Shown here piece after piece: positions 1 to 64,000 of a stretch of 64,000 nucleotides of DNA. Within the stretch, counting starts at the first letter, position 1. Each line of letters starts with the position of its first letter. This DNA comes from a virus: positions 64,001-128,000 of the IMG/VR virus record IMGVR_UViG_3300045988_127492, one strand, 5' to 3'. The notes below the pieces were generated by a model. The model saw nothing but the letters and a program-made list of their open reading frames with translations, searched no databases and was not told where the DNA came from. A program made the translations under genes and the position numbers.

Positions 1-1235
1 TTAGCTGCATTCCAATAAATTAGTGGATAATGATACGCTAAATTCATCTCTTGTACTGCAATAGTTGAATAAGCAACAATATGAGGGAGACTAAAGCTAT
101 ATCCAAGCTGTTTTCTTATAACTTCGTTCCATACATAATCAAGCATATTGATTCGTGTACCTATCTCTAATCCATGCTTATAAAATTTATCATGTGCTTC
201 TTTCTGTAGTTTTTTCTTTTTCTTTGCGATACTTTTACGTAAGTAGTTAGCTTCAGTCATAGTAAAATCTGATATGTGTTTATCCATAGATAGTTGCATT
301 ACTTCTTCTTGCATTGTTGCCATGCCATGAACAGATTTTAAGTATTTCTCTATAATCCCTATTTCATTGGCATTTAACTGATATTTTTGTTTCATACATT
401 TGTACCATTCATTGATATTGTTTTTATATCTAACAAAAGTATCAATTGGCTGTTCTTCATCTTCTCCTTGTACCATAAGACGCATGGCAGCATTAGCAGT
501 TCCCAGCTCAGTTAATGATCTAGGCTTAATTGTTTGGATGGCTTTAGCTCCTACTTGAGTCTGAAACTGAAATAAATTTACAATTTCAAGCTTTTCTGCC
601 ATTTTCCACATCTCTTCTGAGTCATAATCCAACACATCAGGATGTAGATACTTATTATAGGTATCTCTTAAAGTGCCTTGCCATTCTATATATCCATATT
701 TGACTAAAAAGTCTAAACATAAATGCATAGCGTCTAAATTCTGAATAGTCAGATAATCAAACTTAAGTCCACCACAATAAGAAGAATTATCCATATCCCA
801 TTGTGTAACAGGTTGTCCATTAGGAGCCTTCATCATTGCATTGTGTTCTAAGTAAGGAGCATCAAATATGATTACTCCACTGGCATGTATTGATCTGCCG
901 CAAACTAGACCTTCTATTGCCATAGCAGTATCTAATAAACCAGGATATTTCTTACATTCATTTAGAAACTCTGTCGCAGGCTTTACATTATCTTCTTCGT
1001 TACCATATTTCATTTCAGTCAAAGAAGCTGTCTTTCCTCTGGTAACCGGAATCATTCCTGCTAAATATTGTGCTATGTCGTTGTCTATTTTCAACCCCCT
1101 AGCAGTTGTGAGAATCGCTGATTTACTTCCTTCTGTTTTAAATGTACAAATGTTAAGTACTTTATCATATCCATATCTTTTTCTTGTTGCTTCTATAATC
1201 CTTTGCCTTTTTGAGGCTTCTGTATCAATATCTAC
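1..1235 (-). CDS. dnaE: DNA polymerase III alpha (C-family, DnaE-type), exon 2; continues past the left edge of the window
   Basis: Reverse translation from 1235 reads VDIDTEASKRQRIIEATRKRYGYDKVLNICTF..., the catalytic DxD palm motif and the block after it. The frame is still open at position 1 (...AVQEMNLAYHYPLIYWNAA). It is missing from the ORF track, consistent with an exon that has no start codon and runs off the window edge. Confidence 0.8.
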
Positions 1236-2492
1236 CGAAATACTTTATGTTTCCATAAGGGCTAGACTATATTTTCACCTTCGTCTTTAGCGGTCAGGTG
1301 TTTCATCTTTCAAGTGGTAGCAATCTCCACCTTACTCTCCTTTGAGATAGTCGTTACACATACATCTTGTATAGCACGGTATTACCACAGCTATCTTACG
1401 AAAGACCTTCAGGTTCTCTTAGTCAGCTTATTCGCCTTTGGACAAATGGCTTATAATTGTCATATAAGCAGTCTTAGTTCACTGATACCGTTAGCAGCTT
1501 ATGCCACACCTCTTTGCAATCAGAGTTTATGAAACTTAACACCAAATATTTCTATTCAGCTCGACCCGTTTTAAAATACTCATTTACTAATAACCTATAT
1601 TTCTGATATTTTCTATTCATATAAGTTGTAGCATGTCCATAAAATCTATAGCACATTTCAATTGTTTGCATCGGACCGCCGATATTGAGCGCAAAAATGT
1701 TATCCTTTCTGTCTTTGTATCTTTTGTCTAATTCTATTTTACTTTTACTAAGATAGTCTTTTAGTCCAATTAAAAACTCTTTCGTGCCAGTAAAGCCAAT
1801 GCAAGCATTAATAACTTTGCCATTCCTTATATCAATGGTTATACTTCCGTCACCATCCAAATAGCCACGTATAAAATCATACTTATATTGTTTCGGTACG
1901 ATAGAATCATCTGGAAAAACAAGTTGTTTGGTTTTTTGTTCGATACATCCTTTTTTAATAAGTTGTTGCGCCATATGTTCACTTGTAACCAATACTCGTC
2001 CATAAACAGTATTTTTCTTATATGAGCTATTAGTACTATATATATTTATAGGTCCGGTAAAATTAATATCTTCTTTAAAAGCTTCCAGTCGTTCTTTATC
2101 TTTAATGCTTAAAGAAAGTCCAACTTTTCTATTTCCACACTTTCTTTTAGACACTATGTATCCATCTGCATATAAGAATCCTAACCAATAAGCTTTATGT
2201 TCATTATCTATCGCATCAAAATAATGTTCATTTACAGAATATTTTAAAGCTTGCTCTCTATCTGTTCTTATATGTATGTTGCTCTCTTTTAATTTTTTAG
2301 AAACAGCTTCTGGAGAAGTTTTAATTTCTTTTGCTATATTTGCTATTGATTTTTTATTATCAACATATTGCTCAATAATGTAATTTACACATTCTTGAGA
2401 CCATATTATTCTATTGTTAGAGGTACGTTTAACTTCCATAAGTATCTACCTCCTTTCTTTAGATTTTTATATGAGTATTTTAAATAAGTTGA
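1236..2492 (-). mobile_element. Group I intron (about 1.26 kb) inside dnaE carrying a LAGLIDADG homing endonuclease ORF
   Basis: The dnaE frame leaves conserved sequence after ...HASRPEMPD (codon at 2493-2495) and resumes at VDIDTE (1235), which restores a PDxDxD motif. The insert has its own SD+ATG ORF in another frame. About 315 nt of G+C-richer ORF-free sequence follows (1236-1551), with an S-element-like AAUAUAGUCUAGC near the 3' end and a G just before exon 2. Splice sites are uncertain by a few nt. Confidence 0.7.
1552..2439 (-). CDS. LAGLIDADG homing endonuclease (two-motif, intron-encoded)
   Basis: 295 aa. Motifs WLGFLYADGYI and IRGYLDGDGSI, N-terminal HTH-like SIANIAKEIKTSPEAV, and SD AAGGAGG 9 nt before the ATG. 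Confidence 0.85.
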   Translation of the reverse strand: MEVKRTSNNRIIWSQECVNYIIEQYVDNKKSIANIAKEIKTSPEAVSKKLKESNIHIRTDREQALKYSVNEHYFDAIDNEHKAYWLGFLYADGYIVSKRKCGNRKVGLSLSIKDKERLEAFKEDINFTGPINIYSTNSSYKKNTVYGRVLVTSEHMAQQLIKKGCIEQKTKQLVFPDDSIVPKQYKYDFIRGYLDGDGSITIDIRNGKVINACIGFTGTKEFLIGLKDYLSKSKIELDKRYKDRKDNIFALNIGGPMQTIEMCYRFYGHATTYMNRKYQKYRLLVNEYFKTGRAE

Positions 2493-3854
2493 ATCTGGCA
2501 TCTCTGGTCTACTGGCATGCAAATGCCTCCACCAAGGGATGTTATATTTTAAAGGATTAATTTGTTGCAAATTTATAAGATATGATATATAAAAAGAAGC
2601 AATAGATCCTCGTGATGGACCAACTAAAGATCCTCCACCATCTTCTGAGTCGTCCCACATCATATTGATAATATCCAATGCTGTAATATAATAAGAAGAA
2701 ACTCTATCATTTAATTTTTCACTGGTTTCCCAGATAGCTCCTAACTCATCATTAATTCTTAACATCATTGATCTTATCTCTTCTTTCGTAAGTGACTCCG
2801 AATATTGCTTTGACCACCATCCATCTTCGATAAGATATAGCAGATATCTATCACTCTTTTCTTTTGAATAAGCAAAATTCTTAATGTAGGGACAAAAATC
2901 ATAAGCTGTTTCAAAAGAGTGGCTCATTGTAAACTCTGGTATTTTAGCCTTAGGTACAATTTGCGTATGATACAAGTCATATTCTTCAACCTTCTCACCA
3001 ATCTCCAAAGAGCACATCAAAGCCTCTTCCACTTCTTCATACCCAAGATAATCCATCCTCTGATGAATTTGTTCATTAGTCATTAGCCAAGTTGATTCAT
3101 AGAAGTCACCTAACTCTCTTTCTTCATCATCGCGGCTATTAAGATAAGCAGCGTGGATTTCTCTATCTTCTTGTTTCAAATAATGGACATCACAAGCAAC
3201 CGTAGCTTTTATTCCTAACTGATGTTTTAGTTTTATAATTTCTCGATTCAGTTTTATCTGTTCTTCTGACAGCCCCGGTTGCATTTCTAAATAGAAATCT
3301 TTGCCAAATAACTGCTGGTTCCATTCGAGAAAAGGCAGGTAATTTTCTCCTGCAAGTAGAGACTTACCTAATTCTCCCCCTAGACATGCTGTTGTTGAAA
3401 TCAGGTGTCCAGGATTAGATTTAACCACACGTTCCAGATCACTCTTCAATGTAGGAACACGTTCCATTCTTCCTGTATAAAAACTATTGTCCCACGCTAA
3501 GGAGCTGAGTTCTCTCAACTGTTTATGACCTACTTCGTCTTTAGCCAAAAGAATGTAATGATAAAATGGTGATTCACAGGATTTCTTACCGTCTTCTGTT
3601 ACATATAATTTATCAATAAGATAAATTTCATTACCAAGGATACCTTTGAAATCCTCCGGTAATTCACCGGAAGACTTCATGGCTTTAATTGTTTGAATAA
3701 ATCTCACATGACCAGATACAGATTCATGGTCAGTGATAGCAACTCCTGAAAGTCCAAGAGATGCTGCTTGTTTTATTAATTGAGGTACTTTTACAATACA
3801 ATCCAACATACGAAGCTGACTAAATTCTGTATGTGCATGTGTCTCTATTCTCAC
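2493..3854 (-). CDS. dnaE: DNA polymerase III alpha, exon 1 (PHP domain and N-terminal palm)
   Basis: MRIETHAHTEFS...AITDHESVSGHVRF is a PHP domain; ...GPSRGSIASFYISYLINLQQINPLKYNIPWWRHLHASRPEMPD matches the region before the catalytic aspartates. The last 28 codons of the track ORF (2406-2492) are read-through into the intron. Confidence 0.85.
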
Positions 3855-4840
3855 TAGAACACCAACTTTCTCTTAGTATCTTTCTTTATTTCTTGTCCAT
3901 AAGGATTAAGTACTGCAAATGATTTCTTTTCAGGTGTCCACAAGCTATGATACTGACATAAACCAGCAAACTTAGGATCAGCATTTGGGGAAGTGCTGTG
4001 AAATGGGCACCAATAACATAATGGTGTTGGTTTAGGTGGATACTCACCTTTACCTTCCATTTCATCCATTTCGTTTAAAACCTTGTCCAGTTTCTTAATT
4101 CCTCTATTAAGATAGCCTTTAGTACATACTCCTTCGTCTGCTCCTTGGATAGCATCTATAAGGATAAAGTCATATACATGATCTGCAGCGGGCTGTCCAT
4201 ATAAGTAGATACATGCCAGGTCGTAAATCACATGTTGCATAGGTGTTTTTATGTCTGCATTTCTAAATACAGCTTTCGATGATTTGTAATCAGTAATTCG
4301 CAACTGTTCTTTTGCATTCTTGTCCACTCTATCAATAAAACCATGTATAATAACTCTATCGTCGTACACAAATTCAAATCTCTGTTCTACTGCTACAGGA
4401 GTCCACTCTTTACTATCAATCCTGGATGGTAATACTTTGTTATAAAAAATATCCATCTTCTCTGAATAGTTCATACCAGACTTACTGTCAGCAGTAAAAA
4501 ACTCATCAAAATATTTCTTTTTAAGGTCTTTTATACCGAGAATGTGATTATCCGACTTCTCATCAGTCTCTAAATAGCCCTCTTCTGTAATACTTTTAAG
4601 GTAATCATAATCCACTGTCTTGCCTTCCATTATCATTCTTCCTTTAAGCTCTAATGCTTTATGTAAAATAGAACCAATTTCCATAGGAAGTGATGATTTG
4701 CGTGAAAAATTCTTGTCCACGTATTTTAATTTGTGGCTTAATGGGCAGTGATCAAAGTTACTCTCTTTACTGTAGGAGAGATAAGGTAATCCCCTATCCA
4801 CCTCAGTTACTTGTCGGATTTTCTGACTGAATTCAGTCAA
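3854..4840 (-). CDS. PD-(D/E)XK nuclease, Cas4/RecB-like with Fe-S cysteines
   Basis: 328 aa. GFIDRVD...ITDYKSSK core; N-terminal Cys (DHCPLSH) plus C-terminal CYWCPF...C, as in Cas4/AddB nuclease domains. Confidence 0.6.
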   Translation of the reverse strand: MTEFSQKIRQVTEVDRGLPYLSYSKESNFDHCPLSHKLKYVDKNFSRKSSLPMEIGSILHKALELKGRMIMEGKTVDYDYLKSITEEGYLETDEKSDNHILGIKDLKKKYFDEFFTADSKSGMNYSEKMDIFYNKVLPSRIDSKEWTPVAVEQRFEFVYDDRVIIHGFIDRVDKNAKEQLRITDYKSSKAVFRNADIKTPMQHVIYDLACIYLYGQPAADHVYDFILIDAIQGADEGVCTKGYLNRGIKKLDKVLNEMDEMEGKGEYPPKPTPLCYWCPFHSTSPNADPKFAGLCQYHSLWTPEKKSFAVLNPYGQEIKKDTKRKLVF

Positions 4841-4851
4841 TCAATGCCTTT

Positions 4852-5988
4852 CTATACATAATACGTTCCCTCCAACGCGATATCTTCCATAGTTATTTCT
4901 ACTTTGTTATCAAGTAGTTTTAATAGTGTTTCTTTGCCTTTATCGGTAGGCGCATCTTTGTAATCTAACAGTCCATCCTTATCCCATAAGATTGACACTT
5001 TACAGTAAGGAATAAGTGGACGTATCTTTTTAAATAATTTATTTTTATACAACTCACCGTCCCATCCATACGGATCTTTGTATTCTTTGTCAAAGCCTAA
5101 AATCAATTCTTCTATCTTCAAATAATCAAGTAATAGTTTGATTTGTTCATCTGAAATTTCACTGCCGCATACAGCTAAAGAAAAGTCATTGTCTCCAAAA
5201 TATGAATGATTCTGCATAACGCCTTTCTCAGACTCAAGTAGTAAGCACTTTCTGCAAGCCTTAATCTTGTTCTGATTAATATGAATACCATAAAGATTAT
5301 GTGATAGTTTATGACTCAGAAATTTTCCTTCTATATAAAGAGGCACATATTTTCCAATGTTTTCTACATCCTCTTCATCAAGATATCTTCCTCTTATACC
5401 AATAAGATTTTGATATCTATCTCTATGAGGAATGACTATCTGATTCGTATTACCCCAATAGGATATTTCAAATGTAGATAGTGTTTCTCTGGAGATATGA
5501 TCGTTCAAGAATACTTCATGCGGGGTATATTCAAACATTTCTAGTACATGTTCATCTATAGGCTCACAATCTGTAATATCTTTGGCTTTATTTTTACCAA
5601 ACTTCTTGAGCCACGACATATCACATATATGTTTTGGCTTTTCAATATGCTCTACAGCTTTCATATCTATTTGATTAGCAACATAAGAAACTGCCTGGTA
5701 CCATGTATAAGTAACTCCCTGCGTTCTCTTAGCTCTAATCACTAATTCAAAAATAGAGAATGATTCGCTACAAGACGTGTAGCAATGAAATGTTCTACCG
5801 GAATATTTGTCTGTCGGCTCATGATAGTAATAAAGCTTATAACTATCTCCACCATGACAAACTGTTTGAAAAATTAGATTTCCAGATGAATCTGTCCTAT
5901 ATCCATTAGATCCTAAACCAGTGACTATTTTGATTACTTGTTCTTTTGTAAGAGCCTTTAATATTGCATTTTTATCATAATAGGGCAT
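4852..5988 (-). CDS. DnaG-like DNA primase (CHC2 zinc finger + Toprim-like)
   Basis: 378 aa. VCHGGDS...FHCYTSC zinc-finger pattern, acidic Toprim-like LLLESEKGV and ILGFDKE, and a position next to the helicase. Confidence 0.5.
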   Translation of the reverse strand: MPYYDKNAILKALTKEQVIKIVTGLGSNGYRTDSSGNLIFQTVCHGGDSYKLYYYHEPTDKYSGRTFHCYTSCSESFSIFELVIRAKRTQGVTYTWYQAVSYVANQIDMKAVEHIEKPKHICDMSWLKKFGKNKAKDITDCEPIDEHVLEMFEYTPHEVFLNDHISRETLSTFEISYWGNTNQIVIPHRDRYQNLIGIRGRYLDEEDVENIGKYVPLYIEGKFLSHKLSHNLYGIHINQNKIKACRKCLLLESEKGVMQNHSYFGDNDFSLAVCGSEISDEQIKLLLDYLKIEELILGFDKEYKDPYGWDGELYKNKLFKKIRPLIPYCKVSILWDKDGLLDYKDAPTDKGKETLLKLLDNKVEITMEDIALEGTYYV

Positions 5989-5997
5989 TTATCTCAC

Positions 5998-7614
5998 CTA
6001 AAAATCAAATGGTAAGGCCCCAAATAAAGTGCTCGTAGCTTCCTGTTGCTCATCATCAGTAATCTGGATATCATCAAGGCTCTCAGAATGTTCCTCAATT
6101 ACCTTTTCAATTTGAGCTACCGCTACTTCCGTTTCAATTAGGTTGTAATAGTTGTCTGTGATAAATAAATCTTTCGTTCTGCCAGTAGATAAATCAGCAT
6201 ATTGCCATAAACGAATTTTTGTCAGCTTTCCTCTTCGAACTTTGTAGATGTGTCTTACAAGATTAGGTGTTGGAACTCCATACATATTATGCATAAGTTT
6301 CTTTACGCACTCTAGCTCCGCACTCGATGGTCTCAATGAGATTTCACCTAAGTCAATTCTATCAGCCAAAGATTTTGCTCCTCGAAGCATTGTTTCATCT
6401 TTAATCTGACTATCTTTGTATGTTCCATTTAGCTGTGTCATCGTCAGAATAAAAATACCTAATTTCATAGCTAAATTTTTGAGAGTATCCATAAATAAGA
6501 ATAATGTCTGATCCTCTCTCAGTTTCATTCCCTTACTCATAGAAGCAACTTCTGCAATCAATTTAGCTGACATATGTATGTAATCGAATACGAAATAATG
6601 GCATCCTTTTTCTCTTTTATAGGTCTTTATGATATTTGATATATCTTCTATACCAAAATCATTTATAATCTCTATATACAAAGGATATGTAGAGATATAT
6701 TCAATAGCTTTATCTACTCGCTCCTCTTCGTCTCCTTCATATTCACCATCAAGAATCTTGTTCTCTGGAACTCCGGAAACGTATGCCATAATAATTGTCT
6801 GTACTTCATCTTCCTCTAACTCGGTAGAGATAAATAATGATGGTTCTTCACATCCGGTGTATATCCATTCTTTTTTATCTGTATCGTAGAAATAAGGAAT
6901 TGAAATATTACAAATATCTGCCAAAGCAGTTCTGGTTTTACCACCACCACTGTCTGCTGAACGAAGATAAACCTTTTTTAGTCTAGCTCCTCTGGCGATA
7001 GTAGTCATCATTGGACTTTGTAGAGGAATGCCAAACTCCGGTTCCTCTTTTAATCTTTCTTTCAACTCTTTCATTCCCTTACCAGCAAGCTGACCTCTTC
7101 TGGAAGAATCCATTCCATAAAGCATTTTAGCTTTTGTAATAAGTAAATCCTCTTCTTCCAGAATCATGTCATTTATTGAAGTCGCATCTAACTTAGCTGC
7201 TTGCTGCTCTTGTCTACTAGGGTCAATGATTGACTGATCGTAGATGTTTCTTATATCTACCCCACATGAATCCCAGTATCTCAAGAGACTGAATTTTTTC
7301 AAACGTTCAAGGTAATAACTGAAATTGTCCAACTCTGCCAATCGAATAGCATCATCACAATAATCAATCCCCTGATTGTCATTGAAAATCTTATATTGTT
7401 TCTCGTATCTTGAAAGAAAGCTATCTATAGCGAATGTATCTATAACCTCTACACCTTGGTTGTAGAGATTATATACACATGAAAACAATATTGCATAAAA
7501 CTGTTCTTCTTCAAAGTCGTATTGTGTAAGTGTATACTCTTCCAAAAGGGAAGGTTTTTTCATAATACATCCTAAACATTGAAGAGTGGCATGTTTGTCA
7601 ATTAGCATATTCAC
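5998..7614 (-). CDS. DnaB-family replicative helicase
   Basis: 538 aa. N-terminal DnaB-like LQCLGCIMKKPSLL, Walker A SGGGKT, Walker B FVFDYIHM. Confidence 0.75.
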   Translation of the reverse strand: MNMLIDKHATLQCLGCIMKKPSLLEEYTLTQYDFEEEQFYAILFSCVYNLYNQGVEVIDTFAIDSFLSRYEKQYKIFNDNQGIDYCDDAIRLAELDNFSYYLERLKKFSLLRYWDSCGVDIRNIYDQSIIDPSRQEQQAAKLDATSINDMILEEEDLLITKAKMLYGMDSSRRGQLAGKGMKELKERLKEEPEFGIPLQSPMMTTIARGARLKKVYLRSADSGGGKTRTALADICNISIPYFYDTDKKEWIYTGCEEPSLFISTELEEDEVQTIIMAYVSGVPENKILDGEYEGDEEERVDKAIEYISTYPLYIEIINDFGIEDISNIIKTYKREKGCHYFVFDYIHMSAKLIAEVASMSKGMKLREDQTLFLFMDTLKNLAMKLGIFILTMTQLNGTYKDSQIKDETMLRGAKSLADRIDLGEISLRPSSAELECVKKLMHNMYGVPTPNLVRHIYKVRRGKLTKIRLWQYADLSTGRTKDLFITDNYYNLIETEVAVAQIEKVIEEHSESLDDIQITDDEQQEATSTLFGALPFDF

Positions 7615-8204
7615 TCTCCTATTTTGCTTATGTCAATCAAATCTACGTCTTTCTTTTTAGGTGATACTTTTATATATTTCTTCTTATACAGCTTATCCAA
7701 GCTTACTTTTGAAGACTCTATACTATCTAATTGGGTATAGAATGCTTGAGCCTGATCATAATACCAAGGGATCAATCCAACAATATCACTATCTTCCTCT
7801 TTCCTGACCTCTAATCCAACTATAGAAAAGCAGTAGTCTAAGGTCTGTTCCATTCCTTCCCAAGTAAACTCTTCGTACATTTTCTTATACTTATAAGCTA
7901 TTGCTGAACTTTTAGCTGTACATTTTCCCTGTATCTGTTCCACTTTATTAAAAAATTTCTCAGCAGCTTGCGCTTCTGATTCTGGTACTGCTTCTGGGAT
8001 TGTGGGGAGAGCACTTTGTTTCAGCGCTCTCTCATATTGTTCCCTTTGTTTTTTAGTCAGCTTATCATTCTCGATTTTCTCTTTTTCTTTCTTGATTTTT
8101 TTATCAAGACAAGCTTTATGGTAGTATCTCGTTTTTATATGAATAGCTTTAGAAGCAAGTACATTTTTATGGCATACAGGGCAAATATACATTGCCCTTG
8201 GCAT
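7611..8204 (-). CDS. hypothetical protein, N-terminal zinc-finger-like, Lys/Glu-rich
   Basis: 197 aa. CPVCHK...YHKAC. ATGA-type overlaps at both ends. Confidence 0.5.
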   Translation of the reverse strand: MPRAMYICPVCHKNVLASKAIHIKTRYYHKACLDKKIKKEKEKIENDKLTKKQREQYERALKQSALPTIPEAVPESEAQAAEKFFNKVEQIQGKCTAKSSAIAYKYKKMYEEFTWEGMEQTLDYCFSIVGLEVRKEEDSDIVGLIPWYYDQAQAFYTQLDSIESSKVSLDKLYKKKYIKVSPKKKDVDLIDISKIGE

Positions 8205-9202
8205 CAGGCAACTCCTAATTCAGCGCAAGCATCTTTGATGTCTTCGAGAATAATGCTCATAGCCTCAGTCTGCTTTTTAGTACACTGAGATACTTTCTTT
8301 CCAACACCAAGAGTCTGTTCTACAATGTCTGTCAGTGTTTCCATGTGATCAGAAGTTGCTAATTTTCCTCCCCAAACAGCAATTTCTTCCTGAAGCTGTT
8401 CAAAGGACATAGTTTCTTTCTCTTCGTACATGGACTGCTGCTCATCATAAGATACAGATTTAATACCATCTGCTTCTTCCTGTTTAGTAATTGCATCAGA
8501 GATTGCCTTCTCTAAATTGTCTGCTGTAAATTCTTCAATCTTCGTTACCATGAAGTCATATCTTGAACGAGCGAAAAATTTATCAGTCTGTGCAAAATAG
8601 GCGGAAGATTTAATCACATGACCTTCCTCATCTACGCCGTTCGGTTCAAGATAGGCTACTACATCGCAGTTGTCTACGATTGGCTTAATGCAACGTTTGT
8701 CTCCTTTTGGCTGAATAAAGCCATCTTTTTCGTCTGCATGAGCAACGAATACTACTGTATACCCAGAGGTTACTAATTTCTGAATCTGCTCCCAATAAAT
8801 ACGTTCATAAATCTGATAAAGATTTACTTTACTGTTTTCATTGGCTCCGAGAGAAATGCATCCTCCACCGTATGTATCACATACGAATTTCTGGCAAAAC
8901 AGGGATGAAGCATATACTTCGTCAATAACGATGGTAGAATAAATTGCTTTAGCTCTTTCTACTGTCTTAGGATCGGTAAGCTCTTTGATGTACTTAGTGA
9001 ACATTCTCCAGTTATTAATCATTTTATGTTTAACCCCTGCCTGGGCACCCAATCCATTTTCACACATGAAGAACAAAGCATTCTTCATTTTTGCGCAGTT
9101 ATAAGTTTTACCTGTGTTATTGGTTCCATAGAGCATAATTACTTTTCCTTCAAGACCATGTGCTACAACACTTACTTCTGGTTCAAAAATACTATCTGTC
9201 AT
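8204..9202 (-). CDS. P-loop ATPase, Sak4/AAA_24-like (RecA-fold recombination/annealing helper)
   Basis: 332 aa. Walker A GTNNTGKT, hydrophobic strand + D (IVIDEVY), acidic C-terminal region. Lies in the replication module. Confidence 0.45.
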   Translation of the reverse strand: MTDSIFEPEVSVVAHGLEGKVIMLYGTNNTGKTYNCAKMKNALFFMCENGLGAQAGVKHKMINNWRMFTKYIKELTDPKTVERAKAIYSTIVIDEVYASSLFCQKFVCDTYGGGCISLGANENSKVNLYQIYERIYWEQIQKLVTSGYTVVFVAHADEKDGFIQPKGDKRCIKPIVDNCDVVAYLEPNGVDEEGHVIKSSAYFAQTDKFFARSRYDFMVTKIEEFTADNLEKAISDAITKQEEADGIKSVSYDEQQSMYEEKETMSFEQLQEEIAVWGGKLATSDHMETLTDIVEQTLGVGKKVSQCTKKQTEAMSIILEDIKDACAELGVA

Positions 9203-9231
9203 GTATAGTCTCCTTTATATTTGTTCTTTTA

Positions 9232-9264
9232 GGTTTTACAAAATGGTTTATAGAATTAAAAATT
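9232..9264 (-). promoter_or_regulatory. Copy a of a conserved intergenic motif (sense TATAAACCATTTTGTAAAACC preceded by AATTTTTAA)
   Basis: The same 21-nt core recurs at 35945, 37570 and 37660, always just upstream of a minus-strand gene start. Confidence 0.5.
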
Positions 9265-10176
9265 AGGAAGTTTCGGTCTAGCTTTAGTTGTTGCAGCAGA
9301 GTTTCCTGTCTCTGGCTGTTTAGCTTTTGCTTTCTCTTCTTCCAGACGAACTTCTCTATCAGTAATTGCCTGAGAAATTGCACTAAGATCATATGGTTCT
9401 GGAGTCGGTGTTTCACTATCTTCACCATATGCATCAGATGCATTGGTAATAATCATTTCGTTTTTGTAAATAGTTTTCTTTTCGAATCTTGGTTTTCCAA
9501 TTTTTACAGGAATCTCTTTTGTGATTTCTGCACGACTATTTACAATATCGCCATAGAATTTAACAGTCTGATTCGGTGCATAATCATCTAAGATTGCTTC
9601 TGCAATTCCATCTTCTGCCGGAGCAATCAGAGTCATTGGTTCAATACCTGAGTATGTAGGAACCCATCCTTTTACAACAACTCTACCTGTCTCTTCTCCT
9701 CTATTTTCACCAGTTGTATAAAGCTCTGGAGTAATAGAAGCAATTGCCATTTCTATTTCAAACCAAGCGTGAGGCTCAAATTTCTCTGGATCTCCATCAT
9801 AACGATTGAAGAACATTGTCTGATAAGAAACACCCACATGTACCTGTTTGTCTCTCCCAACATAGGAACGAGGTCTAATCTGTCCATTAGTAACAATTAC
9901 TCTTGTAGCAGCATCTTTACCAACTTTAGCAATAGATTGATATTCTCTCATTACTGTTTCAATTCCTGCATAGCAACCATTATCTGTACCATCATTCTTT
10001 TTCTCATTGACGTACTCTCTAAAAGTTACAAAGTTAATATCTCCTGTCTGTATAGTAATATCTCCACTAATAACTTTTTTCCCGTCTCTCACTGACTCTT
10101 CCAGTGTGTTTTCGCTTACAATACCAACTACTTCTACTTTTGAATCTGCCTGTCTTAAGTTTGTTTTTTCGTTCAT
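9256..10176 (-). CDS. hypothetical protein, possible ssDNA-binding protein
   Basis: 306 aa. Called only from its position between replication/recombination genes and a C-terminal tail ending LPNF. No firm motif. Confidence 0.3.
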   Translation of the reverse strand: MNEKTNLRQADSKVEVVGIVSENTLEESVRDGKKVISGDITIQTGDINFVTFREYVNEKKNDGTDNGCYAGIETVMREYQSIAKVGKDAATRVIVTNGQIRPRSYVGRDKQVHVGVSYQTMFFNRYDGDPEKFEPHAWFEIEMAIASITPELYTTGENRGEETGRVVVKGWVPTYSGIEPMTLIAPAEDGIAEAILDDYAPNQTVKFYGDIVNSRAEITKEIPVKIGKPRFEKKTIYKNEMIITNASDAYGEDSETPTPEPYDLSAISQAITDREVRLEEEKAKAKQPETGNSAATTKARPKLPNF

Positions 10177-10242
10177 AAATAATGTCTCCTCTTTATAAAT
10201 AATATTATTTGGTATATTGATAAGCGTTCATAGTTGAACGAC

Positions 10243-10416
10243 TTATTCACTAAATCTCATGCTGATCTCATCTAAGTATTTTTCATCTGATGGATTAGCA
10301 AATCTAATAATTGTATATGTACCTCTGCACTCTGGACATTTATTATTTTTTCTTTCACTCCATTCAAATACTGAAGCACAACGAGTGCACTGGCATAATG
10401 TTGTTCTTGTCTCCAT
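10243..10416 (-). CDS. small zinc-ribbon protein (57 aa, below ORF-track cutoff)
   Basis: My translation: METRTTLCQCTRCASVFEWSERKNNKCPECRGTYTIIRF..., with CxC..C and CPEC pairs. It fills the gap between flanking genes. Confidence 0.5.
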   Translation of the reverse strand: METRTTLCQCTRCASVFEWSERKNNKCPECRGTYTIIRFANPSDEKYLDEISMRFSE

Positions 10417-10427
10417 CTCAAGCCCCC

Positions 10428-11189
10428 TTATTCAAAAATACTTCCACTAATGCCTAGTGCATCAGCTAGCAATGATTTCAGAGGTTCTGATGGATTCTGA
10501 TCGTTCAACCATCCTAAATAACTATCTGGAATATTGGAGAGTAGTTCTCCTTTATATTTGCCGAATGGCATAAGATATGTTTCTGGCGTAGGTTTGAACT
10601 CCTCAATAAGTTCTTCTACTTCAGTTTCATCAAAAGATACGGTCAAATCCTTTCTTGAAGCTAAGTAATCTGCTAAGTGAACTATCATCTGACCTTTTGT
10701 TTCTGGTAGTGGTAGGTCATCTTTGCTTCTTTTATCAGTATTCCACTGCCCCATGTGTGAGGCACAACAATCTGCAATATAATCTAATTCTTCATCTGGC
10801 AACCATTCATATCCCTTGTAAGCTTTTACTCTCTCAGCTATAAGTAAAGGATGTTTGAATAAAGTATACTGACTGCCATTACGTCCTAGTTTTTCATCAT
10901 CATGATTCATAATTGCCGTTCGTAATAAGTCTCTTTCCCTTGATGTGAACAGGTTCTTTATACAGTCAATAGCTAACATATGATTTAAAAATCTAGTTGC
11001 TCCTTTTACATGTTTGGCAAGTCCCATAAATCCAACTGTATAATCAGGGTGGTATTTATTCGTACTTGAAGCAGACACTTGCCAGAAATATGTAGGTGCA
11101 GTCTCTAATAATTCAATACAAAATTCTTGGATATCATCGTTTTCAAACAGCTCTAGCTCTTCCTTAAAAAATCTCTCTGCTAATGTCAT
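10428..11189 (-). CDS. HD-domain phosphohydrolase with C-terminal DUF3820-like tail
   Basis: 253 aa. YHPDY...NHDDEK...HLADYLA His/Asp pattern; C-terminal MPFGKYKGELLSNIPDSYLGWL. Confidence 0.5.
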   Translation of the reverse strand: MTLAERFFKEELELFENDDIQEFCIELLETAPTYFWQVSASSTNKYHPDYTVGFMGLAKHVKGATRFLNHMLAIDCIKNLFTSRERDLLRTAIMNHDDEKLGRNGSQYTLFKHPLLIAERVKAYKGYEWLPDEELDYIADCCASHMGQWNTDKRSKDDLPLPETKGQMIVHLADYLASRKDLTVSFDETEVEELIEEFKPTPETYLMPFGKYKGELLSNIPDSYLGWLNDQNPSEPLKSLLADALGISGSIFE

Positions 11190-12481
11190 ACAGCTTCCTC
11201 CTCAATAATTTCTTGTGCTTCTTCCATATCTGGTGCATCAGAGGAATCTTTGATCAATCCTTCAAGAACCTTGAAAGTGAAGTTCTTGTGTTTATAAGCT
11301 TTAAAGCTGCTTCTATTATCAATTCTTACAACTACACCTTCTCTAACATGTGTCGCTCCTATTGGATCAGGCCCGTCATAGTATTTCTCTACTCGAGCCA
11401 TTAAGTCTTCCTTAGTAGTAAACAAGAATTTGTCAAATTCAGGTACGTGTTCTACTGCTAAACGATTACACCAATTCTTTACTTCTTCCCACGGAATCTC
11501 TGTTACAACTCCGTCTTCATTGGTCATGGTCATTCTATAGACATAAATATCAGAAGTGCCTGGTGTACATCCATAAGAGAATATTGTTTCATCTCCGTAA
11601 AGTTTTCTAACCTCTTTATCTTTGATTTTAGTATTAGAGCAAGTTCCCATAATAGTCTGATCGGTTCCATCAACCCATCCTACTATTTCATAGAATATTT
11701 CCATTCCTTTAGGGAGTCTGCTAGAAAAGTAATCATGATATTTTTCTCTAAATTTATTAGATCCATAATATCCACCCTCATATTCTTCTAACACAACTCT
11801 TCTCGTACCAGAAACAGGCTTCCATCCTTTAATGATAGGTGCTGGTTTATGGAATAACTTCTGTAAGAAAGTTCTCTTGCCCTCAGTGACTTTAATAGAG
11901 TTTCCGGTACGACCTGATGTTCCATGCATTTTTAAAGTAATGTAGCAAGTGTCTCCTGGTTTAAAGGCATCAAGATTATAAGCTAATTGCTCTGTATCTA
12001 CATGTTCCATAAAATATGGGAAGTTGTCTTTTAGATTTTTACTTTTATGTTTTGGATAATTAGACTTTCTATGATTTGATTTAGGAATATATTTTTGACA
12101 GATAACAGTACCATCAAGTACAGTAATTTGATCGCCTAAAGATAATTCATCTACATTTGTCCATTTATTAAGGGATTCTACGGGTAATACTAATCCTTCT
12201 GATTTCTCACCTCGAAGTCTCATTGCTTTGATGTTTCTTTTTACAGGATCAAGATACCCACCTGTAGTTGTCCCATCTTCGTTTTTAATACGCAGTAAGT
12301 TGTTTTCTTTTGCAAATTCTTCACCAAGCTGTCCGTCAACCGGGAAGAACACAACTTTCTGCCCTTCGTAATAACTTAAATCAACAATAACCGTATTTCC
12401 AAAGACGGTCGCAAGCTGGAGCCTATCAGCATTGTTGTGTTTACGAAGTTGCTTTAGCTCAGTAATGTAAGCGCAATACAT
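11186..12481 (-). CDS. ATP-dependent RNA ligase (Rnl-type nucleotidyltransferase with N-terminal OB-like domain)
   Basis: 431 aa. Motif I LKMHGTS (KxxG lysine), FYEIVG, and motifs IV/V EGVVVR...AYKHK. Confidence 0.6.
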   Translation of the reverse strand: MYCAYITELKQLRKHNNADRLQLATVFGNTVIVDLSYYEGQKVVFFPVDGQLGEEFAKENNLLRIKNEDGTTTGGYLDPVKRNIKAMRLRGEKSEGLVLPVESLNKWTNVDELSLGDQITVLDGTVICQKYIPKSNHRKSNYPKHKSKNLKDNFPYFMEHVDTEQLAYNLDAFKPGDTCYITLKMHGTSGRTGNSIKVTEGKRTFLQKLFHKPAPIIKGWKPVSGTRRVVLEEYEGGYYGSNKFREKYHDYFSSRLPKGMEIFYEIVGWVDGTDQTIMGTCSNTKIKDKEVRKLYGDETIFSYGCTPGTSDIYVYRMTMTNEDGVVTEIPWEEVKNWCNRLAVEHVPEFDKFLFTTKEDLMARVEKYYDGPDPIGATHVREGVVVRIDNRSSFKAYKHKNFTFKVLEGLIKDSSDAPDMEEAQEIIEEEAV

Positions 12482-12636
12482 TAAGTATTGAATACCTCTT
12501 TCTCACTCATAATTCTTTTGCACAGACCAATTACATCTGTGTTACCTCCTTTTACTTCGTTGTATATTTGTGTAACCCCATAAAGTTTTCCTATGTGAAA
12601 ACCTTTATTGTATGTATCTGTAATTTTCTTTTTCAT
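12481..12636 (-). CDS. small hypothetical protein (51 aa)
   Basis: MKKKITDTYNKGFHIGKLYG... Its stop overlaps the ligase start as TAATG. Confidence 0.4.
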   Translation of the reverse strand: MKKKITDTYNKGFHIGKLYGVTQIYNEVKGGNTDVIGLCKRIMSEKEVFNT

Positions 12637-12647
12637 TCTCTTCTTAG

Positions 12648-12827
12648 TTATAAACACACGGTTCCTCCTACTGTTATATTTTCAACAGCTATGATAGTTG
12701 TTGTTGCAGAGATAAGAGCTATAATTATTAATAATATGAACCAATGCAATGTCTTCATTTTTATTTTTGCAGCAAATATCCCTAATACAGCCCAACATAC
12801 CAAGTTTAAAATTCGCATTGTACTCAT
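12648..12827 (-). CDS. small membrane protein (59 aa, two hydrophobic segments)
   Basis: MSTMRILNLVCWAVLGIFAAKIK...ILLIIIALISATTTIIAV. ATGA overlap with the upstream gene. Confidence 0.45.
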   Translation of the reverse strand: MSTMRILNLVCWAVLGIFAAKIKMKTLHWFILLIIIALISATTTIIAVENITVGGTVCL

Positions 12828-13057
12828 AAAGCACCCCCATCTCTTATATAATCTTCATATATAAAATCAGTTGTAGTTTCTATATCGTCGTGCAGTGTTT
12901 CTTCTGGGTAATAAACAAGAGAATCTATTATATAAGAAGTCATAACTAAATTTGATGCTTTACTGTCTGACAACTGATATTTTCTTTTTAATGTATCTTT
13001 TAATGCCTTAATATAGCTCTTGGCACTTTCTGTAAGTTTTAATGTGTCTGCTATCAT
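12824..13057 (-). CDS. hypothetical protein
   Basis: 77 aa, coupled at both ends. Confidence 0.5.
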   Translation of the reverse strand: MIADTLKLTESAKSYIKALKDTLKRKYQLSDSKASNLVMTSYIIDSLVYYPEETLHDDIETTTDFIYEDYIRDGGAL

Positions 13058-13791
13058 GCAATCCTCACAATCTGGTCATATAAAAGCAAATCTTTTGTTG
13101 TTATAGCTTTGCTGTCATGATAATGGCCAAACAGCCAACGTCCATAATCAACATTGCATTTTATTTCTTCAAAATAATCAGTTAATTTATCCGGTTTATA
13201 AAGTCCATGTGATAACAATGCTGCTGTAGAAGATGCAGTACAATGTGTGAGAATAAAATCTACTTTATTACCATTCTTTGCCAAGTTCCTTATGCCTTCA
13301 TCCATTTCATCCTGATTTGGCATTTCTCTTTCCCACCAAGATATATGATTGATTCGGTACATTTTATCTGGATCATCTCTCCATTCTTTTACTCTTGGAT
13401 CGTCAATCTCTAATACTCCATCTGAAATATCATGACTGGCAGCTCCACCAAAAGTAAAAAATTTTAAACCGTCTATATCAAATATCTGTCCTCTCATAAG
13501 ATGAATTATAGATGGCTTAATAAAATGTACCTTGCCACCATGCCATTCTTTTACCGGATAAGCATCTAATATATCGTAACATTCATGATTACCGTCAATA
13601 AAGAGTGTAGTAAAGTTTCTCTCTTCAAGCCAATTCAGATACCATCTCTGTTGTGGCGTATCTCTCCATATTCCAAAATCTCCAAGAACTATCACATAAT
13701 CATCTTTTGTCATTTCCTTTTGTTCTGGGAAAGAGTCCATATTGACTCTATGAACCCAATCCCCATGCGTATCTCCAGTTACCCAAATCAA
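13054..13791 (-). CDS. calcineurin-like metallophosphatase
   Basis: GDTHGD, GDFG, GNHE and GHYH motifs. I place the start at the TTG at 13791 (SD GGAGGTG upstream, overlapping the TGA of the upstream gene). The track's longer 13902 start would overlap that gene by more than 100 nt. Confidence 0.75.
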   Translation of the reverse strand: MIWVTGDTHGDWVHRVNMDSFPEQKEMTKDDYVIVLGDFGIWRDTPQQRWYLNWLEERNFTTLFIDGNHECYDILDAYPVKEWHGGKVHFIKPSIIHLMRGQIFDIDGLKFFTFGGAASHDISDGVLEIDDPRVKEWRDDPDKMYRINHISWWEREMPNQDEMDEGIRNLAKNGNKVDFILTHCTASSTAALLSHGLYKPDKLTDYFEEIKCNVDYGRWLFGHYHDSKAITTKDLLLYDQIVRIA

Positions 13792-14033
13792 TCCCACCAC
13801 CTCCAACAATATGTAGTGATTGAAAAACCAATAAGAAGAATTAAATAAGCAACAGGGATTGCAAACAACATTTTTATTAATGAAACTAATAAGATAGACC
13901 AATTAAATGTCTTAGTTGCCAGTGCGTCCAATATTCTTATTATAGAAAGAAGTAATAGTTTCCATCCGCCTACATACATAGCTCCAAAGACTCCACCTGC
14001 AGCAGAAATCCATCCTATAATTTGCTTAATCAC
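13788..14033 (-). CDS. small multi-pass membrane protein
   Basis: 81 aa, three hydrophobic segments. Confidence 0.55.
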   Translation of the reverse strand: MIKQIIGWISAAGGVFGAMYVGGWKLLLLSIIRILDALATKTFNWSILLVSLIKMLFAIPVAYLILLIGFSITTYCWRWWD

Positions 14034-14392
14034 TTAACTCCTCCTAAACTAACAATCCACTTTTTTACTTTTCCATTATCATAGGTTTTAGTGATTAGTG
14101 TAGCCTGAACAGTTTCACCAATTCTTCCATGGTACTTTTTATATGTATCTGAGTCTGTTAATGAATATTCAACACCATCATAATTAACAGTTATTTCGTA
14201 TTCAGCATAATCTGTGTATAATTGAGGTTTCCCAGCGATAAACGTAATATGACTTTCTTCTGGTTTATAGTATTCATTTGTAATAGTTGCCTTTACAGTT
14301 TCAGTTTTCTTATTAATACACTTAGTACATCCAGTTAATGTTGAAATGCTTACTAACAAGACTCCTAAAATGTTAATAAATTTCTTTTTCAT
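14030..14392 (-). CDS. lipoprotein (paralog of 46349-46705)
   Basis: 120 aa. Signal peptide with lipobox LTGC. Aligns along its length with the 118-aa ORF at 46349 (CINKK..., NEYYKPEE, YEITV.Y.G.EY, RIGETV, TKTYDNG). Confidence 0.7.
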   Translation of the reverse strand: MKKKFINILGVLLVSISTLTGCTKCINKKTETVKATITNEYYKPEESHITFIAGKPQLYTDYAEYEITVNYDGVEYSLTDSDTYKKYHGRIGETVQATLITKTYDNGKVKKWIVSLGGVK

Positions 14393-14577
14393 AGTTTTAT
14401 ACCTGTATTAGAACTTGGTGTTACATTAGTTAAAGTCCAATCTTTTTGATCTCCATAAGGATAAGGGCTATATTTTACAACATTATCCTCAGTAGTCTCT
14501 GTTCTTGTTGTTTCTTCAATAAGATGACCTTCCTTGTCATATTTCTTAGTTGTTTCAGTAACCGTAGTTTTTGTCAT
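14389..14577 (-). CDS. hypothetical protein (62 aa)
   Basis: Start moved to the ATG at 14577 (SD AAGGAGGA 4 nt upstream). The track's 14604 start is a GTG without an SD. Confidence 0.5.
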   Translation of the reverse strand: MTKTTVTETTKKYDKEGHLIEETTRTETTEDNVVKYSPYPYGDQKDWTLTNVTPSSNTGIKL

Positions 14578-14592
14578 ACTGTCCTCCTTATA

Positions 14593-14621
14593 TTGACAAA
14601 TCACCTCACCTAAAGTACAAT
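14593..14621 (+). promoter_or_regulatory. sigma70-type promoter on the plus strand (TTGACA-17 nt-TACAAT)
   Basis: Exact -35 at 14593-14598, a 17-nt spacer, and a -10 TACAAT at 14616-14621. It points into the only large gap on this side of the window. Confidence 0.55.
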
Positions 14622-14720
14622 ATACTTACCGGTCCCAGAGTGGATTCGGGTGAGGATCTTCTGAATGGGTAATGTGACATGGGACCGTTCCACACATTAT
14701 TTTTGAAGGAGGTGTTGCCT

Positions 14721-14861
14721 ATGGCAGCAGATATTATAACTATTCTTACTTGCTTTGGCCCTACATTACAATTTATAGCTATTAACGTTATCCTTGCCTT
14801 ACGCACCCACCTACTTCATTTACTGACGCAAAATACCTACACTACCGTCAATATGGTATAG
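14721..14861 (+). CDS. small hydrophobic peptide (46 aa) on the opposite strand; candidate type I toxin-like or membrane peptide
   Basis: MAADIITILTCFGPTLQFIAINVILALRTHLL... SD GAAGGAGGTG lies 6 nt before the ATG, about 93 nt downstream of the plus-strand promoter. Confidence 0.4.
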   Translation: MAADIITILTCFGPTLQFIAINVILALRTHLLHLLTQNTYTTVNMV

Positions 14862-14896
14862 ATCCACTGTTCTGTTACTATACGTTACCCTCATTC

Positions 14897-15862
14897 TTAT
14901 TTATTCTCAACAGTTGCTACATCATCAGATGTCAAATCACCTGCATCAATGATAGTCGCGGCATTTCCACCCTGTACTTTTGGCACACTACCATTCCACT
15001 TATCAATTTTCTGTTTTTCAATAAGTTCTGGAGTAAGTGATTCTGCAATCTTTTTATTTGCTTCCGCTTCGGCAGCGGCTTTAATACGTGTTGCTTCAGC
15101 TTTACCTTCGGCAGTGATCTTAGTCTGTTCTGCTTCAATAGCAGCTTTCTCTTTATCTTGCTCTGCCGCAATAAGAGCTACTTCTTTATCCTTATCAGCC
15201 TGTACTTTTGCAGTTTTTGCTTCAATGTTTGCAAGTTCCAATTCCTGCTGTGCATTTACTTTCTTCTGAATTGCTGCTTGAGTTTCATCATCAGTAGAAA
15301 TTGAAGTAAAGTTTACAGTGTCAATAATAATTCCGTATGGCTCAAACTTCTGTTTCAGGTATACATCGAGCGCCTCATTCAGTTCCTGTCTTTTATCTCC
15401 AAATACATCTGTAACTGGATATTTCGCTGTTACTTCCTGTGTCCAAGCTTTCATTTTAGGTTTAATAAAAGTATTCTTAACTGATTCTCCGGACTGGCCT
15501 TTAAACTGAGTAAATACATCAGTTACACGATCCTGATCAAACTTGTAAGAAAACTCTAAGTTCACAAGTAAAGATTTACCATCAGCTGTGGGGGTTTTAA
15601 AACTCTCATCTTTTGGGGAATCACCTTTATCTTCCGATGTCAGATAAGACTGTTCAATACCAATTGAATACAAAGAAGTACTAATTGTTGGTGAGATTAC
15701 ATGCCAACCTTGACTAAGAGTATCTCCACTGATACCACCATTTAAGTGATATTCAACTGCCACATAACCTGCCGGAACTCTCACACTACATTTTGCTACA
15801 CAAATCAATCCAGCTACAATTGCCACTGCTAATCCTACGCCGCCTAATAATCCTCTTTTCAT
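14897..15862 (-). CDS. SPFH/band-7 (prohibitin/HflC-like) membrane protein
   Basis: 321 aa. N-terminal TM helix, SPFH-like core, Ala/Glu/Lys-rich coiled coil (AAIEAEQTKITAEGKAEATRIKAAAEAEA). Confidence 0.7.
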   Translation of the reverse strand: MKRGLLGGVGLAVAIVAGLICVAKCSVRVPAGYVAVEYHLNGGISGDTLSQGWHVISPTISTSLYSIGIEQSYLTSEDKGDSPKDESFKTPTADGKSLLVNLEFSYKFDQDRVTDVFTQFKGQSGESVKNTFIKPKMKAWTQEVTAKYPVTDVFGDKRQELNEALDVYLKQKFEPYGIIIDTVNFTSISTDDETQAAIQKKVNAQQELELANIEAKTAKVQADKDKEVALIAAEQDKEKAAIEAEQTKITAEGKAEATRIKAAAEAEANKKIAESLTPELIEKQKIDKWNGSVPKVQGGNAATIIDAGDLTSDDVATVENK

Positions 15863-16020
15863 TAATCTTCTTTCTCCTTTTTATCATCTCTTGTAATTTC
15901 GTCATAAGCATCATCCCAAAGCTTTTTTAAAATTCTACCAAGAGGATAGAACACCCCAGCTAAAAGGAACCATAATGCAATAGCTGCTAATATTACTAAA
16001 AATATAAATACCGGATTCAT
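15862..16020 (-). CDS. small membrane protein (52 aa) coupled to the SPFH gene
   Basis: MNPVFIFLVILAAIALWFLLAGVFYPLG... TAATG overlap with the SPFH start. This is the position where NfeD-like partners of SPFH proteins sit. Confidence 0.45.
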   Translation of the reverse strand: MNPVFIFLVILAAIALWFLLAGVFYPLGRILKKLWDDAYDEITRDDKKEKED

Positions 16021-16030
16021 ATTCTCTCCT

Positions 16031-16282
16031 TTATAATTCGATGCCTTCCATAACAGCTCTAGCTTCTAAGATAGCTAAATAATTTGCCATAGCATCAATC
16101 TGAATGTTATATGTACTCCTTGGGCATATCGGCTCAAAGTTAAGAGTTCCATTGTCCCATCTGAAGAGTATAGACTGTAGGCTTCTGAATCTAATCATTA
16201 ACTGATAATACTCAGCTTTGAATCTCTCTTTATAATCTGGGCTAACCATCATTTCTGTTGTTTCTTTTAATGTTTTTACCAT
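16031..16282 (-). CDS. hypothetical protein
   Basis: Start moved to MVKTLKE at 16282 (SD AAGGAGA 8 nt upstream). Confidence 0.5.
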   Translation of the reverse strand: MVKTLKETTEMMVSPDYKERFKAEYYQLMIRFRSLQSILFRWDNGTLNFEPICPRSTYNIQIDAMANYLAILEARAVMEGIEL

Positions 16283-16283
16283 G

Positions 16284-16442
16284 CTATTTATCTCCTTTAT
16301 GTTCTTTAATATCATTTACGAGTGTCCAAGTGAAAAAGATTACCAACATGAAACAAAGTAAATTTTTATAAGTAATAAGATCTACTAATGATATTGCTAT
16401 AAAAATAGCATCAAGGATGATAAAAAATTTGTCAAACTTCAT
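16284..16442 (-). CDS. small membrane protein (52 aa)
   Basis: MKFDKFFIILDAIFIAISLVDLITYKNLLCFMLVIFFTW... Confidence 0.4.
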   Translation of the reverse strand: MKFDKFFIILDAIFIAISLVDLITYKNLLCFMLVIFFTWTLVNDIKEHKGDK

Positions 16443-16878
16443 TTAATTCATCCCTTACTCTCATAAGTATCTTCCCAAGCCTATTTTCTCCAACTCCATC
16501 TACGGTTCCCCAAATGGCATCTCCCCAAGTATTACCCTCTTCCAGGTGCTCGTCACCTGTGGCAAGTAATTTTTCCTTAAGGTCTGGATTCTGAGTAAAT
16601 TTAGCCAGTACGATTTCATACATTACTTTATCTTTTACTTCTTCCCAATCTGATCTCAAATCAATCTTTCTACCTACTGCCTTTGCCTCTGATGGACTAG
16701 CTTGAGAAAATAACTGGAATTTTAGTCTACGATTTTTTGTTTTCTGTGCTTGAAAAGCTGCTTCATTATTTGTATAGTCCCATCCGTTATAACTTACCGG
16801 TGCCATATAAAAGTTACTTAAAAAGTAATAATCTCCAGTAAAACTATTAATCATTCTTTCTCCTTCCCTAATAATCAC
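16432..16878 (-). CDS. NADAR (YbiA/DUF1768) domain protein
   Basis: 148 aa. FLSNFY..., NNEAAFQAQK and GDAIWG signature blocks. Confidence 0.75.
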   Translation of the reverse strand: MIIREGERMINSFTGDYYFLSNFYMAPVSYNGWDYTNNEAAFQAQKTKNRRLKFQLFSQASPSEAKAVGRKIDLRSDWEEVKDKVMYEIVLAKFTQNPDLKEKLLATGDEHLEEGNTWGDAIWGTVDGVGENRLGKILMRVRDELNEV

Positions 16879-17050
16879 TACAAGTTACTGTTAAACTTAC
16901 GAATCCATCATCTTGTTCAAAAGATGCCATAAGCTCATCTTTTACCAATTCTTCTACTATGTCTCTATCAGTTATTTTTACTCCAATCAATTCAGGATCA
17001 GTCAAGTTGTATTCAGCTTCTACAGTGATCACTCTTTTTGTTGGTATCAA
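16868..17050 (-). CDS. hypothetical protein; its true start is probably the ATG at 17136 (frame break in an A-run)
   Basis: The track start is a TTG without an SD. The same frame stays open 43 codons upstream to a strong SD (AAGGAGG, 7-nt spacing) and an ATG that is 1 nt out of frame (ATG AAA TAA). Confidence 0.5.
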   Translation of the reverse strand: MIPTKRVITVEAEYNLTDPELIGVKITDRDIVEELVKDELMASFEQDDGFVSLTVTCSDY

Positions 17051-17198
17051 AATTTCTTTCTCACATGCATCATCAATTGGTTTATTTAATATTCTTTTTC
17101 CTCTTTGCGTAATACCACCTCCATATTTTATTTCATTGTTTAACCTCCTTAAGTGTAGGTGAGGAATTGAACCTCACCTTAACCTTTTGTTACTACAC

Positions 17199-17282
17199 TT
17201 ATTTTCTTTTCCCTACAAAGAACCCAACTAAAAAACAGGTTAATAAGCATACCGCAAACACGCCTATATTCAACACTATCAT
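17199..17282 (-). CDS. tiny hydrophobic peptide (27 aa)
   Basis: MIVLNIGVFAVCLLTCFLVGFFVGKRK. Its ATG overlaps the PspA stop. Followed by a GC-rich 8-bp hairpin at 17157-17179. Confidence 0.3.
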   Translation of the reverse strand: MIVLNIGVFAVCLLTCFLVGFFVGKRK

Positions 17283-17283
17283 T

Positions 17284-18033
17284 TTATTTGCCTTTCTTTG
17301 CCTTTAATTCCTGCAACTTTTTATCAATTTCATCATCTTTCATTTTCTTATCCAGACGCTGTTTCTGTACAATAGTAGAACTTTCATAGACGATCCTAGC
17401 TCCATCAGCAGCTTCTTTCTGCTTTTTAACTCCGTCACGTATTTTCTCTAACATCTTTTCTTCTTCACTGGAACATACTCCTGGCGTTACATTAAAAGCT
17501 TTTGATGCCTGAGCAGTCTCCAAAGTTAAAACAGCACTTTCTTTTTCTGCTTTTAAATCATTAAGTTGCTGCTGTAATACTTCTACTTTTTCTTTCTGTA
17601 CATCAGCATTTTCTTTCCATTCTTTTAATGTACTCTTAATAAAATCAATCTTATCATTCAGCTCCTGTTGTTCTTTTAAGTAGACTTTTGCCGCTTCGTC
17701 ATCTCCTCGATCCACACAAACATTTACATTTACATCTGCTTTCATGGCATCTTTCTTCAAATGGAACAAATCATCTTCATAATTAGAAATCTTACCAAGC
17801 ATCTGCTGATATCTTACATTTTCCTGCTGAAGTTCATCTTCTTTTTTCTCAATAGCGGCATTATAATATGCTTTAGCTCCTTCAGGTGTAGACGCATCTT
17901 TCTGAATCGCTTCGTTTGCCGTGCCAGATGCTCTTATCCTTACTCTTTTTCCAATTTTACTATTAAAAAAGAAACAAAGTCCTACGAGTACTAAAATAAC
18001 AATTATAATAATTGCTCCAGCTGTAATATTCAT
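17284..18033 (-). CDS. PspA/IM30 (ESCRT-III-like) protein with N-terminal TM anchor
   Basis: 249 aa. TM helix followed by a long heptad coiled coil typical of PspA/IM30 (AYYNAAIEKKEDELQQ...LNDLKAEKESAVLTLETAQA). Confidence 0.65.
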   Translation of the reverse strand: MNITAGAIIIIVILVLVGLCFFFNSKIGKRVRIRASGTANEAIQKDASTPEGAKAYYNAAIEKKEDELQQENVRYQQMLGKISNYEDDLFHLKKDAMKADVNVNVCVDRGDDEAAKVYLKEQQELNDKIDFIKSTLKEWKENADVQKEKVEVLQQQLNDLKAEKESAVLTLETAQASKAFNVTPGVCSSEEEKMLEKIRDGVKKQKEAADGARIVYESSTIVQKQRLDKKMKDDEIDKKLQELKAKKGK

Positions 18034-18671
18034 TAGTCTCTCCCCTCATCAATATCAAGCCCAAAGTTTTTAAACAGTTCTGTCATACCTCCCACATAAC
18101 CGGAACCTAATGCCTGGAATTTGAATCCATCTCCGTAACGGTATAATTTACCCATTTCTACTGCATTCAATTTTTCAAAGTTTTCATTCTCAGACAGATC
18201 ATATTCATACTTATCACCATCTGGATTGTCGTAATCACAAATTGTCATAACTGCATTGGAGACCATTCCAAAATTCTGCATACGCTGTAAGGCCCTAAAA
18301 ATTGTTAAGCAGATAGTAAATTCTGTTTTATCTTTCGGGAAAGTATCGGCATGCACAATGAAATATTCGTCATAATGCTTTCCATTGAAAATCATTCCCT
18401 GAGAATCGTCACCAGTTTTATTGTCTCCTGAATAATCTACCCAGGGATATGCAGAGCCATCTTCATAGGTTTTATAGTTTACTAAATCTTCTGGGTATAC
18501 TACTTTGCGACTTGAATCTGTTAAAAATCCATTGATATCAAAGTCAATGTCTGCTTCACCAGCATAACGGTTCTGATCCCAATTGACTCCAATAAAGAAA
18601 TTCTTAATGCCTGTGCCATCTTCTTTTACCATACTAATTTTCTGATTTTTGCTCATGTTGATTACTGCCAT
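18033..18671 (-). CDS. TerD-family stress protein
   Basis: 212 aa. INMSKNQKISM..., GVNWDQ, DIDFDINGFL: the acidic Ca-binding-type TerD pattern. Confidence 0.65.
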   Translation of the reverse strand: MAVINMSKNQKISMVKEDGTGIKNFFIGVNWDQNRYAGEADIDFDINGFLTDSSRKVVYPEDLVNYKTYEDGSAYPWVDYSGDNKTGDDSQGMIFNGKHYDEYFIVHADTFPKDKTEFTICLTIFRALQRMQNFGMVSNAVMTICDYDNPDGDKYEYDLSENENFEKLNAVEMGKLYRYGDGFKFQALGSGYVGGMTELFKNFGLDIDEGRD

Positions 18672-18688
18672 ATTTCTTTATCTCCTTT

Positions 18689-19456
18689 TTATTTATTATT
18701 CAGCCAGTCTTTATACTGACGAAGAATCTCTGTATATAACTGTTCATCAGACATTTTATTCATGTCTTTTACTGCTGTAAAACCGGTGTTGTCATGTTTT
18801 CTACCTTTCATATTGTCAAGGGATTTTAAATAACCAAAATCTTCATCTCCAATTCCTATGAACTGCACGAAGATGTTGTACTCTGAAAGCTCTTTAATAA
18901 CTGCATTGGTGGCAAAAGTATCACTGTTTTCACCATCTGTAATAAAGATGATAAATGCTGGAATCTCACTTGGCTCAATATCTTTATAATATGTAACCAT
19001 TTCTTTCAATACAGGAGCATAATTAGTACCACCCATATACATATGAGCTTTTTTCATAACATTTTTAACATAACTACTATAATTATCAGCGTTAGCAGCT
19101 TTTAAGCGCTCTGCTCCATTTGAGAACAGCCAACTCTCAAGTTCTCCATTATCGTCAAATCTTAGAGCAATAGGCAACAAACGAGAAATGGTTTCCTGTA
19201 CAGATCCATTATCATACAGCCAATCCATACTTCCTGAATAATCCATTGCAAGAGCTACTCTAGCCGTATGTTTTGTCATATCAATCTTGCTTCCCTTAGA
19301 CATATCAATAAGTACTTTGCCAAGATTTTCATTGTGCTTAGACATATCAATTGTCTGTAACTTTTCTTCATATACAGGTTGCGGAGTTACAGCAGAAGAT
19401 AACTCTACTGCTGCTTTCTCATCTTTTTTTCCGAATAGTTTTCCCAAAAATCCCAT
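18689..19456 (-). CDS. vWA-domain protein (TerF/TerY-associated type)
   Basis: 255 aa. MIDAS motif ALAMDYSGSM and ITDGEN. Adjacent to TerD. Confidence 0.65.
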   Translation of the reverse strand: MGFLGKLFGKKDEKAAVELSSAVTPQPVYEEKLQTIDMSKHNENLGKVLIDMSKGSKIDMTKHTARVALAMDYSGSMDWLYDNGSVQETISRLLPIALRFDDNGELESWLFSNGAERLKAANADNYSSYVKNVMKKAHMYMGGTNYAPVLKEMVTYYKDIEPSEIPAFIIFITDGENSDTFATNAVIKELSEYNIFVQFIGIGDEDFGYLKSLDNMKGRKHDNTGFTAVKDMNKMSDEQLYTEILRQYKDWLNNK

Positions 19457-19457
19457 T

Positions 19458-22085
19458 TTAGTTACTTCCTTTCTTACAAATTGCTTTTCTAGTCCAATCT
19501 ACAGGCACAACCATAAATGCTGTCACTAAGACTACAATCCACTGTTTAGCATCCATTGGAGTTGTCTGTACTAGATTTCCTACAAAGTTACACAAAACTA
19601 CAGTCATTGCAAAAATACCCAATGCGATATATACAAATAATTTGTTATTTTTAATTCCTTTGAAAAGATTCATACTATCTGTTCTAATAGTGAATCCATT
19701 AAATACTGCCATTAAACACAATAAAGCGAATCTCGCTGTCATAGCCGAAAGTTTTGTTGCAAACATATTTCCAACTGGACCAAATGTAATTACACCAAAT
19801 AAAGCAATAAATACAATTGAACTTAATGCAATTCTTCCTTTCGCTCCACGGATAAATAATCCGGATCCTTTCATGATAGGCTCTTCATTCATATATTCCT
19901 CTTTTGGCGGTTCCCCACCAAAGCTTAATGAGTTAAGTGAATCCATGATGATATTTACAATAAGAATCTGAACTGCTGCTAAGAGAGCTGATCCGCCAGA
20001 AATAATTGGAAATACCATACTTAAGATCAACAATGAAATATTGATAGGTAACTGGAATTCAAGGAACATCATAATGTTATGCATAAATGTTCTACCAAGT
20101 TCGACTGCCTTTACCACACTTGCAAAATTATTGTCTGTCAAAACAATATCTGCTGCTTCTTTTGCTACATCAGATCCGTCTTGCATTCCAAAGCCTACAT
20201 CTGCTTTCTTTAGTGCAGGAGCATCGTTCACACCGTCACCTGTCATTGCTACAGACATTCCAATTTCTTGTGCTAATGTTACAAGGCGAAGCTTCGTATT
20301 CGGTGAGCATCTGGAAATTACTCTTAACTGTGGAATAATCTCTTTTACCTTTTCATCTGACATTGCCTCAAACTCATCATTGGTAACTGCTAAGTCTCCA
20401 GGCTTATAAATTCCAGCTTCCATAGCAACAGCCTTAGCAGTCTCCATGCAATCGCCAGTAATTTCAATTACCTGAATTCCAGCTTTATGAGCAATTTTTA
20501 CTGCTTCTGGAACTTCATTCCTAACCGGGTCAACAACTCCAATGACTCCAAGGAGATTCATTTCATCGGGGAGACCATCATCAGTTTTATCTGAGATAGT
20601 CAATGCAATACATCTCATTGCCTTCTCTGTTAATCCTTTAATATGGCTCTTTAAAGCTTTTCTTTTTTCTTCTGTCAGCTCAGTTACAATGCCATCATTA
20701 TCAAGATAAAATTTACACTTCTCAATTAATTTCTCTGGTGCGCCTTTATAAACAGTAAAATCATTTGCTCCATTATTTAAAGTAACTGCAGAGAATTTAT
20801 TTTCACTACTAAATGGAACACGTTTCTTCATGATAGCTTTATTCTGTATTTTTTGTGCATCTTCAGGAGAAAGCATATCAAGTACTGCTCGATCAATTGA
20901 ATTACCACCAGTGATATTTCCGTTAGAATCGAACACTGCACTATTATTCATGCAGATATTTAAATCAATTAGCTCGTTGAGCGGACTTTCCTTATTAAAA
21001 ATATCCTGACAGTTACCGTTAATCATAACTGTAGAAGTCATTTCACCTGTTGTGAGAGTTCCTGTCTTATCTGTGCAAATTAAATTAACATATGCTAATT
21101 CAGGAATTTTACCAGTATTCTTTGCAAGAATATTGAATTTTTCCATTGTTGATACATTTTGTTTAGTGACAAGTTTTACAATGAGTGGTAAGCCTTCTGG
21201 TACAGCAGCAACAATAATTGTCAATGCATTTGAGACATTCTGTGCTACTTTCTGAATACTTTCAAGAATACTTCCTGAGAAATACTGATTTAAGCTTCCA
21301 GCATTTAAGATACCTGTAATTGTCATAATTACAAATGCTAATGCTGCCGCAATTGTTCCCCATTTTGAAATAAAATCACACAAATGATCCAGAGCAATAT
21401 CAAGAGCTGTCTTAGGTGGTTCTAAAGTCTGCATTTTGACAAGAGTATCACCATTAACTGTATTAACACCAACATCTGTAACAATCATTTTTCCTTCACC
21501 AGACATAATAACTGTTCCTGCAAAGAGAGAACACTGGTCCGTATATGCAGTAGTTGATGTTGTTTTAACATGCTTATAATCAATACTAGGAATCTTTCTA
21601 CATTCTTTTGTTTCTCCATTGATAGCGGCATTATTAACAGAAATTTCCCCTTCAACAATAAAACCATCTGCAAAAATCTCTTGTCCAGTTCTCAATAGAA
21701 CTAAATCACCTACTACCAGATCATCTTTATTAATTGTCTGTATGCTTCCGTCTCGGACAACATCACAATATCTAACTGCCGTTTTTGCTCTTAGTTCTGC
21801 TGCAGATTTCTGTACACCTAGACCTGTCTTAATAGCAATTCCAGTAACAATAGCCAAAACCACTATAATCATCACAGGCTCAGAAAGAGACATTACTCCC
21901 ATAGCTCCTAAAACTAACTGGAATAAAGCAATTATTATTAGAATCATAGTAATTGGTTCAGTTAATGCTTCCTTAGCAAAATGATACCATTTTTTCAATT
22001 CAGACTCCGGAAGCTTATTACTTCCATATGTAGCCCTGCTAACCTCTACTTCGTTACTTTTTAATCCATTAAATTTCATTTTCAA
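19458..22085 (-). CDS. P-type ATPase, type II Ca2+-transporting
   Basis: 875 aa. Motifs CTDKTGTLT, PEGLP, KGAPE, DPVRNE, TGDCMETA and TGDGVNDAPALKKADVG. N-terminal cation-ATPase domain and about 10 hydrophobic segments. Confidence 0.85.
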   Translation of the reverse strand: MKMKFNGLKSNEVEVSRATYGSNKLPESELKKWYHFAKEALTEPITMILIIIALFQLVLGAMGVMSLSEPVMIIVVLAIVTGIAIKTGLGVQKSAAELRAKTAVRYCDVVRDGSIQTINKDDLVVGDLVLLRTGQEIFADGFIVEGEISVNNAAINGETKECRKIPSIDYKHVKTTSTTAYTDQCSLFAGTVIMSGEGKMIVTDVGVNTVNGDTLVKMQTLEPPKTALDIALDHLCDFISKWGTIAAALAFVIMTITGILNAGSLNQYFSGSILESIQKVAQNVSNALTIIVAAVPEGLPLIVKLVTKQNVSTMEKFNILAKNTGKIPELAYVNLICTDKTGTLTTGEMTSTVMINGNCQDIFNKESPLNELIDLNICMNNSAVFDSNGNITGGNSIDRAVLDMLSPEDAQKIQNKAIMKKRVPFSSENKFSAVTLNNGANDFTVYKGAPEKLIEKCKFYLDNDGIVTELTEEKRKALKSHIKGLTEKAMRCIALTISDKTDDGLPDEMNLLGVIGVVDPVRNEVPEAVKIAHKAGIQVIEITGDCMETAKAVAMEAGIYKPGDLAVTNDEFEAMSDEKVKEIIPQLRVISRCSPNTKLRLVTLAQEIGMSVAMTGDGVNDAPALKKADVGFGMQDGSDVAKEAADIVLTDNNFASVVKAVELGRTFMHNIMMFLEFQLPINISLLILSMVFPIISGGSALLAAVQILIVNIIMDSLNSLSFGGEPPKEEYMNEEPIMKGSGLFIRGAKGRIALSSIVFIALFGVITFGPVGNMFATKLSAMTARFALLCLMAVFNGFTIRTDSMNLFKGIKNNKLFVYIALGIFAMTVVLCNFVGNLVQTTPMDAKQWIVVLVTAFMVVPVDWTRKAICKKGSN

Positions 22086-23116
22086 ATTTCTCCTAAAATA
22101 ATTCTTTCATTGACAGATGCCACAAACGCTTCTATGGATTTATAATCTGGTTTATCTGGTAACGCAGTATTTTCCGCATCATATTTAAGTCTTTTCTCTA
22201 ACTCATCTATCATTTCAAAAAACTCTGGAATAGGCTGATAATTTTCATCCAAATATTTTCCATTGCGTAAATCCATAAGAAGTTCATGATCATCTTCTCT
22301 ATATGTAATAATTTTTCCTTTCTCAAGAATGTCAAAACACATAAGATACAGTCTCACTAAATGACACATATGCTTTCCCAACTTATTGTGATCTATAGCA
22401 TGTTTGTTTCTCTTCCCAATTTTAGAATAGTCTTTAACAATACTTTTCATTTCAGCCCACATTCCTTGATAATCATTCAAAGGATAGTGCTTTAGGTGAA
22501 TATCCATAAACACTTCTGTTTCATAGTCTTCCTGAACACCTTTATCTACATAAAGCTTTATTGCATCTTCTGGAAAATTGAAATACTTTTCAGGGAAAGT
22601 ATAAAAAGCATTCATAATACTATTAAGAACATGCTGCATTCTTTCTTCTTGTCCCAATTTCCTGGCAGCTTTATTATCGAGCCTTCTTAGCTGACTTGTA
22701 GCATAGCCTCCAAAAGAATAGATCGCTTTCTTAGATAAAAACATTTCAGCATTATCAAGAAGTTCTTGACCAATTGGATGAATATAAAGATAATGTTCTG
22801 GCTTCAATCCTATCAGCTCAATTGTGTTTGGGTTGCAGTTTGACAATAGAGTTATCAATTTATTAAAAGAATAGATTGTTGTATCTGTTGTTTCTTCCGT
22901 TACCTGATCAAAATTATGTGTAGGAATCAGGATTTCTTCTCTTTTATTTAAAGCACAACCCCTAATATCCAGATCGGAGTTTTCTGTATCTGTACCATAA
23001 GCATGAGACCCACCTAAGCCTAATAGAATTATGTTACTCCCCAGGTGCTCGTTCGCTCTTAAGAAATCATAGTGTTCACTTTTCAACAATTTTTTGATTT
23101 TCTCTATTTTCATCAA
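22082..23116 (-). CDS. Pol-beta-fold nucleotidyltransferase, RlaP-like
   Basis: 344 aa. LGLGGSHAYGTDTENSDLDIRG (GS...SDxD) nucleotidyltransferase signature. Confidence 0.55.
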   Translation of the reverse strand: MMKIEKIKKLLKSEHYDFLRANEHLGSNIILLGLGGSHAYGTDTENSDLDIRGCALNKREEILIPTHNFDQVTEETTDTTIYSFNKLITLLSNCNPNTIELIGLKPEHYLYIHPIGQELLDNAEMFLSKKAIYSFGGYATSQLRRLDNKAARKLGQEERMQHVLNSIMNAFYTFPEKYFNFPEDAIKLYVDKGVQEDYETEVFMDIHLKHYPLNDYQGMWAEMKSIVKDYSKIGKRNKHAIDHNKLGKHMCHLVRLYLMCFDILEKGKIITYREDDHELLMDLRNGKYLDENYQPIPEFFEMIDELEKRLKYDAENTALPDKPDYKSIEAFVASVNERIILGEI

Positions 23117-23594
23117 TTTCTCCTGTTGAATAATAATAATTTACTATATCATCTAAGTTCCTTATCTCTTTTTCTAACTCTGCACACTTTTTCTTGCTAT
23201 CACATGCCCATAACTGTTTTCGTAGCTTCGTTGCAACCTCAGATACCTTTTCTGCTTCTTCTGTTTTATCAATGGTTTCTATGACATCAACTTCAATTGG
23301 TTCTCCGCAAAATGGACAGAATTTAAGAGGGTAATAATAGTCATCAGGCCATGTATCTCCCCAGTCTTGGACTTCTTCGCTTACGTAAAAGAAAATTCCA
23401 AAAGTTTCATTACTTTCGTAATCACAGTCTTGGCATACTACACTTTCACAAGTTCTACATAGGTAGGCATCAGGGTATTCATTAGAAATAATTATTCTAG
23501 GATTTTCTTCCAATGCCTTACAGCAGAACTTTGGTTTATAATACTTATAAGATGTGTTGCCATCTACAATTATTTCCTTTGCTTTTATTTTCAT
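23076..23594 (-). CDS. Cys-rich hypothetical protein
   Basis: 172 aa. Several CxxC pairs (CRTCESVVCQDC, CPFCG). Confidence 0.5.
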   Translation of the reverse strand: MKIKAKEIIVDGNTSYKYYKPKFCCKALEENPRIIISNEYPDAYLCRTCESVVCQDCDYESNETFGIFFYVSEEVQDWGDTWPDDYYYPLKFCPFCGEPIEVDVIETIDKTEEAEKVSEVATKLRKQLWACDSKKKCAELEKEIRNLDDIVNYYYSTGEIDENRENQKIVEK

Positions 23595-23603
23595 GTTTAC
23601 ACC

Positions 23604-23987
23604 TCAGATAATCTGTAAGTTTTCGTCACCAATAAGCCATGCAGAATCTAAAATAAAATTTTCATATGGATCACCATTGTCGTTCCAGAATTCATCTGAT
23701 CCAACTTCCCAATCACCCAATGTTCCAGCATTAAAGTTACCGTATAAATAATCTGCCACATATTCTAAAAACGCATCTACAGCCTTATCATAATCTTCTT
23801 TTCTTATTGACTCTTCTACATCTGGCTCAAGATCAATCCATTTATGCTGCTCAATCAAAAAAGATTTAGCATTGTCTCTTACTTTCAACAGTGAGTTTTT
23901 AATGTCTGTCAATGTTGCATCTTTCTTTTTTGCAATGATGTAACTTGAAGATGAGCTATTAGTAACAAACCCTCTTCTTATTTTCAT
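23604..23987 (-). CDS. MKIRxGFVTNSSSSSF-family protein (copy 2)
   Basis: 127 aa. N-terminus MKIRRGFVTNSSSSSYIIAKKK is shared with four other ORFs; the remainder is unrelated and acidic. Confidence 0.6.
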   Translation of the reverse strand: MKIRRGFVTNSSSSSYIIAKKKDATLTDIKNSLLKVRDNAKSFLIEQHKWIDLEPDVEESIRKEDYDKAVDAFLEYVADYLYGNFNAGTLGDWEVGSDEFWNDNGDPYENFILDSAWLIGDENLQII

Positions 23988-24383
23988 TATCCATCTCTCC
24001 CTTCTCCTTCAGCAACTTCTATATCAGCAAATCCATTTTCTTCCGTAATGGCATCAATCGCTTCATTCATAGAAAAATTATAATTATAATTAACATCACC
24101 CCACTCATCTTCATAGGCCTCATTGCTATCCATAATTACAATATATTCTCCATCAGGATGCTTTTCTAAAATGTCATCAACTCCATAAATTGTTGCTCCG
24201 CACCAGCTAGCCCCGAGACCACCACACCAATCTTTTTCATCATTTACGCCGGCAACATCTAATACATTAAGATTAAATTGATCAATTATCTTCTGAACTT
24301 TTTTCTTTGTCAGCGATTCTTGCAAAACAGATAATGAAACTGCTAGAGCTTGAATTAGTGACAAATCCTTTCCGTATTTTCAT
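23987..24383 (-). CDS. MKIRxGFVTNSSSSSF-family protein (copy 1), frame-disrupted at an A-run
   Basis: The ATG at 24383 (SD GGGAGG) encodes MKIRKGFVTNSSSSSFIICFARIADKEK... and stops at 24282. The 125-aa track ORF (TTG start at 24364) is the +1 frame of the same gene. The two frames join across GAAAAAAG. Confidence 0.5.
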
Positions 24384-24394
24384 GGTCCTCCCTT

Positions 24395-24583
24395 CTAGTG
24401 GCTTTCGCCACTAGATTTCTTATTCCAATTTGGTTTGTTAGTTTTCATTTTATTTACATGTTTAGAAAACGCTAGGGACTTCTTAGATGGCTTTAATCCA
24501 TGCTTAGTCATTCTGGTGTGTTCTTTTCCGTTTTTATCTACTCTCGTTGTATACTCTTTGTTCCAAGAATTCTTTGATTTCAT
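24395..24583 (-). CDS. small highly basic protein
   Basis: 62 aa, Lys/Asn/Ser-rich. Confidence 0.45.
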   Translation of the reverse strand: MKSKNSWNKEYTTRVDKNGKEHTRMTKHGLKPSKKSLAFSKHVNKMKTNKPNWNKKSSGESH

Positions 24584-24584
24584 A

Positions 24585-25730
24585 TTACATATCCTCCATT
24601 GAATAAATTACTCTCTCTAAGCTTCTTTTGGATTTAAAGCATTTCTTAAGTAAACACCACATAATTGCCTTTTCAACATCGTCTTCATCTTCCCAATCAT
24701 TTAAGACTACAGAAGTTTGAGTTCCATCTTTAAAGCCAACAGTTGTTCTAATCTTTTCTGTAGAAATATCTCTTGTTCTTCCTACAAATGCAATATCGTC
24801 TTTCGATAAGGTTTTACAAACGTGTTTATCAGTTTTGTTTTTAGGTACAATATATACATCAATACCCAAAGCATCTTTAATCTGACGTTCGCAACTTCTA
24901 AGCTCCTCTCCAATAGTATGTTCTTTTTCTTTTTTCGCTACTACTTTTTCAAGTGCTTTTAAGATTTCATCTGGTGACATGTTCATATCTGTTTTCTCCT
25001 CTTTATAATCAAAATATGGCATTGGTTTCAGTTTAAACTCATTCTTCTCATGTAAACGATCAATTCGTCTTTTTACTTCTGGATCGTCACATACTCCTGT
25101 ACGAATATATCTATCTAATACTGCATAGGTGAATCCAAAGTTATCTTCATCTGACTTGCCGCATAAACCATCTGCTGGCGTTTTCTCTACATATTTTTTA
25201 GGCAATCTTAAATAATGACCAATTGCTACAACTTCCTTTTTTACAAAAGGAGCTAATGGAGCTAAATCTCCTGCTCCGTCACCATCACGAGTAAAATATC
25301 CAATATATATTTCACTAAGATTTCCAGTATTGACTACTCTTCCATTATGAGACTGTGCTACCCCGCGTAAAACAGCCATTCTTAATCTTGGAGCAAGATT
25401 AATCAGGGTCTGATCTGATACATCCAGTGCAAGATCAATCTGATCAATGATATCATCATAAGCATATCCAATATTAATAGTAAGATAATCAATACCTAAT
25501 ACGTGCTGGCAGATATCATACGCCACATCTATATCATCCTGTTTGTAATTTGGCATAATTACTCCGAGGACTTTGCTTGGTCCGACAGCTTCCACACATA
25601 ACTTAGCAGCTACTAAAGAGTCAACACCGCCGGAAATACCTACTATAAAGTTACATTCTGGGCCATTTTTCTCTCTCCAATCTCTGATCCACTGAATGCA
25701 ATCATTTGTTGCTTTTTCTACATTAAACAT
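24585..25730 (-). CDS. nadE: NH3-dependent NAD+ synthetase with an extra C-terminal domain of about 140 aa
   Basis: 381 aa. PP-loop GISGGVDS plus a NadE-like core ending near residue 240; the rest has no recognisable motif. Confidence 0.75.
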   Translation of the reverse strand: MFNVEKATNDCIQWIRDWREKNGPECNFIVGISGGVDSLVAAKLCVEAVGPSKVLGVIMPNYKQDDIDVAYDICQHVLGIDYLTINIGYAYDDIIDQIDLALDVSDQTLINLAPRLRMAVLRGVAQSHNGRVVNTGNLSEIYIGYFTRDGDGAGDLAPLAPFVKKEVVAIGHYLRLPKKYVEKTPADGLCGKSDEDNFGFTYAVLDRYIRTGVCDDPEVKRRIDRLHEKNEFKLKPMPYFDYKEEKTDMNMSPDEILKALEKVVAKKEKEHTIGEELRSCERQIKDALGIDVYIVPKNKTDKHVCKTLSKDDIAFVGRTRDISTEKIRTTVGFKDGTQTSVVLNDWEDEDDVEKAIMWCLLKKCFKSKRSLERVIYSMEDM

Positions 25731-26223
25731 TCTGTTCCTCCAATTTCCATAATTCTACTTCAAAGTTACACAATTCTTCTTCTATAATTTTGTAAATCAC
25801 ATCCCAATCTGCGCCTCCTCTTCCGCAGCCTATTTTATATGGGAGTGCAATGCTTGTCTTGTGAGGCCTATTATCAACATCAAACCAATAAATAGGTATC
25901 TGTTGCCGAATGAAATTTAATCCCTCTCGAAAAGCTTTAAGATCTGTATATTGCTTACCATCATATCCATACTTGTCTTGTGCAAATAAAGACAATATTA
26001 CTTGATTTTTCCATCTGATAAAGTACTCGTCATATGTTCCAAGAAGTAATTCTGGATTAAACTCACGTAATTTACAGACGTTTCTATAATGTATATAAAT
26101 ACTTTCGTCATAATCTCTTAATGCTTTAGCAACACCAGTATTCATTTCTCCTTGGCAGTTAACTTGATGAATTATATAATCGGTCTTTGCATCTACAATG
26201 TTGCCTTCAATAATTCTAATCAT
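25723..26223 (-). CDS. macrodomain protein (ADP-ribose binding/hydrolase)
   Basis: 166 aa. IIEGNIVDAKTDYIIHQVNCQGEMNTGVAKAL and GCGRGGADW blocks. Overlaps the nadE start by 8 nt. Confidence 0.7.
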   Translation of the reverse strand: MIRIIEGNIVDAKTDYIIHQVNCQGEMNTGVAKALRDYDESIYIHYRNVCKLREFNPELLLGTYDEYFIRWKNQVILSLFAQDKYGYDGKQYTDLKAFREGLNFIRQQIPIYWFDVDNRPHKTSIALPYKIGCGRGGADWDVIYKIIEEELCNFEVELWKLEEQNV

Positions 26224-26764
26224 TTTTTACCTCTTTATAATTTGCATCTCCTACGTCATACATACTAAAATGGAAATCCATATAATCTTTATCATCTATA
26301 TCTTCTTTGTCAAAGAAATCTTCAATCTGCTTTCCATCTGCAATTACAATATAGAGATTTCCATCTTTGCTTATGTACGTTTTTTGAGCTTCGTTTGTAT
26401 AATCACTATCACCTGTCCAATCTGTATAATACTCATAAGATTCTACCGGTTCGTCAGGATGATATTCGTCTTCTAGTTCAAACTTAATTTTTGTAATGTC
26501 ATTATACATAGACAATGTATCAAATATCATTTCTGAAAAACCTTCTGGTACCGCAAAACAACCAAACTGATTTCTCTTTTTATTTGCATCTTTATGAATT
26601 TCAATGGCAATAATGTTAGCTGACACCATTTTACAAATAGCGTTACATGCTATTCTTCTTACAGAAGTGTCTATATCCTCTACTATAAAATCTCCTATGT
26701 ATTTACCATCAATGGTCACATAATCACAATTTTCTAAAATGAAGGTAATTGATTTTAGTCTCAT
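26216..26764 (-). CDS. hypothetical protein
   Basis: Start moved to MRLKSITF at 26764 (SD AGGAGA). The longer track start overlaps the upstream gene. Confidence 0.5.
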   Translation of the reverse strand: MRLKSITFILENCDYVTIDGKYIGDFIVEDIDTSVRRIACNAICKMVSANIIAIEIHKDANKKRNQFGCFAVPEGFSEMIFDTLSMYNDITKIKFELEDEYHPDEPVESYEYYTDWTGDSDYTNEAQKTYISKDGNLYIVIADGKQIEDFFDKEDIDDKDYMDFHFSMYDVGDANYKEVKND

Positions 26765-26772
26765 TTTTTCTC

Positions 26773-27186
26773 CTATAAATCCTGGAACGTAAACTTCTCG
26801 CCACAAGAGCAAATCACTTCTCCAATAGTTCCAATTGATGTAGGTGTGAAGCACCATGTAAGAGATCCACCTATGCAGCCATGTCCCATTGCTCTCTGTT
26901 TAGAAGTTTTAAGTCCATGTTTTTCTGCATCATGTTTCAACTGCCACTCTCTAATTTTCTTTTCTTCCTTTTCAGAAATTGGGAATCCTCTGTACAGATC
27001 TTCTTTTGCTTTTTTCAATTCAGCTTCCATTCTCTGCATTTCAGAATCTTTATAATGCTCATCTTTGAGATTTTTATTTTCTTCACTCAGATACTTAATT
27101 CGTCTTTCATAAGAATCTGCCTTATCAATAATTCCCTGACAAAGTTCTGAAACCGAATCAGTAAAATATGTTTTTCTCATTTTCAT
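26773..27186 (-). CDS. hypothetical coiled-coil protein with Cys/His-rich C-terminus
   Basis: 137 aa. Confidence 0.5.
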   Translation of the reverse strand: MKMRKTYFTDSVSELCQGIIDKADSYERRIKYLSEENKNLKDEHYKDSEMQRMEAELKKAKEDLYRGFPISEKEEKKIREWQLKHDAEKHGLKTSKQRAMGHGCIGGSLTWCFTPTSIGTIGEVICSCGEKFTFQDL

Positions 27187-27187
27187 C

Positions 27188-28654
27188 TTAATGTTCTCCG
27201 TTTAATCTGTTTCTGATTTTTTCAAAACACTCATCATCATATGTTCCCCCATTAATGAACACTGTCCTTAATGCATCATCATATACAAGACTGTCATATC
27301 CATCTGCACACTGTAGTTCTCCATTTTCATCATAATAGATATAACAACATCCTTTATGAGATTTCTTTAAATGACTTGTATCAGTCTTCGGATCCTTATA
27401 AATCATGACTGGTTGTCCATTAACTTCTCCGAACGTAGCTTTCATAGCAATTCCAAACATATCTCTAGTTACAACGACCATACGTCCATCAGGTTCTACG
27501 ACCGCTGAAAAACAAAAAGCTCCCACACCAAAAACAATATTGTTCGCGGCGAATCCTTTCTTCTCAAGTTCCTCCCATACCTGCCTTACATTATTAAGAG
27601 TACAGCCATCTCCATAGATAATTCCAATATGAGGGTCCAGTACTTTATATCCTTTGCTATTCACTGATCCTTCAAATGTGTTCCAGAGTTTTTCAATTGT
27701 CTTTACTGAAATTTCTACCATATTTCCACTGTCCGGACGAACCAGAAGCTTACCGTTATGCTGCATAATTTCTTCTTTACAAGCTGGAAGAATGTTGTCA
27801 ATCATATTCCAGTAATCATATGTATCAGATACCATACTGAATGATGCATTAGGATAAAGCTCTGTAAGCAGTCTCTTCACAAATGTAATTTCATCTCCGT
27901 CTACGGCGAAGTTTGAAGCCATAACTGAGTGTTCTGTTGAGATTGCTCCAATTCCAATACCTTCTGTATAACAATCAGCATCGTAATATTTGTCCAAATA
28001 ATCAATTGCTGGGATTGTGCTGGTTTTATCGAATGATAATAACCATGCGGCAGAACATCTTTTAGCTTCTTCAATACAGGACATTCCTCTCATTCCAAAG
28101 TCAGAGCAAGCTAAATTGGGTTTTAAAGAGTCATCACAAGTCTTTTTGTAATAGAAATTAGCCAACTCTCTGTACATATGTCCGATTGTCGCATGAGCAC
28201 ATGGCTTCCAGAGTTCTACCTGCAGGATACATTCAATCCACTGTACAACCCATGCAAAGTCTGGATGTGTATTTGTGATCTCGATACACGGTACCCCCAT
28301 CGGAACCAGTGTTCCCTCCGGTAATGCGCGGATTTGAATTGGAAGATATCCTAATTCGTGGAGTTTAAGGATTGGAGAAATATCGTAATTTCTTTCCCCT
28401 AACTGGATATCCATACTATATGTATAGAGTTCCTGAATTTCGTCAGTATTCAACTTGAAAAAATCCCTTTTGAAATATTTAACAAGATACTCTTTAATAA
28501 AAGCCTGCAGTCCGAAGAAAACCATATGATCTTGCTCCTTTAACATTGATCTTCTCGGAGTCCAATAAGAGACTAACTTCGTAAGTCCCTTCGGATAGAT
28601 TTTATTATGGATTTGCTTATAAGTGTCACTTAATAAAATTGCAAGTGTATTCAT
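27188..28654 (-). CDS. NAMPT-family phosphoribosyltransferase (NadV-like; candidate Namat of NARP1)
   Basis: 488 aa. N-terminal LSDTYKQIH, YWTPR, and length and overall pattern of the nicotinamide phosphoribosyltransferase family. Confidence 0.75.
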   Translation of the reverse strand: MNTLAILLSDTYKQIHNKIYPKGLTKLVSYWTPRRSMLKEQDHMVFFGLQAFIKEYLVKYFKRDFFKLNTDEIQELYTYSMDIQLGERNYDISPILKLHELGYLPIQIRALPEGTLVPMGVPCIEITNTHPDFAWVVQWIECILQVELWKPCAHATIGHMYRELANFYYKKTCDDSLKPNLACSDFGMRGMSCIEEAKRCSAAWLLSFDKTSTIPAIDYLDKYYDADCYTEGIGIGAISTEHSVMASNFAVDGDEITFVKRLLTELYPNASFSMVSDTYDYWNMIDNILPACKEEIMQHNGKLLVRPDSGNMVEISVKTIEKLWNTFEGSVNSKGYKVLDPHIGIIYGDGCTLNNVRQVWEELEKKGFAANNIVFGVGAFCFSAVVEPDGRMVVVTRDMFGIAMKATFGEVNGQPVMIYKDPKTDTSHLKKSHKGCCYIYYDENGELQCADGYDSLVYDDALRTVFINGGTYDDECFEKIRNRLNGEH

Positions 28655-29043
28655 TATTTTTTATTCTCCTCTTTGTTGTTTACAACTTTATCAATCTGGT
28701 CAGTAATGTAATCAATAACATCCTTGCCGGTTTTCCCAACTGCTTGAATGTTATCTGTCGTTACATTATCTAATACAATCATTGTATACATTGTATCTTT
28801 CGATGGAGTTACTGCAAAAAGTAAACTACTAACGCAAAGCCAGATAACTGATTTCTTTAAATACTTTTTACATGCAACAACAGGTTCCTCATCCTGTTCA
28901 TAATCCATAGAACTAAGAAACCAAATAATTGATAATACCACCGCTGCACATCCAAGTAAAAATAATACAACACTAAATAATCCCTTTAAATCATCAAATA
29001 AATCAATTAAATAAATCAACCATGGGTTAATAATCGGTTTCAT
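28654..29043 (-). CDS. membrane protein (2 TM)
   Basis: 129 aa. Overlapping start/stop with neighbours. Confidence 0.5.
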   Translation of the reverse strand: MKPIINPWLIYLIDLFDDLKGLFSVVLFLLGCAAVVLSIIWFLSSMDYEQDEEPVVACKKYLKKSVIWLCVSSLLFAVTPSKDTMYTMIVLDNVTTDNIQAVGKTGKDVIDYITDQIDKVVNNKEENKK

Positions 29044-29056
29044 ATTTTTATCTCCT

Positions 29057-29446
29057 TTATAACTTTCCTATCAAACAGCTCCAAGTAAAACCAATCTGAA
29101 ACATATGAGTTATTTGATCTTGAATTAAATTAATTTTCTTTTTATTGGCTTTCATATCATCTACTAACATATGTATCAATAAATTCATAACCAATAATAA
29201 AGGATTCCATTTACCACCAATAATCATAAGCGCAATTGTTGGTGGTAACATAATCATAAATGACCAACTAAAGCTATGCATAAACAATGCTGCTAAATAA
29301 TCATATTTATATAATTTTCCTGGTGCATTCTTTTCCCACCATGATTTTTGCTTTGCAGATGCTAACCATCCTTGCAAGTAATAATCATCTACAATATGAC
29401 AGAAAATCATAGTAAATAAGATAAATATTTTATATGCAATATTCAT
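29057..29446 (-). CDS. DUF3307-like integral membrane protein
   Basis: 129 aa. CHIVDDYYLQ (HxxxDxxxQ) and a second HMLVDD motif. Confidence 0.4.
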   Translation of the reverse strand: MNIAYKIFILFTMIFCHIVDDYYLQGWLASAKQKSWWEKNAPGKLYKYDYLAALFMHSFSWSFMIMLPPTIALMIIGGKWNPLLLVMNLLIHMLVDDMKANKKKINLIQDQITHMFQIGFTWSCLIGKL

Positions 29447-30249
29447 TATCTAAACCTCTCAATCAGTTCAATCTTAGGACTTTCAAGATTTGTCAAAATC
29501 GTATCTGTCGTATAAATCTTCTCAATCAGTCCATTATTCTTCAGAAGCTCTCCATCATAAATAGTGTTTTCACAATGAGTAACATAGAGATAAATCTTAC
29601 CTACACCGGCCTCCTTTAGCTTTTTAGCACTATGATAAAAAGTACCGCCTCTGCTACAGATATCATCTACTATAAGGATATCTTTACCTGGGAGTTGATT
29701 AATTTCACCTGATAGATCAAGACCTTTGATTTCTCCTGTCTCCCAGTCTCTATTCTTAATACCAAACGCATATGGAAGATGTACCATGGAAGAATATCTC
29801 TTCATAGATCCTGCGTCTGGATAAAACATCATGAGATTATCACTCGCAATCTTCTTGACAGTAGCTTCAATCATTCGATTCGGTGACTCTACATGCACTT
29901 TATTAAATAACGCAACAGATACATCAGAGTGAGGATCTAAAACTTCTACCTTATTAAAATGCAATGAATTAATAATCTGAGCAAAATATTTTAAAGTAAA
30001 TAATTCGTTCTCATGCTTAACTCGATCCATACGAGCATCTGGGATATAAGGCATGTATAAACTAGGTACTACTCTATGGTCCCAACAATATCTAGCTATA
30101 TATTCAACTGCTGTTAACTCTTCCATTGATTCAAAGAACCATTCAATATTATCTCTACTCCATCCACCGATGGGTGGGAGATTCTTAAATAAGAATGTCC
30201 CATCCGGATATTTATCAAGTTTGATTTCTACACCGTTTAATTTAATCAT
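29446..30249 (-). CDS. short ribose-phosphate pyrophosphokinase-like enzyme (candidate Adps of NARP1)
   Basis: 267 aa. PRTase loop DILIVDDICSRGGTF and an N-terminal Prs-like half. Shorter than housekeeping Prs. Confidence 0.65.
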   Translation of the reverse strand: MIKLNGVEIKLDKYPDGTFLFKNLPPIGGWSRDNIEWFFESMEELTAVEYIARYCWDHRVVPSLYMPYIPDARMDRVKHENELFTLKYFAQIINSLHFNKVEVLDPHSDVSVALFNKVHVESPNRMIEATVKKIASDNLMMFYPDAGSMKRYSSMVHLPYAFGIKNRDWETGEIKGLDLSGEINQLPGKDILIVDDICSRGGTFYHSAKKLKEAGVGKIYLYVTHCENTIYDGELLKNNGLIEKIYTTDTILTNLESPKIELIERFR

Positions 30250-30604
30250 TCCAAATCTCCTTGTAATTTATTTCTCGCTGCTCAATGATGTTATTTCTTG
30301 TGAAAACAATCTCAAAATCTGAAATCTGTTTCGTTCCAACAAGCTGAAATTCATAAACTTTATATCCAAGTTTCTTCAGTTCAAGAACATCAGTAAGGCT
30401 GAACCAGTGTTTTAATGTTTCCTTTGATGGTGCTGCTGAGAACCACTGTTTCCCACCTTCTCTGTATAATTCACTATCTTCCATTGGCAGGTTTCTACTT
30501 AATCCTTCTGAGAGCTGGTCGAATACAGGATTCCATGTTCCATCAAAATTCCGCCACAGTCCATGTTTCTCAATTTGGTCTTCTACTCTATATCCGAAAA
30601 TCAT
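30242..30604 (-). CDS. hypothetical protein coupled to the Prs-like gene
   Basis: 120 aa; 8-nt overlap with the downstream gene. Confidence 0.5.
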   Translation of the reverse strand: MIFGYRVEDQIEKHGLWRNFDGTWNPVFDQLSEGLSRNLPMEDSELYREGGKQWFSAAPSKETLKHWFSLTDVLELKKLGYKVYEFQLVGTKQISDFEIVFTRNNIIEQREINYKEIWND

Positions 30605-30622
30605 TTCTTTTCTCCTATCACA

Positions 30623-31318
30623 CTAATCTGACAACTTTTCATTGTATTTTTCTTTTAGTTTTTCATAAGCGAGATGTGCTTCATATTCTGTTTCATATCT
30701 TCCACCATATATATTTTTACTATTGTGAACATATGTGACCTGCCATTTTCCATCTTTTAGTCTTGTTACACCTACATATCTTGATGTTGTTGTTAATTTT
30801 CTCCTGCCAAGCATTTCATCGAAATTAATTCTATTTGGTAAAAACATGCATGTCTCTATTGAGTATATTTTATTATTACTTCCAATATATGACATATCTT
30901 TATCTAATTGAATTTCTCCTTTTAAAAATTTTTGTTCATTATACCCTTTTATATTAGGGATATCTTTATAGAAATATTCAAAACACAACCATCTGTCGCA
31001 TACCCGTATTCCCTTCTCCCCGTACAATTTATATCCCTTATGATTTTTGTTGTAACATCTTTCAATCATAAATTTCCATAAATTAAATTCTTTCTTATGA
31101 TTGGATTTTTTTATATCGCCTTGACAGGCAACGCCATAATAAATAGGATAGTAAGGATCTCTTATTTCTCCATATATAACGCAAGATGCACATATATCTT
31201 TTTCATAATTAGTTAATAAAAATCTCACTCTATATTTCTGAGAATTATATCTTTTTATAATCTCATAATCTCCATATTTATTGGATTTTCTTATATCTCC
31301 AACTTTAATTTTACTCAT
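30623..31318 (-). CDS. AP2-domain DNA-binding protein, probable free-standing homing-endonuclease-like gene
   Basis: 231 aa. C-terminal RYVGVTRLKDGKWQVTY...YETEYEAHLAY (AP2 fold pattern) and WKFMIERCYN...YGEKGIRVCDRW block. Confidence 0.4.
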   Translation of the reverse strand: MSKIKVGDIRKSNKYGDYEIIKRYNSQKYRVRFLLTNYEKDICASCVIYGEIRDPYYPIYYGVACQGDIKKSNHKKEFNLWKFMIERCYNKNHKGYKLYGEKGIRVCDRWLCFEYFYKDIPNIKGYNEQKFLKGEIQLDKDMSYIGSNNKIYSIETCMFLPNRINFDEMLGRRKLTTTSRYVGVTRLKDGKWQVTYVHNSKNIYGGRYETEYEAHLAYEKLKEKYNEKLSD

Positions 31319-31877
31319 TTATGGCCTCAATCTGAAGTGATTTTAAAATTAACACCGTATTTTTATACATTTCTGTAGTAGTTGCAGCAGTACATTTTAA
31401 ATCAATAAATATATTTGCTTCTGGAAAAGCTGTTTTTAATAATACCAAATTAGTAATAACACATACATCCAAGCACAAACCACAAAGCTCTATGAAATAT
31501 TCGCCCTGAATTTCCTTATTTTCCGTTATAAATGGCTTTAAATATTCAATGAGTTCAAGAGATCCGAATGTATGTTTTAATATAGGTTTGTAATAACTGT
31601 ATCCTCTTAAACAATTGTAAATACTATCTTCAATTTGCCAACCATCTGAACTAACAATACAGTGCTTTATAGGTAATTTTTTACCTTCATTTGTCTCTAA
31701 GTAATCAGCATAATGAGTATCTTGTGTAGATATAATAATGCCATTATTTGATTTATACTCTTCAATTTTTTTCACTATATTTGGTACAACTGCCTGAGCT
31801 TCCGGTGTACCTAGCGAACCTGTCACAAAATCATTCTGCACATCAACTACAATCAGAACTTTCTTTTTACTTTCCAC
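31311..31877 (-). CDS. pncA: isochorismatase-family hydrolase, nicotinamidase-like
   Basis: 188 aa. VLIVVDVQNDF, KH and LCGLCLDVCV (catalytic D/K/C arrangement). Confidence 0.6.
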   Translation of the reverse strand: MESKKKVLIVVDVQNDFVTGSLGTPEAQAVVPNIVKKIEEYKSNNGIIISTQDTHYADYLETNEGKKLPIKHCIVSSDGWQIEDSIYNCLRGYSYYKPILKHTFGSLELIEYLKPFITENKEIQGEYFIELCGLCLDVCVITNLVLLKTAFPEANIFIDLKCTAATTTEMYKNTVLILKSLQIEAINE

Positions 31878-32490
31878 AAATATTACCTCCGATAATCATT
31901 TTCCCAAATGGATACTCGACAATTCCATAGCTGCATAGGACTTCCATTTCTTTAGTTGGATCATTTCCACACACCTCTAACAATGCCTCAACTTCTTCTA
32001 CTTTTCTATTGATTTGAGCTCTATCATCTTCATTATCCTTTAACAACTTATCTCTCATCTTTTTGCTATTTTCAGTCGCTTTATCAAACACATTAGGCAT
32101 CTCAACTTTATAGCCTTCATCCGTAAGTCGTTTCATACAAGCAATTAACTCATGTGTATTAGTATCTGAATTAAGTATCTCTAAAAGTTTTTCATTCATT
32201 TCCTTTTCGATTTTCTCAAGTGACCTTTTCTTCCAAAGTTTTACAACTGATGTGGAATTACTCACTGTTTTCACTTCCTTCTTTTCTGTCTGTAAAATAT
32301 TTGCTAAATTATCTTCTTTTAAATAAAAGTACCCAAAATTGGATTTTTCATTGTATTTTCCAGGTACCTCCACTGCAACGAGGCCGGTATCACATATGCC
32401 TTTAACAGTTCCATTAAAATGTAATAAATTACAAGATTGATACTTTTTAGGAACCGATATTATAAAGACTTTATTTCCTACATTAAACAT
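31867..32490 (-). CDS. hypothetical protein
   Basis: Start moved to MFNVGNK at 32490 (SD AGGAG). The longer track start would run into tRNA-Leu. Confidence 0.5.
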   Translation of the reverse strand: MFNVGNKVFIISVPKKYQSCNLLHFNGTVKGICDTGLVAVEVPGKYNEKSNFGYFYLKEDNLANILQTEKKEVKTVSNSTSVVKLWKKRSLEKIEKEMNEKLLEILNSDTNTHELIACMKRLTDEGYKVEMPNVFDKATENSKKMRDKLLKDNEDDRAQINRKVEEVEALLEVCGNDPTKEMEVLCSYGIVEYPFGKMIIGGNICGK

Positions 32491-32514
32491 TTTTAACTCC
32501 TTTCTATTTATTAA

Positions 32515-32596
32515 TCCACCCAGAGAGACTCGAACTCTCACGCCGTTAAGCATTAGAACCTAAATCTAACGTGTCTACCAGTTCCACCATGAGTGG
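32515..32596 (-). tRNA. tRNA-Leu (anticodon UAG), class II with long variable arm
   Basis: Hand-folded: acceptor CCACTCA/TGGGTGG, D arm GTGG-AACTGGTAGA-CAC, anticodon stem TTAGA/TCTAA with loop TTTAGGT, variable arm TGCTTAACGGCGT, T arm GAGAG-TTCGAGT-CTCTC. No encoded CCA. Confidence 0.85.
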
Positions 32597-32733
32597 GTAC
32601 AACTGGCAGGTAAACTGCCAATTGTTAATAATGAGAGCTACGATTATTTACTTATTCACTACTTACCAGCCTTGTACAAACTAAGAGCCAAGTATAATCA
32701 TGCTCATAAACTTTTACCAAGGATTTGATAAAT

Positions 32734-32827
32734 CTTTATTCTTTATGCTTTATTCTTTAATCTTTAAATTGGGATAAACTTTGAATTTTGAATTTTAAGA
32801 TTTGATATTTGAGCTTTGAACTTTACA
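32734..32827. repeat. Two blocks of tandem heptamers: 5 x CTTTAWD (32734-32768) and 7 x NTTTGAN (32779-32827)
   Basis: Read directly: CTTTATT CTTTATG CTTTATT CTTTAAT CTTTAAA, then CTTTGAA TTTTGAA TTTTAAG ATTTGAT ATTTGAG CTTTGAA CTTTACA. Lies in a 417-nt ORF-free spacer. Confidence 0.8.
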
Positions 32828-33013
32828 GCACTATGGCTATCTGCCTCATCTAATAATGTAAATATTAGACATACCAGTCTAATCCTTTTTGTATTTTATA
32901 CCATTTGCTGTATAAGTAATGCTGCAGTTTCTTTATTGTTTTATATATGTCTAACCCAGCTAAAAAGACATATAGATTATAGTTTAAAGTTTTCGATAAG
33001 CAGTGAATATATC

Positions 33014-33652
33014 TTAGTATGTAATTTCGATTTCTGTCAGAGAATTACTTACTGAAAGTGCCGCATCTACTTCAGCAGTGAACTCTGCAATTTCTGTTTC
33101 CAAATCCTCCATTTCTTTAAGAACACCAATTGGATCAACAAGTTCCATTGTCTGAGCTTCTATATAAGCTTCTCTAGTTTTTGTAAACTCTTCAGTAGAG
33201 GTTTTACCTTCTTTACTGCCATAGAGCCCTACAACATAATTTTCAGCTTTATCTTCCAATTTACCATTCTCAGTTATGATCTGAGCCATAGCAGCATCAT
33301 ACTGTTTTTTAATTTTCTGTTTTAAAAGTTTCTTGAAGTCCATTCCATGATTTTTCATTTCAATAGCTTCAGCTACTGTATACTCTTTATCGGCAACAGT
33401 GACTTTAGTTACTGCATTTGAAAGAACTACAGCTCTTTTAATAGCTTCTCTTCTCTTGATTAAATCAGTTGCTTTATCATAAGAAGATTTCATAACTCCT
33501 GTGTAAACTTTGATATCTACACCTTTGACTTTTGTGTTAGAATGCTTATTTGAAATACAAGCTTCTACACTGTTAATCGCTTTAATAATGCGATCATCTA
33601 AGATTTTCAGTTCTGCTAATGCCTTATGGACATTCATTTTTTCTGTTGTCAT
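33014..33652 (-). CDS. hypothetical helical protein embedded in the tRNA island
   Basis: 212 aa. Good SD (AGGAGG). Confidence 0.55.
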   Translation of the reverse strand: MTTEKMNVHKALAELKILDDRIIKAINSVEACISNKHSNTKVKGVDIKVYTGVMKSSYDKATDLIKRREAIKRAVVLSNAVTKVTVADKEYTVAEAIEMKNHGMDFKKLLKQKIKKQYDAAMAQIITENGKLEDKAENYVVGLYGSKEGKTSTEEFTKTREAYIEAQTMELVDPIGVLKEMEDLETEIAEFTAEVDAALSVSNSLTEIEITY

Positions 33653-33693
33653 AATAAATACCTCCTGAATTTTAAACTTTAAATTAGTTATCT

Positions 33694-33767
33694 GTGATAA
33701 GAGTGGACTCGAACCACTGACGCCAAGAGCTATGTGCTCTCCGCTCTCCCAACTGAGCTACTTATCA
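33694..33767 (-). tRNA. tRNA with CAU anticodon (Met or Ile2 type) and a non-canonical anticodon loop
   Basis: Acceptor TGATAAG/CTTATCA, D arm GCTC-AGTTGGGA-GAGC, T arm AGTGG-TTCGAGT-CCACT. Anticodon stem GAGAG/CTCTT with loop CACATAG, which puts A (not U) at position 33. Variable region is 6 nt. Confidence 0.65.
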
Positions 33768-33830
33768 CTTTTCATGCATGACCTGTCGTGCTGCAGTCAC
33801 AACAGGATTATGTGTACTTTTTCTTTCTCC

Positions 33831-34157
33831 TTATCCATTATAATTTTCTCCATAGATTGCGATTTCTGGTTTACCATTTTCATCTAATACGTAATATGGT
33901 GTAATGCCACTAATGCCACCATAACGGTCTGAACCTTGTGCTACATATACAATTTTAGTAGTTTTATCATATACAAAATATTGACTGACCATATACCACC
34001 CATTACTCGATGCGATTTTTATTTCCTTAAATTCAATAAATTGTCCAAATGATTGAACTTTTTCCCCACTGTCATTTATCTCTTTGTCACCACATCCTGC
34101 AAATGAAAATACCAATCCTGCCATCAATAATCCAACAGTCAAATTTTTAATTTTCAT
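33831..34157 (-). CDS. lipoprotein
   Basis: 108 aa. Signal peptide with lipobox FAGC. Confidence 0.6.
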   Translation of the reverse strand: MKIKNLTVGLLMAGLVFSFAGCGDKEINDSGEKVQSFGQFIEFKEIKIASSNGWYMVSQYFVYDKTTKIVYVAQGSDRYGGISGITPYYVLDENGKPEIAIYGENYNG

Positions 34158-34273
34158 TTAACTTCTCGCTTCCTTAAGTAATTCTTTTGAATTTTCATCA
34201 TCTAATTCAAGTTCTCGCTTGTTTCTTATTGGAACTTTACAGCCTATAAAAGTCACTCCTTCGTCAGGAGAAA

Positions 34274-34347
34274 TGGAAACTCTGGGACTCGAACCCAGGA
34301 CCGACCGGTTATGAGCCGGTTGCTCTAACCAACTGAGCTAAGTTTCC
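34274..34347 (-). tRNA. tRNA-Met (CAU), canonical elongator-type (or Ile2 if lysidinylated)
   Basis: Acceptor GGAAACT/AGTTTCC, D arm GCTC-AGTTGGTTA-GAGC, anticodon stem ACCGG/CCGGT with loop CTCATAA, T arm CTGGG-TTCGAGT-CCCAG. Confidence 0.85.
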
Positions 34348-34715
34348 ATAGTGGGTGAACTTTGAAAACACCCACATATAAAAACGTAACAACTATAATG
34401 ATTGATTTGTAATCATGTCAGCTACACGAACAGTCGTCACCATTCCGTTGCCCCATCACTCACCTCTACCTCACTGACTCAATTACTTTTTTCGCCTTAT
34501 ACTAATTACTCATTAGTACAAAGCACATCTATATAAATGTTTCGTACATCCAAACCATTACTACCAATGTACTGCGTTCCCTTTTTTGAACAGGTTCCAG
34601 TTATTAAACCATCCAAATTTTCACTTAAGTTTTATCTATGTTCGCCATGAACATAAGTAGGTATACCTTAGTTCTATTGGTTACCTCTTTGGCCTTCAGA
34701 GCTAACTTAGAACTA

Positions 34716-34787
34716 CGGGGTAGATGGGATTCGAACCCATGAATGCTGGAGTCAAATTCCAGTGCCTTGCCGCTTGGCCACTACCCT
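34716..34787 (-). tRNA. tRNA-Gln (UUG)
   Basis: AGGGTAG-TG-GCC-AAGCGGCAA-GGC, anticodon stem CTGGA/TCCAG with loop ATTTGAC, T arm ATGGG-TTCGAAT-CCCAT. Position 1-72 is an A-C mismatch. Confidence 0.8.
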
Positions 34788-34824
34788 CTATAGATACCTA
34801 TGAAGGTATCTATATATAGATTAT

Positions 34825-35925
34825 TTATACTGCATAATGCAATTCTCTACTTTTTACTCTTACAAAAGTCATATATGCTGGCTTCATTGCTTTGATGATC
34901 TTTTCATCTTCTTCATCATTGTAATAATTATCATTCTCTAATTTAATATCATTTCCAGATACATAAATGATGCCTTTCTTATGATCAAACTCACAATCAA
35001 GAACTTTACAAGAAGCATCTACATAGGTTCCTTTAAAGCAGAATTCCGGTTCAATCCTTGCACTCTTATCAAAGAAATCAATAGTCAATTTTGTGGTTGC
35101 TTCAGAACCATCTTCAAGATGTAAAGTGGCTTCATATGCAATACTGTTTAAATTAATAATATTTAGATCTTTAATTGCTGTCTCAAAAGGTTCTCCAAAG
35201 TTTAATTCAAATGCGATTGCTCTTAAACAGTCATAGTTTAAATCTACTTTGTGAGCGAAAGAAATTACTTTTTCAATTTCACTGTAATACTGTCTATCCA
35301 ACTTATCTTCTAGGTACTCTGTAATTTCAGCATCTGACGGATACTCAAACCTAAAGTGATAGTGGAATCTTCCAGGTCTGTTTACTAAGTAACTATTTAA
35401 TGAATTGAGATCATTACAAGTAATTACAAATAATTTCTTTCCCTGCGATAGCCCATCGAATAATGTAAGCATTTCTGTTTGAGGATCCGCCATACCCTCA
35501 GCAGCTTTGACACCGCCAAATGTCTTGTCAAACTCATCAAACAGTACCATCACTTCCTGTTCAATCTCCTCTATGAAGCTAGCAATTCCGGGGATATATG
35601 TATCCACAATGATAACTGGCAATCCAGTTTTTGCCGCTTCAACAGCCAACGTTTTCGCAAATAATGATTTTCCAATTCCTTTGTTTCCAGAAAGAATAAC
35701 ACCAAGATTTTTCTCTGCTTTTGGAAAGGCTTTAAGAACTTTCTCAACCTTACTCATATGTACTCCATAAGTTTTCTCTTTAATTTCAATATCTGCATAC
35801 TTTTCTAAAAAGAAACCGGAATTTTTTTGGAATCTCACAACGTAATTCTGTGCTGGAAGCTTATCAAAAGTTTCTAATGAATCGTCATAAGTTCTAAATG
35901 TGTTTCCTACTTTAATAATTCTCAT
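34825..35925 (-). CDS. AAA+ ATPase
   Basis: 366 aa. Walker A GNKGIGKS, Walker B VLFDEFD, Arg-finger-like NRPGRFH. Confidence 0.7.
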   Translation of the reverse strand: MRIIKVGNTFRTYDDSLETFDKLPAQNYVVRFQKNSGFFLEKYADIEIKEKTYGVHMSKVEKVLKAFPKAEKNLGVILSGNKGIGKSLFAKTLAVEAAKTGLPVIIVDTYIPGIASFIEEIEQEVMVLFDEFDKTFGGVKAAEGMADPQTEMLTLFDGLSQGKKLFVITCNDLNSLNSYLVNRPGRFHYHFRFEYPSDAEITEYLEDKLDRQYYSEIEKVISFAHKVDLNYDCLRAIAFELNFGEPFETAIKDLNIINLNSIAYEATLHLEDGSEATTKLTIDFFDKSARIEPEFCFKGTYVDASCKVLDCEFDHKKGIIYVSGNDIKLENDNYYNDEEDEKIIKAMKPAYMTFVRVKSRELHYAV

Positions 35926-35944
35926 TCTTCATTTCTCCTATTTG

Positions 35945-35976
35945 AGTTTTACAAAATGGTTTATATGTTAAAAATT
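35945..35976 (-). promoter_or_regulatory. Copy b of the conserved intergenic motif
   Basis: Sense AATTTTTAACATATAAACCATTTTGTAAAACT, ending 20 nt before the ATG of the AAA+ gene. Confidence 0.5.
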
Positions 35977-36880
35977 AGTGACCATTGACATCTGCTTCAT
36001 GTAATAACATTACATCTGAAAACATTTTGTCTCCGATCAATCGTTTATCTTTATTTCTTGCTCTTCTTGATTGAGCCCATGATAAATATGGATGCATATG
36101 ATAATAAATCAAATTAGCTATATAAAAGATATCAAACATATCTTTCCCCGTAGTTACATCAGAGAAATCGCAAGATGTCAAAAATTCATATGCTCCAACA
36201 CAATGATGCTGATAATAGTGACAGTAATCATCCTCTTCTCCTTTTTTATTGATTCTTGATTTAGTAAATAATTTTCCTATATCATGAACCCAAGCTGCAA
36301 CCCATAAATTAGAGTCTTCTGTTGGAACTCCTGCTGAAACCTTTTTCAGATGTCCGTAAAGAGTCAAGGTATGATGTGGATTTTCCTGATCAAAATCACG
36401 AGTCATATCTATTAAATCATTCAAATCTTTACAGTCATCCTGTACAACTCTGATTTCATTGAATCCTTCATGGCACATAGGCGGAGAAAACGTTTTTCTC
36501 ATTCTAGTAATTACTTCGTCAGGCACTGGAATTTCTCTTTTTAAATTATCTTCCAAACACTTTTCATATGTTTTTAAGAATACAACACAGGTTTTATAAA
36601 CTTGTTTACTAACCTGCTTTAAAAAATGCACTCTCCTTTTCTTTACTAAGTTAGTAGCATCATAGATAACTGAATGAGTTTTCAGATCTTCCAGTATCCT
36701 TCGATGTAACTCTTCAAATACTTTATTATTATCTGAATCATCAAAATTATCTCCGTACATTTCTCTTCTGAGTTTATCAGATGAATGTAGTATATACTCC
36801 GGATTAGCTTCTACATAGGCCTTAGCCCAAGTACTCTTACCAGAAGCAGGAAGTCCTACTAACATAATCAATTCATTCAT
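35975..36880 (-). CDS. P-loop polynucleotide-kinase-like domain fused to an HD phosphohydrolase
   Basis: 301 aa. GLPASGKST Walker A with a kinase-type N-half; C-half has WVHDIGK...HH...H of HD domains. Confidence 0.6.
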   Translation of the reverse strand: MNELIMLVGLPASGKSTWAKAYVEANPEYILHSSDKLRREMYGDNFDDSDNNKVFEELHRRILEDLKTHSVIYDATNLVKKRRVHFLKQVSKQVYKTCVVFLKTYEKCLEDNLKREIPVPDEVITRMRKTFSPPMCHEGFNEIRVVQDDCKDLNDLIDMTRDFDQENPHHTLTLYGHLKKVSAGVPTEDSNLWVAAWVHDIGKLFTKSRINKKGEEDDYCHYYQHHCVGAYEFLTSCDFSDVTTGKDMFDIFYIANLIYYHMHPYLSWAQSRRARNKDKRLIGDKMFSDVMLLHEADVNGH

Positions 36881-37515
36881 TATGTAATCTCCTCTATCTC
36901 TTTACAAATTTTTTCTGCAGTTTCTTTAGATATATACTTCTGATTAAAGAACTCTTGTCCAATATCTGATCTAATTTGATATTTCTGCTTGTCAGGATTA
37001 GGTTTTCCTTCTCCATTTACAATTTGAGGTAATGAAGCAGTTTGGAGATAATCTATATAATATAAATCTTCTTTTATACTTCTTCGTTTCTCTCTAATTG
37101 CTTTCTTAATTTTATAAGCCCAATATCCAGAAGTAACATTTAATTTATTAAATTCGATATAGTGATCAAGGTCCTGAGATATAAGTTCTAGTTCTTTTAA
37201 CTGTTTCTCTAATGGTCCTCTATTACCTAAAATTTCTTTAATAGGCAATATACTGTCATCTATTTTCTTTTTATAATCACCAATTTCTACAAGAGATTTA
37301 TTCTGCTGTACAAAACCGACTCTCTCATCAACTGATGTTACTTTCCAAGGGGCGTATGTACTTAAGTTTTTTGGAATTGTTGATATCCTGTTTAAAGCTT
37401 TTGGCACATTATCAAACTTCTGTGCAGACTTTAGATCTACTACATGAGGCGGATATCCATGCTTAAACAATAAGTAATTTCCAGGATATTTTTCACTTTC
37501 TAAAACATATTTCAT
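36880..37515 (-). CDS. hypothetical protein
   Basis: 211 aa. First gene downstream of two consensus promoters. Confidence 0.55.
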   Translation of the reverse strand: MKYVLESEKYPGNYLLFKHGYPPHVVDLKSAQKFDNVPKALNRISTIPKNLSTYAPWKVTSVDERVGFVQQNKSLVEIGDYKKKIDDSILPIKEILGNRGPLEKQLKELELISQDLDHYIEFNKLNVTSGYWAYKIKKAIREKRRSIKEDLYYIDYLQTASLPQIVNGEGKPNPDKQKYQIRSDIGQEFFNQKYISKETAEKICKEIEEIT

Positions 37516-37538
37516 TTTCCTCTTCCTTCGATGTTTGT

Positions 37539-37567
37539 ATTATATCGCAGTTTACATTTTGCGTCAA
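37539..37567 (-). promoter_or_regulatory. sigma70-type promoter P1 (TTGACG-17 nt-TATAAT)
   Basis: Read on the minus strand: -35 at 37562-37567 and -10 at 37539-37544. The conserved motif (copy c, 37570-37590) sits immediately upstream of the -35. Confidence 0.65.
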
Positions 37568-37627
37568 GAGGTTTTACAAACTTGTTTATAAGTTTAAAAA
37601 ATTTGTTTCCTCTCTTAACTTGTTTTA

Positions 37628-37656
37628 AGTATATCACAGTCATTTCATCTTGTCAA
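37628..37656 (-). promoter_or_regulatory. sigma70-type promoter P2 (TTGACA-17 nt-TATACT)
   Basis: -35 at 37651-37656 and -10 at 37628-37633. Motif copy d (37660-37680) is immediately upstream, overlapping the last codons of ligA. Confidence 0.6.
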
Positions 37657-39689
37657 CATGTTTTTACAAAATTGTTTATAAAATCTTTTTCTGAAATAAT
37701 CGGCACACCAAGCTGTGTAGCCTTTACATTTTTACTGCTCTTTGATGTTGTATCATTATTAATAAGGTAGCTAGTCTTTTTAGTCACAGAGCCTGTCACT
37801 TTGCCTCCCAGTGATTCTATCTTCTCTACCAACGCAACCCTATTGGTGAACTCAGTGAGTGTCCCAGTAATGCAGAACGTTTTTCCCTTTAAACTATCTT
37901 CTACAATTTGTTGAGGAATCTCTTCAAACTGAAATTCTGCTGCAAGTTCATTTATATATCTTTCATTTTCTTCAAAATAATTTTTTAGAGAAGATGCTTT
38001 CGCGAATCCAAAATCCTCCAGACATGTGAAATCATACTGAGAATTCATATCTTCAATGAAACTGTCAAAAGCTGTTTTTAATCCTTTTTCTCTTGCTCTT
38101 TTCTCTTCGATATTATTTAATTGTTTACTAACATTACGACCTATTAAAGGTATCGACAACCCATAAAGGAATTTAGGTAACGTTGTTTTACGGCATTTTT
38201 CTATTGATTCCAGAATTTTATCAACTTTCTTTGCACCTAATCCTTGTAGTGTCAGCAACATTTCTCTACAATTCTTTAAATAAAATAAATCTATTGGCCC
38301 TTTAATAAACTCTTTCTCTATTAAAAGATTCAAGGTAGATTTAGAAAGCCCAGTAATATCATGCGCTTCTTTACTTACAAAAGTACACAATTCACCAAGA
38401 AGTTTTCCCTTGCACTCAAGGTTCATACATTGAAGTTCCTCTGTTTCGTTCCCACCAATAACCTTTGTATGTCCACCACAAATAGGACATTTATCTGGAA
38501 CTGTAAACAAATTATTTTTGTTTCTAGTCAGGTTCTCCGCAATCTGCGGAATGATCATATTAGCTTTATATACAGTGATCGTATCCCCTACAGATAACTC
38601 ATAGCTTTTGAAAATACTTACATTGTGTAAACTAGCTCTCTCAACGATGGTATCATCTATCTCAACCGGATCAAACACTGCTACGGGTGTTAACTGACCA
38701 GTCTTTCCCATGCTCCATTCTACGTTTCTGATCACTGTTTCAAACTTATCATCTGCAAATTTATAAGCCAATTGAGAACGAACATGGTGTGATGTTTCTC
38801 CTAGGCTTTCGCCATAGGCAATATCATCATATGAAAATACGATTCCATCAATAGGAACATCTTTTTCTCTTGCAGTCTCTCTAAGGATTCTAATATCTTC
38901 TTCAATATTATCAACCTTTACCCAAGGAACCACTTCAAATCCAAGAAGTTCTAATATCTGCAGTCTTTTCATAAAGCTATTACCATCTATGCCGCGAACC
39001 GCCTTCCAAGCAACAAAATTAATTTTTCTTTCTTTTGTAATAGAGCTATCAAGCTGCCTGACGGAACCAGCAGCTAAGTTCCTAATATTCTTAATGCCGT
39101 TCTCCTTGATATATTTTTCTAATTCTTCACCAAAAAGACCTTTTCTTTCTCCTTCTTCTTTCAACTCAATGTCTTTCAGTTCTTTAAGATGAATGTATTG
39201 ATGAATTTCCATAATAGCTTCTCCATCTACTACCACCTCATCTTTATACGGAATTTCTTTCGGAAGATTTACAAAAGTGTTTACTGTATGTAAAACATCT
39301 TCGCCAATAACTCCATTACCTCTAGTCTCTGCTGCAACTAATTTACCATCTATATATTTTACTGAAATAGTAAGCCCATCCATTTTTAGCATAGCCAATC
39401 CAGGCAAACCATTCATAAAGTTTTCAACATCACTTATATCTTTTGTCTTGTCTAAAGACAGCATTGGATGATCGTGTTCAACTTTTTCCAACTCACTAAC
39501 TGTTTCTGAGCCAACACTAATAGTGGGACTGTTGGCTAAAATAATACCTGTAGCATGTTCAAGTTCTTTAAGTCGATCATATTTTTTATCATATTCATAA
39601 TTAGAAATTAGAGAAGTGTCTTCCATATAATATGCATGAGCATATATACTTAATTCTTCCACTAATTCACGCATTTCCTTTAAAAGCAC
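37653..39689 (-). CDS. ligA: NAD+-dependent DNA ligase
   Basis: 678 aa. Adenylation motif KMDGLT, Ia-domain YYMEDTSLISNYEYD, CxxC...C zinc finger (CPICGG...C...C), HhH region, C-terminal BRCT-like GKTFCITGTL. Confidence 0.9.
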   Translation of the reverse strand: MLLKEMRELVEELSIYAHAYYMEDTSLISNYEYDKKYDRLKELEHATGIILANSPTISVGSETVSELEKVEHDHPMLSLDKTKDISDVENFMNGLPGLAMLKMDGLTISVKYIDGKLVAAETRGNGVIGEDVLHTVNTFVNLPKEIPYKDEVVVDGEAIMEIHQYIHLKELKDIELKEEGERKGLFGEELEKYIKENGIKNIRNLAAGSVRQLDSSITKERKINFVAWKAVRGIDGNSFMKRLQILELLGFEVVPWVKVDNIEEDIRILRETAREKDVPIDGIVFSYDDIAYGESLGETSHHVRSQLAYKFADDKFETVIRNVEWSMGKTGQLTPVAVFDPVEIDDTIVERASLHNVSIFKSYELSVGDTITVYKANMIIPQIAENLTRNKNNLFTVPDKCPICGGHTKVIGGNETEELQCMNLECKGKLLGELCTFVSKEAHDITGLSKSTLNLLIEKEFIKGPIDLFYLKNCREMLLTLQGLGAKKVDKILESIEKCRKTTLPKFLYGLSIPLIGRNVSKQLNNIEEKRAREKGLKTAFDSFIEDMNSQYDFTCLEDFGFAKASSLKNYFEENERYINELAAEFQFEEIPQQIVEDSLKGKTFCITGTLTEFTNRVALVEKIESLGGKVTGSVTKKTSYLINNDTTSKSSKNVKATQLGVPIISEKDFINNFVKTC

Positions 39690-39946
39690 CCTTCTTCCTC
39701 CATTTTGTACAAAATAATATAATCTTTATCATGAACAAACTTTTGTCCTTCCTCTGTCGGAACCTCTTCATATAAATCTGGTTCCAATTTTATGTATGAG
39801 TCTCCGGTCTCTATTCTTACCGTACTTCCCTCTTCGTATATATTTTCGATTACAAAATTCATCCACCCCATTTCTGTGCCGTTCATATGACAAATTAATC
39901 CAATTCTTTCTTCAGTTCCAAAACATTCATAAAGTCTTTCTAACAC
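39680..39946 (-). CDS. hypothetical protein
   Basis: 88 aa. GTG start with SD GGAGGGA. Confidence 0.5.
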   Translation of the reverse strand: MLERLYECFGTEERIGLICHMNGTEMGWMNFVIENIYEEGSTVRIETGDSYIKLEPDLYEEVPTEEGQKFVHDKDYIILYKMEEEGCF

Positions 39947-39997
39947 TGCAATCCCTCCAATGTTCGAACGTTTGTTCGGTTGCTATGTTTAAATATT

Positions 39998-40033
39998 ACC
40001 ACACACAGAGAATTAAGTCAATCTATGTGTGGT
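39998..40033 (-). terminator. hairpin after the recombinase module (possible intrinsic terminator)
   Basis: ACCACACA(TAG)...(CTCTG)TGTGTGGT stem followed on the minus strand by AATATTT. The U-tract is weak. Confidence 0.35.
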
Positions 40034-40042
40034 ATCATTTAT

Positions 40043-40963
40043 TTATAAATAATTATAATATTTGATTCTAAGTGCCTTTTTAGTATAGCCATTTATATTA
40101 TAATTTGAATTAACCTTTTTGATATATTGTTCTTCAAAAATTGTTTCTTTAGAAACGCCATATTTTTCCATTATGTCTTTTAATTGTTCCACTATCCCAG
40201 CTGTATAAAGTCGAGGTATGGTAAGATATGGAATATTTTCTTCTTTCCTAAGAACTATCAATCGACTTGTTAATCTTAAATTCAGAGCCTCCAACGTATT
40301 ACTACGTATATTCTTCCTGGAGTTAACTATATTTCCCTCCATATTTAATGAAGTTACATTCCCAGTAGAAGATATATACTCTTCTTCTTGTGAACTAGCT
40401 TTAGCTAACTCTACTAATTCCTCTGATAAAATTCTTTTTTCTCCATTTTCAAAAGTAAGGATATTCCCGTTGAGTTTACTTATTTTAACTCTTAAAAGTT
40501 CACCAACTTCTTCTGTTCTTACCCCTTCAAATAAAGCCAAAATTAAAAATTTATCAGAAAAATTTTTAAATTGGGAAATGTCTTCTAAAACTTGTGCTCT
40601 ACTAGGGCACACTGCTTTCTCTTTATTAAGATATTTTTGTAAATATTCCGCACTTGTGCCTAGCTCATCATAATGATTTATATTATCAATTGAAATATTG
40701 CAAGAACAACACCAATCCGTATACTTCCGTAAAATACTTATAATTTTTCTTATTGCATTTAATGAGGAAGCTAAAAATATAGGTAATAATTTATCTATCT
40801 CAGACAAAGTAAAATCACATATATCTTTATCAAGTAGTTCCTCATAACTCTCTGTTTTGTTAAAAAGCGATTTAGCACTTGATGGAGTTTGTTCAAGATC
40901 TTCTACTATATAACGTAAATACTCTTGCTTCCGTTCTTTGTTATACATATCACACCTCCTCAA
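40043..40963 (-). CDS. recombinase-like protein (SAM-like/core-binding fold, degenerate catalytic domain)
   Basis: 306 aa. LILALFEGVRTEEVGELLRVK resembles integrase box I, but no HxxR/Y tail was recognised. Confidence 0.35.
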   Translation of the reverse strand: MRRCDMYNKERKQEYLRYIVEDLEQTPSSAKSLFNKTESYEELLDKDICDFTLSEIDKLLPIFLASSLNAIRKIISILRKYTDWCCSCNISIDNINHYDELGTSAEYLQKYLNKEKAVCPSRAQVLEDISQFKNFSDKFLILALFEGVRTEEVGELLRVKISKLNGNILTFENGEKRILSEELVELAKASSQEEEYISSTGNVTSLNMEGNIVNSRKNIRSNTLEALNLRLTSRLIVLRKEENIPYLTIPRLYTAGIVEQLKDIMEKYGVSKETIFEEQYIKKVNSNYNINGYTKKALRIKYYNYL

Positions 40964-42164
40964 ATAAAGCTTTTATTTTATTCAATTTTGTATCTGTAGC
41001 ATTATCAATAATCGGTATATCTTTTTCTAAGGCATTTTCTATTTTTTCTGCACACTTATATATATCTTTAGAAATTGATGTCCCATATATTATTACTGGC
41101 ATAGTTGTATCGTCAAGTATAACATCCGGATCATTCTCTTGCAGTATTTTCAAAATGCTTATAATAAAAACAGCAGTTCTAATACACTGGCTTCTATTCA
41201 TCTTATTAGTTTTAAGAATAAACTCCAATAATGAAAATAGAGATGCTCTGTCTATTTCTCCTCTATGCGCTCTTTCAATCTTACCTCTTACAGGACTATC
41301 TAATGTATTGTTTAATTTATCAATAATTATATTAGTAGGAGCTGATTTATCCATTGAAGCTAAATAGCTCTTAGAAATTTTATTTCTTTTATCTTCCTGT
41401 TCAATATACTGACATGCTTTATTTTCTGAGAAATTCATGATATTCAGAATGAAATTAAACTGAAAATCAGGATTTTTTATTTTTGTATTCATTGCAGCTC
41501 TAAACCGGTGAAAACCATCAATAATATCAAACTTCCCAGAATTAAGTACCAACTCAGAATCAACTATATCAAAATCCACATTTGGATCATCAACATTAAG
41601 ATTTAAAGTCAGAGCATTAGGTACAAATTCTCCTTTACTCATTAAATCCTCGATAGCTTTTACAGATGTAGCAACTATATCAATTGTATATGATATATCT
41701 TGTCCTCTACGCCTTTGCTTAAGCTGACGCTGGGTCCTTGGATTATATATTATAAGTTGCTGATCATAAAGTTCTTTTAACAGATCAATGCTGATTTTTG
41801 CTACCCACTGATCTTCAGCTATTTCTATTACCGGGCTTATTTTTATTGGATAAATCTCAGCTTTTCGATAATCTGCCTTCAAATTTGAAAAACGTACAAT
41901 TTCTTTATCTGAGAAATATGTTTTTATTTCCATGTTTGCCCTAAAAACATTATTAAAAGCATCAATAAGCCAGTACATTTCATTATCTGGTATTTCATCT
42001 TTGCTCTTAGCACCGATAACATACTGCATATATTCTATATCTGAATATTCATATTTTTCCATAAGAAATTTTTTAGTTTCTTTCTTAAAGTATGAATTTT
42101 TTTGGAGCTGAGAAAAATATCCATCCAATGTTTTATATAGGTTTTCACTTCTTAACATTTCCAA
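40950..42164 (-). CDS. DGQHR/DndB-like ParB-superfamily domain protein
   Basis: 404 aa. FDIIDGFHRFRAA matches the DGQHR-type ParB/Srx nucleotide-binding motif. Confidence 0.5.
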   Translation of the reverse strand: MEMLRSENLYKTLDGYFSQLQKNSYFKKETKKFLMEKYEYSDIEYMQYVIGAKSKDEIPDNEMYWLIDAFNNVFRANMEIKTYFSDKEIVRFSNLKADYRKAEIYPIKISPVIEIAEDQWVAKISIDLLKELYDQQLIIYNPRTQRQLKQRRRGQDISYTIDIVATSVKAIEDLMSKGEFVPNALTLNLNVDDPNVDFDIVDSELVLNSGKFDIIDGFHRFRAAMNTKIKNPDFQFNFILNIMNFSENKACQYIEQEDKRNKISKSYLASMDKSAPTNIIIDKLNNTLDSPVRGKIERAHRGEIDRASLFSLLEFILKTNKMNRSQCIRTAVFIISILKILQENDPDVILDDTTMPVIIYGTSISKDIYKCAEKIENALEKDIPIIDNATDTKLNKIKALFEEV

Positions 42165-42198
42165 GCCTCCTTTCTAGTATTATAACATTGTTTAGGAA

Positions 42199-43197
42199 TT
42201 ATTTCAACAAGCTATTTACATATTTAGCTGCTTCTGCATCAACAGGTTTCTGAACAATATATCTTTGTGTAGTATCCACGCGTGAATGATGCATATTTTG
42301 CTGAACATACGCAATATCTCCTGTTTTCTCGTAAAGTAATGTTGCATAAGTACTTCTAAACTTATGTGGTGTAATATGCTTTTCAAAATCTACTGTATAT
42401 GCTTTAACCAGATCCCTTACAGATTTATCTGTAATCCTTGTCCTTCTATTTGATATGAATAAAGCATTACATTCTCGTTTAGCTAAAAGTTCGCTTCTTT
42501 TTATTGACCAATCTCTTAGTATTTCAATAGTATCATCATCAAGTTCATATTCATACGTGTTCCTACGCTTATCAGTAACTCTAATGATTTTCTGATCCCA
42601 GAATATATCTTCCACATTAAGTTCTGTAAGCGCAGTAACACGAATACCAGTTACCATAAGAAGAGTAAATATAGCTAGGTTCCTTTCTTTCCAAGCCTCT
42701 CTTCTTGCATTAGCTCTTTTTGTACCAATAGAATTATCATTTATTCTATCCACAACTTTTTTCAACTCTGCAGCTGTCATAGCAACTTGCTTATGTGGAT
42801 CTTTTACAGAAACCCTTTTTATGCCACAGTCAAAAGGGTTTTCTGAAATTATTTTTCTACTTAATAAGTAATCAGCAAATGATTTTAATGCCGTATAAGC
42901 AGTTGCTTTAGCACTATCTGAACTATATCCTCCATCTCGCCCTCTCAAACAAGAAAGATAAGAGTTTACATTATCAATAGTCATTGCCCCATTGCAATCT
43001 TCTATTGACTCTATAAATCCATTTTCTTTCAAATAATTCATAAATCTAACAGCTGTCATAGTATAATTTTGAGCAGTAAGATATTCGCATGAATTGAACA
43101 GACCATTATAATAACCAGTAAAATACTGTGGCTTATCTCTAAGTAATGTTCTCATCTTGCTTTCTGATTTATATTTATGTTCTTCTCTTCCCTTCAT
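42199..43197 (-). CDS. tyrosine recombinase/integrase (XerC/D-like)
   Basis: VTGIRVTALTELNV (box I Arg), HKFRSTYAT (HxxR), HSRVDTTQRY (His...Tyr). ATG at 43197 preferred over the GTG at 43206. Confidence 0.8.
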   Translation of the reverse strand: MKGREEHKYKSESKMRTLLRDKPQYFTGYYNGLFNSCEYLTAQNYTMTAVRFMNYLKENGFIESIEDCNGAMTIDNVNSYLSCLRGRDGGYSSDSAKATAYTALKSFADYLLSRKIISENPFDCGIKRVSVKDPHKQVAMTAAELKKVVDRINDNSIGTKRANARREAWKERNLAIFTLLMVTGIRVTALTELNVEDIFWDQKIIRVTDKRRNTYEYELDDDTIEILRDWSIKRSELLAKRECNALFISNRRTRITDKSVRDLVKAYTVDFEKHITPHKFRSTYATLLYEKTGDIAYVQQNMHHSRVDTTQRYIVQKPVDAEAAKYVNSLLK

Positions 43198-43207
43198 GCA
43201 AATCACC

Positions 43208-43909
43208 TCACCATCTAAATTTGTGATCTAATCCACTTCCACGGACTCCATTCTTTTCTCTTTCCTCAAGTATTTCTTTCCTAATTTTCTCATGTTTAGA
43301 GTGGAAATATGCCATTGCCACCAACCAGATCATAATTAGCATAGCCCATCCTGATGGACCCGCTAACAAAAACATGAATGATATCAATACTAATACAATT
43401 ATAGTTTTTGCATCAGATTCATCCCACACCTCAACATGATTATCTGCTTTTGTTACTGGTCTATCGCTTGCTTTTCTCCAATTCCATGGATTGGGCAATG
43501 GGATTGGTTCATAATCATCTCTTACTACTGCAATAGGAAACGGATGTGCTTCTTCCATTTCAAAATCCAATGAATCTACTTTTACCCAAACAGTATAATT
43601 AGGATGGTATGTCCAAATTTTATTTCCTGTTCTTACCACCTGAAAAGTCCCTTGTTGTCCAGGTCTTAATGCTTTTTCCGCTAACTCATTTGCCTCATAT
43701 ACTAAATAAAGCTGGAACCCATATGTATCATCATATGTTTCATGCTTAATGTCTGGAGCTAAAAATAATCCTGTATTAGGAACCATATTTTCAAGATGAG
43801 GCGGATACATACACTGCTCTTTATATAGCTCTTCTATAGTTTTATCTGGCATAGTATATGTCCAGCCTCGCTGCATATCTCTTACTTTAACTTTCTTTCC
43901 CAAATTCAC
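43208..43909 (-). CDS. membrane-anchored hypothetical protein (C-terminal 2 TM)
   Basis: 233 aa. Confidence 0.5.
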   Translation of the reverse strand: MNLGKKVKVRDMQRGWTYTMPDKTIEELYKEQCMYPPHLENMVPNTGLFLAPDIKHETYDDTYGFQLYLVYEANELAEKALRPGQQGTFQVVRTGNKIWTYHPNYTVWVKVDSLDFEMEEAHPFPIAVVRDDYEPIPLPNPWNWRKASDRPVTKADNHVEVWDESDAKTIIVLVLISFMFLLAGPSGWAMLIMIWLVAMAYFHSKHEKIRKEILEEREKNGVRGSGLDHKFRW

Positions 43910-43948
43910 CTTACCTTTCCTTGGTACAAAAAGATAGCTATTTACAGT

Positions 43949-44479
43949 TTATGGCATCTGTGTAGTATTTTCAATAGGCCGCCATCCTACAACATATTTA
44001 TTTGACCAGTTTCTCCATTCATAATTTCCATATTTTCCTTTAATCATCATATCTCTTTTAAGACTACCATCAGTCATGAGAATTTCTACTTCTTTATATA
44101 ATTCTGGAAAATCTCCCCATTCTGTATGCCATTCCATATTTTCATCTTCTCTTTTTCTTACATATTCAATTACGGGAATCATTTTTTCTATCTTTTCCAC
44201 TTCGTAAATGTCGATAAAAGTAACATCTCGTACATCTTTACAAAAATTATGGCTTATTTTTTCTGTTATATGGAAATAGCGATCTTCAACTCGCACAATA
44301 TTCGAAAAATAATATACATTGAAAACGTCAAAGTTTTCATTCTTTGGCGAATTGCATGTGCGGACTTTTCCAAAGTCACAAATGAATTTGCATTGCAATT
44401 CTGTAAGTTCGCCTTTTGCCATTTTATCAGCGGTGATTCCGCGTTCTTTTAGTCCTTCTCTGTAGTAGTAATCTGTCAT
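43949..44479 (-). CDS. hypothetical protein
   Basis: 176 aa. Confidence 0.5.
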   Translation of the reverse strand: MTDYYYREGLKERGITADKMAKGELTELQCKFICDFGKVRTCNSPKNENFDVFNVYYFSNIVRVEDRYFHITEKISHNFCKDVRDVTFIDIYEVEKIEKMIPVIEYVRKREDENMEWHTEWGDFPELYKEVEILMTDGSLKRDMMIKGKYGNYEWRNWSNKYVVGWRPIENTTQMP

Positions 44480-44884
44480 AATGGTATCCTTTCTTGTAAC
44501 ATAATCCTTGTAGCGAGAGGTAATTAAAATAAATCAAATTATTTCAATTATGCTTGAACTAATAGGGAATGCCGGGCTTGCCTGGTAAATAATTTTGACA
44601 TTTAGAGTACCTCCATAAGAAACTTCTGATCCATCAAACTCCTAAAATCATCAATATAAGTATGACATCAATACTAAGAATACTCTGTCAGCAACTTTTT
44701 CATTCATATTTGTAAGCATATACCAACAAGTCAAACTAATTATTGCACTTGAAATACTTCTCATAACATTCTCCTATACTCTCTTTGTTCATTTATCCTT
44801 TAAAATCTAAAAGTGGGCGGACATACGGCTGGATATGTTCTACGTTCATGAATCTTGATGACATATTTTATTCCCTCCAATCTC

Positions 44885-45058
44885 CTACATATTCTTTAGT
44901 ATTTCCATTGCATCATCTAATGCTACTTGTTTTTCTTCTAATTGTTTCTGTAAGCTCTTTATCTCTTCGTCTCTGGCCTTTATCATAAGCTTTAACTGTT
45001 CTTTTGTAGCATTATGTGTATTTAAATATTCTCCGTTTTCATACTGTTTATATGTCAT
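44885..45058 (-). CDS. small coiled-coil protein (57 aa)
   Basis: MTYKQYENGEYLNTHNATKEQLKLMIKARDEEIKSLQKQLEEKQ... SD AGGAGA. Confidence 0.4.
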   Translation of the reverse strand: MTYKQYENGEYLNTHNATKEQLKLMIKARDEEIKSLQKQLEEKQVALDDAMEILKNM

Positions 45059-45067
45059 AATGTTCTC

Positions 45068-45277
45068 CTACACTCTCATATTCCACGCATCAATCAATCC
45101 ATGCGGTGTTTGATCCCAACCTCTATCAATTCCTGCTATACAATTGCAACAATAAATTCTCCATCTTTTTCCTACTATGTGTGTATATTCTTCTAAAATA
45201 ATTTCTGATTCTCCACAAAACGGACACGGTTTGAATTTTACACCTTGATATAAATTTTTTGCCTTGATAGTCTTCAT
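45068..45277 (-). CDS. Lar-family (restriction alleviation-like) zinc-ribbon protein
   Basis: 69 aa. CPFCGESE...CCNCIAG...AWNMR, the Lar-type pattern. Confidence 0.6.
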   Translation of the reverse strand: MKTIKAKNLYQGVKFKPCPFCGESEIILEEYTHIVGKRWRIYCCNCIAGIDRGWDQTPHGLIDAWNMRV

Positions 45278-45286
45278 AATATTCTC

Positions 45287-45475
45287 CTATGTAACTAATT
45301 CAAACTCTTTAATAAGTCTCTGTACAACCATCCGGTTACACTTCTTATAAGCAATCGAAAGTGTTTTCTTTGCACCTTCTTTCTTATAAATAGTGTGTCC
45401 GCCAGTGCAATGATCCAGTTCCCAACCATTTTTTAGAATGATTCTCTCAACTTCTCTTCTGTTATAAGTTTTCAT
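45287..45475 (-). CDS. hicA: HicA-family mRNA interferase toxin-like protein
   Basis: 62 aa. LKNGWEL...GGHTIYKK...QRLIKEF matches the HicA fold pattern (G-S/G-H-x-x-F/Y). Confidence 0.65.
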   Translation of the reverse strand: MKTYNRREVERIILKNGWELDHCTGGHTIYKKEGAKKTLSIAYKKCNRMVVQRLIKEFELVT

Positions 45476-45564
45476 GTTTCACCTTCTTCCATCTAAATAT
45501 CCATTCAATAATGATTCTTACTACAACGCCTATTAAAAACCATTTCAAAATTTCGCCCTCTTCA

Positions 45565-46347
45565 TCATATCTTAAAATATCCAACTGTTTTATTCTTTGG
45601 CTTTCCCCAAATAGATTCATACAGATACTCTACCGTACTAGGTGCAATTCCATGATAGTTACACAATTCTTTAAATACTTCATATTTTGGTCTGGCATCA
45701 ATATCTTCAATTACTTCTTCTAATGAAGTTTCGGCATGATTAGGACTACAACCATACATTGGAAGCGGCTCATACATATTCTTCAATTCTTTATAAACTT
45801 CATCATTATACTTATGAGTACTATTATCCTGCTTCTCATCATACATAATTTCGCTTATTTTAAACTGAACAATATCACACATATGCCATTGATTATCATC
45901 GTCAACACATGAATCGAAAAAATTAACTTCAAATATATCATCGTTGGTTATATCAATATCATAATCATTTGCTACTTTAGCTGCAGAATCTAACATTTGA
46001 TTTCTACATTGTTCCAAAGTGCCGATTTTCTCTACATAGAATCCAACACCATCATAGGCATGATGATAGATGCAGAGATAATTCCCGTCTTCTATTTCAA
46101 TTTCATGGATAGTATTAACATAGAATTCTCCATCTCCGAATGAATACGCAATGCGCATAATTTGATCATCAGATCCGTCTACATTTTTATATTCAAGCTC
46201 ACTCATTACTTCTTCTCGGCTTTCCTCTGCAATACTGACTAAGTTGTCTATAACCCATTTATGAGCCGCAAAAGCAGTTTTGAAAAAGTAAAAATATGGT
46301 TCTCTATAATATTCATCATTCAATGTACATACTAAATATACTTTCAT
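45565..46347 (-). CDS. acidic hypothetical protein
   Basis: 260 aa, Asp/Glu-rich. Confidence 0.5.
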   Translation of the reverse strand: MKVYLVCTLNDEYYREPYFYFFKTAFAAHKWVIDNLVSIAEESREEVMSELEYKNVDGSDDQIMRIAYSFGDGEFYVNTIHEIEIEDGNYLCIYHHAYDGVGFYVEKIGTLEQCRNQMLDSAAKVANDYDIDITNDDIFEVNFFDSCVDDDNQWHMCDIVQFKISEIMYDEKQDNSTHKYNDEVYKELKNMYEPLPMYGCSPNHAETSLEEVIEDIDARPKYEVFKELCNYHGIAPSTVEYLYESIWGKPKNKTVGYFKI

Positions 46348-46348
46348 C

Positions 46349-46705
46349 TCACATTTCTCCTAAACGATCAATATATTGTTCAATATTTCCATTATCATAC
46401 GTTTTTGTAACTAATATAGCAGATACTGTTTCTCCTATTCTTTTATAATATTTCTGATATGTGTCTGCACCATAGAGAAAATACTCTGTACCGTTATAAT
46501 CTACAGTAATTTCATATTCTACCTGATCTGTATAGACAAATGGTCTACCATTGAACATCGTCATATATTCTTCTTCTGGCTTATAATACTCATTTACAAT
46601 TTTAACTTTTACAATCTTTTCTTTCTTGTTAATACATTTAGCACATCCAGCTAGCATAAACATACTGATAAGCATAATAGATAATATTGTAAATATTTTT
46701 TTCAT
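46349..46705 (-). CDS. lipoprotein (paralog of 14030-14392)
   Basis: 118 aa. Lipobox LAGC; colinear similarity to the 120-aa lipoprotein. Confidence 0.7.
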   Translation of the reverse strand: MKKIFTILSIMLISMFMLAGCAKCINKKEKIVKVKIVNEYYKPEEEYMTMFNGRPFVYTDQVEYEITVDYNGTEYFLYGADTYQKYYKRIGETVSAILVTKTYDNGNIEQYIDRLGEM

Positions 46706-46837
46706 TCCAATATTCTCCTCTTACAATCCTAATTCGTTTAAAATAGGAAGCATTACAATAGTAAGTTCTGGATGAATTTTTTCCAAAGTTTCTCTAGCAT
46801 TAAGTGGTTTATCTGGCTTAGTCAGTCTTGCGCATTC

Positions 46838-47083
46838 TCAATCAATTGCCATCTGGATATAATCATCATGAGTCTTAGCTTTTAAATGATGTCTACTATG
46901 ATGTCTGTGCCAGTTATGCACTTGTTTATAATCAAAGAATGGATATAAAAATACTTTATCTAAATCATGAAATAAACTTCTTACTGTATTATGACCTAAT
47001 AATTGTTTCTCTACTACACGAAAAGCTTTCCTATGATCAAGTGTATATTTAATTCTGTCTTTATTTTTCATTTTTGTTTCCAC
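46838..47083 (-). CDS. His-rich hypothetical protein; the frame continues through an in-frame TGA for 38 more codons (to 46721)
   Basis: 81 aa ending ...IQMAID-TGA. The same frame then reads ECARLTKPDKPLNARETLEKIHPELTIVMLPILNELGL-TAA, ending 15 nt before the next gene. Confidence 0.55.
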   Translation of the reverse strand: METKMKNKDRIKYTLDHRKAFRVVEKQLLGHNTVRSLFHDLDKVFLYPFFDYKQVHNWHRHHSRHHLKAKTHDDYIQMAID

Positions 47084-47652
47084 TGTCTCTTTCTCTTACT
47101 CTGCATTTTCCAACCTGATACTTTAGAGCATCTTTCATTATCATAAGCATTCAAATTTCTTTTATTTTTTATAGGTTTAAGAGTAATACCATACTCATAT
47201 TTAATTTCATCAAGTTCCTCTGGCGTAATGCTTTTACGCTGATCAGAAGTCAATTTGGACCAATGATTGTTCCAACCACAATAACGATGTTTGTAATGTA
47301 ATGTCCAATTTTTCTTATATTGATCAGTAAGTTGATAAAAATCTCGCACATTACCATGATCGTCAATAATCAAATATCTATGATATTCGTGATAGCAAAT
47401 ATAATTAAAATCCAATTTATTTTCTACTTTAGAATATTCATCTTCAAAATAATTAAATGAATAGTAGAAATCAATACTTCTCGTGCTATACAGGAACTTT
47501 AATTTGAAATATTTGTACAGATTTTTAGTTCCAGTAACATATCCTATATATTCCCATGGAAGCCATCTGTAAATAGTATAATTGCAATGACATCCTACTG
47601 GTTTTGTCCGTTGCATATAAATATGGTATTTTCTCATACTATAACCTTTCAT
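47068..47652 (-). CDS. hypothetical basic protein
   Basis: 194 aa. Confidence 0.5.
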   Translation of the reverse strand: MKGYSMRKYHIYMQRTKPVGCHCNYTIYRWLPWEYIGYVTGTKNLYKYFKLKFLYSTRSIDFYYSFNYFEDEYSKVENKLDFNYICYHEYHRYLIIDDHGNVRDFYQLTDQYKKNWTLHYKHRYCGWNNHWSKLTSDQRKSITPEELDEIKYEYGITLKPIKNKRNLNAYDNERCSKVSGWKMQSKRKRQWKQK

Positions 47653-47682
47653 TTATCTCCCTCAAAAAGAGGGAGATTTATT

Positions 47683-48630
47683 TTATCCTATACAAATAAC
47701 ATTGTGAGTATCTTTTTTATACATATAAATCTTAGAAGTCAGGAAATCTTCCTTTGGAGTAGCTTCTTCTAAAGTGTCTTTTAACACCGATTTCAGGTCT
47801 TCTGGATCTACTCCCCCTGCCTTATGTATCATTACTTCATGAATACTTGTGAATACCAGATATAAATCTGAATCTAACAAATCTGCCAATTTTTCAGCCA
47901 CTCCTGGTAAGAAAATAGCTATGGCTCCATTTGTCTTTATTGTTGTACTGATACAATTTCCACTGTATCCAGCACTAATTTCACATTCTCTGTTTGGACT
48001 CATAAAATCATCACCATTATAGCTTGGATCAAAAATCATTTTCTCCCACTTATAGAGTCTTGGTGGAGTCATTCGGTAGGTGTTATCAATTGCTTCTTTG
48101 AATAAGTTATCCTCATTCAGTTCCGGATGATCTTTCTTCCAATGTTCTAACATTGCTTTTCGAATCTTTGTACTTGTAACACAACCTTCCTGTTCTGAAA
48201 CCTGCGCATAAGTGACAAGAGCAATATCACCAACAATCCTATGAATGGTATCCTGTAAGTCTGCAGCATTTTTATCTTTATTAAGTAAGCGTACAAATAA
48301 ACGTTTTTTTGCTACTTCATAATCTCTTAATCCTTTGGTCTGATCATAAACATTTGCATCTTTGATTCTAAGGATATCTTCAATGACCTTTGCCAGAATG
48401 TTTGCAAATGTATCACCTTCTTCATAGGACTTAAACAATTCCTGTGTATAAAGCCCACAGACCTCCCAGGCATCGTCATGCTCTGCAAACTTTACCAACA
48501 GTCTGTCTCCTACAGGCGCAAACCTCCCGCCTTCTTTCTCAAAAGAAATATTCTCTCTTGGAATGCTAATAGCTGCACTAATTTCATTTTTAAGTTCTTC
48601 TACAAATATTTCATAGTTCATCATAAACAT
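47683..48630 (-). CDS. hypothetical protein
   Basis: 315 aa. Confidence 0.55.
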   Translation of the reverse strand: MFMMNYEIFVEELKNEISAAISIPRENISFEKEGGRFAPVGDRLLVKFAEHDDAWEVCGLYTQELFKSYEEGDTFANILAKVIEDILRIKDANVYDQTKGLRDYEVAKKRLFVRLLNKDKNAADLQDTIHRIVGDIALVTYAQVSEQEGCVTSTKIRKAMLEHWKKDHPELNEDNLFKEAIDNTYRMTPPRLYKWEKMIFDPSYNGDDFMSPNRECEISAGYSGNCISTTIKTNGAIAIFLPGVAEKLADLLDSDLYLVFTSIHEVMIHKAGGVDPEDLKSVLKDTLEEATPKEDFLTSKIYMYKKDTHNVICIG

Positions 48631-48645
48631 ACCCTCACTTTCTCG

Positions 48646-49419
48646 CTAACCCATATGGTTGCATGAATACTCTGCCATTTCACTTAACTTTTTAACTATA
48701 AAATCTGGTATATAACCACATTCAGAGCAGATACAAATCTTTCCTAAAATATACAAACATGCTTGATCCCTTGGAATTTCTTTTCCCATGAACTGTTGTT
48801 TAGTTTCTTGGCATTCACCTTCATAACAGTATTCGTTCTGTGGACAGCTATCACAGTCATATTCCAGAGCATTTTCAATCCAAGGAAAATACCAAGCTAA
48901 GATATCAGATTCAATCCCGTTGCCATTGTCACCTGTACATTCCGTTATTCCTGTACTGAAGTCCAAAGGGATATATGGATCATTAGAAGAAAAATCCCTT
49001 ATGTAAAAAGGTGCACATTTATTCATGCCTGACTGCTGCATTTTTTGAATCCAAAACTGTTTATACTCTTCATAGGATTCACACTCTGTCCAAGAAAGTT
49101 CTTCTGGACTTGGTAAATCATCATACCAAGTGGTTCCAAACATTGCTTCTAACTGTTTATTAATATTATCAGTGCATCTCCAGTCATACCCGTTTTGCTG
49201 ATGAATGCTCTTTCCTCTATTAGTATTAACAATTTCAAATACTGCCGGATAGTATTTCTCTACATAGTCATACATTTCTGAACAGGATTTATAATATTGT
49301 TTATAAAGTTTTCTCACTTCCTTATATACCGAATCAATAGTTACTGTGTTGTCGTTTGCCTTACCAATAATAAAACTTGAAGAACTACTATTGGTCACAA
49401 AACCATTACGAATCTTCAT
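48646..49419 (-). CDS. MKIRxGFVTNSSSSSF-family protein (copy 3) with Cys-rich C-terminal part
   Basis: Start at MKIRNGFVTNSSSSSFIIGK (ATG at 49419, SD GGAAGGGGTGG). Confidence 0.6.
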   Translation of the reverse strand: MKIRNGFVTNSSSSSFIIGKANDNTVTIDSVYKEVRKLYKQYYKSCSEMYDYVEKYYPAVFEIVNTNRGKSIHQQNGYDWRCTDNINKQLEAMFGTTWYDDLPSPEELSWTECESYEEYKQFWIQKMQQSGMNKCAPFYIRDFSSNDPYIPLDFSTGITECTGDNGNGIESDILAWYFPWIENALEYDCDSCPQNEYCYEGECQETKQQFMGKEIPRDQACLYILGKICICSECGYIPDFIVKKLSEMAEYSCNHMG

Positions 49420-49987
49420 TGGTACCACCCCTTCCTATATCATATGCTCTTTTACAGTAGACCCAATCATCACATAATGAACCTGCCATTTCTTTGTAGC
49501 ACCCTTTGCACAAGTGTTGTCTGTCTTCTACTATTTTATTAAATTGGTCATAGTCTACATAGAATTCTTTCCGGTAAGTTCCATCTTCATCTTTAACTTT
49601 TCCTATATAACCACCATTTGCCATATCATAAGCAGTTTGGTCTATATATGGATGTAAGAAATCATAAATATCCTGTCCCAGATCATCTCCATCATACATG
49701 TACCCCTTCATGCAGAAGTTTATAGAAAAGCACCAGCCCGTGTAGTTATCAGTAGGACTCTTATAGAAATCCAAATAATATGCTGGATATAGCAGTCTAT
49801 AATGATCTGCCCATTTAGATTCCTTAAATTCTTTACATAACAGTTTATCCCAAAAATCTTCTTCGGAGCATTTTTTTGTCAAAAGGCTCAGATCATGAAG
49901 CAAGTCTTCCGGAATATCTTTTTTTAGTCCGAATGCTAAATTCCCCTCATAATAATTCCCCACTTTTCCACATCCTTTCGAACACAT
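49406..49987 (-). CDS. hypothetical protein
   Basis: 193 aa. Confidence 0.5.
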   Translation of the reverse strand: MCSKGCGKVGNYYEGNLAFGLKKDIPEDLLHDLSLLTKKCSEEDFWDKLLCKEFKESKWADHYRLLYPAYYLDFYKSPTDNYTGWCFSINFCMKGYMYDGDDLGQDIYDFLHPYIDQTAYDMANGGYIGKVKDEDGTYRKEFYVDYDQFNKIVEDRQHLCKGCYKEMAGSLCDDWVYCKRAYDIGRGGTNEDS

Positions 49988-50276
49988 AAATAGAATTCTC
50001 TGTTTCTACTGTTACCTCAGTTACTTTTACTGTAATGCCTACTACACGACTTGTGTATAATACTAATCCTTCGAGAGAGGTTCCATCAGAATCACATACG
50101 TAGCTAATTATCATAGGAGCGTTCCCTGTAATTTTATTTACATCAAGGTCTACTATCCGTCCTATTCTTAATGGATAACGCCCATCCGTTCTTTTGATTC
50201 CTCTAATGCCACAACTGCCAGAATGTAATATTTCTTTTATTTTATATTGTGTATTCTTTTTTCGCAGTGTTTCCAT
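49947..50276 (-). CDS. hypothetical protein
   Basis: 109 aa. Confidence 0.45.
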   Translation of the reverse strand: METLRKKNTQYKIKEILHSGSCGIRGIKRTDGRYPLRIGRIVDLDVNKITGNAPMIISYVCDSDGTSLEGLVLYTSRVVGITVKVTEVTVETENSIYVFERMWKSGELL

Positions 50277-50285
50277 ATGGTCTCC

Positions 50286-50744
50286 TTAATGATGACTAAT
50301 AGTAGCAAGACAACATTTCATCTTTGGAACAACATAATGTTCAAGTTCTGAGTATTTAAGTCCATCATTGTCTGAATAACTGATTTCCACAAACACAGAG
50401 AGACCTTCCATTGCTTTTTCTAAATTAGACACTTTATTTGTAATTGCTTTATTAAGTTCTTTCTGAAATTCTTCTGTTTCTCGAACTTTAAATCTCTCGC
50501 TATAAGGGATATTTAAAGTATTTTCTACTTCCCATCTGGTATAATAACGAATTTCTTCTGTATATCCCCCCAGAACATCTTCTTTATCCAATCTTGTAGC
50601 TTCCGTTACATCTCTCAGAATCTCTTCAAAATACTCTTTAAGATTTTCTGCTTTCAGTTCTTCTTTGACGCTCTCTTCACTTTTAAAGCCAAGGATGAAG
50701 CTACTACTGCTACTGTTAGTTACAAATCCTTTTCTAATTTTCAT
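50286..50744 (-). CDS. MKIRxGFVTNSSSSSF-family protein (copy 4)
   Basis: Start at MKIRKGFVTNSSSSSFILG (ATGA overlap with the upstream copy, SD GGGAGGA). Confidence 0.6.
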   Translation of the reverse strand: MKIRKGFVTNSSSSSFILGFKSEESVKEELKAENLKEYFEEILRDVTEATRLDKEDVLGGYTEEIRYYTRWEVENTLNIPYSERFKVRETEEFQKELNKAITNKVSNLEKAMEGLSVFVEISYSDNDGLKYSELEHYVVPKMKCCLATISHH

Positions 50745-51025
50745 GACCAATCCTCCCATTCAACGTCTTCACCATCTACACCAATTAACCGTAAGAACTT
50801 ACTCATATTAAAATTGTCCATAATAGTAAAACCACGAATTGATTGATCCGTTTCAGTAATACTCCATCTGTCCCACTCATCATAATAAGAACTATCCATT
50901 TCTAATTCTTTTGCAACTTTAATATGATTTTTAATCTTTTCAATCTGATCAGCTGTTAAATTACTTTTTGCAATAGTAAAACTGGATGAAGAACTATTAG
51001 TTACAAAACCGGTTCTTAATTTCAT
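50741..51025 (-). CDS. MKIRxGFVTNSSSSSF-family protein (copy 5)
   Basis: 94 aa. MKLRTGFVTNSSSSSFTIAK. Confidence 0.6.
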   Translation of the reverse strand: MKLRTGFVTNSSSSSFTIAKSNLTADQIEKIKNHIKVAKELEMDSSYYDEWDRWSITETDQSIRGFTIMDNFNMSKFLRLIGVDGEDVEWEDWS

Positions 51026-51444
51026 GTATCCTCCTCTATGATTTTATAATTTTTCTCTTGAGCATAGCTTTTTGTGTAGGTATTACAAGTGGCATAAACA
51101 TACACATCTTTATTTCCTTTATCAATTAAATTTCTTTGGCTTAAATCTCTCACTTTTGCTTCGGCAGCAAGATTATTTCTAGCCTTTATAGCTATGCAAT
51201 TCTTAAAACGAGTTTCTATGGACACCAAGTAATATTCTTTAGGCTCTCCTGAAGCTTCATCATACATATCACTTAAATCATTGGTATCAAAATCAATAGT
51301 CTTACTGTCCGGATCACAATGAACATATCCATTCTTTTTACCTTCAAAGTGGACGATCCCATCCTGAGGCAACCGCTGCAGAGCTTCAATCATCTCTGCA
51401 ACAGTTGTTCCCTCACACCTCACTCTCTTACTAATATCCAGCAT
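51022..51444 (-). CDS. hypothetical protein
   Basis: 140 aa. Confidence 0.5.
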   Translation of the reverse strand: MLDISKRVRCEGTTVAEMIEALQRLPQDGIVHFEGKKNGYVHCDPDSKTIDFDTNDLSDMYDEASGEPKEYYLVSIETRFKNCIAIKARNNLAAEAKVRDLSQRNLIDKGNKDVYVYATCNTYTKSYAQEKNYKIIEEDT

Positions 51445-51455
51445 AGAACTCCTTT

Positions 51456-51722
51456 CTACTCCGTAACTTTAATGACGTAGATTTTATTTCCTCGTTTAGC
51501 ATATTTAATAACTTCTTTTCCATCCTCCTCATTGAGTCTCTTGCAACAATTCATTACTGCAGAAGCTCTTCTTTTAGCCTCAGCTTCATCATCGTACTCA
51601 AAACACATATTAGCTCTGCCAGTTTTCATGAACTCAACAATGGCTCTTCCCTCTTCTGTTGTAACAAGACCTCTTCTGTTTGCTCCTAAATCTTCTACCT
51701 GTACGTCATAGCTCATTTTCAT
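51456..51722 (-). CDS. hypothetical protein
   Basis: 88 aa. Confidence 0.5.
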   Translation of the reverse strand: MKMSYDVQVEDLGANRRGLVTTEEGRAIVEFMKTGRANMCFEYDDEAEAKRRASAVMNCCKRLNEEDGKEVIKYAKRGNKIYVIKVTE

Positions 51723-51726
51723 AATT

Positions 51727-51951
51727 TTAGTTCTCCTTTTCTCTTTTATTTAAAATTAATAATTTTAACGAATTTAGTGGTACCATAAAATACCTATTTA
51801 CAGGATGCTCATGTTCCAATACTGGATAGTATACGACACCCCAAGAACCCTTTAGGGACTCTTCTCCAGTTAAAGTAAATATTCTATTTTCCCATGAATC
51901 TATTAAAGTATCTTTCATAATCACTTGTAACCCTTTTTTATTCGGAACCAT
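51727..51951 (-). CDS. small protein with the GL..LI..R-type tail (distant YKVGD-family member)
   Basis: Start at MVPNKKG (51951). Ends ...YFMVPLNSLKLLILNKREKEN, like the tails at 59330-60586. Confidence 0.45.
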   Translation of the reverse strand: MVPNKKGLQVIMKDTLIDSWENRIFTLTGEESLKGSWGVVYYPVLEHEHPVNRYFMVPLNSLKLLILNKREKEN

Positions 51952-51952
51952 A

Positions 51953-52774
51953 TTAAAAACCTGTTTGCTTTCCAACAAAGTTAATTGGCTCACCAGTAAC
52001 TTTGTTAATACCATGCCCTACTACTTCGACAAAATAATCTTCCCAGTAGTCTCCTTTCTTGTAATAGGATGTATCTTCTTCATAGTATCCTTCTGTATGT
52101 TTAACAACAAATTTTACGGTTCCTTTAAAATCTTTGATCCAAGTAGTTGACCATTCTCTATTCAGATGGTAATCAAATTCCGGATTATATTTCAGTACTT
52201 CTTCTAACAAAAATACTGACACCAATCCAGCGTCTGCACAAAAATCGCCAATAACTTTCTTTGTATCTGTGTTAAAAGTAGTACAGCTCCAATCACCATA
52301 AAGTGTATCTCTTGTCATGTAATGAGTGATTCCAAGAGCTTCCATCTCACTACCGTAATTACATGCAGCCCAATCATCTTTTGTGAGTTCGTTAATTTCT
52401 CTCATAATGTAACAAGGATCTGTGATGATGATGTCTCCATCAAATTCCATTCCCGTATCAAGGTATCTCCTCAAATTATTTTTATTCCTGTATTTATAGA
52501 ACAGTTCAATTACACCTGAGTGTTTTAACCACTTGTAAGTATTAGCGTCATAGTCATCTTCAAGACACTTCATGCACAGCATGTCTAAATAAAAATCTAC
52601 ATCTCTATGCATATTTTCCAAATCTTCAAAGACCTCATCCATTTTTTGATCTGTTAATGGTAACTTTTCTCTTAAAATTTTCTCAATTTCAGGCCGAACA
52701 CTTTCACATTCTTTTGTTTTCTGTTCTAACCAAGCTTTGTTCATTTTTCTCTCTCCTTTAATTTGGTTCGTCAT
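51953..52774 (-). CDS. hypothetical protein
   Basis: 273 aa. Confidence 0.55.
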   Translation of the reverse strand: MTNQIKGERKMNKAWLEQKTKECESVRPEIEKILREKLPLTDQKMDEVFEDLENMHRDVDFYLDMLCMKCLEDDYDANTYKWLKHSGVIELFYKYRNKNNLRRYLDTGMEFDGDIIITDPCYIMREINELTKDDWAACNYGSEMEALGITHYMTRDTLYGDWSCTTFNTDTKKVIGDFCADAGLVSVFLLEEVLKYNPEFDYHLNREWSTTWIKDFKGTVKFVVKHTEGYYEEDTSYYKKGDYWEDYFVEVVGHGINKVTGEPINFVGKQTGF

Positions 52775-53162
52775 AACTAAGTCCAGAAAGATTTACAAAC
52801 TCATTTAATGCTAAAAACATATCTTTTTCCAATTTCTCCTTCCATATGTTACTCCACCAATCTACATCTGCTTCAATTCCAAGGTACCCAGCAGACTCCC
52901 AACCATCTTCCGTTTTAACACAAGTGAAATACTCAATAATTGGTTTATATGTTGGTAATTCATTAAACATCCCACGGACAAAAATATTCACCTCAATGTC
53001 AACGTAACCTATTTCTAATACCGCTTCACCTATGAGAGGTCCATTGTCAAGATCAATCTCTAAATGGTCTGCTTTTATGACTCTTATCCAATGTTGAATT
53101 CCATTGAGTCGAAATTCGTAATCTGGGCGTTGTTTAGCTTCTTCAAATGTCATAGCTAGCAC
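52758..53162 (-). CDS. hypothetical protein
   Basis: 134 aa. Confidence 0.5.
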   Translation of the reverse strand: MLAMTFEEAKQRPDYEFRLNGIQHWIRVIKADHLEIDLDNGPLIGEAVLEIGYVDIEVNIFVRGMFNELPTYKPIIEYFTCVKTEDGWESAGYLGIEADVDWWSNIWKEKLEKDMFLALNEFVNLSGLSYDEPN

Positions 53163-53602
53163 CTCGAATATAATTCAATTTCCATATGAATGTATTTTCC
53201 CATGTTACTATTTAAAATTTCTAACAGATCATGCCCTCCACATTTAAATTCTTCTTCAGTCCAAAGATATCCTGTGTAATCACTATACCGATGATAATAT
53301 TCAGATTCAGTGATACCTTCCATTGATACAATCTTTGTTTCGTCAATATGATCCATATCAATAGGAGTATCTCCTGTAAGCATTTGAATACTTGCATATC
53401 TGTCAAGCCACCCGCATCGACTTTCCATTTCTTTTGAAAAAGCAAATCCATTATTAGATACAACAATTTCTTCACCAGAAAATCTTTTTACTTTCTGAAT
53501 ATTTTGTATTCCAATAATGCTATCAGCAACATCTTCTGTGTTTACCCACCCTACTTTTCCATTGAGAATAATAGTGTCCTCTAATTTATACCCTTCTTTC
53601 AT
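53156..53602 (-). CDS. hypothetical protein
   Basis: 148 aa. Confidence 0.5.
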   Translation of the reverse strand: MKEGYKLEDTIILNGKVGWVNTEDVADSIIGIQNIQKVKRFSGEEIVVSNNGFAFSKEMESRCGWLDRYASIQMLTGDTPIDMDHIDETKIVSMEGITESEYYHRYSDYTGYLWTEEEFKCGGHDLLEILNSNMGKYIHMEIELYSRC

Positions 53603-53834
53603 GTCTATAATTCTCCTTTCTTTTCTCTATAGTATTCCTCAAATTGTGTTCTCCATATATAATAGAGTAATACTTCAAAGCTTCTAATAATGGAACCGGA
53701 TTTCCATCTAAGAAATATCCATAACCATTACCGCATTTGTGTTGAGGATTTATAAAACTTATTTGACAGATACTGCAGTACGGAGACTTACAACAGAATT
53801 CTCTTAACTTGAAATATATTTCATATCTATCCAT
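53586..53834 (-). CDS. Cys-rich small protein with RKENY-type tail
   Basis: 82 aa. CCKSPYCSIC...C; ends NLRNTIEKRKENYRHERRV. Confidence 0.5.
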   Translation of the reverse strand: MDRYEIYFKLREFCCKSPYCSICQISFINPQHKCGNGYGYFLDGNPVPLLEALKYYSIIYGEHNLRNTIEKRKENYRHERRV

Positions 53835-54117
53835 GTCTTCTCCTATAAATTAATGTGCTTAAAGGAAGTTCTAACATCTGGCTATTCCAACAATATCTTG
53901 CTTCTTTTATATGATAAAGCTTATTTTCATGTCCTTCAAATGCGCTATGTATCGTAACTTTTTGACCACATAGTTTTTTCATTTATTCATTGAAGCCACA
54001 GATGACAATTGGCATTCCATCCTCTTCCTGCGGCCGATATTCTTCTATTAAACGATCAAACGGTTTTACTTTATAGTGACCACCAATTTTAAGAACTTTA
54101 AGTTTACTTAGATTCAT
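53827..54117 (-). pseudogene. YKVGD-family paralog split by an in-frame TAA (44 + 51 codons)
   Basis: MNLSKLKVLKIGGHYKVKPF...ICGFNE-TAA-MKKLCGQKVTIHS...LSTLIYRRRHG. The stop (53983-53985) sits where the other copies have F(V/I)x(D/E)M(K/R)KYCG. An ATG follows the TAA directly. Confidence 0.45.
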
Positions 54118-54436
54118 TGTTTATCCTTTCATATAGTTTTCTAAACTTTACAAAATCTTCTTGTTTACCTCCATTGTCAGGATGAGCTTTAACCATTGCA
54201 TAATGAACAGCTTCTTCTATTTCTAAAGATGGTGTAATAATTTGGGGCTTTTTAAGTTTTATTGCAAGCCTTTTATTTTCTTCACATACACATATTATAT
54301 TGAAGCGTAAAGAGTCATTCTGTCTTTTTAATTTATCTACTTCCATTTTCAAATTTATGTTTCCACTTATACAAACAAACAAAATTATTAATGTTGCTAC
54401 CAATACAACACTCAACCCTACTATTTGTACTAACAT
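54104..54436 (-). CDS. membrane-anchored J-domain (DnaJ-like) protein
   Basis: Start at MLVQIVG (54436, SD GAGGAGAAAG). TM helix and coiled coil, then ...VHYAMVKAHPDNGGKQEDFVKFRKLYERI with the HPD tripeptide. Confidence 0.55.
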   Translation of the reverse strand: MLVQIVGLSVVLVATLIILFVCISGNINLKMEVDKLKRQNDSLRFNIICVCEENKRLAIKLKKPQIITPSLEIEEAVHYAMVKAHPDNGGKQEDFVKFRKLYERINNESK

Positions 54437-55494
54437 AAATCTTTCTCCTCTTTTGTACATAAGACGATTTCTCTTCTGATCGGACATCCACCTAAGCAAT
54501 CACACTGACGGCTACAGCCTCTACAAGAATTCCTGAAATGACTTCTGAAATCATCGAATACATCTGAATCCCATGCTTCCTGAATAGTGTGTTCATTAAG
54601 ATCAACTGCCCACTTAAGTTCCTGATTATCAAAGCTACATGGCAGCATTTTCATATCTGACGTAATGTAACCAGAAAATCTTGCTCCTTCACACGGTTCC
54701 AGAGTAGAATTTAAAATCTCTTCTGTAAAATTCAACAGTCCAGGCACAGAACATGAATCAAATCCAATCTGAAATTTATAATCATGTTTATCAATCAAAG
54801 AGAAAAATTCTTTGACTCTTTCATCATCAGGAGATAAGACATTTGCCTGAGTTCCTAAGCCTACTGGTTTATGTAGCAAGAAAATCACTGCATTAATACC
54901 ATCTGGAAAATCTTCACGCTGCAAATGTTCAATAGCTTCGTCAATAGAATTTCGACCAAGAACATAATGAATATTAGTAGTAACACCAGCAGCTACTAAC
55001 ATGTTAATTGCTTTTTCAGTATACTCACTTCTGTACCAAGAAATAGCTACAGCGCCACAATATCCTTTGCAAAGGGCTACGATTTCATCAGTAAATCCTA
55101 AACCTGAGCTTGTAAAATTTGGTACAATCCCTTGTGAACGACAGTATTTAAGAATTTCTTCAAAGTTCTCATGCTGATCCACATCGCCTCTACCTCCAAG
55201 AGCAAACTGGAATGTTTTTCCTTTACATTCATCTACTATTCTCTTGAAATTCTCAAGGGACATATTAGGCTCCTGTGTGTGTAATCCATTCTGATAACAC
55301 TGAACTCCTGACTGAATACACAAACCAGATGCCCCATGAACGCAATGTCCCATAACACCAATATCTAACAAAGCAGGAAAATTTCTCATAAATGGTTCCT
55401 TTCCTGTTGTCAAATCATCAGACCGGATATAGAACCCTGTCTTCGGATTAAATGTTTCTACAAAGTTATTTTTCTTGTCGTAATATCTATACAT
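54430..55494 (-). CDS. radical-SAM/SPASM-like Fe-S enzyme (non-canonical N-terminal Cys triad)
   Basis: 354 aa. C-terminal CRGCSRQCDCLGGC SPASM/twitch-type cluster motif, GGRGD in the place of GGEP, and an N-terminal C-x8-C-x6-C (HCVHGASGLCIQSGVQC) instead of CxxxCxxC. Confidence 0.5.
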   Translation of the reverse strand: MYRYYDKKNNFVETFNPKTGFYIRSDDLTTGKEPFMRNFPALLDIGVMGHCVHGASGLCIQSGVQCYQNGLHTQEPNMSLENFKRIVDECKGKTFQFALGGRGDVDQHENFEEILKYCRSQGIVPNFTSSGLGFTDEIVALCKGYCGAVAISWYRSEYTEKAINMLVAAGVTTNIHYVLGRNSIDEAIEHLQREDFPDGINAVIFLLHKPVGLGTQANVLSPDDERVKEFFSLIDKHDYKFQIGFDSCSVPGLLNFTEEILNSTLEPCEGARFSGYITSDMKMLPCSFDNQELKWAVDLNEHTIQEAWDSDVFDDFRSHFRNSCRGCSRQCDCLGGCPIRREIVLCTKEEKDLC

Positions 55495-55792
55495 TTTTTC
55501 TTCTCTCCTTAATCATAATTTCTAATTTCCCTGTGAATGGAATAAGCATTACTTCATCCCAAGAGAAATAAAGCAATTCTTTATCCTCATCCTCGTATCC
55601 TGTAATGGTTTCCAAATCATATATGTTATTAACTGGATCATATATTGCTTTAATTTTGTATATTTTCCCACAAAAGCATCGCATATCTGGGATAAAACTT
55701 GATGGTGTATTTATAGTTCCATCAGTGACACCATACTCCTTTGCCATCTGATCCCAAGACTTAACCCTTACTTTCTGTCCTACTTCATACAT
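55487..55792 (-). CDS. YKVGD-family small protein
   Basis: 101 aa. MYEVGQKVRVKSW...FIPDMRCFCGK...GKLEIMIKERRKNV. Confidence 0.55.
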   Translation of the reverse strand: MYEVGQKVRVKSWDQMAKEYGVTDGTINTPSSFIPDMRCFCGKIYKIKAIYDPVNNIYDLETITGYEDEDKELLYFSWDEVMLIPFTGKLEIMIKERRKNV

Positions 55793-56064
55793 TCTTGCCT
55801 CCTTGTGATTAACATTGATAAGTCTCCTTTTTCAAACATCTCACTTGTAAAAGTCCATGTATCTGCAGCATTCAAATAATAATAGATGTCATCAAATTTC
55901 TGTATAGCACGTATCCGCAACTTTTGGCCACAATATTTTTTCATTTCTCTTACAAAACCGCAATTGTTACATCGAATAACACCATAATAATTAACACCAA
56001 ATTCTTTAACCATATCATCCCATTGACGAATCTGAACTATGTCTCCTACTTTGTATTGCCTCAT
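55780..56064 (-). CDS. YKVGD-family small protein
   Basis: 94 aa. MRQYKVGDIVQIRQW...FVREMKKYCGQ...GDLSMLITRRQ. Confidence 0.55.
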   Translation of the reverse strand: MRQYKVGDIVQIRQWDDMVKEFGVNYYGVIRCNNCGFVREMKKYCGQKLRIRAIQKFDDIYYYLNAADTWTFTSEMFEKGDLSMLITRRQECMK

Positions 56065-56323
56065 GCAAACCTCCTATTGGCATAATCATGTCTGTAGACC
56101 ATGTGAACATTCTTCCATCTTCTTCAATATCGAAAAGATCTCTATCCCAGGGCAAAACATATTTGATTGTTACTATATTTCCACAATACTTACGCATATC
56201 TCTAACAAACGAAGCTTGACATGATATATATTCATTGTACGATCCAGCATGTCTTAATCCAAATTCTTTTTTCATACTTTCCCATGAACGTACTCTATAC
56301 TTTTGTCCTACTTTTACTTTCAT
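56015..56323 (-). CDS. YKVGD-family small protein
   Basis: 102 aa. MKVKVGQKYRVRSW...FVRDMRKYCGN...GGLHEAIQSRR. Overlaps the next copy by 50 nt. Confidence 0.55.
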   Translation of the reverse strand: MKVKVGQKYRVRSWESMKKEFGLRHAGSYNEYISCQASFVRDMRKYCGNIVTIKYVLPWDRDLFDIEEDGRMFTWSTDMIMPIGGLHEAIQSRRHSSDSSMG

Positions 56324-56600
56324 TTCTTACCTCAATTAAATTCATCAACCCAGGCTTAATAAGCATATTTTCAGTAAATAAATATTGCTCTCCAGTTTCT
56401 ATATTCTGCCCTTTATATACATGGTCTTTTTTATACCAATTATCCCTTGTAATTATGCGAATATTTTTCTCGCATAAAGGCTCCATTTCAAGTAAAAATA
56501 CTATTGGTCCAAAATCTAAACATCCAAGGAATTTGCCATTAGAAGCTTTTTTAAGTTCTTCCCATCTTTTTACACGGTATACTTCTCCTATTTTTATCAT
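56295..56600 (-). CDS. YKVGD-family small protein (divergent)
   Basis: 101 aa. MIKIGEVYRVKRW...PGLMNLIEVRNE. Confidence 0.5.
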   Translation of the reverse strand: MIKIGEVYRVKRWEELKKASNGKFLGCLDFGPIVFLLEMEPLCEKNIRIITRDNWYKKDHVYKGQNIETGEQYLFTENMLIKPGLMNLIEVRNESKSRTKV

Positions 56601-56608
56601 AATTTCAC

Positions 56609-57685
56609 CTACTCAATAAGCAGTACATCAACTGCATTTCTAAATTTCTTTAACAACTCCGGATTAGCACAAACAATTTTCTTTCTGGTTACTCTACTTT
56701 TTCCATGCTTGTTAATATATCTGGTTTCTAAATTATGCCAGTTGATAGAAGAATTCATTTCTTTCATCTTCTGATAAACTTTTCTATATGTAACCATGTT
56801 TCCATTGCTCTTATCTTTATATTTTTCTGCTAAAGGAATAATAATAGAATCAGTTGCATCCTGATTACAAACTGGTTTATACTTTTCGTAGAGATCTCCT
56901 AAAGCTGCACTAAAGATAGATCTAAGAGTATCATTTGCATAGACAACATCATAAGTGCTAAACTTACTTACCGGATTATGTTTTGCTTTGTAATCTTTTA
57001 CTTCCTGATCCCAACAGATACCATAGTTTTTATTCATATATTTATATACTGCACCCATAACTGAGCCACGGTCTGAAAATCTATCACATGTAGTAAGTGC
57101 ATCAATCATCTGGTACATATCATTTTTCCATTTCTTACAGGGGTCTTCTACCTTTTTCACTGGTAATGCGACAGCAGGAGCTTTTGATTCTAACAATACA
57201 GAAACTACTTTACCCATATCCGCATAAACTCTATCTACTTTTTCCTGTAGAATTTCAATCTGTTTACTAAAATCAGGCATCTGTAACTGAATGATATTAG
57301 AATTATCAACTTTCTTTTCTAAGAAAGCTGCTGCCAGTACATCTTTTGCTTTGAGCTGGTATGATACAAGCTTTTCAGTAATTCCTGGGGAATCTTTTTT
57401 CATTGCTGGAGTGATTGAAATTTTAGTTAGCCATAAAGGTAAGTAATCCAGTTGTAAACATAAAACATTTTGATTCCCACCATTTGTAAGGAGGGTAAAA
57501 TTTTGTACCCCCTTTGAAATTACTGAATCTGTTTGCATTTTTCTTCTTTCATATTTGATCCGGTTGTCGTCGAGTCCAATAGCCTCACACACCCAACGAG
57601 CACCGACCCAGACATTCCCTTCTGGATCCTGTGCCGCTCTAAGAATATCTCCCTGAAAATTTATTTCTTTAGCTACTAAATCCAT
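56609..57685 (-). CDS. phage antirepressor (P22 Ant/Bro-N-like N-terminal domain)
   Basis: 358 aa. INFQGDILRAAQDPEGNVWVGARWVCEAIGL resembles the AR N-terminal domain. Confidence 0.55.
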   Translation of the reverse strand: MDLVAKEINFQGDILRAAQDPEGNVWVGARWVCEAIGLDDNRIKYERRKMQTDSVISKGVQNFTLLTNGGNQNVLCLQLDYLPLWLTKISITPAMKKDSPGITEKLVSYQLKAKDVLAAAFLEKKVDNSNIIQLQMPDFSKQIEILQEKVDRVYADMGKVVSVLLESKAPAVALPVKKVEDPCKKWKNDMYQMIDALTTCDRFSDRGSVMGAVYKYMNKNYGICWDQEVKDYKAKHNPVSKFSTYDVVYANDTLRSIFSAALGDLYEKYKPVCNQDATDSIIIPLAEKYKDKSNGNMVTYRKVYQKMKEMNSSINWHNLETRYINKHGKSRVTRKKIVCANPELLKKFRNAVDVLLIE

Positions 57686-57687
57686 AA

Positions 57688-58230
57688 TTATTCTCCTTTT
57701 AACTTACTGATTGCTAATTTAATTGCTTCTTGTTCTTTTGGAGTTTTACAAACATTGTCATCGAGATAGCTTTGAAGCAACGCGACTGCTTTCTCGTCAG
57801 TCATTTCATTTAATTTATTTCTTACAATTTCCAGAAGCTTTTCTTCATTCCCTTTCCATTCATATGCTTTACATAAATTTCCGCTACAATGTACATTTGT
57901 GATTGATAAGGCACATGAAGAACAATTTTTATCGCCACACCCAGCAACATATTTAATCATGTCCTCAATAAACTCTCTGGCAGTCATTTCTTTCTCTTCT
58001 GACCGACTCTCATCAATAATTTCGGAAGCTGTATATAAATTATGATGATAACCGGTGGCAACTGTTCCATCACTACGAAAACGAAGTACATCTGGAAATT
58101 TCTGTCCTTCAAAAACTCTTAATTCTCCTCCTGTAACCCATTTGTATCCCTGTTTCCTTGCAATTTCAAAGAACTTTTCACATTCTTCTCTTGTATTTAC
58201 TCTTACATAAATATTTCTTAAATCAATCAT
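57688..58230 (-). CDS. MIDLR-family domain fused to a Cys-rich C-terminal domain
   Basis: 180 aa. MIDLRNIYVRVNTREECEKFFEIARKQGYKW aligns with 58647 and 58915. Confidence 0.5.
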   Translation of the reverse strand: MIDLRNIYVRVNTREECEKFFEIARKQGYKWVTGGELRVFEGQKFPDVLRFRSDGTVATGYHHNLYTASEIIDESRSEEKEMTAREFIEDMIKYVAGCGDKNCSSCALSITNVHCSGNLCKAYEWKGNEEKLLEIVRNKLNEMTDEKAVALLQSYLDDNVCKTPKEQEAIKLAISKLKGE

Positions 58231-58253
58231 ACTGTTTTATCTCCTCTTTATCA

Positions 58254-58628
58254 TTATTCAAGTACTGGTTTTAATGGACATGCTTCAGGAATTGTAGAGT
58301 GTTCTTTCTTTTTTAATATTTCGATATATTCATGTAATAAATTACAATAATATCCATTGATAAGTTTTGAAAATGGACATTCATTGCATGTATTCGGAGC
58401 GTTTATGATTATCATTTTCTTGTTTGTTTTCTCACCTTTTGATAATCGCACTAACAATCCCTGTTCTTCTAAGTCCTCATAATCGGCAAGTTTTTCAATA
58501 GCTTTTCCAACAGGACACGCCCAGCAACCTGAAAATGTATAATCATCACAGAAACATTTACAAGCTGTATCTCCGACTTCTGCCAAAAGAGTGTTTTCAT
58601 CTTCTATTCTCTTTGTTAATCTCTCCAT
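58254..58628 (-). CDS. Cys-rich hypothetical protein
   Basis: 124 aa. MERLTKR..., multiple Cys pairs. Confidence 0.5.
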   Translation of the reverse strand: MERLTKRIEDENTLLAEVGDTACKCFCDDYTFSGCWACPVGKAIEKLADYEDLEEQGLLVRLSKGEKTNKKMIIINAPNTCNECPFSKLINGYYCNLLHEYIEILKKKEHSTIPEACPLKPVLE

Positions 58629-58646
58629 CTACTTCACCTCAAAAAT

Positions 58647-58922
58647 TTACATCTCCGAAACATCTTCCCTTTTTAAAATCAAACCTCTTAATCCAAGTAT
58701 ATCTTTACACTGATAATCTCGTGGATAATATTGATAAGCCGTAGCATTATAATGTACACTATATTCTTCATCAAAACGCAATCTAGTCGGGAACCGACAA
58801 TAAACATGATCTAAAGAAACACTATTCGCCCAATAGAATCCTTGTCTCTTCGCTACTACAGCTATTGCCTTGTACTCAACTTCATTATTCACTAAAACAG
58901 TACATTTTCTTAAATCAATCAT
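58647..58922 (-). CDS. MIDLR-family small protein
   Basis: 91 aa. MIDLRKCTVLVNNEVEYKAIAVVAKRQGFYW...LRGLILKRED. Confidence 0.55.
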   Translation of the reverse strand: MIDLRKCTVLVNNEVEYKAIAVVAKRQGFYWANSVSLDHVYCRFPTRLRFDEEYSVHYNATAYQYYPRDYQCKDILGLRGLILKREDVSEM

Positions 58923-59196
58923 TAGTTCTTCCCTTTTGTCTAATTAAAATAAGTTTTCGTACACCTTTTATTAGAACCATACAGTTTGGATAGTCACGCG
59001 GCTGGCAACCTATCCATGCTCCATAATATGTACAATGATTTCTCTTAAATTCTAATCTAGTTGGGAATTCACACATAATATTATTTAAAGAACTTCCACT
59101 AGCCCATTCAAAGCCTTGCTTTATAGCCATTTTAGTTATAGCTCTGTACTCTTTTTCATTGTTAATCTTTACAGTACAATCTCTAAGGTCAATCAT
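58915..59196 (-). CDS. MIDLR-family small protein
   Basis: Start at MIDLRDCTVKINNEKEYRAI (ATG 59194-59196, ATGA overlap). Tail VRKLILIRQKGR. Confidence 0.55.
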   Translation of the reverse strand: MIDLRDCTVKINNEKEYRAITKMAIKQGFEWASGSSLNNIMCEFPTRLEFKRNHCTYYGAWIGCQPRDYPNCMVLIKGVRKLILIRQKGRTND

Positions 59197-59333
59197 TTCC
59201 ATCCCCATCCTTTCAAAGTAAGCATCTTTTTCAGGTTCTTACATTTAATGAAACTTGGTGTATATTCTTTTGTCTCTTCACAATATCCAAACCATTTACC
59301 TGATACATCCTTTTGAATAATATATACTTTCAT
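59193..59333 (-). CDS. small hypothetical protein (46 aa)
   Basis: MKVYIIQKDVSGKWFGYCEETKEY... ATGA overlaps at both ends. Confidence 0.4.
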   Translation of the reverse strand: MKVYIIQKDVSGKWFGYCEETKEYTPSFIKCKNLKKMLTLKGWGWK

Positions 59334-59623
59334 TGCTGATTCTCCTTCCTAAGTTTTATAATATTGTTTAATCCTGATGGAGAACGTAGCATAGCGTTGT
59401 TAAAGTACCATTCGATTCCATGTCCATCTATTTTTATGAAGTACTCATCTGCTGTACCATCCGTTATAGCAACAATCTTACCTAATTTTCCACGATATTT
59501 TGCCATAGAAGTATTAAAAAGCAATGTTTCATATCCACAAATTGGTTTATGTTCATATACATAAAGATTATTGATAATCAAATCCTCTCTAACAATTACC
59601 TTGTCTCCAATCTTATATCTCAT
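59330..59623 (-). CDS. YKVGD-family small protein
   Basis: 97 aa. MRYKIGDKVIVRED...MAKYRGK...SGLNNIIKLRKENQQ. Confidence 0.55.
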   Translation of the reverse strand: MRYKIGDKVIVREDLIINNLYVYEHKPICGYETLLFNTSMAKYRGKLGKIVAITDGTADEYFIKIDGHGIEWYFNNAMLRSPSGLNNIIKLRKENQQ

Positions 59624-59843
59624 AATTTTCCTTTCTGGCTTCTATCAGTCTACTTAGACTTCCTACCGGAATAAGTGATGATCTATACCAGCATCCATCT
59701 GGAACCCCAATTAGATTATAACCATTAAGACTCTTTCTACCAATCCTATAAACTTTTCCGAGATATTTTACCCCTATCTCACGAACTGCTAAGTTACGTT
59801 TTATACGAACCCAGTCTCCTACTTTATATTCTCTCTTCTGCAT
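59613..59843 (-). CDS. YKVGD-family small protein (short)
   Basis: 76 aa. MQKREYKVGDWVRIK...GSLSRLIEARKENYEI. Confidence 0.55.
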   Translation of the reverse strand: MQKREYKVGDWVRIKRNLAVREIGVKYLGKVYRIGRKSLNGYNLIGVPDGCWYRSSLIPVGSLSRLIEARKENYEI

Positions 59844-60103
59844 ATCAAACCTCCTAAGCTATTAGCTGGCAATAACATGGCATCGTTAAATACCCACATG
59901 TTTTGTTCTACTTCTAAAGATAATTCATAAAACTCTCCTTCATTATCAATTGAAGCTTTTGTTATTTTATATTCTCTCCCGCAAAATTTTTCCATTTGAT
60001 GAGCAAACCATAATTTTCTACTTGATGAATTTGAGTAGGGATATTCATTTCCTCCAATTAAATCTGTTCGAACTCTAACTCTATCCCCAACTTTATATCT
60101 CAT
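59819..60103 (-). CDS. YKVGD-family small protein
   Basis: 94 aa. MRYKVGDRVRVRTD...HQMEKFCGR...NSLGGLICRRENIK. Confidence 0.55.
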   Translation of the reverse strand: MRYKVGDRVRVRTDLIGGNEYPYSNSSSRKLWFAHQMEKFCGREYKITKASIDNEGEFYELSLEVEQNMWVFNDAMLLPANSLGGLICRRENIK

Positions 60104-60348
60104 GTTCGTTTTCTCCTCCTATCAATCAGTACAGTTAATCCTTTGTAAGGGATAAATTCGTCTGCTGGAAATACATAACCTCTAAGTTCTTCAAACATAT
60201 AAGCTTCAAACGTATAAGCTTCTATCCCAGAAGTTAAACTTTTAATTAATCTTATAGTATATATATTTCCTAACAACCGTTCTCTATGGATACCCCATAT
60301 CTTAAGAGGTGCATTAGTTTTAAGGATTACTTTGTCTCCTGGCCTCAT
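60100..60348 (-). CDS. YKVGD-family small protein (divergent)
   Basis: 82 aa. MRPGDKVILK...KGLTVLIDRRRKRT. Confidence 0.5.
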   Translation of the reverse strand: MRPGDKVILKTNAPLKIWGIHRERLLGNIYTIRLIKSLTSGIEAYTFEAYMFEELRGYVFPADEFIPYKGLTVLIDRRRKRT

Positions 60349-60562
60349 ATTGCCTCCTTTTGTGAATTGCAGAAGATAATGTGTCTTTTATAGGGATCAA
60401 CATATCTATATCAAATATATATTTTGATTCTTCCACTAAACAGGAACCATAGTCATATATACTTTGTATGGTCAAAATTCTTCTTTGTACGTCTTTCACA
60501 GGAATCCCAAATACAGTCCCAGATAATCTAGGATCAACTATCACTTTATCTCCAACCTTCAT
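60320..60562 (-). CDS. YKVGD-family small protein (divergent)
   Basis: Start at MKVGDKVIV (60562). Tail DTLSSAIHKRRQ. Confidence 0.5.
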   Translation of the reverse strand: MKVGDKVIVDPRLSGTVFGIPVKDVQRRILTIQSIYDYGSCLVEESKYIFDIDMLIPIKDTLSSAIHKRRQYEARRQSNP

Positions 60563-60563
60563 G

Positions 60564-60719
60564 TTATTTCTCCAGTATAAAATCAAGTACTTCTACAATA
60601 CTCATACCTGATATATCTAATAGTTTCATTTCCTTTGAAGCATACTGCACAATACAAATCCCGTCCTTGATTGTACAGCTTGTTATGCCTCTCTTTTTTA
60701 ATAACTTGTTCAGCTCCAT
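60564..60719 (-). CDS. small hypothetical protein (51 aa)
   Basis: MELNKLLKKRGITSCTIKDGICIVQY... First gene after a terminator; SD AAGGAG. Confidence 0.4.
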   Translation of the reverse strand: MELNKLLKKRGITSCTIKDGICIVQYASKEMKLLDISGMSIVEVLDFILEK

Positions 60720-60730
60720 GATGACTCCTT

Positions 60731-60763
60731 AAAATTCTCTTGGGGAGTCGAACCCCAAGAGAA
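60731..60763 (-). terminator. rho-independent terminator
   Basis: 11-bp stem TTCTCTTGGGG/CCCCAAGAGAA with a 7-nt loop, followed on the minus strand by TTTT. Directly downstream of 60785-61309. Confidence 0.75.
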
Positions 60764-60784
60764 CTGTTTTTATTTTATTGTTTA

Positions 60785-61309
60785 TTACTCAGCATCCGGC
60801 AGATAGAACTTTTTAATTCTATCCTCACCAACAGCCTCTACAGCAGCCATTGCTACCTCATGAGAGCTGAAGTAAATACCGTCAGTGATTTTTCTTCTGC
60901 TCCATGTGGAGTCAACTTTCTCTGTCTCTCTGTTCCAGCAGAGTTTGTATTTTCTCTGAGAGTGATCGTCCCAATCAATCTCATCGTTGTGATCAATAGC
61001 GAAGCGTTTCAGCTCTGCTACAATCATCAGATACTCAGCAGCTGCATCTCTCTCCTCCTCAGTCTTGAAGCAGTTACCTACTGCAAGTCTCATTACATCT
61101 TTCTGGTTCTCTGTTGTGAATACTCCGCCGTCTTTCTTACCTGTACCCCACAGATAGAAGTACTGCTCGCCCTCTGTTGGCTCCCAATGTTTCTGTACTG
61201 TCTCTGGTGCATCAATCATTTCCTGAAATGCTCCGATGAGTTCTTTAAGCTCGTCCTGTCCAAGTGTTGCAAAAATTCTTGTAATAGTAGTAATGTTCAT
61301 CATAGTCAA
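60785..61309 (-). CDS. hypothetical protein in a G+C-richer, terminator-flanked cassette (moron-like)
   Basis: 174 aa. Composition visibly richer in G+C than the neighbours. SD AAGGAGA. The plus-strand 212-aa ORF over it is a shadow. Confidence 0.6.
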   Translation of the reverse strand: MTMMNITTITRIFATLGQDELKELIGAFQEMIDAPETVQKHWEPTEGEQYFYLWGTGKKDGGVFTTENQKDVMRLAVGNCFKTEEERDAAAEYLMIVAELKRFAIDHNDEIDWDDHSQRKYKLCWNRETEKVDSTWSRRKITDGIYFSSHEVAMAAVEAVGEDRIKKFYLPDAE

Positions 61310-61385
61310 ATTCTCCTTTTAATCCTTGTTTTCTTATTTTTTCTTATTTCTCTTTTTAAATCCTATATTCAGTTGTAATTTATAT

Positions 61386-61409
61386 GAAAACCTCTTAGTG
61401 GGCTAGAGG
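61386..61409 (-). terminator. rho-independent terminator
   Basis: Minus strand CCTCTAG-CCCA-CTAAGAGG (one bulge) followed by TTTTCAT. Downstream of the peptidase-like gene. Confidence 0.55.
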
Positions 61410-61441
61410 TCAATCATATACTTTGGCATATCCATTCCTCC

Positions 61442-62428
61442 TTACGCTGCTGATTTAATATCTATAATGTCACAAACAGAATAATACTGATAATGACTTA
61501 AAACGATACCAATTGCTTCCATTTCATTTACTGCAAGAACTTCACAACATATTTCTTCTTCCTTGTATCCTAGAAGATATACATGAAAGTATTTCTTAGC
61601 TGCTTTTTCATTTGAAAACATAAGGACACCAGAATCTGTATAAGCTGTTGTGTAATCTGTGCTAATAGGTGATGTCTCTTCTTCATCATCCCAGTCTTTC
61701 CACCAGTTTCCATATTTACCATAGCCATAAGCAGCTTCGATGTACTCAAAAGGCTCTTCACATGGTAAAGCAAGAATCTTTTTCGCTTCTTCAATCGTTG
61801 ATAAAAGAGCTTCTACATTGATGGTTTCTGTTATTGTGTGCTCATTAAAGTATCCAGATGAAAGATTCACTGCCGCTACTTGCAATACAGGAGCAATTAT
61901 TGAAATATCAGACACTGAACCCCATTCTGTTTTGAAATAACCAGTTGATTCAATAAACTCTTTAAAATCTGGGTTATCACAAGAGTAAAATACACAATCG
62001 TTTGTTCCTCTACGGTCAATTTCAATTATGTAATTTATATTATTGTTTACTACATAATCACTCTTTGCAAACTTCCCAGATCCTACACAACCAATCTCTT
62101 CATCTTCTGTAAATAATACAGAACAATGATAGTCCTTAATGATCTGTAAGATAGCGTAGATTCCACACCGGTCATCTCCCCCAATTCCTTGAGGGGAAGA
62201 CATAATTGCTCCGTTATATTTGATTTTCTGGACACATTCTTTATGTACTGTGTCCATATGAGCAACTAAGAGTACTGGGAAAGTTCCTTCTGCATAAAGG
62301 AAACCATCTTCTGACTTAGGCTCATAACCTGCTGCTTCCAATTTAGCTTCCAGATGTCTCTTGAGAGTCATCTGTTTCATTTTTAAGATTTCTTCAAATT
62401 CTACAATTCTGTATTTATTTTCATTCAT
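61442..62428 (-). CDS. M20/M28/M42-type metallopeptidase-like protein
   Basis: 328 aa. LLVAHMDTVH, GGDDRCG and FTEDEEIGCVGS (His/Asp/Glu-Glu metal ligand pattern). Confidence 0.5.
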   Translation of the reverse strand: MNENKYRIVEFEEILKMKQMTLKRHLEAKLEAAGYEPKSEDGFLYAEGTFPVLLVAHMDTVHKECVQKIKYNGAIMSSPQGIGGDDRCGIYAILQIIKDYHCSVLFTEDEEIGCVGSGKFAKSDYVVNNNINYIIEIDRRGTNDCVFYSCDNPDFKEFIESTGYFKTEWGSVSDISIIAPVLQVAAVNLSSGYFNEHTITETINVEALLSTIEEAKKILALPCEEPFEYIEAAYGYGKYGNWWKDWDDEEETSPISTDYTTAYTDSGVLMFSNEKAAKKYFHVYLLGYKEEEICCEVLAVNEMEAIGIVLSHYQYYSVCDIIDIKSAA

Positions 62429-63941
62429 CTCCGGTCTCCTTTTCTACACAATCTGGACAAAGTCCTTTATCATCGTCTCCGATTACATAGAGACTGCCGC
62501 ATTCTTTGCATTCTTTAACTTTTTCGTTAAAGAAATAGTCACCCTCACGTTCAACATATGTATAATTTTCCTCTAAACACTGACTACACACATTTTCATT
62601 AGTCGACTCTACATGAATAACATCTTCATCTCTTCGTAATCTTCCACAACAATCACATGTTGTGAATTCATTATCTTTACAATCATCACAGATATCCATA
62701 TCTAATTCACTATAATAATGAATATAATCGTTAGGGATTCTTTCATCACAGCAATCACAGAAAGTAGAACAATCACAACAGTACCATTGGTCGTCAATAA
62801 GATACATATCATCTTCATCATAACGACAGCCGCATCTATGACATCTTCGTGTTCCATCGGATCCGTCATAGCAATCTTCACAAAGAAGTGTTGATTCATT
62901 ATCATGCCAATCGCCGCATTTTACACAATAGATATCATGTCCTACAGTCATTTTTCTATTGTCAACTCTTCCCTTGGGAATCATTTTGACGATTCTACTT
63001 ACTGAACACTCATTCTGATAGCTATAATCTCTATAATGAGTTCCCTCAGAATGAATAACTCCGCAGCAAGCTTCTGTTCCACCTTTCTTTCTCCAAAGAT
63101 TAGGTGCTACTAAGCAGTCAGCAATAATCTTCTGAAGCTGTGCTCTGATTGGTGTATACAGTGAGTTCTGACCATCATTACACTGAGGATACAGTCTTCC
63201 CTGTATGAGGATTCCATCCTTATAATGAAACATCTGACGAATGATCTTAGGCTCAAACTCTAAGTCATTTCCGTCATATTCTTTGTCTACCTGATAATAA
63301 ACCATTGTAGTTCCATCAAGCAGATAACTCATGGTACCGGAACAATGGCATCCTGAATATCCATTAGGATTATTCTTATCAAGTGTGTGGCAAGAAGACC
63401 AGCTGTTTCCGTTGCTTGATAATAAATAATCAACTGGATTAACTGACAGAATCGTATGTCTGACCTGATCCAGTGGATTGATTGCATCAGAATACTTTGC
63501 GTATTCTTTTTCATAACCACTTCTTTTGTCTATTCCTAAGAGCTTACAAATCTTATTTACTGCTCTTGAAGTTTTCTGTCCTGCTGCGATTCCTTTGATT
63601 TCTGGATAGGACTTTTTAATTCTTTCTGCCATATCCTCAGTTAAAAGCTGTTCTTTATAATATTTCAAACAATCAAGGGCATCTGTATAACCGCTCACAT
63701 CTATCACTCTATCAAGAAACCGATAAATTTTATTTTCATCAACTTTTCCTTTGACATTCTGATCAAATGCTACATAACATTTCTCTTCATTCCAATTCGG
63801 ATGATGTCTTAACAACTCAATCAGAGGAGCTTTGCCCTCTGCCCAGATGTCAATAATTTTATTAATTGCACTGGTACCCCAAGGGATATCATACATATTA
63901 AGAACTTTAATCATACCCTGTTTCATTGTTTCCTTATTCAT
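62421..63941 (-). CDS. large hypothetical protein with multi-zinc-ribbon C-terminus
   Basis: 506 aa. At least 8 CxxC pairs in the last ~170 aa. Confidence 0.55.
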   Translation of the reverse strand: MNKETMKQGMIKVLNMYDIPWGTSAINKIIDIWAEGKAPLIELLRHHPNWNEEKCYVAFDQNVKGKVDENKIYRFLDRVIDVSGYTDALDCLKYYKEQLLTEDMAERIKKSYPEIKGIAAGQKTSRAVNKICKLLGIDKRSGYEKEYAKYSDAINPLDQVRHTILSVNPVDYLLSSNGNSWSSCHTLDKNNPNGYSGCHCSGTMSYLLDGTTMVYYQVDKEYDGNDLEFEPKIIRQMFHYKDGILIQGRLYPQCNDGQNSLYTPIRAQLQKIIADCLVAPNLWRKKGGTEACCGVIHSEGTHYRDYSYQNECSVSRIVKMIPKGRVDNRKMTVGHDIYCVKCGDWHDNESTLLCEDCYDGSDGTRRCHRCGCRYDEDDMYLIDDQWYCCDCSTFCDCCDERIPNDYIHYYSELDMDICDDCKDNEFTTCDCCGRLRRDEDVIHVESTNENVCSQCLEENYTYVEREGDYFFNEKVKECKECGSLYVIGDDDKGLCPDCVEKETGDE

Positions 63942-64000
63942 GCTGCAAAACCTCCTAATATTGTTTCGTATAACTCTTCCGGAACCTGTTCTTTTCCTAA
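63938..64000 (-). CDS. 3' end of an ORF entering from the right edge
   Basis: Reads ...LGKEQVPEELYETILGGFAA-TGA, with an ATGA overlap onto the next gene. Confidence 0.4.
   Translation of the reverse strand, partial: LGKEQVPEELYETILGGFAA

What the first reader, a model, noticed from the sequence alone, without database searches (positions are those of the whole stretch)
53586..60586. About 14 tandem small genes from at least three N-terminal families share a C-terminal GL..LI..R(K/R)EN tail and surround a radical-SAM/SPASM-like enzyme, a J-domain protein and an antirepressor
Seen, family A: an N-terminal M-x-YKVGDxVxVR, a mid motif F(V/I)x(D/E)M(K/R)KYCG and a hydrophobic tail GL..LI..R. Members are at 51727, 53827 (split), 55487, 55780, 56015, 56295, 59330, 59613, 59819, 60100 and 60320. 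Seen, family B: MIDLRxxxVxVNxxxEY...QGFxW, at 57688, 58647 and 58915. A Cys-rich protein (53586) ends in the same kind of tail. Four family A genes run directly, with overlaps, into the 354-aa SPASM-motif enzyme (54430-55494), which overlaps a membrane J-domain gene. By my reading, the basic end of the tail (RR, RKEN) is partly forced by the SD of the next gene lying in-frame (AGGAGG gives RR, AAGGAG gives KE). The preceding GL..LI segment is conserved at the protein level but not at the nucleotide level. Inference: this is a diversifying cassette array. The shared tail could be a docking or recognition peptide for the Fe-S enzyme (the semi-conserved Cys in KYCG would be a candidate thioether/crosslink site) or for the J-domain/Hsp70 system. 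No function is known to me.
Basis: partly seen in the sequence, partly recalled or inferred. Interest (0 to 1): 0.8.

Follow-up and report, generated by a model that had tools for sequence, protein, structure and literature searches.

The report
Hypervariable phage gene array, shared tail
A large gut phage carries a fast-changing block of about 14 small genes from three unrelated protein folds that all end in the same short tail, probably a common docking label, and the neighbouring iron-sulfur enzyme is unlikely to be the tail's partner because it travels with a different gene family.

Summary
Fourteen small minus-strand genes between 51.7 and 60.6 kb end in a C-terminal motif [G/S]L..LI..R[R/K]. 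A strict pattern hits 9 of 102 genes, all in this block, against 2 internal matches in 17,315 aa.

Three unrelated N-terminal domains carry the tail:
- A: a Mind-bomb-repeat/SH3-like barrel, 11 copies, one a nonsense pseudogene.
- B: an alpha/beta fold with no PDB neighbour.
- C: a Cys-rich protein.

The hydrophobic half is kept at the protein level, with varied Leu and Ile codons. The basic half doubles as the Shine-Dalgarno site of the next gene.

The block is hypervariable. The rSAM is about 96% identical among about 30 relatives, while array genes are 40-80% identical, with copy-number changes and chimeras.

Tails change together by phage lineage, even on paralog subtypes that appear older than the lineage split. 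This favours a shared docking peptide for an unidentified common partner.

The proposed rSAM link is not supported. rSAM homologs down to 38% identity lack family A nearby. They are followed instead by 1-8 paralogs starting MK(I/V)R..FVTNSSSSSF. The small membrane protein with a J-like HPD motif co-occurs with tailed genes, but only within related lineages.

The parts
60735..60763 (-). 11-bp-stem hairpin followed by TTTT on the minus strand, after the 174-aa gene. It is terminator-like and marks the upstream edge of the array transcription unit.
60564..60719 (-). 51-aa ORF, first gene after the hairpin. No family match and no tail.
60320..60562 (-). Family A, short subtype, 80 aa from the ATG at 60562. 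Tail is DTLSSAIHKRR. SD of the next gene lies in KRR.
60100..60348 (-). Family A, 82 aa. Tail is KGLTVLIDRRRK.
59819..60103 (-). Family A, 94 aa. Tail is SLGGLICRREN. GGAGGT of 'GGL' is the SD of the next gene.
59613..59843 (-). Family A, 76 aa. Tail is GSLSRLIEARKEN.
59330..59623 (-). Family A, 97 aa, phrog_7488 E=1.5e-10. Tail is SGLNNIIKLRKEN.
59193..59333 (-). 46-aa ORF ending in a loosely tail-like NLKKMLTLKG. Doubtful member.
58915..59208 (-). Family B (MIDLR...), 93-97 aa. Tail is GVRKLILIRQKG.
58647..58922 (-). Family B, 91 aa. Tail is GLRGLILKRED. The next gene starts 18 nt after the stop, so the SD is not in this tail. AF2 gives an alpha/beta fold with a C-terminal helix.
58254..58628 (-). 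Cys-rich 124-aa cassette without tail. No homolog in the 31 close-relative loci.
57688..58230 (-). Family B N-domain fused to a different C-terminal region, 180 aa, no tail.
56609..57685 (-). Antirepressor-like protein with a P22_AR_N domain, sitting inside the array.
56295..56600 (-). Family A, 101 aa. Tail is PGLMNLIEVRNE.
56015..56323 (-). Family A, 102 aa. Tail is GGLHEAIQSRR. The SD of the next gene is in 'GGL', giving a 50-nt out-of-frame overlap.
55780..56064 (-). Family A, 94 aa. Tail is GDLSMLITRRQ. AF2 model pLDDT 89 shows a Mind bomb repeat/SH3-like barrel plus a tail helix.
55487..55792 (-). Family A, 101 aa. Tail is GKLEIMIKERRK. Overlaps the rSAM start by 8 nt.
54430..55494 (-). 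Radical-SAM-like/SPASM enzyme, 354 aa, phrog_7293. It has a conserved C51-X7-C59-X6-C66-Y motif and the full SPASM Cys set. It is a neighbour of the array, not shown to be part of the tail system.
54104..54436 (-). Membrane protein (one TM helix) with a C-terminal helix-HPD-helix J-like motif. Its ATG overlaps the rSAM stop.
53827..54117 (-). Family A copy interrupted by one in-frame TAA at 53983-53985 (CAA in 30 relatives). Tail is LSTLIYRRRH.
53586..53834 (-). Family C, Cys-rich, 82 aa. Tail is NLRNTIEKRKEN; orthologs have NLRALIVRRRG.
51727..51951 (-). Divergent family A-like gene, 74 aa from the ATG at 51951. Tail is SLKLLILNKREKEN.
48646..51025 (-). Three paralogs starting MK(I/L)R.GFVTNSSSSSF: 51025-50741, 50744-50286 and 49419-48646. 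The 50276-49947 gene and the 49987-49406 ORF lie between them and are not members. This family is the conserved genomic companion of the rSAM and is not part of the tail array.

Best explanation
This is a hypervariable accessory-gene island of a large gut phage. The contigs are about 100-160 kb at 34% GC and carry Pol III alpha, DnaB and NAD-salvage genes.

Inferred history: a single Mind-bomb-repeat/SH3-like gene sat between a conserved 172/174-aa gene and the rSAM gene. It was amplified to 11 copies. Two other small domain families and an antirepressor were then interspersed.

Shown: 14 of the small proteins end in a roughly 10-residue C-terminal helix of the form hydrophobic-x-x-hydrophobic-hydrophobic-x-x-R-[R/K]. 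The hydrophobic half is held by selection on the protein. The basic half is also the ribosome-binding site of the next, translationally coupled gene.

Inferred mechanism: the tail is a shared short docking or targeting peptide. It connects many rapidly diversifying binding domains to one common, lineage-specific partner. That partner is unidentified and is probably not the rSAM enzyme. The island would then act as a library of adaptors or effectors with interchangeable heads and one common plug.
For: - Tail enrichment and restriction to the island.
- Three unrelated heads carry the tail: an SH3-like barrel, an alpha/beta fold without PDB neighbours and a Cys-rich protein. The same holds in about 30 relatives.
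- In both AF2 models the tail is a terminal helix with lower confidence than the domain, as expected for a free peptide.
- Synonymous codon variety at the conserved L/L/I positions, and no DNA repeats at cassette junctions.
- The tail is kept in 58922-58647, where the next SD lies downstream of the stop.
- Tails change in concert by lineage. Window copies have L..(L/A)I..RR. The six copies in L053 have SI.YYL.RR with varied Ser/Leu codons. L045 and L055 have S(L/I)EYLI.K. Yet domain bodies match best across lineages, for example A56323 scores 66-68 bits to the L053/L045 copies against 51 or less to its window paralogs.
- A more distant related phage (MT835544) has at least 12 SH3-like genes that all end in EC.C.SLL. 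There the SD is outside the gene, so a conserved C-terminal peptide on this domain recurs independently of SD coding.
- The domain family is large: 5,721 clusters, many with tandem repeats in one polypeptide. Among the single-domain representatives of 135 aa or less in the best 150, only those resembling this phage group's proteins carry the tail. The tail is therefore an add-on module.
- Hypervariability of the heads against conserved tails.
Against: - No partner is identified, and no interaction could be computed with the tools at hand.
- The array expansions could be partly lineage-specific, so some tail similarity within a genome is simple descent.
- Chimeric genes (B head on an A body and tail) show that recombination can spread the tail without selection for it.
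- The last 3-5 tail residues are constrained by the SD and by overlap with the next gene.
- Tail helices have only moderate or low pLDDT.
- dN/dS of the heads is raised but stays below 1.
Confidence: 0.5

Rival explanations
1. The tail has no function of its own. In this reading it is the terminal helix of family A, inherited by descent. It spread to families B and C by recombination at cassette junctions, and its basic end is dictated by the SD of the next gene.
For: - SD codons lie inside the tail in most copies.
- In-frame chimeras join a B head to an A body and tail, and neighbouring cassettes are sometimes fused (P0060, P0102, P0001, P0020).
- Most members of the wider domain family lack the tail.
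- Tail pLDDT is low.
Against: - Hydrophobic positions are conserved with synonymous and conservative changes across deep paralogs and three folds.
- The tail is kept where no SD is needed (58922-58647).
- Tail variants are lineage-specific yet shared by paralog subtypes that appear older than the lineage split.
- The MT835544 array has a different conserved tail that is not SD-coded.
- No nucleotide repeats occur at junctions.
Confidence: 0.22
2. The tail marks the proteins as clients of the host Hsp70 (DnaK), recruited by the phage's membrane-anchored HPD protein. A Leu/Ile core flanked by basic residues resembles DnaK-binding sites. This is a special case of the docking-peptide model.
For: - The HPD protein is present in all close relatives and in the L045 lineage, next to tailed genes. 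It is absent in every rSAM-bearing lineage that lacks the tail.
- HPD with flanking helices aligns to helices II-III of E. coli DnaJ.
- The resemblance of the tail to DnaK-binding sites rests on established knowledge of DnaK specificity, not on a test here.
Against: - The co-occurring lineages are relatives with shared synteny, so co-inheritance explains the pattern.
- Pfam DnaJ does not match. The protein lacks helices I and IV.
- No HPD protein was found in the 35-kb MT835544 fragment, whose array has another tail. That fragment is incomplete.
Confidence: 0.13
3. The tail is a recognition or crosslink peptide for the adjacent radical-SAM/SPASM enzyme, which modifies the small proteins. In the inverse form, the SH3-like proteins are adaptors that dock on the enzyme by their tails.
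For: - Four A genes run with overlaps into the rSAM gene.
- In the L045 lineage a single tailed A gene overlaps the rSAM start by 4 nt.
- SPASM enzymes typically act on peptides or proteins. This is established knowledge.
Against: - rSAM homologs at 64-69% identity (12 loci), 38-67% (8 loci) and 27% (KP15-like phages) have no family A or tail nearby.
- Their conserved neighbours are the FVTNSSSSSF paralogs.
- In L055 the closest relative of the L045 A gene is followed by a DUF8224 gene instead of the rSAM.
- Half of the tailed genes lie 4-5 kb from the enzyme.
- The KYCG Cys is absent in 4 of 11 window copies and in the MT835544 array.
Confidence: 0.07
4. The tail is a packaging (cargo-loading) signal or a membrane-targeting helix. 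It would send the small proteins into the virion for co-injection, or to the cell membrane.
For: - A C-terminal, short, conserved peptide sits on diverse cargo-like heads.
- It loosely resembles encapsulin cargo-loading peptides. This is recalled from memory and was not tested.
Against: - The hydrophobic moment of the tails (mean 0.21) is below the proteome background (0.28). They are not classic amphipathic membrane helices.
- There are no virion data.
- The island sits among small non-structural genes, behind a terminator-like hairpin.
Confidence: 0.08

Closest known systems
Mind bomb repeat (REP) / Pfam SH3_15 domain; B. subtilis SPbeta protein YorP (PDB 2HEQ); PHROG 7488
   Same: The AF2 model of family A is an SH3-like barrel. 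Its best PDB matches are Mind bomb 1 MZM-REP (4xi6/4xi7/4tse, Foldseek probability 0.96-1.0) and YorP. Viral proteins annotated 'Mind bomb SH3 repeat domain' also match. The wider family often has tandem repeats, as Mind bomb does.
   Different: - The Pfam SH3_15 score is below the curated cut-off (17.5 against 24 bits).
- Here the repeats are separate, translationally coupled genes rather than one polypeptide.
- Each copy carries an extra C-terminal tail that most family members lack.
Cargo-targeting peptides on diverse proteins, such as encapsulin C-terminal cargo-loading peptides and the T4 capsid-targeting sequence
   Same: A short conserved terminal peptite-like label is shared by otherwise unrelated proteins. 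This is the functional analogy behind the docking-peptide model.
   Different: There is no sequence match to those consensus peptides and no evidence of encapsidation. The T4 signal is N-terminal and cleaved. The comparison rests on memory, not on a test.
Hyperplastic or accessory regions of large phages with tandem paralog arrays
   Same: The island is a block of small genes of unknown function. Content and sequence turn over fast between close relatives, and recombinant chimeras occur.
   Different: A common C-terminal motif across three folds, evolving in concert by lineage, is not a described feature of such regions as far as I know. No paper held both search terms ('Mind bomb SH3' and 'phage'), and none of the 15 listed titles from the SPASM/phage search was relevant.
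Radical SAM/SPASM maturases (anSME, PqqE, MftC, sactipeptide synthases)
   Same: The neighbouring enzyme has the SPASM CX2CX5CX3C set plus upstream Cys residues. It gives partial NCBIfam matches to several maturases.
   Different: - Its N-terminal cluster motif is CX7CX6C (CX7CX2C in KP15), not CX3CX2C.
- All NCBIfam scores are far below the cut-offs.
- Its conserved neighbours are FVTNSSSSSF proteins, not the tailed array.
Phage or membrane J-domain proteins (for example DjlA-type, or Rki of phage RB43)
   Same: The protein has an HPD tripeptide flanked by helices that align to DnaJ helices II-III, plus a membrane anchor.
   Different: Only about 35 residues are J-like. There is no Pfam DnaJ match, and helices I and IV are missing.

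Membership tests
Pfam SH3_15 / Mind bomb repeat fold (family A) | Sequence match to the Pfam model above its gathering score | tested here: not met
   17.5 bits against a cut-off of 24, E=0.005. PHROG 7488 matches at E=1.5e-10 to 3e-6.
Pfam SH3_15 / Mind bomb repeat fold (family A) | SH3-like barrel superposable on the Mib repeat | tested here: met
   AF2 pLDDT 89. Foldseek top PDB hits are Mind bomb 1 REP, probability 0.96-1.0, E=9e-3, TM 0.49-0.52. BFVD hits include proteins named 'Mind bomb SH3 repeat domain'.
Radical SAM superfamily (enzyme 55494-54430) | CX3CX2C cluster-binding motif | tested here: not met
   The motif is C51-X7-C59-X6-C66-Y instead. It is invariant in 9 homologs down to 64% identity. 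KP15 has CX7CX2C. No Pfam Radical_SAM hit at E<=0.1.
SPASM domain | C-terminal Cys set with CX2CX5CX3C, and a Pfam SPASM match | tested here: met
   PF13186 scores 24.5 bits against a cut-off of 21.5. C324-X2-C327-X5-C333-X3-C337 plus C248, C268, C286 and C346 are conserved.
RiPP-like precursor/maturase pair (tailed proteins as rSAM substrates) | Conserved co-occurrence of substrate family and enzyme across lineages | tested here: not met
   No family A gene in 12 loci at 64-69% rSAM identity. No convincing family A and no tail in 8 more loci at 38-67%. Neither in KP15. The closest relative of the A gene lies next to another gene in L055.
RiPP-like precursor/maturase pair (tailed proteins as rSAM substrates) | Conserved acceptor residue (the KYCG Cys) in all putative substrates | tested here: not met
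   Absent in A60562, A60348, A59843, A59623 and A51951 and replaced in the MT835544 array. It is common in the wider domain family irrespective of any rSAM.
J-domain (Pfam DnaJ) | HPD motif between helices II and III | tested here: met
   KAHPDNGG aligns to DnaJ residues 20-52 at 39% identity, E=0.001 for the single comparison.
J-domain (Pfam DnaJ) | Complete four-helix domain recognised by the family model | tested here: not met
   No DnaJ hit at E<=0.1. Only about 35 residues are J-like.
Integron-like or site-specific cassette array | Conserved DNA repeats or inverted repeats at cassette junctions, and a nearby recombinase | tested here: not met
   Only weak 62-80% matches, which reflect protein N-termini, and no junction inverted repeats. 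No recombinase lies in the island. One does sit inside the MT835544 array.
Diversity-generating retroelement target | Template/variable repeat pair | tested here: not met
   No long imperfect repeat pairs with the array anywhere in the 64-kb window. A reverse transcriptase was not searched for.
Encapsulin-type cargo-loading peptide | Binding of the C-terminal peptide to a shell or capsid protein | not testable with these tools
   Only the C-terminal position and a loose resemblance are seen. No co-folding tool or virion data were available.
P22 Ant-type antirepressor (57685-56609) | P22_AR_N domain | tested here: met
   PF10547 at 69 bits against a cut-off of 30.7. phrog_524 at E=2e-21.

The most novel reading that the evidence does not exclude
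The tail is a phage 'address label'. In this reading it is a lineage-specific docking peptide that plugs a rapidly diversifying library of small binding domains (SH3-like, alpha/beta, Cys-rich) into one common machine. Candidates are the membrane-anchored HPD protein with host DnaK, or the virion. The label and its receptor would co-evolve, producing the variants seen: L..LI..RR here, SI.YYL.RR in L053 and EC.C.SLL in MT835544. That would be a new targeting system for phage effector proteins.
Probability: 0.3. Interest if true: 0.8.

Novelty: new variant of a known kind. Interest (0 to 1): 0.55.

Why it matters
Large phages carry blocks of small, fast-evolving genes whose organisation is poorly understood. 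Here three unrelated small folds share one C-terminal peptide, and that peptide changes in step across all copies of a genome. This suggests a modular design: variable heads, probably binders of host or defence targets, on one common plug. If so, there is a simple experimental handle. The tail peptide can be used to fish out the partner, and the motif can be used to mark effector genes in metagenomic phages.

The work also redirects attention for the radical-SAM/SPASM enzyme. Its conserved companions are proteins beginning MK(I/V)R..FVTNSSSSSF, which are better candidates for its substrates or partners.

Tried and rejected
- Megablast of the region against GenBank phages: no match.
- tblastn of family A against GenBank phages: one record only.
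- Promoter and terminator scan: counts at shuffle level. Only the hairpin at 60735-60763 was useful.
- Rfam on 50-62 kb: nothing.
- DNA repeats at cassette junctions, integron-like sites and DGR-type repeats: none.
- Amphipathic membrane helix: the hydrophobic moment is not raised.
- tRNA-like T-arm in the hairpin: ARAGORN finds no tRNA there.
- phmmer of the rSAM against PDB sequences: only E about 0.4 to BtrN.
- Family B fold search against PDB: no significant neighbour.
It was replaced by an alignment-based scan.
- FVTNSSSSSF family: no Pfam domain or source name on any of the 120 listed of 444 homologs, and no hit in GenBank phages.
- DUF8224 neighbour of arrays in L055 and MT835544: absent from this window and its close relatives.
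- Literature searches: nothing on these proteins.

Full report
**Context.**
The window is 34% GC, and nearly all long ORFs lie on the minus strand. It encodes Pol III alpha (PHP), DnaB, NAD-dependent ligase, RNA ligase, NAMPT, NAD synthase, a P-type ATPase and four tRNAs. Close relatives are IMG/VR contigs, most of them about 85-160 kb. This is a large phage. It has no near relative in GenBank phages.

**Observation.**
- Family A has 11 members.
- The 'split' copy is one CAA>TAA nonsense change. All 30 relatives have Gln at that position.
- Family B has two tailed members and one 180-aa member without tail.
- A Cys-rich 82-aa protein (family C) also carries the tail.
- A strict pattern, L..[LIMV][IL]..[RK][RKQE] in the last 26 residues, hits 9 of 102 minus-strand genes, all between 51.7 and 60.6 kb. 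There are only 2 internal matches in 17,315 residues.
- The basic end is the SD of the next gene. In two genes the SD is the GGAGGT of 'GGL', so the remaining tail is read out of frame over the next gene's start.
- The conserved L, L and I use four to five Leu codons and all three Ile codons across 104 distinct tail segments. The constraint therefore acts on the protein.
- No conserved DNA repeats or inverted repeats mark the junctions, and Rfam finds nothing.

**What the proteins are.**
- Family A: the AF2 model (pLDDT 89) is an SH3-like barrel over residues 1-78, followed by a helix at 82-93 that is the tail (pLDDT about 70). Its best PDB neighbours are the Mind bomb 1 REP/MZM-REP domains and SPbeta YorP. 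Among viral models it matches proteins named 'Mind bomb SH3 repeat domain'. Pfam SH3_15 matches below its cut-off, and PHROG 7488 matches well.
- The wider family: a profile search of 1.84 billion representatives finds 5,721 clusters. Many hold 2-8 tandem copies of the domain in one polypeptide. The match usually stops at profile position about 80, before the tail. Among the single-domain representatives of 135 aa or less in the best 150, only those resembling this phage group's proteins carry the tail.
- Family B: the model (pLDDT 80) is an alpha/beta domain plus a terminal helix of low confidence holding the tail. It has no significant PDB neighbour. The 65 B homologs found come mostly from this phage group, and nearly all end in (G)(L/V)R.LI(L/M).RKE.
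- Family C: orthologs end in NLRALIVRRRG.

Three unrelated heads therefore share one tail, in the window and in about 30 relatives.

**The island is hypervariable.**
- Against the 31 close loci, the rSAM is 95.8% identical (median), and the 174-aa, 148-aa and 88-aa neighbours are 94-95%.
- Family A copies are 40-79% identical and B about 55%. The 124-aa Cys-rich cassette has no counterpart.
- dN/dS is 0.39-0.47 for two A genes, against 0.05-0.13 for conserved neighbours.
- Within one ortholog set the N-terminus, the MKKYCG core and the tail are constant, while the loops vary.
- Copy number differs among relatives.
- Single-sample variants include B-head/A-body chimeras and fusions of neighbouring cassettes, in which the tail becomes a linker.
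- A terminator-like hairpin (60763-60735, minus strand) precedes the island.

**Origin of the array.**
In a lineage whose rSAM is 70% identical (L045/L047), the order is: 515-aa Cys-rich protein, M28 peptidase, 172-aa protein, one family A gene, rSAM, HPD membrane protein. These are the same flanks as in the window. The window's array therefore looks like an expansion at that spot.

**Is the rSAM the partner?**
The enzyme has a full SPASM Cys set and a conserved CX7CX6C in place of CX3CX2C. Homologs are widespread.
- 12 loci at 64-69% identity have no family A gene within 8 kb.
- KP15-like T4 phages carry a homolog at 27% identity, with CX7CX2C and unrelated neighbours.
- In L055 the closest relative of the L045 A gene keeps the 172-aa upstream neighbour but is followed by a DUF8224 gene.
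- Every rSAM locus with downstream flank carries 1-7 same-strand paralogs whose products begin MK(I/V)R.(D/G)FVTNSSSSS(F/Y).
- Searching from that family independently retrieved rSAM homologs just upstream in further lineages, at 38-67% identity. Up to 8 paralogs occur there, with no convincing family A, no tail and no HPD protein.
- The five Ser use both AGY and TCN codons, so the motif is kept at the protein level.

The enzyme's conserved companions are therefore the FVTNSSSSSF proteins. The KYCG Cys is not conserved in four window copies or in the MT835544 array.

**What the tail most likely does.**
Tails differ by lineage but agree within a genome.
- Window copies have L..(L/A)I..RR.
- The six copies in L053 have SI.YYL.RR, with varied Ser and Leu codons.
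- L045 and L055 have S(L/I)EYLI.K.
- The domain bodies often match best across lineages. A56323 scores 66-68 bits to the L053 and L045 copies against 51 or less to its window paralogs. The short subtype A60562 pairs with L053_160.
- A more distant relative sharing NAMPT and other genes at 40-50% identity (MT835544) has at least 12 such genes ending in EC.C.SLL. There the SD is outside the gene.

This pattern fits a docking peptide that co-evolves with one common partner. It fits hitch-hiking less well, though chimeras show that recombination can move tails. The hydrophobic moment is not raised, which argues against a classic membrane helix. The HPD protein co-occurs with tailed genes and is absent elsewhere. 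The lineages involved are related, so this is only a lead.

**Verdict.**
'Diversifying array' is supported, the rSAM link is not, and the J-protein link stays open. The best explanation is an adaptor or effector library with a shared docking tail (confidence about 0.5). The function remains untested.

Noticed in passing
window 51025-50741, 50744-50286, 49419-48646, 23987-23604 (minus strand); loci L001-L042 and L084-L101: A paralog family whose products all begin MK(I/V)R.(D/G)FVTNSSSSS(F/Y), with variable remainders of 90-260 aa, follows the rSAM/SPASM gene on the same strand. This holds in every lineage examined, down to 38% rSAM identity, with 1-8 copies and often directly adjacent. The five Ser use both AGY and TCN codons. 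There is no Pfam hit, only phrog_7397 (unknown function), and the 120 listed of 444 homologs carry no functional name. These proteins are the best candidates for the enzyme's substrates or partners.
   Followed up: yes
MT835544.1 (L051/L052), record about 9.5-15.5 kb and 1.9-2.4 kb, minus strand: A related human-gut phage fragment has at least 12 SH3-like small genes in tandem, all ending in a different conserved tail, (N/D)EC.C.SLL*. A tyrosine-recombinase-like ORF and a 690-aa DUF8224 protein sit inside the array. No rSAM or HPD protein was found in the 35 kb.
   Followed up: partly
window 54430-55494: The rSAM-like enzyme family (phrog_7293) uses a non-canonical, conserved Cys motif. It is CX7CX6C here and CX7CX2C in Klebsiella phage KP15. 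172 GenBank phage records, mostly Slopekvirus-like T4 phages, carry a homolog annotated 'hypothetical' or 'radical SAM'.
   Followed up: partly
window 53983-53985: A single in-frame TAA (CAA, Gln, in 30 relatives) splits one family A gene. It is a very recent pseudogene or a sequencing error.
   Followed up: yes
window 24383-23987: One FVTNSSSSSF copy is broken after 33 codons and continues in another frame as the 23987-24364 ORF. This is a frameshifted paralog.
   Followed up: partly
window 60735-60763: A strong 11-bp-stem hairpin (TTCTCTTGGGG-TTCGACT-CCCCAAGAGAA) is followed by TTTT on the minus strand, just before the first gene of the island. Its loop resembles a tRNA T-arm, but ARAGORN calls no tRNA.
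   Followed up: partly
window 58254-58628: The 124-aa Cys-rich cassette has no homolog in any of the 31 close-relative loci. It is a window-specific insertion in the array.
   Followed up: partly
window 19458-22085, 24585-25730 and 27188-28654: The phage encodes a full-length P-type cation ATPase (E1-E2 type, 875 aa), plus NAD synthase and NAMPT-like genes. These are unusual auxiliary metabolic cargo.
   Followed up: no
loci L045, L055 and window 60785-63941: A conserved gene trio lies upstream of the array site: a roughly 510-aa protein with many CxxC pairs, an M28-family peptidase and a 172-174-aa protein. The 172-aa gene is the stable upstream neighbour of the founding family A gene, even where the rSAM is replaced by another gene.
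   Followed up: partly
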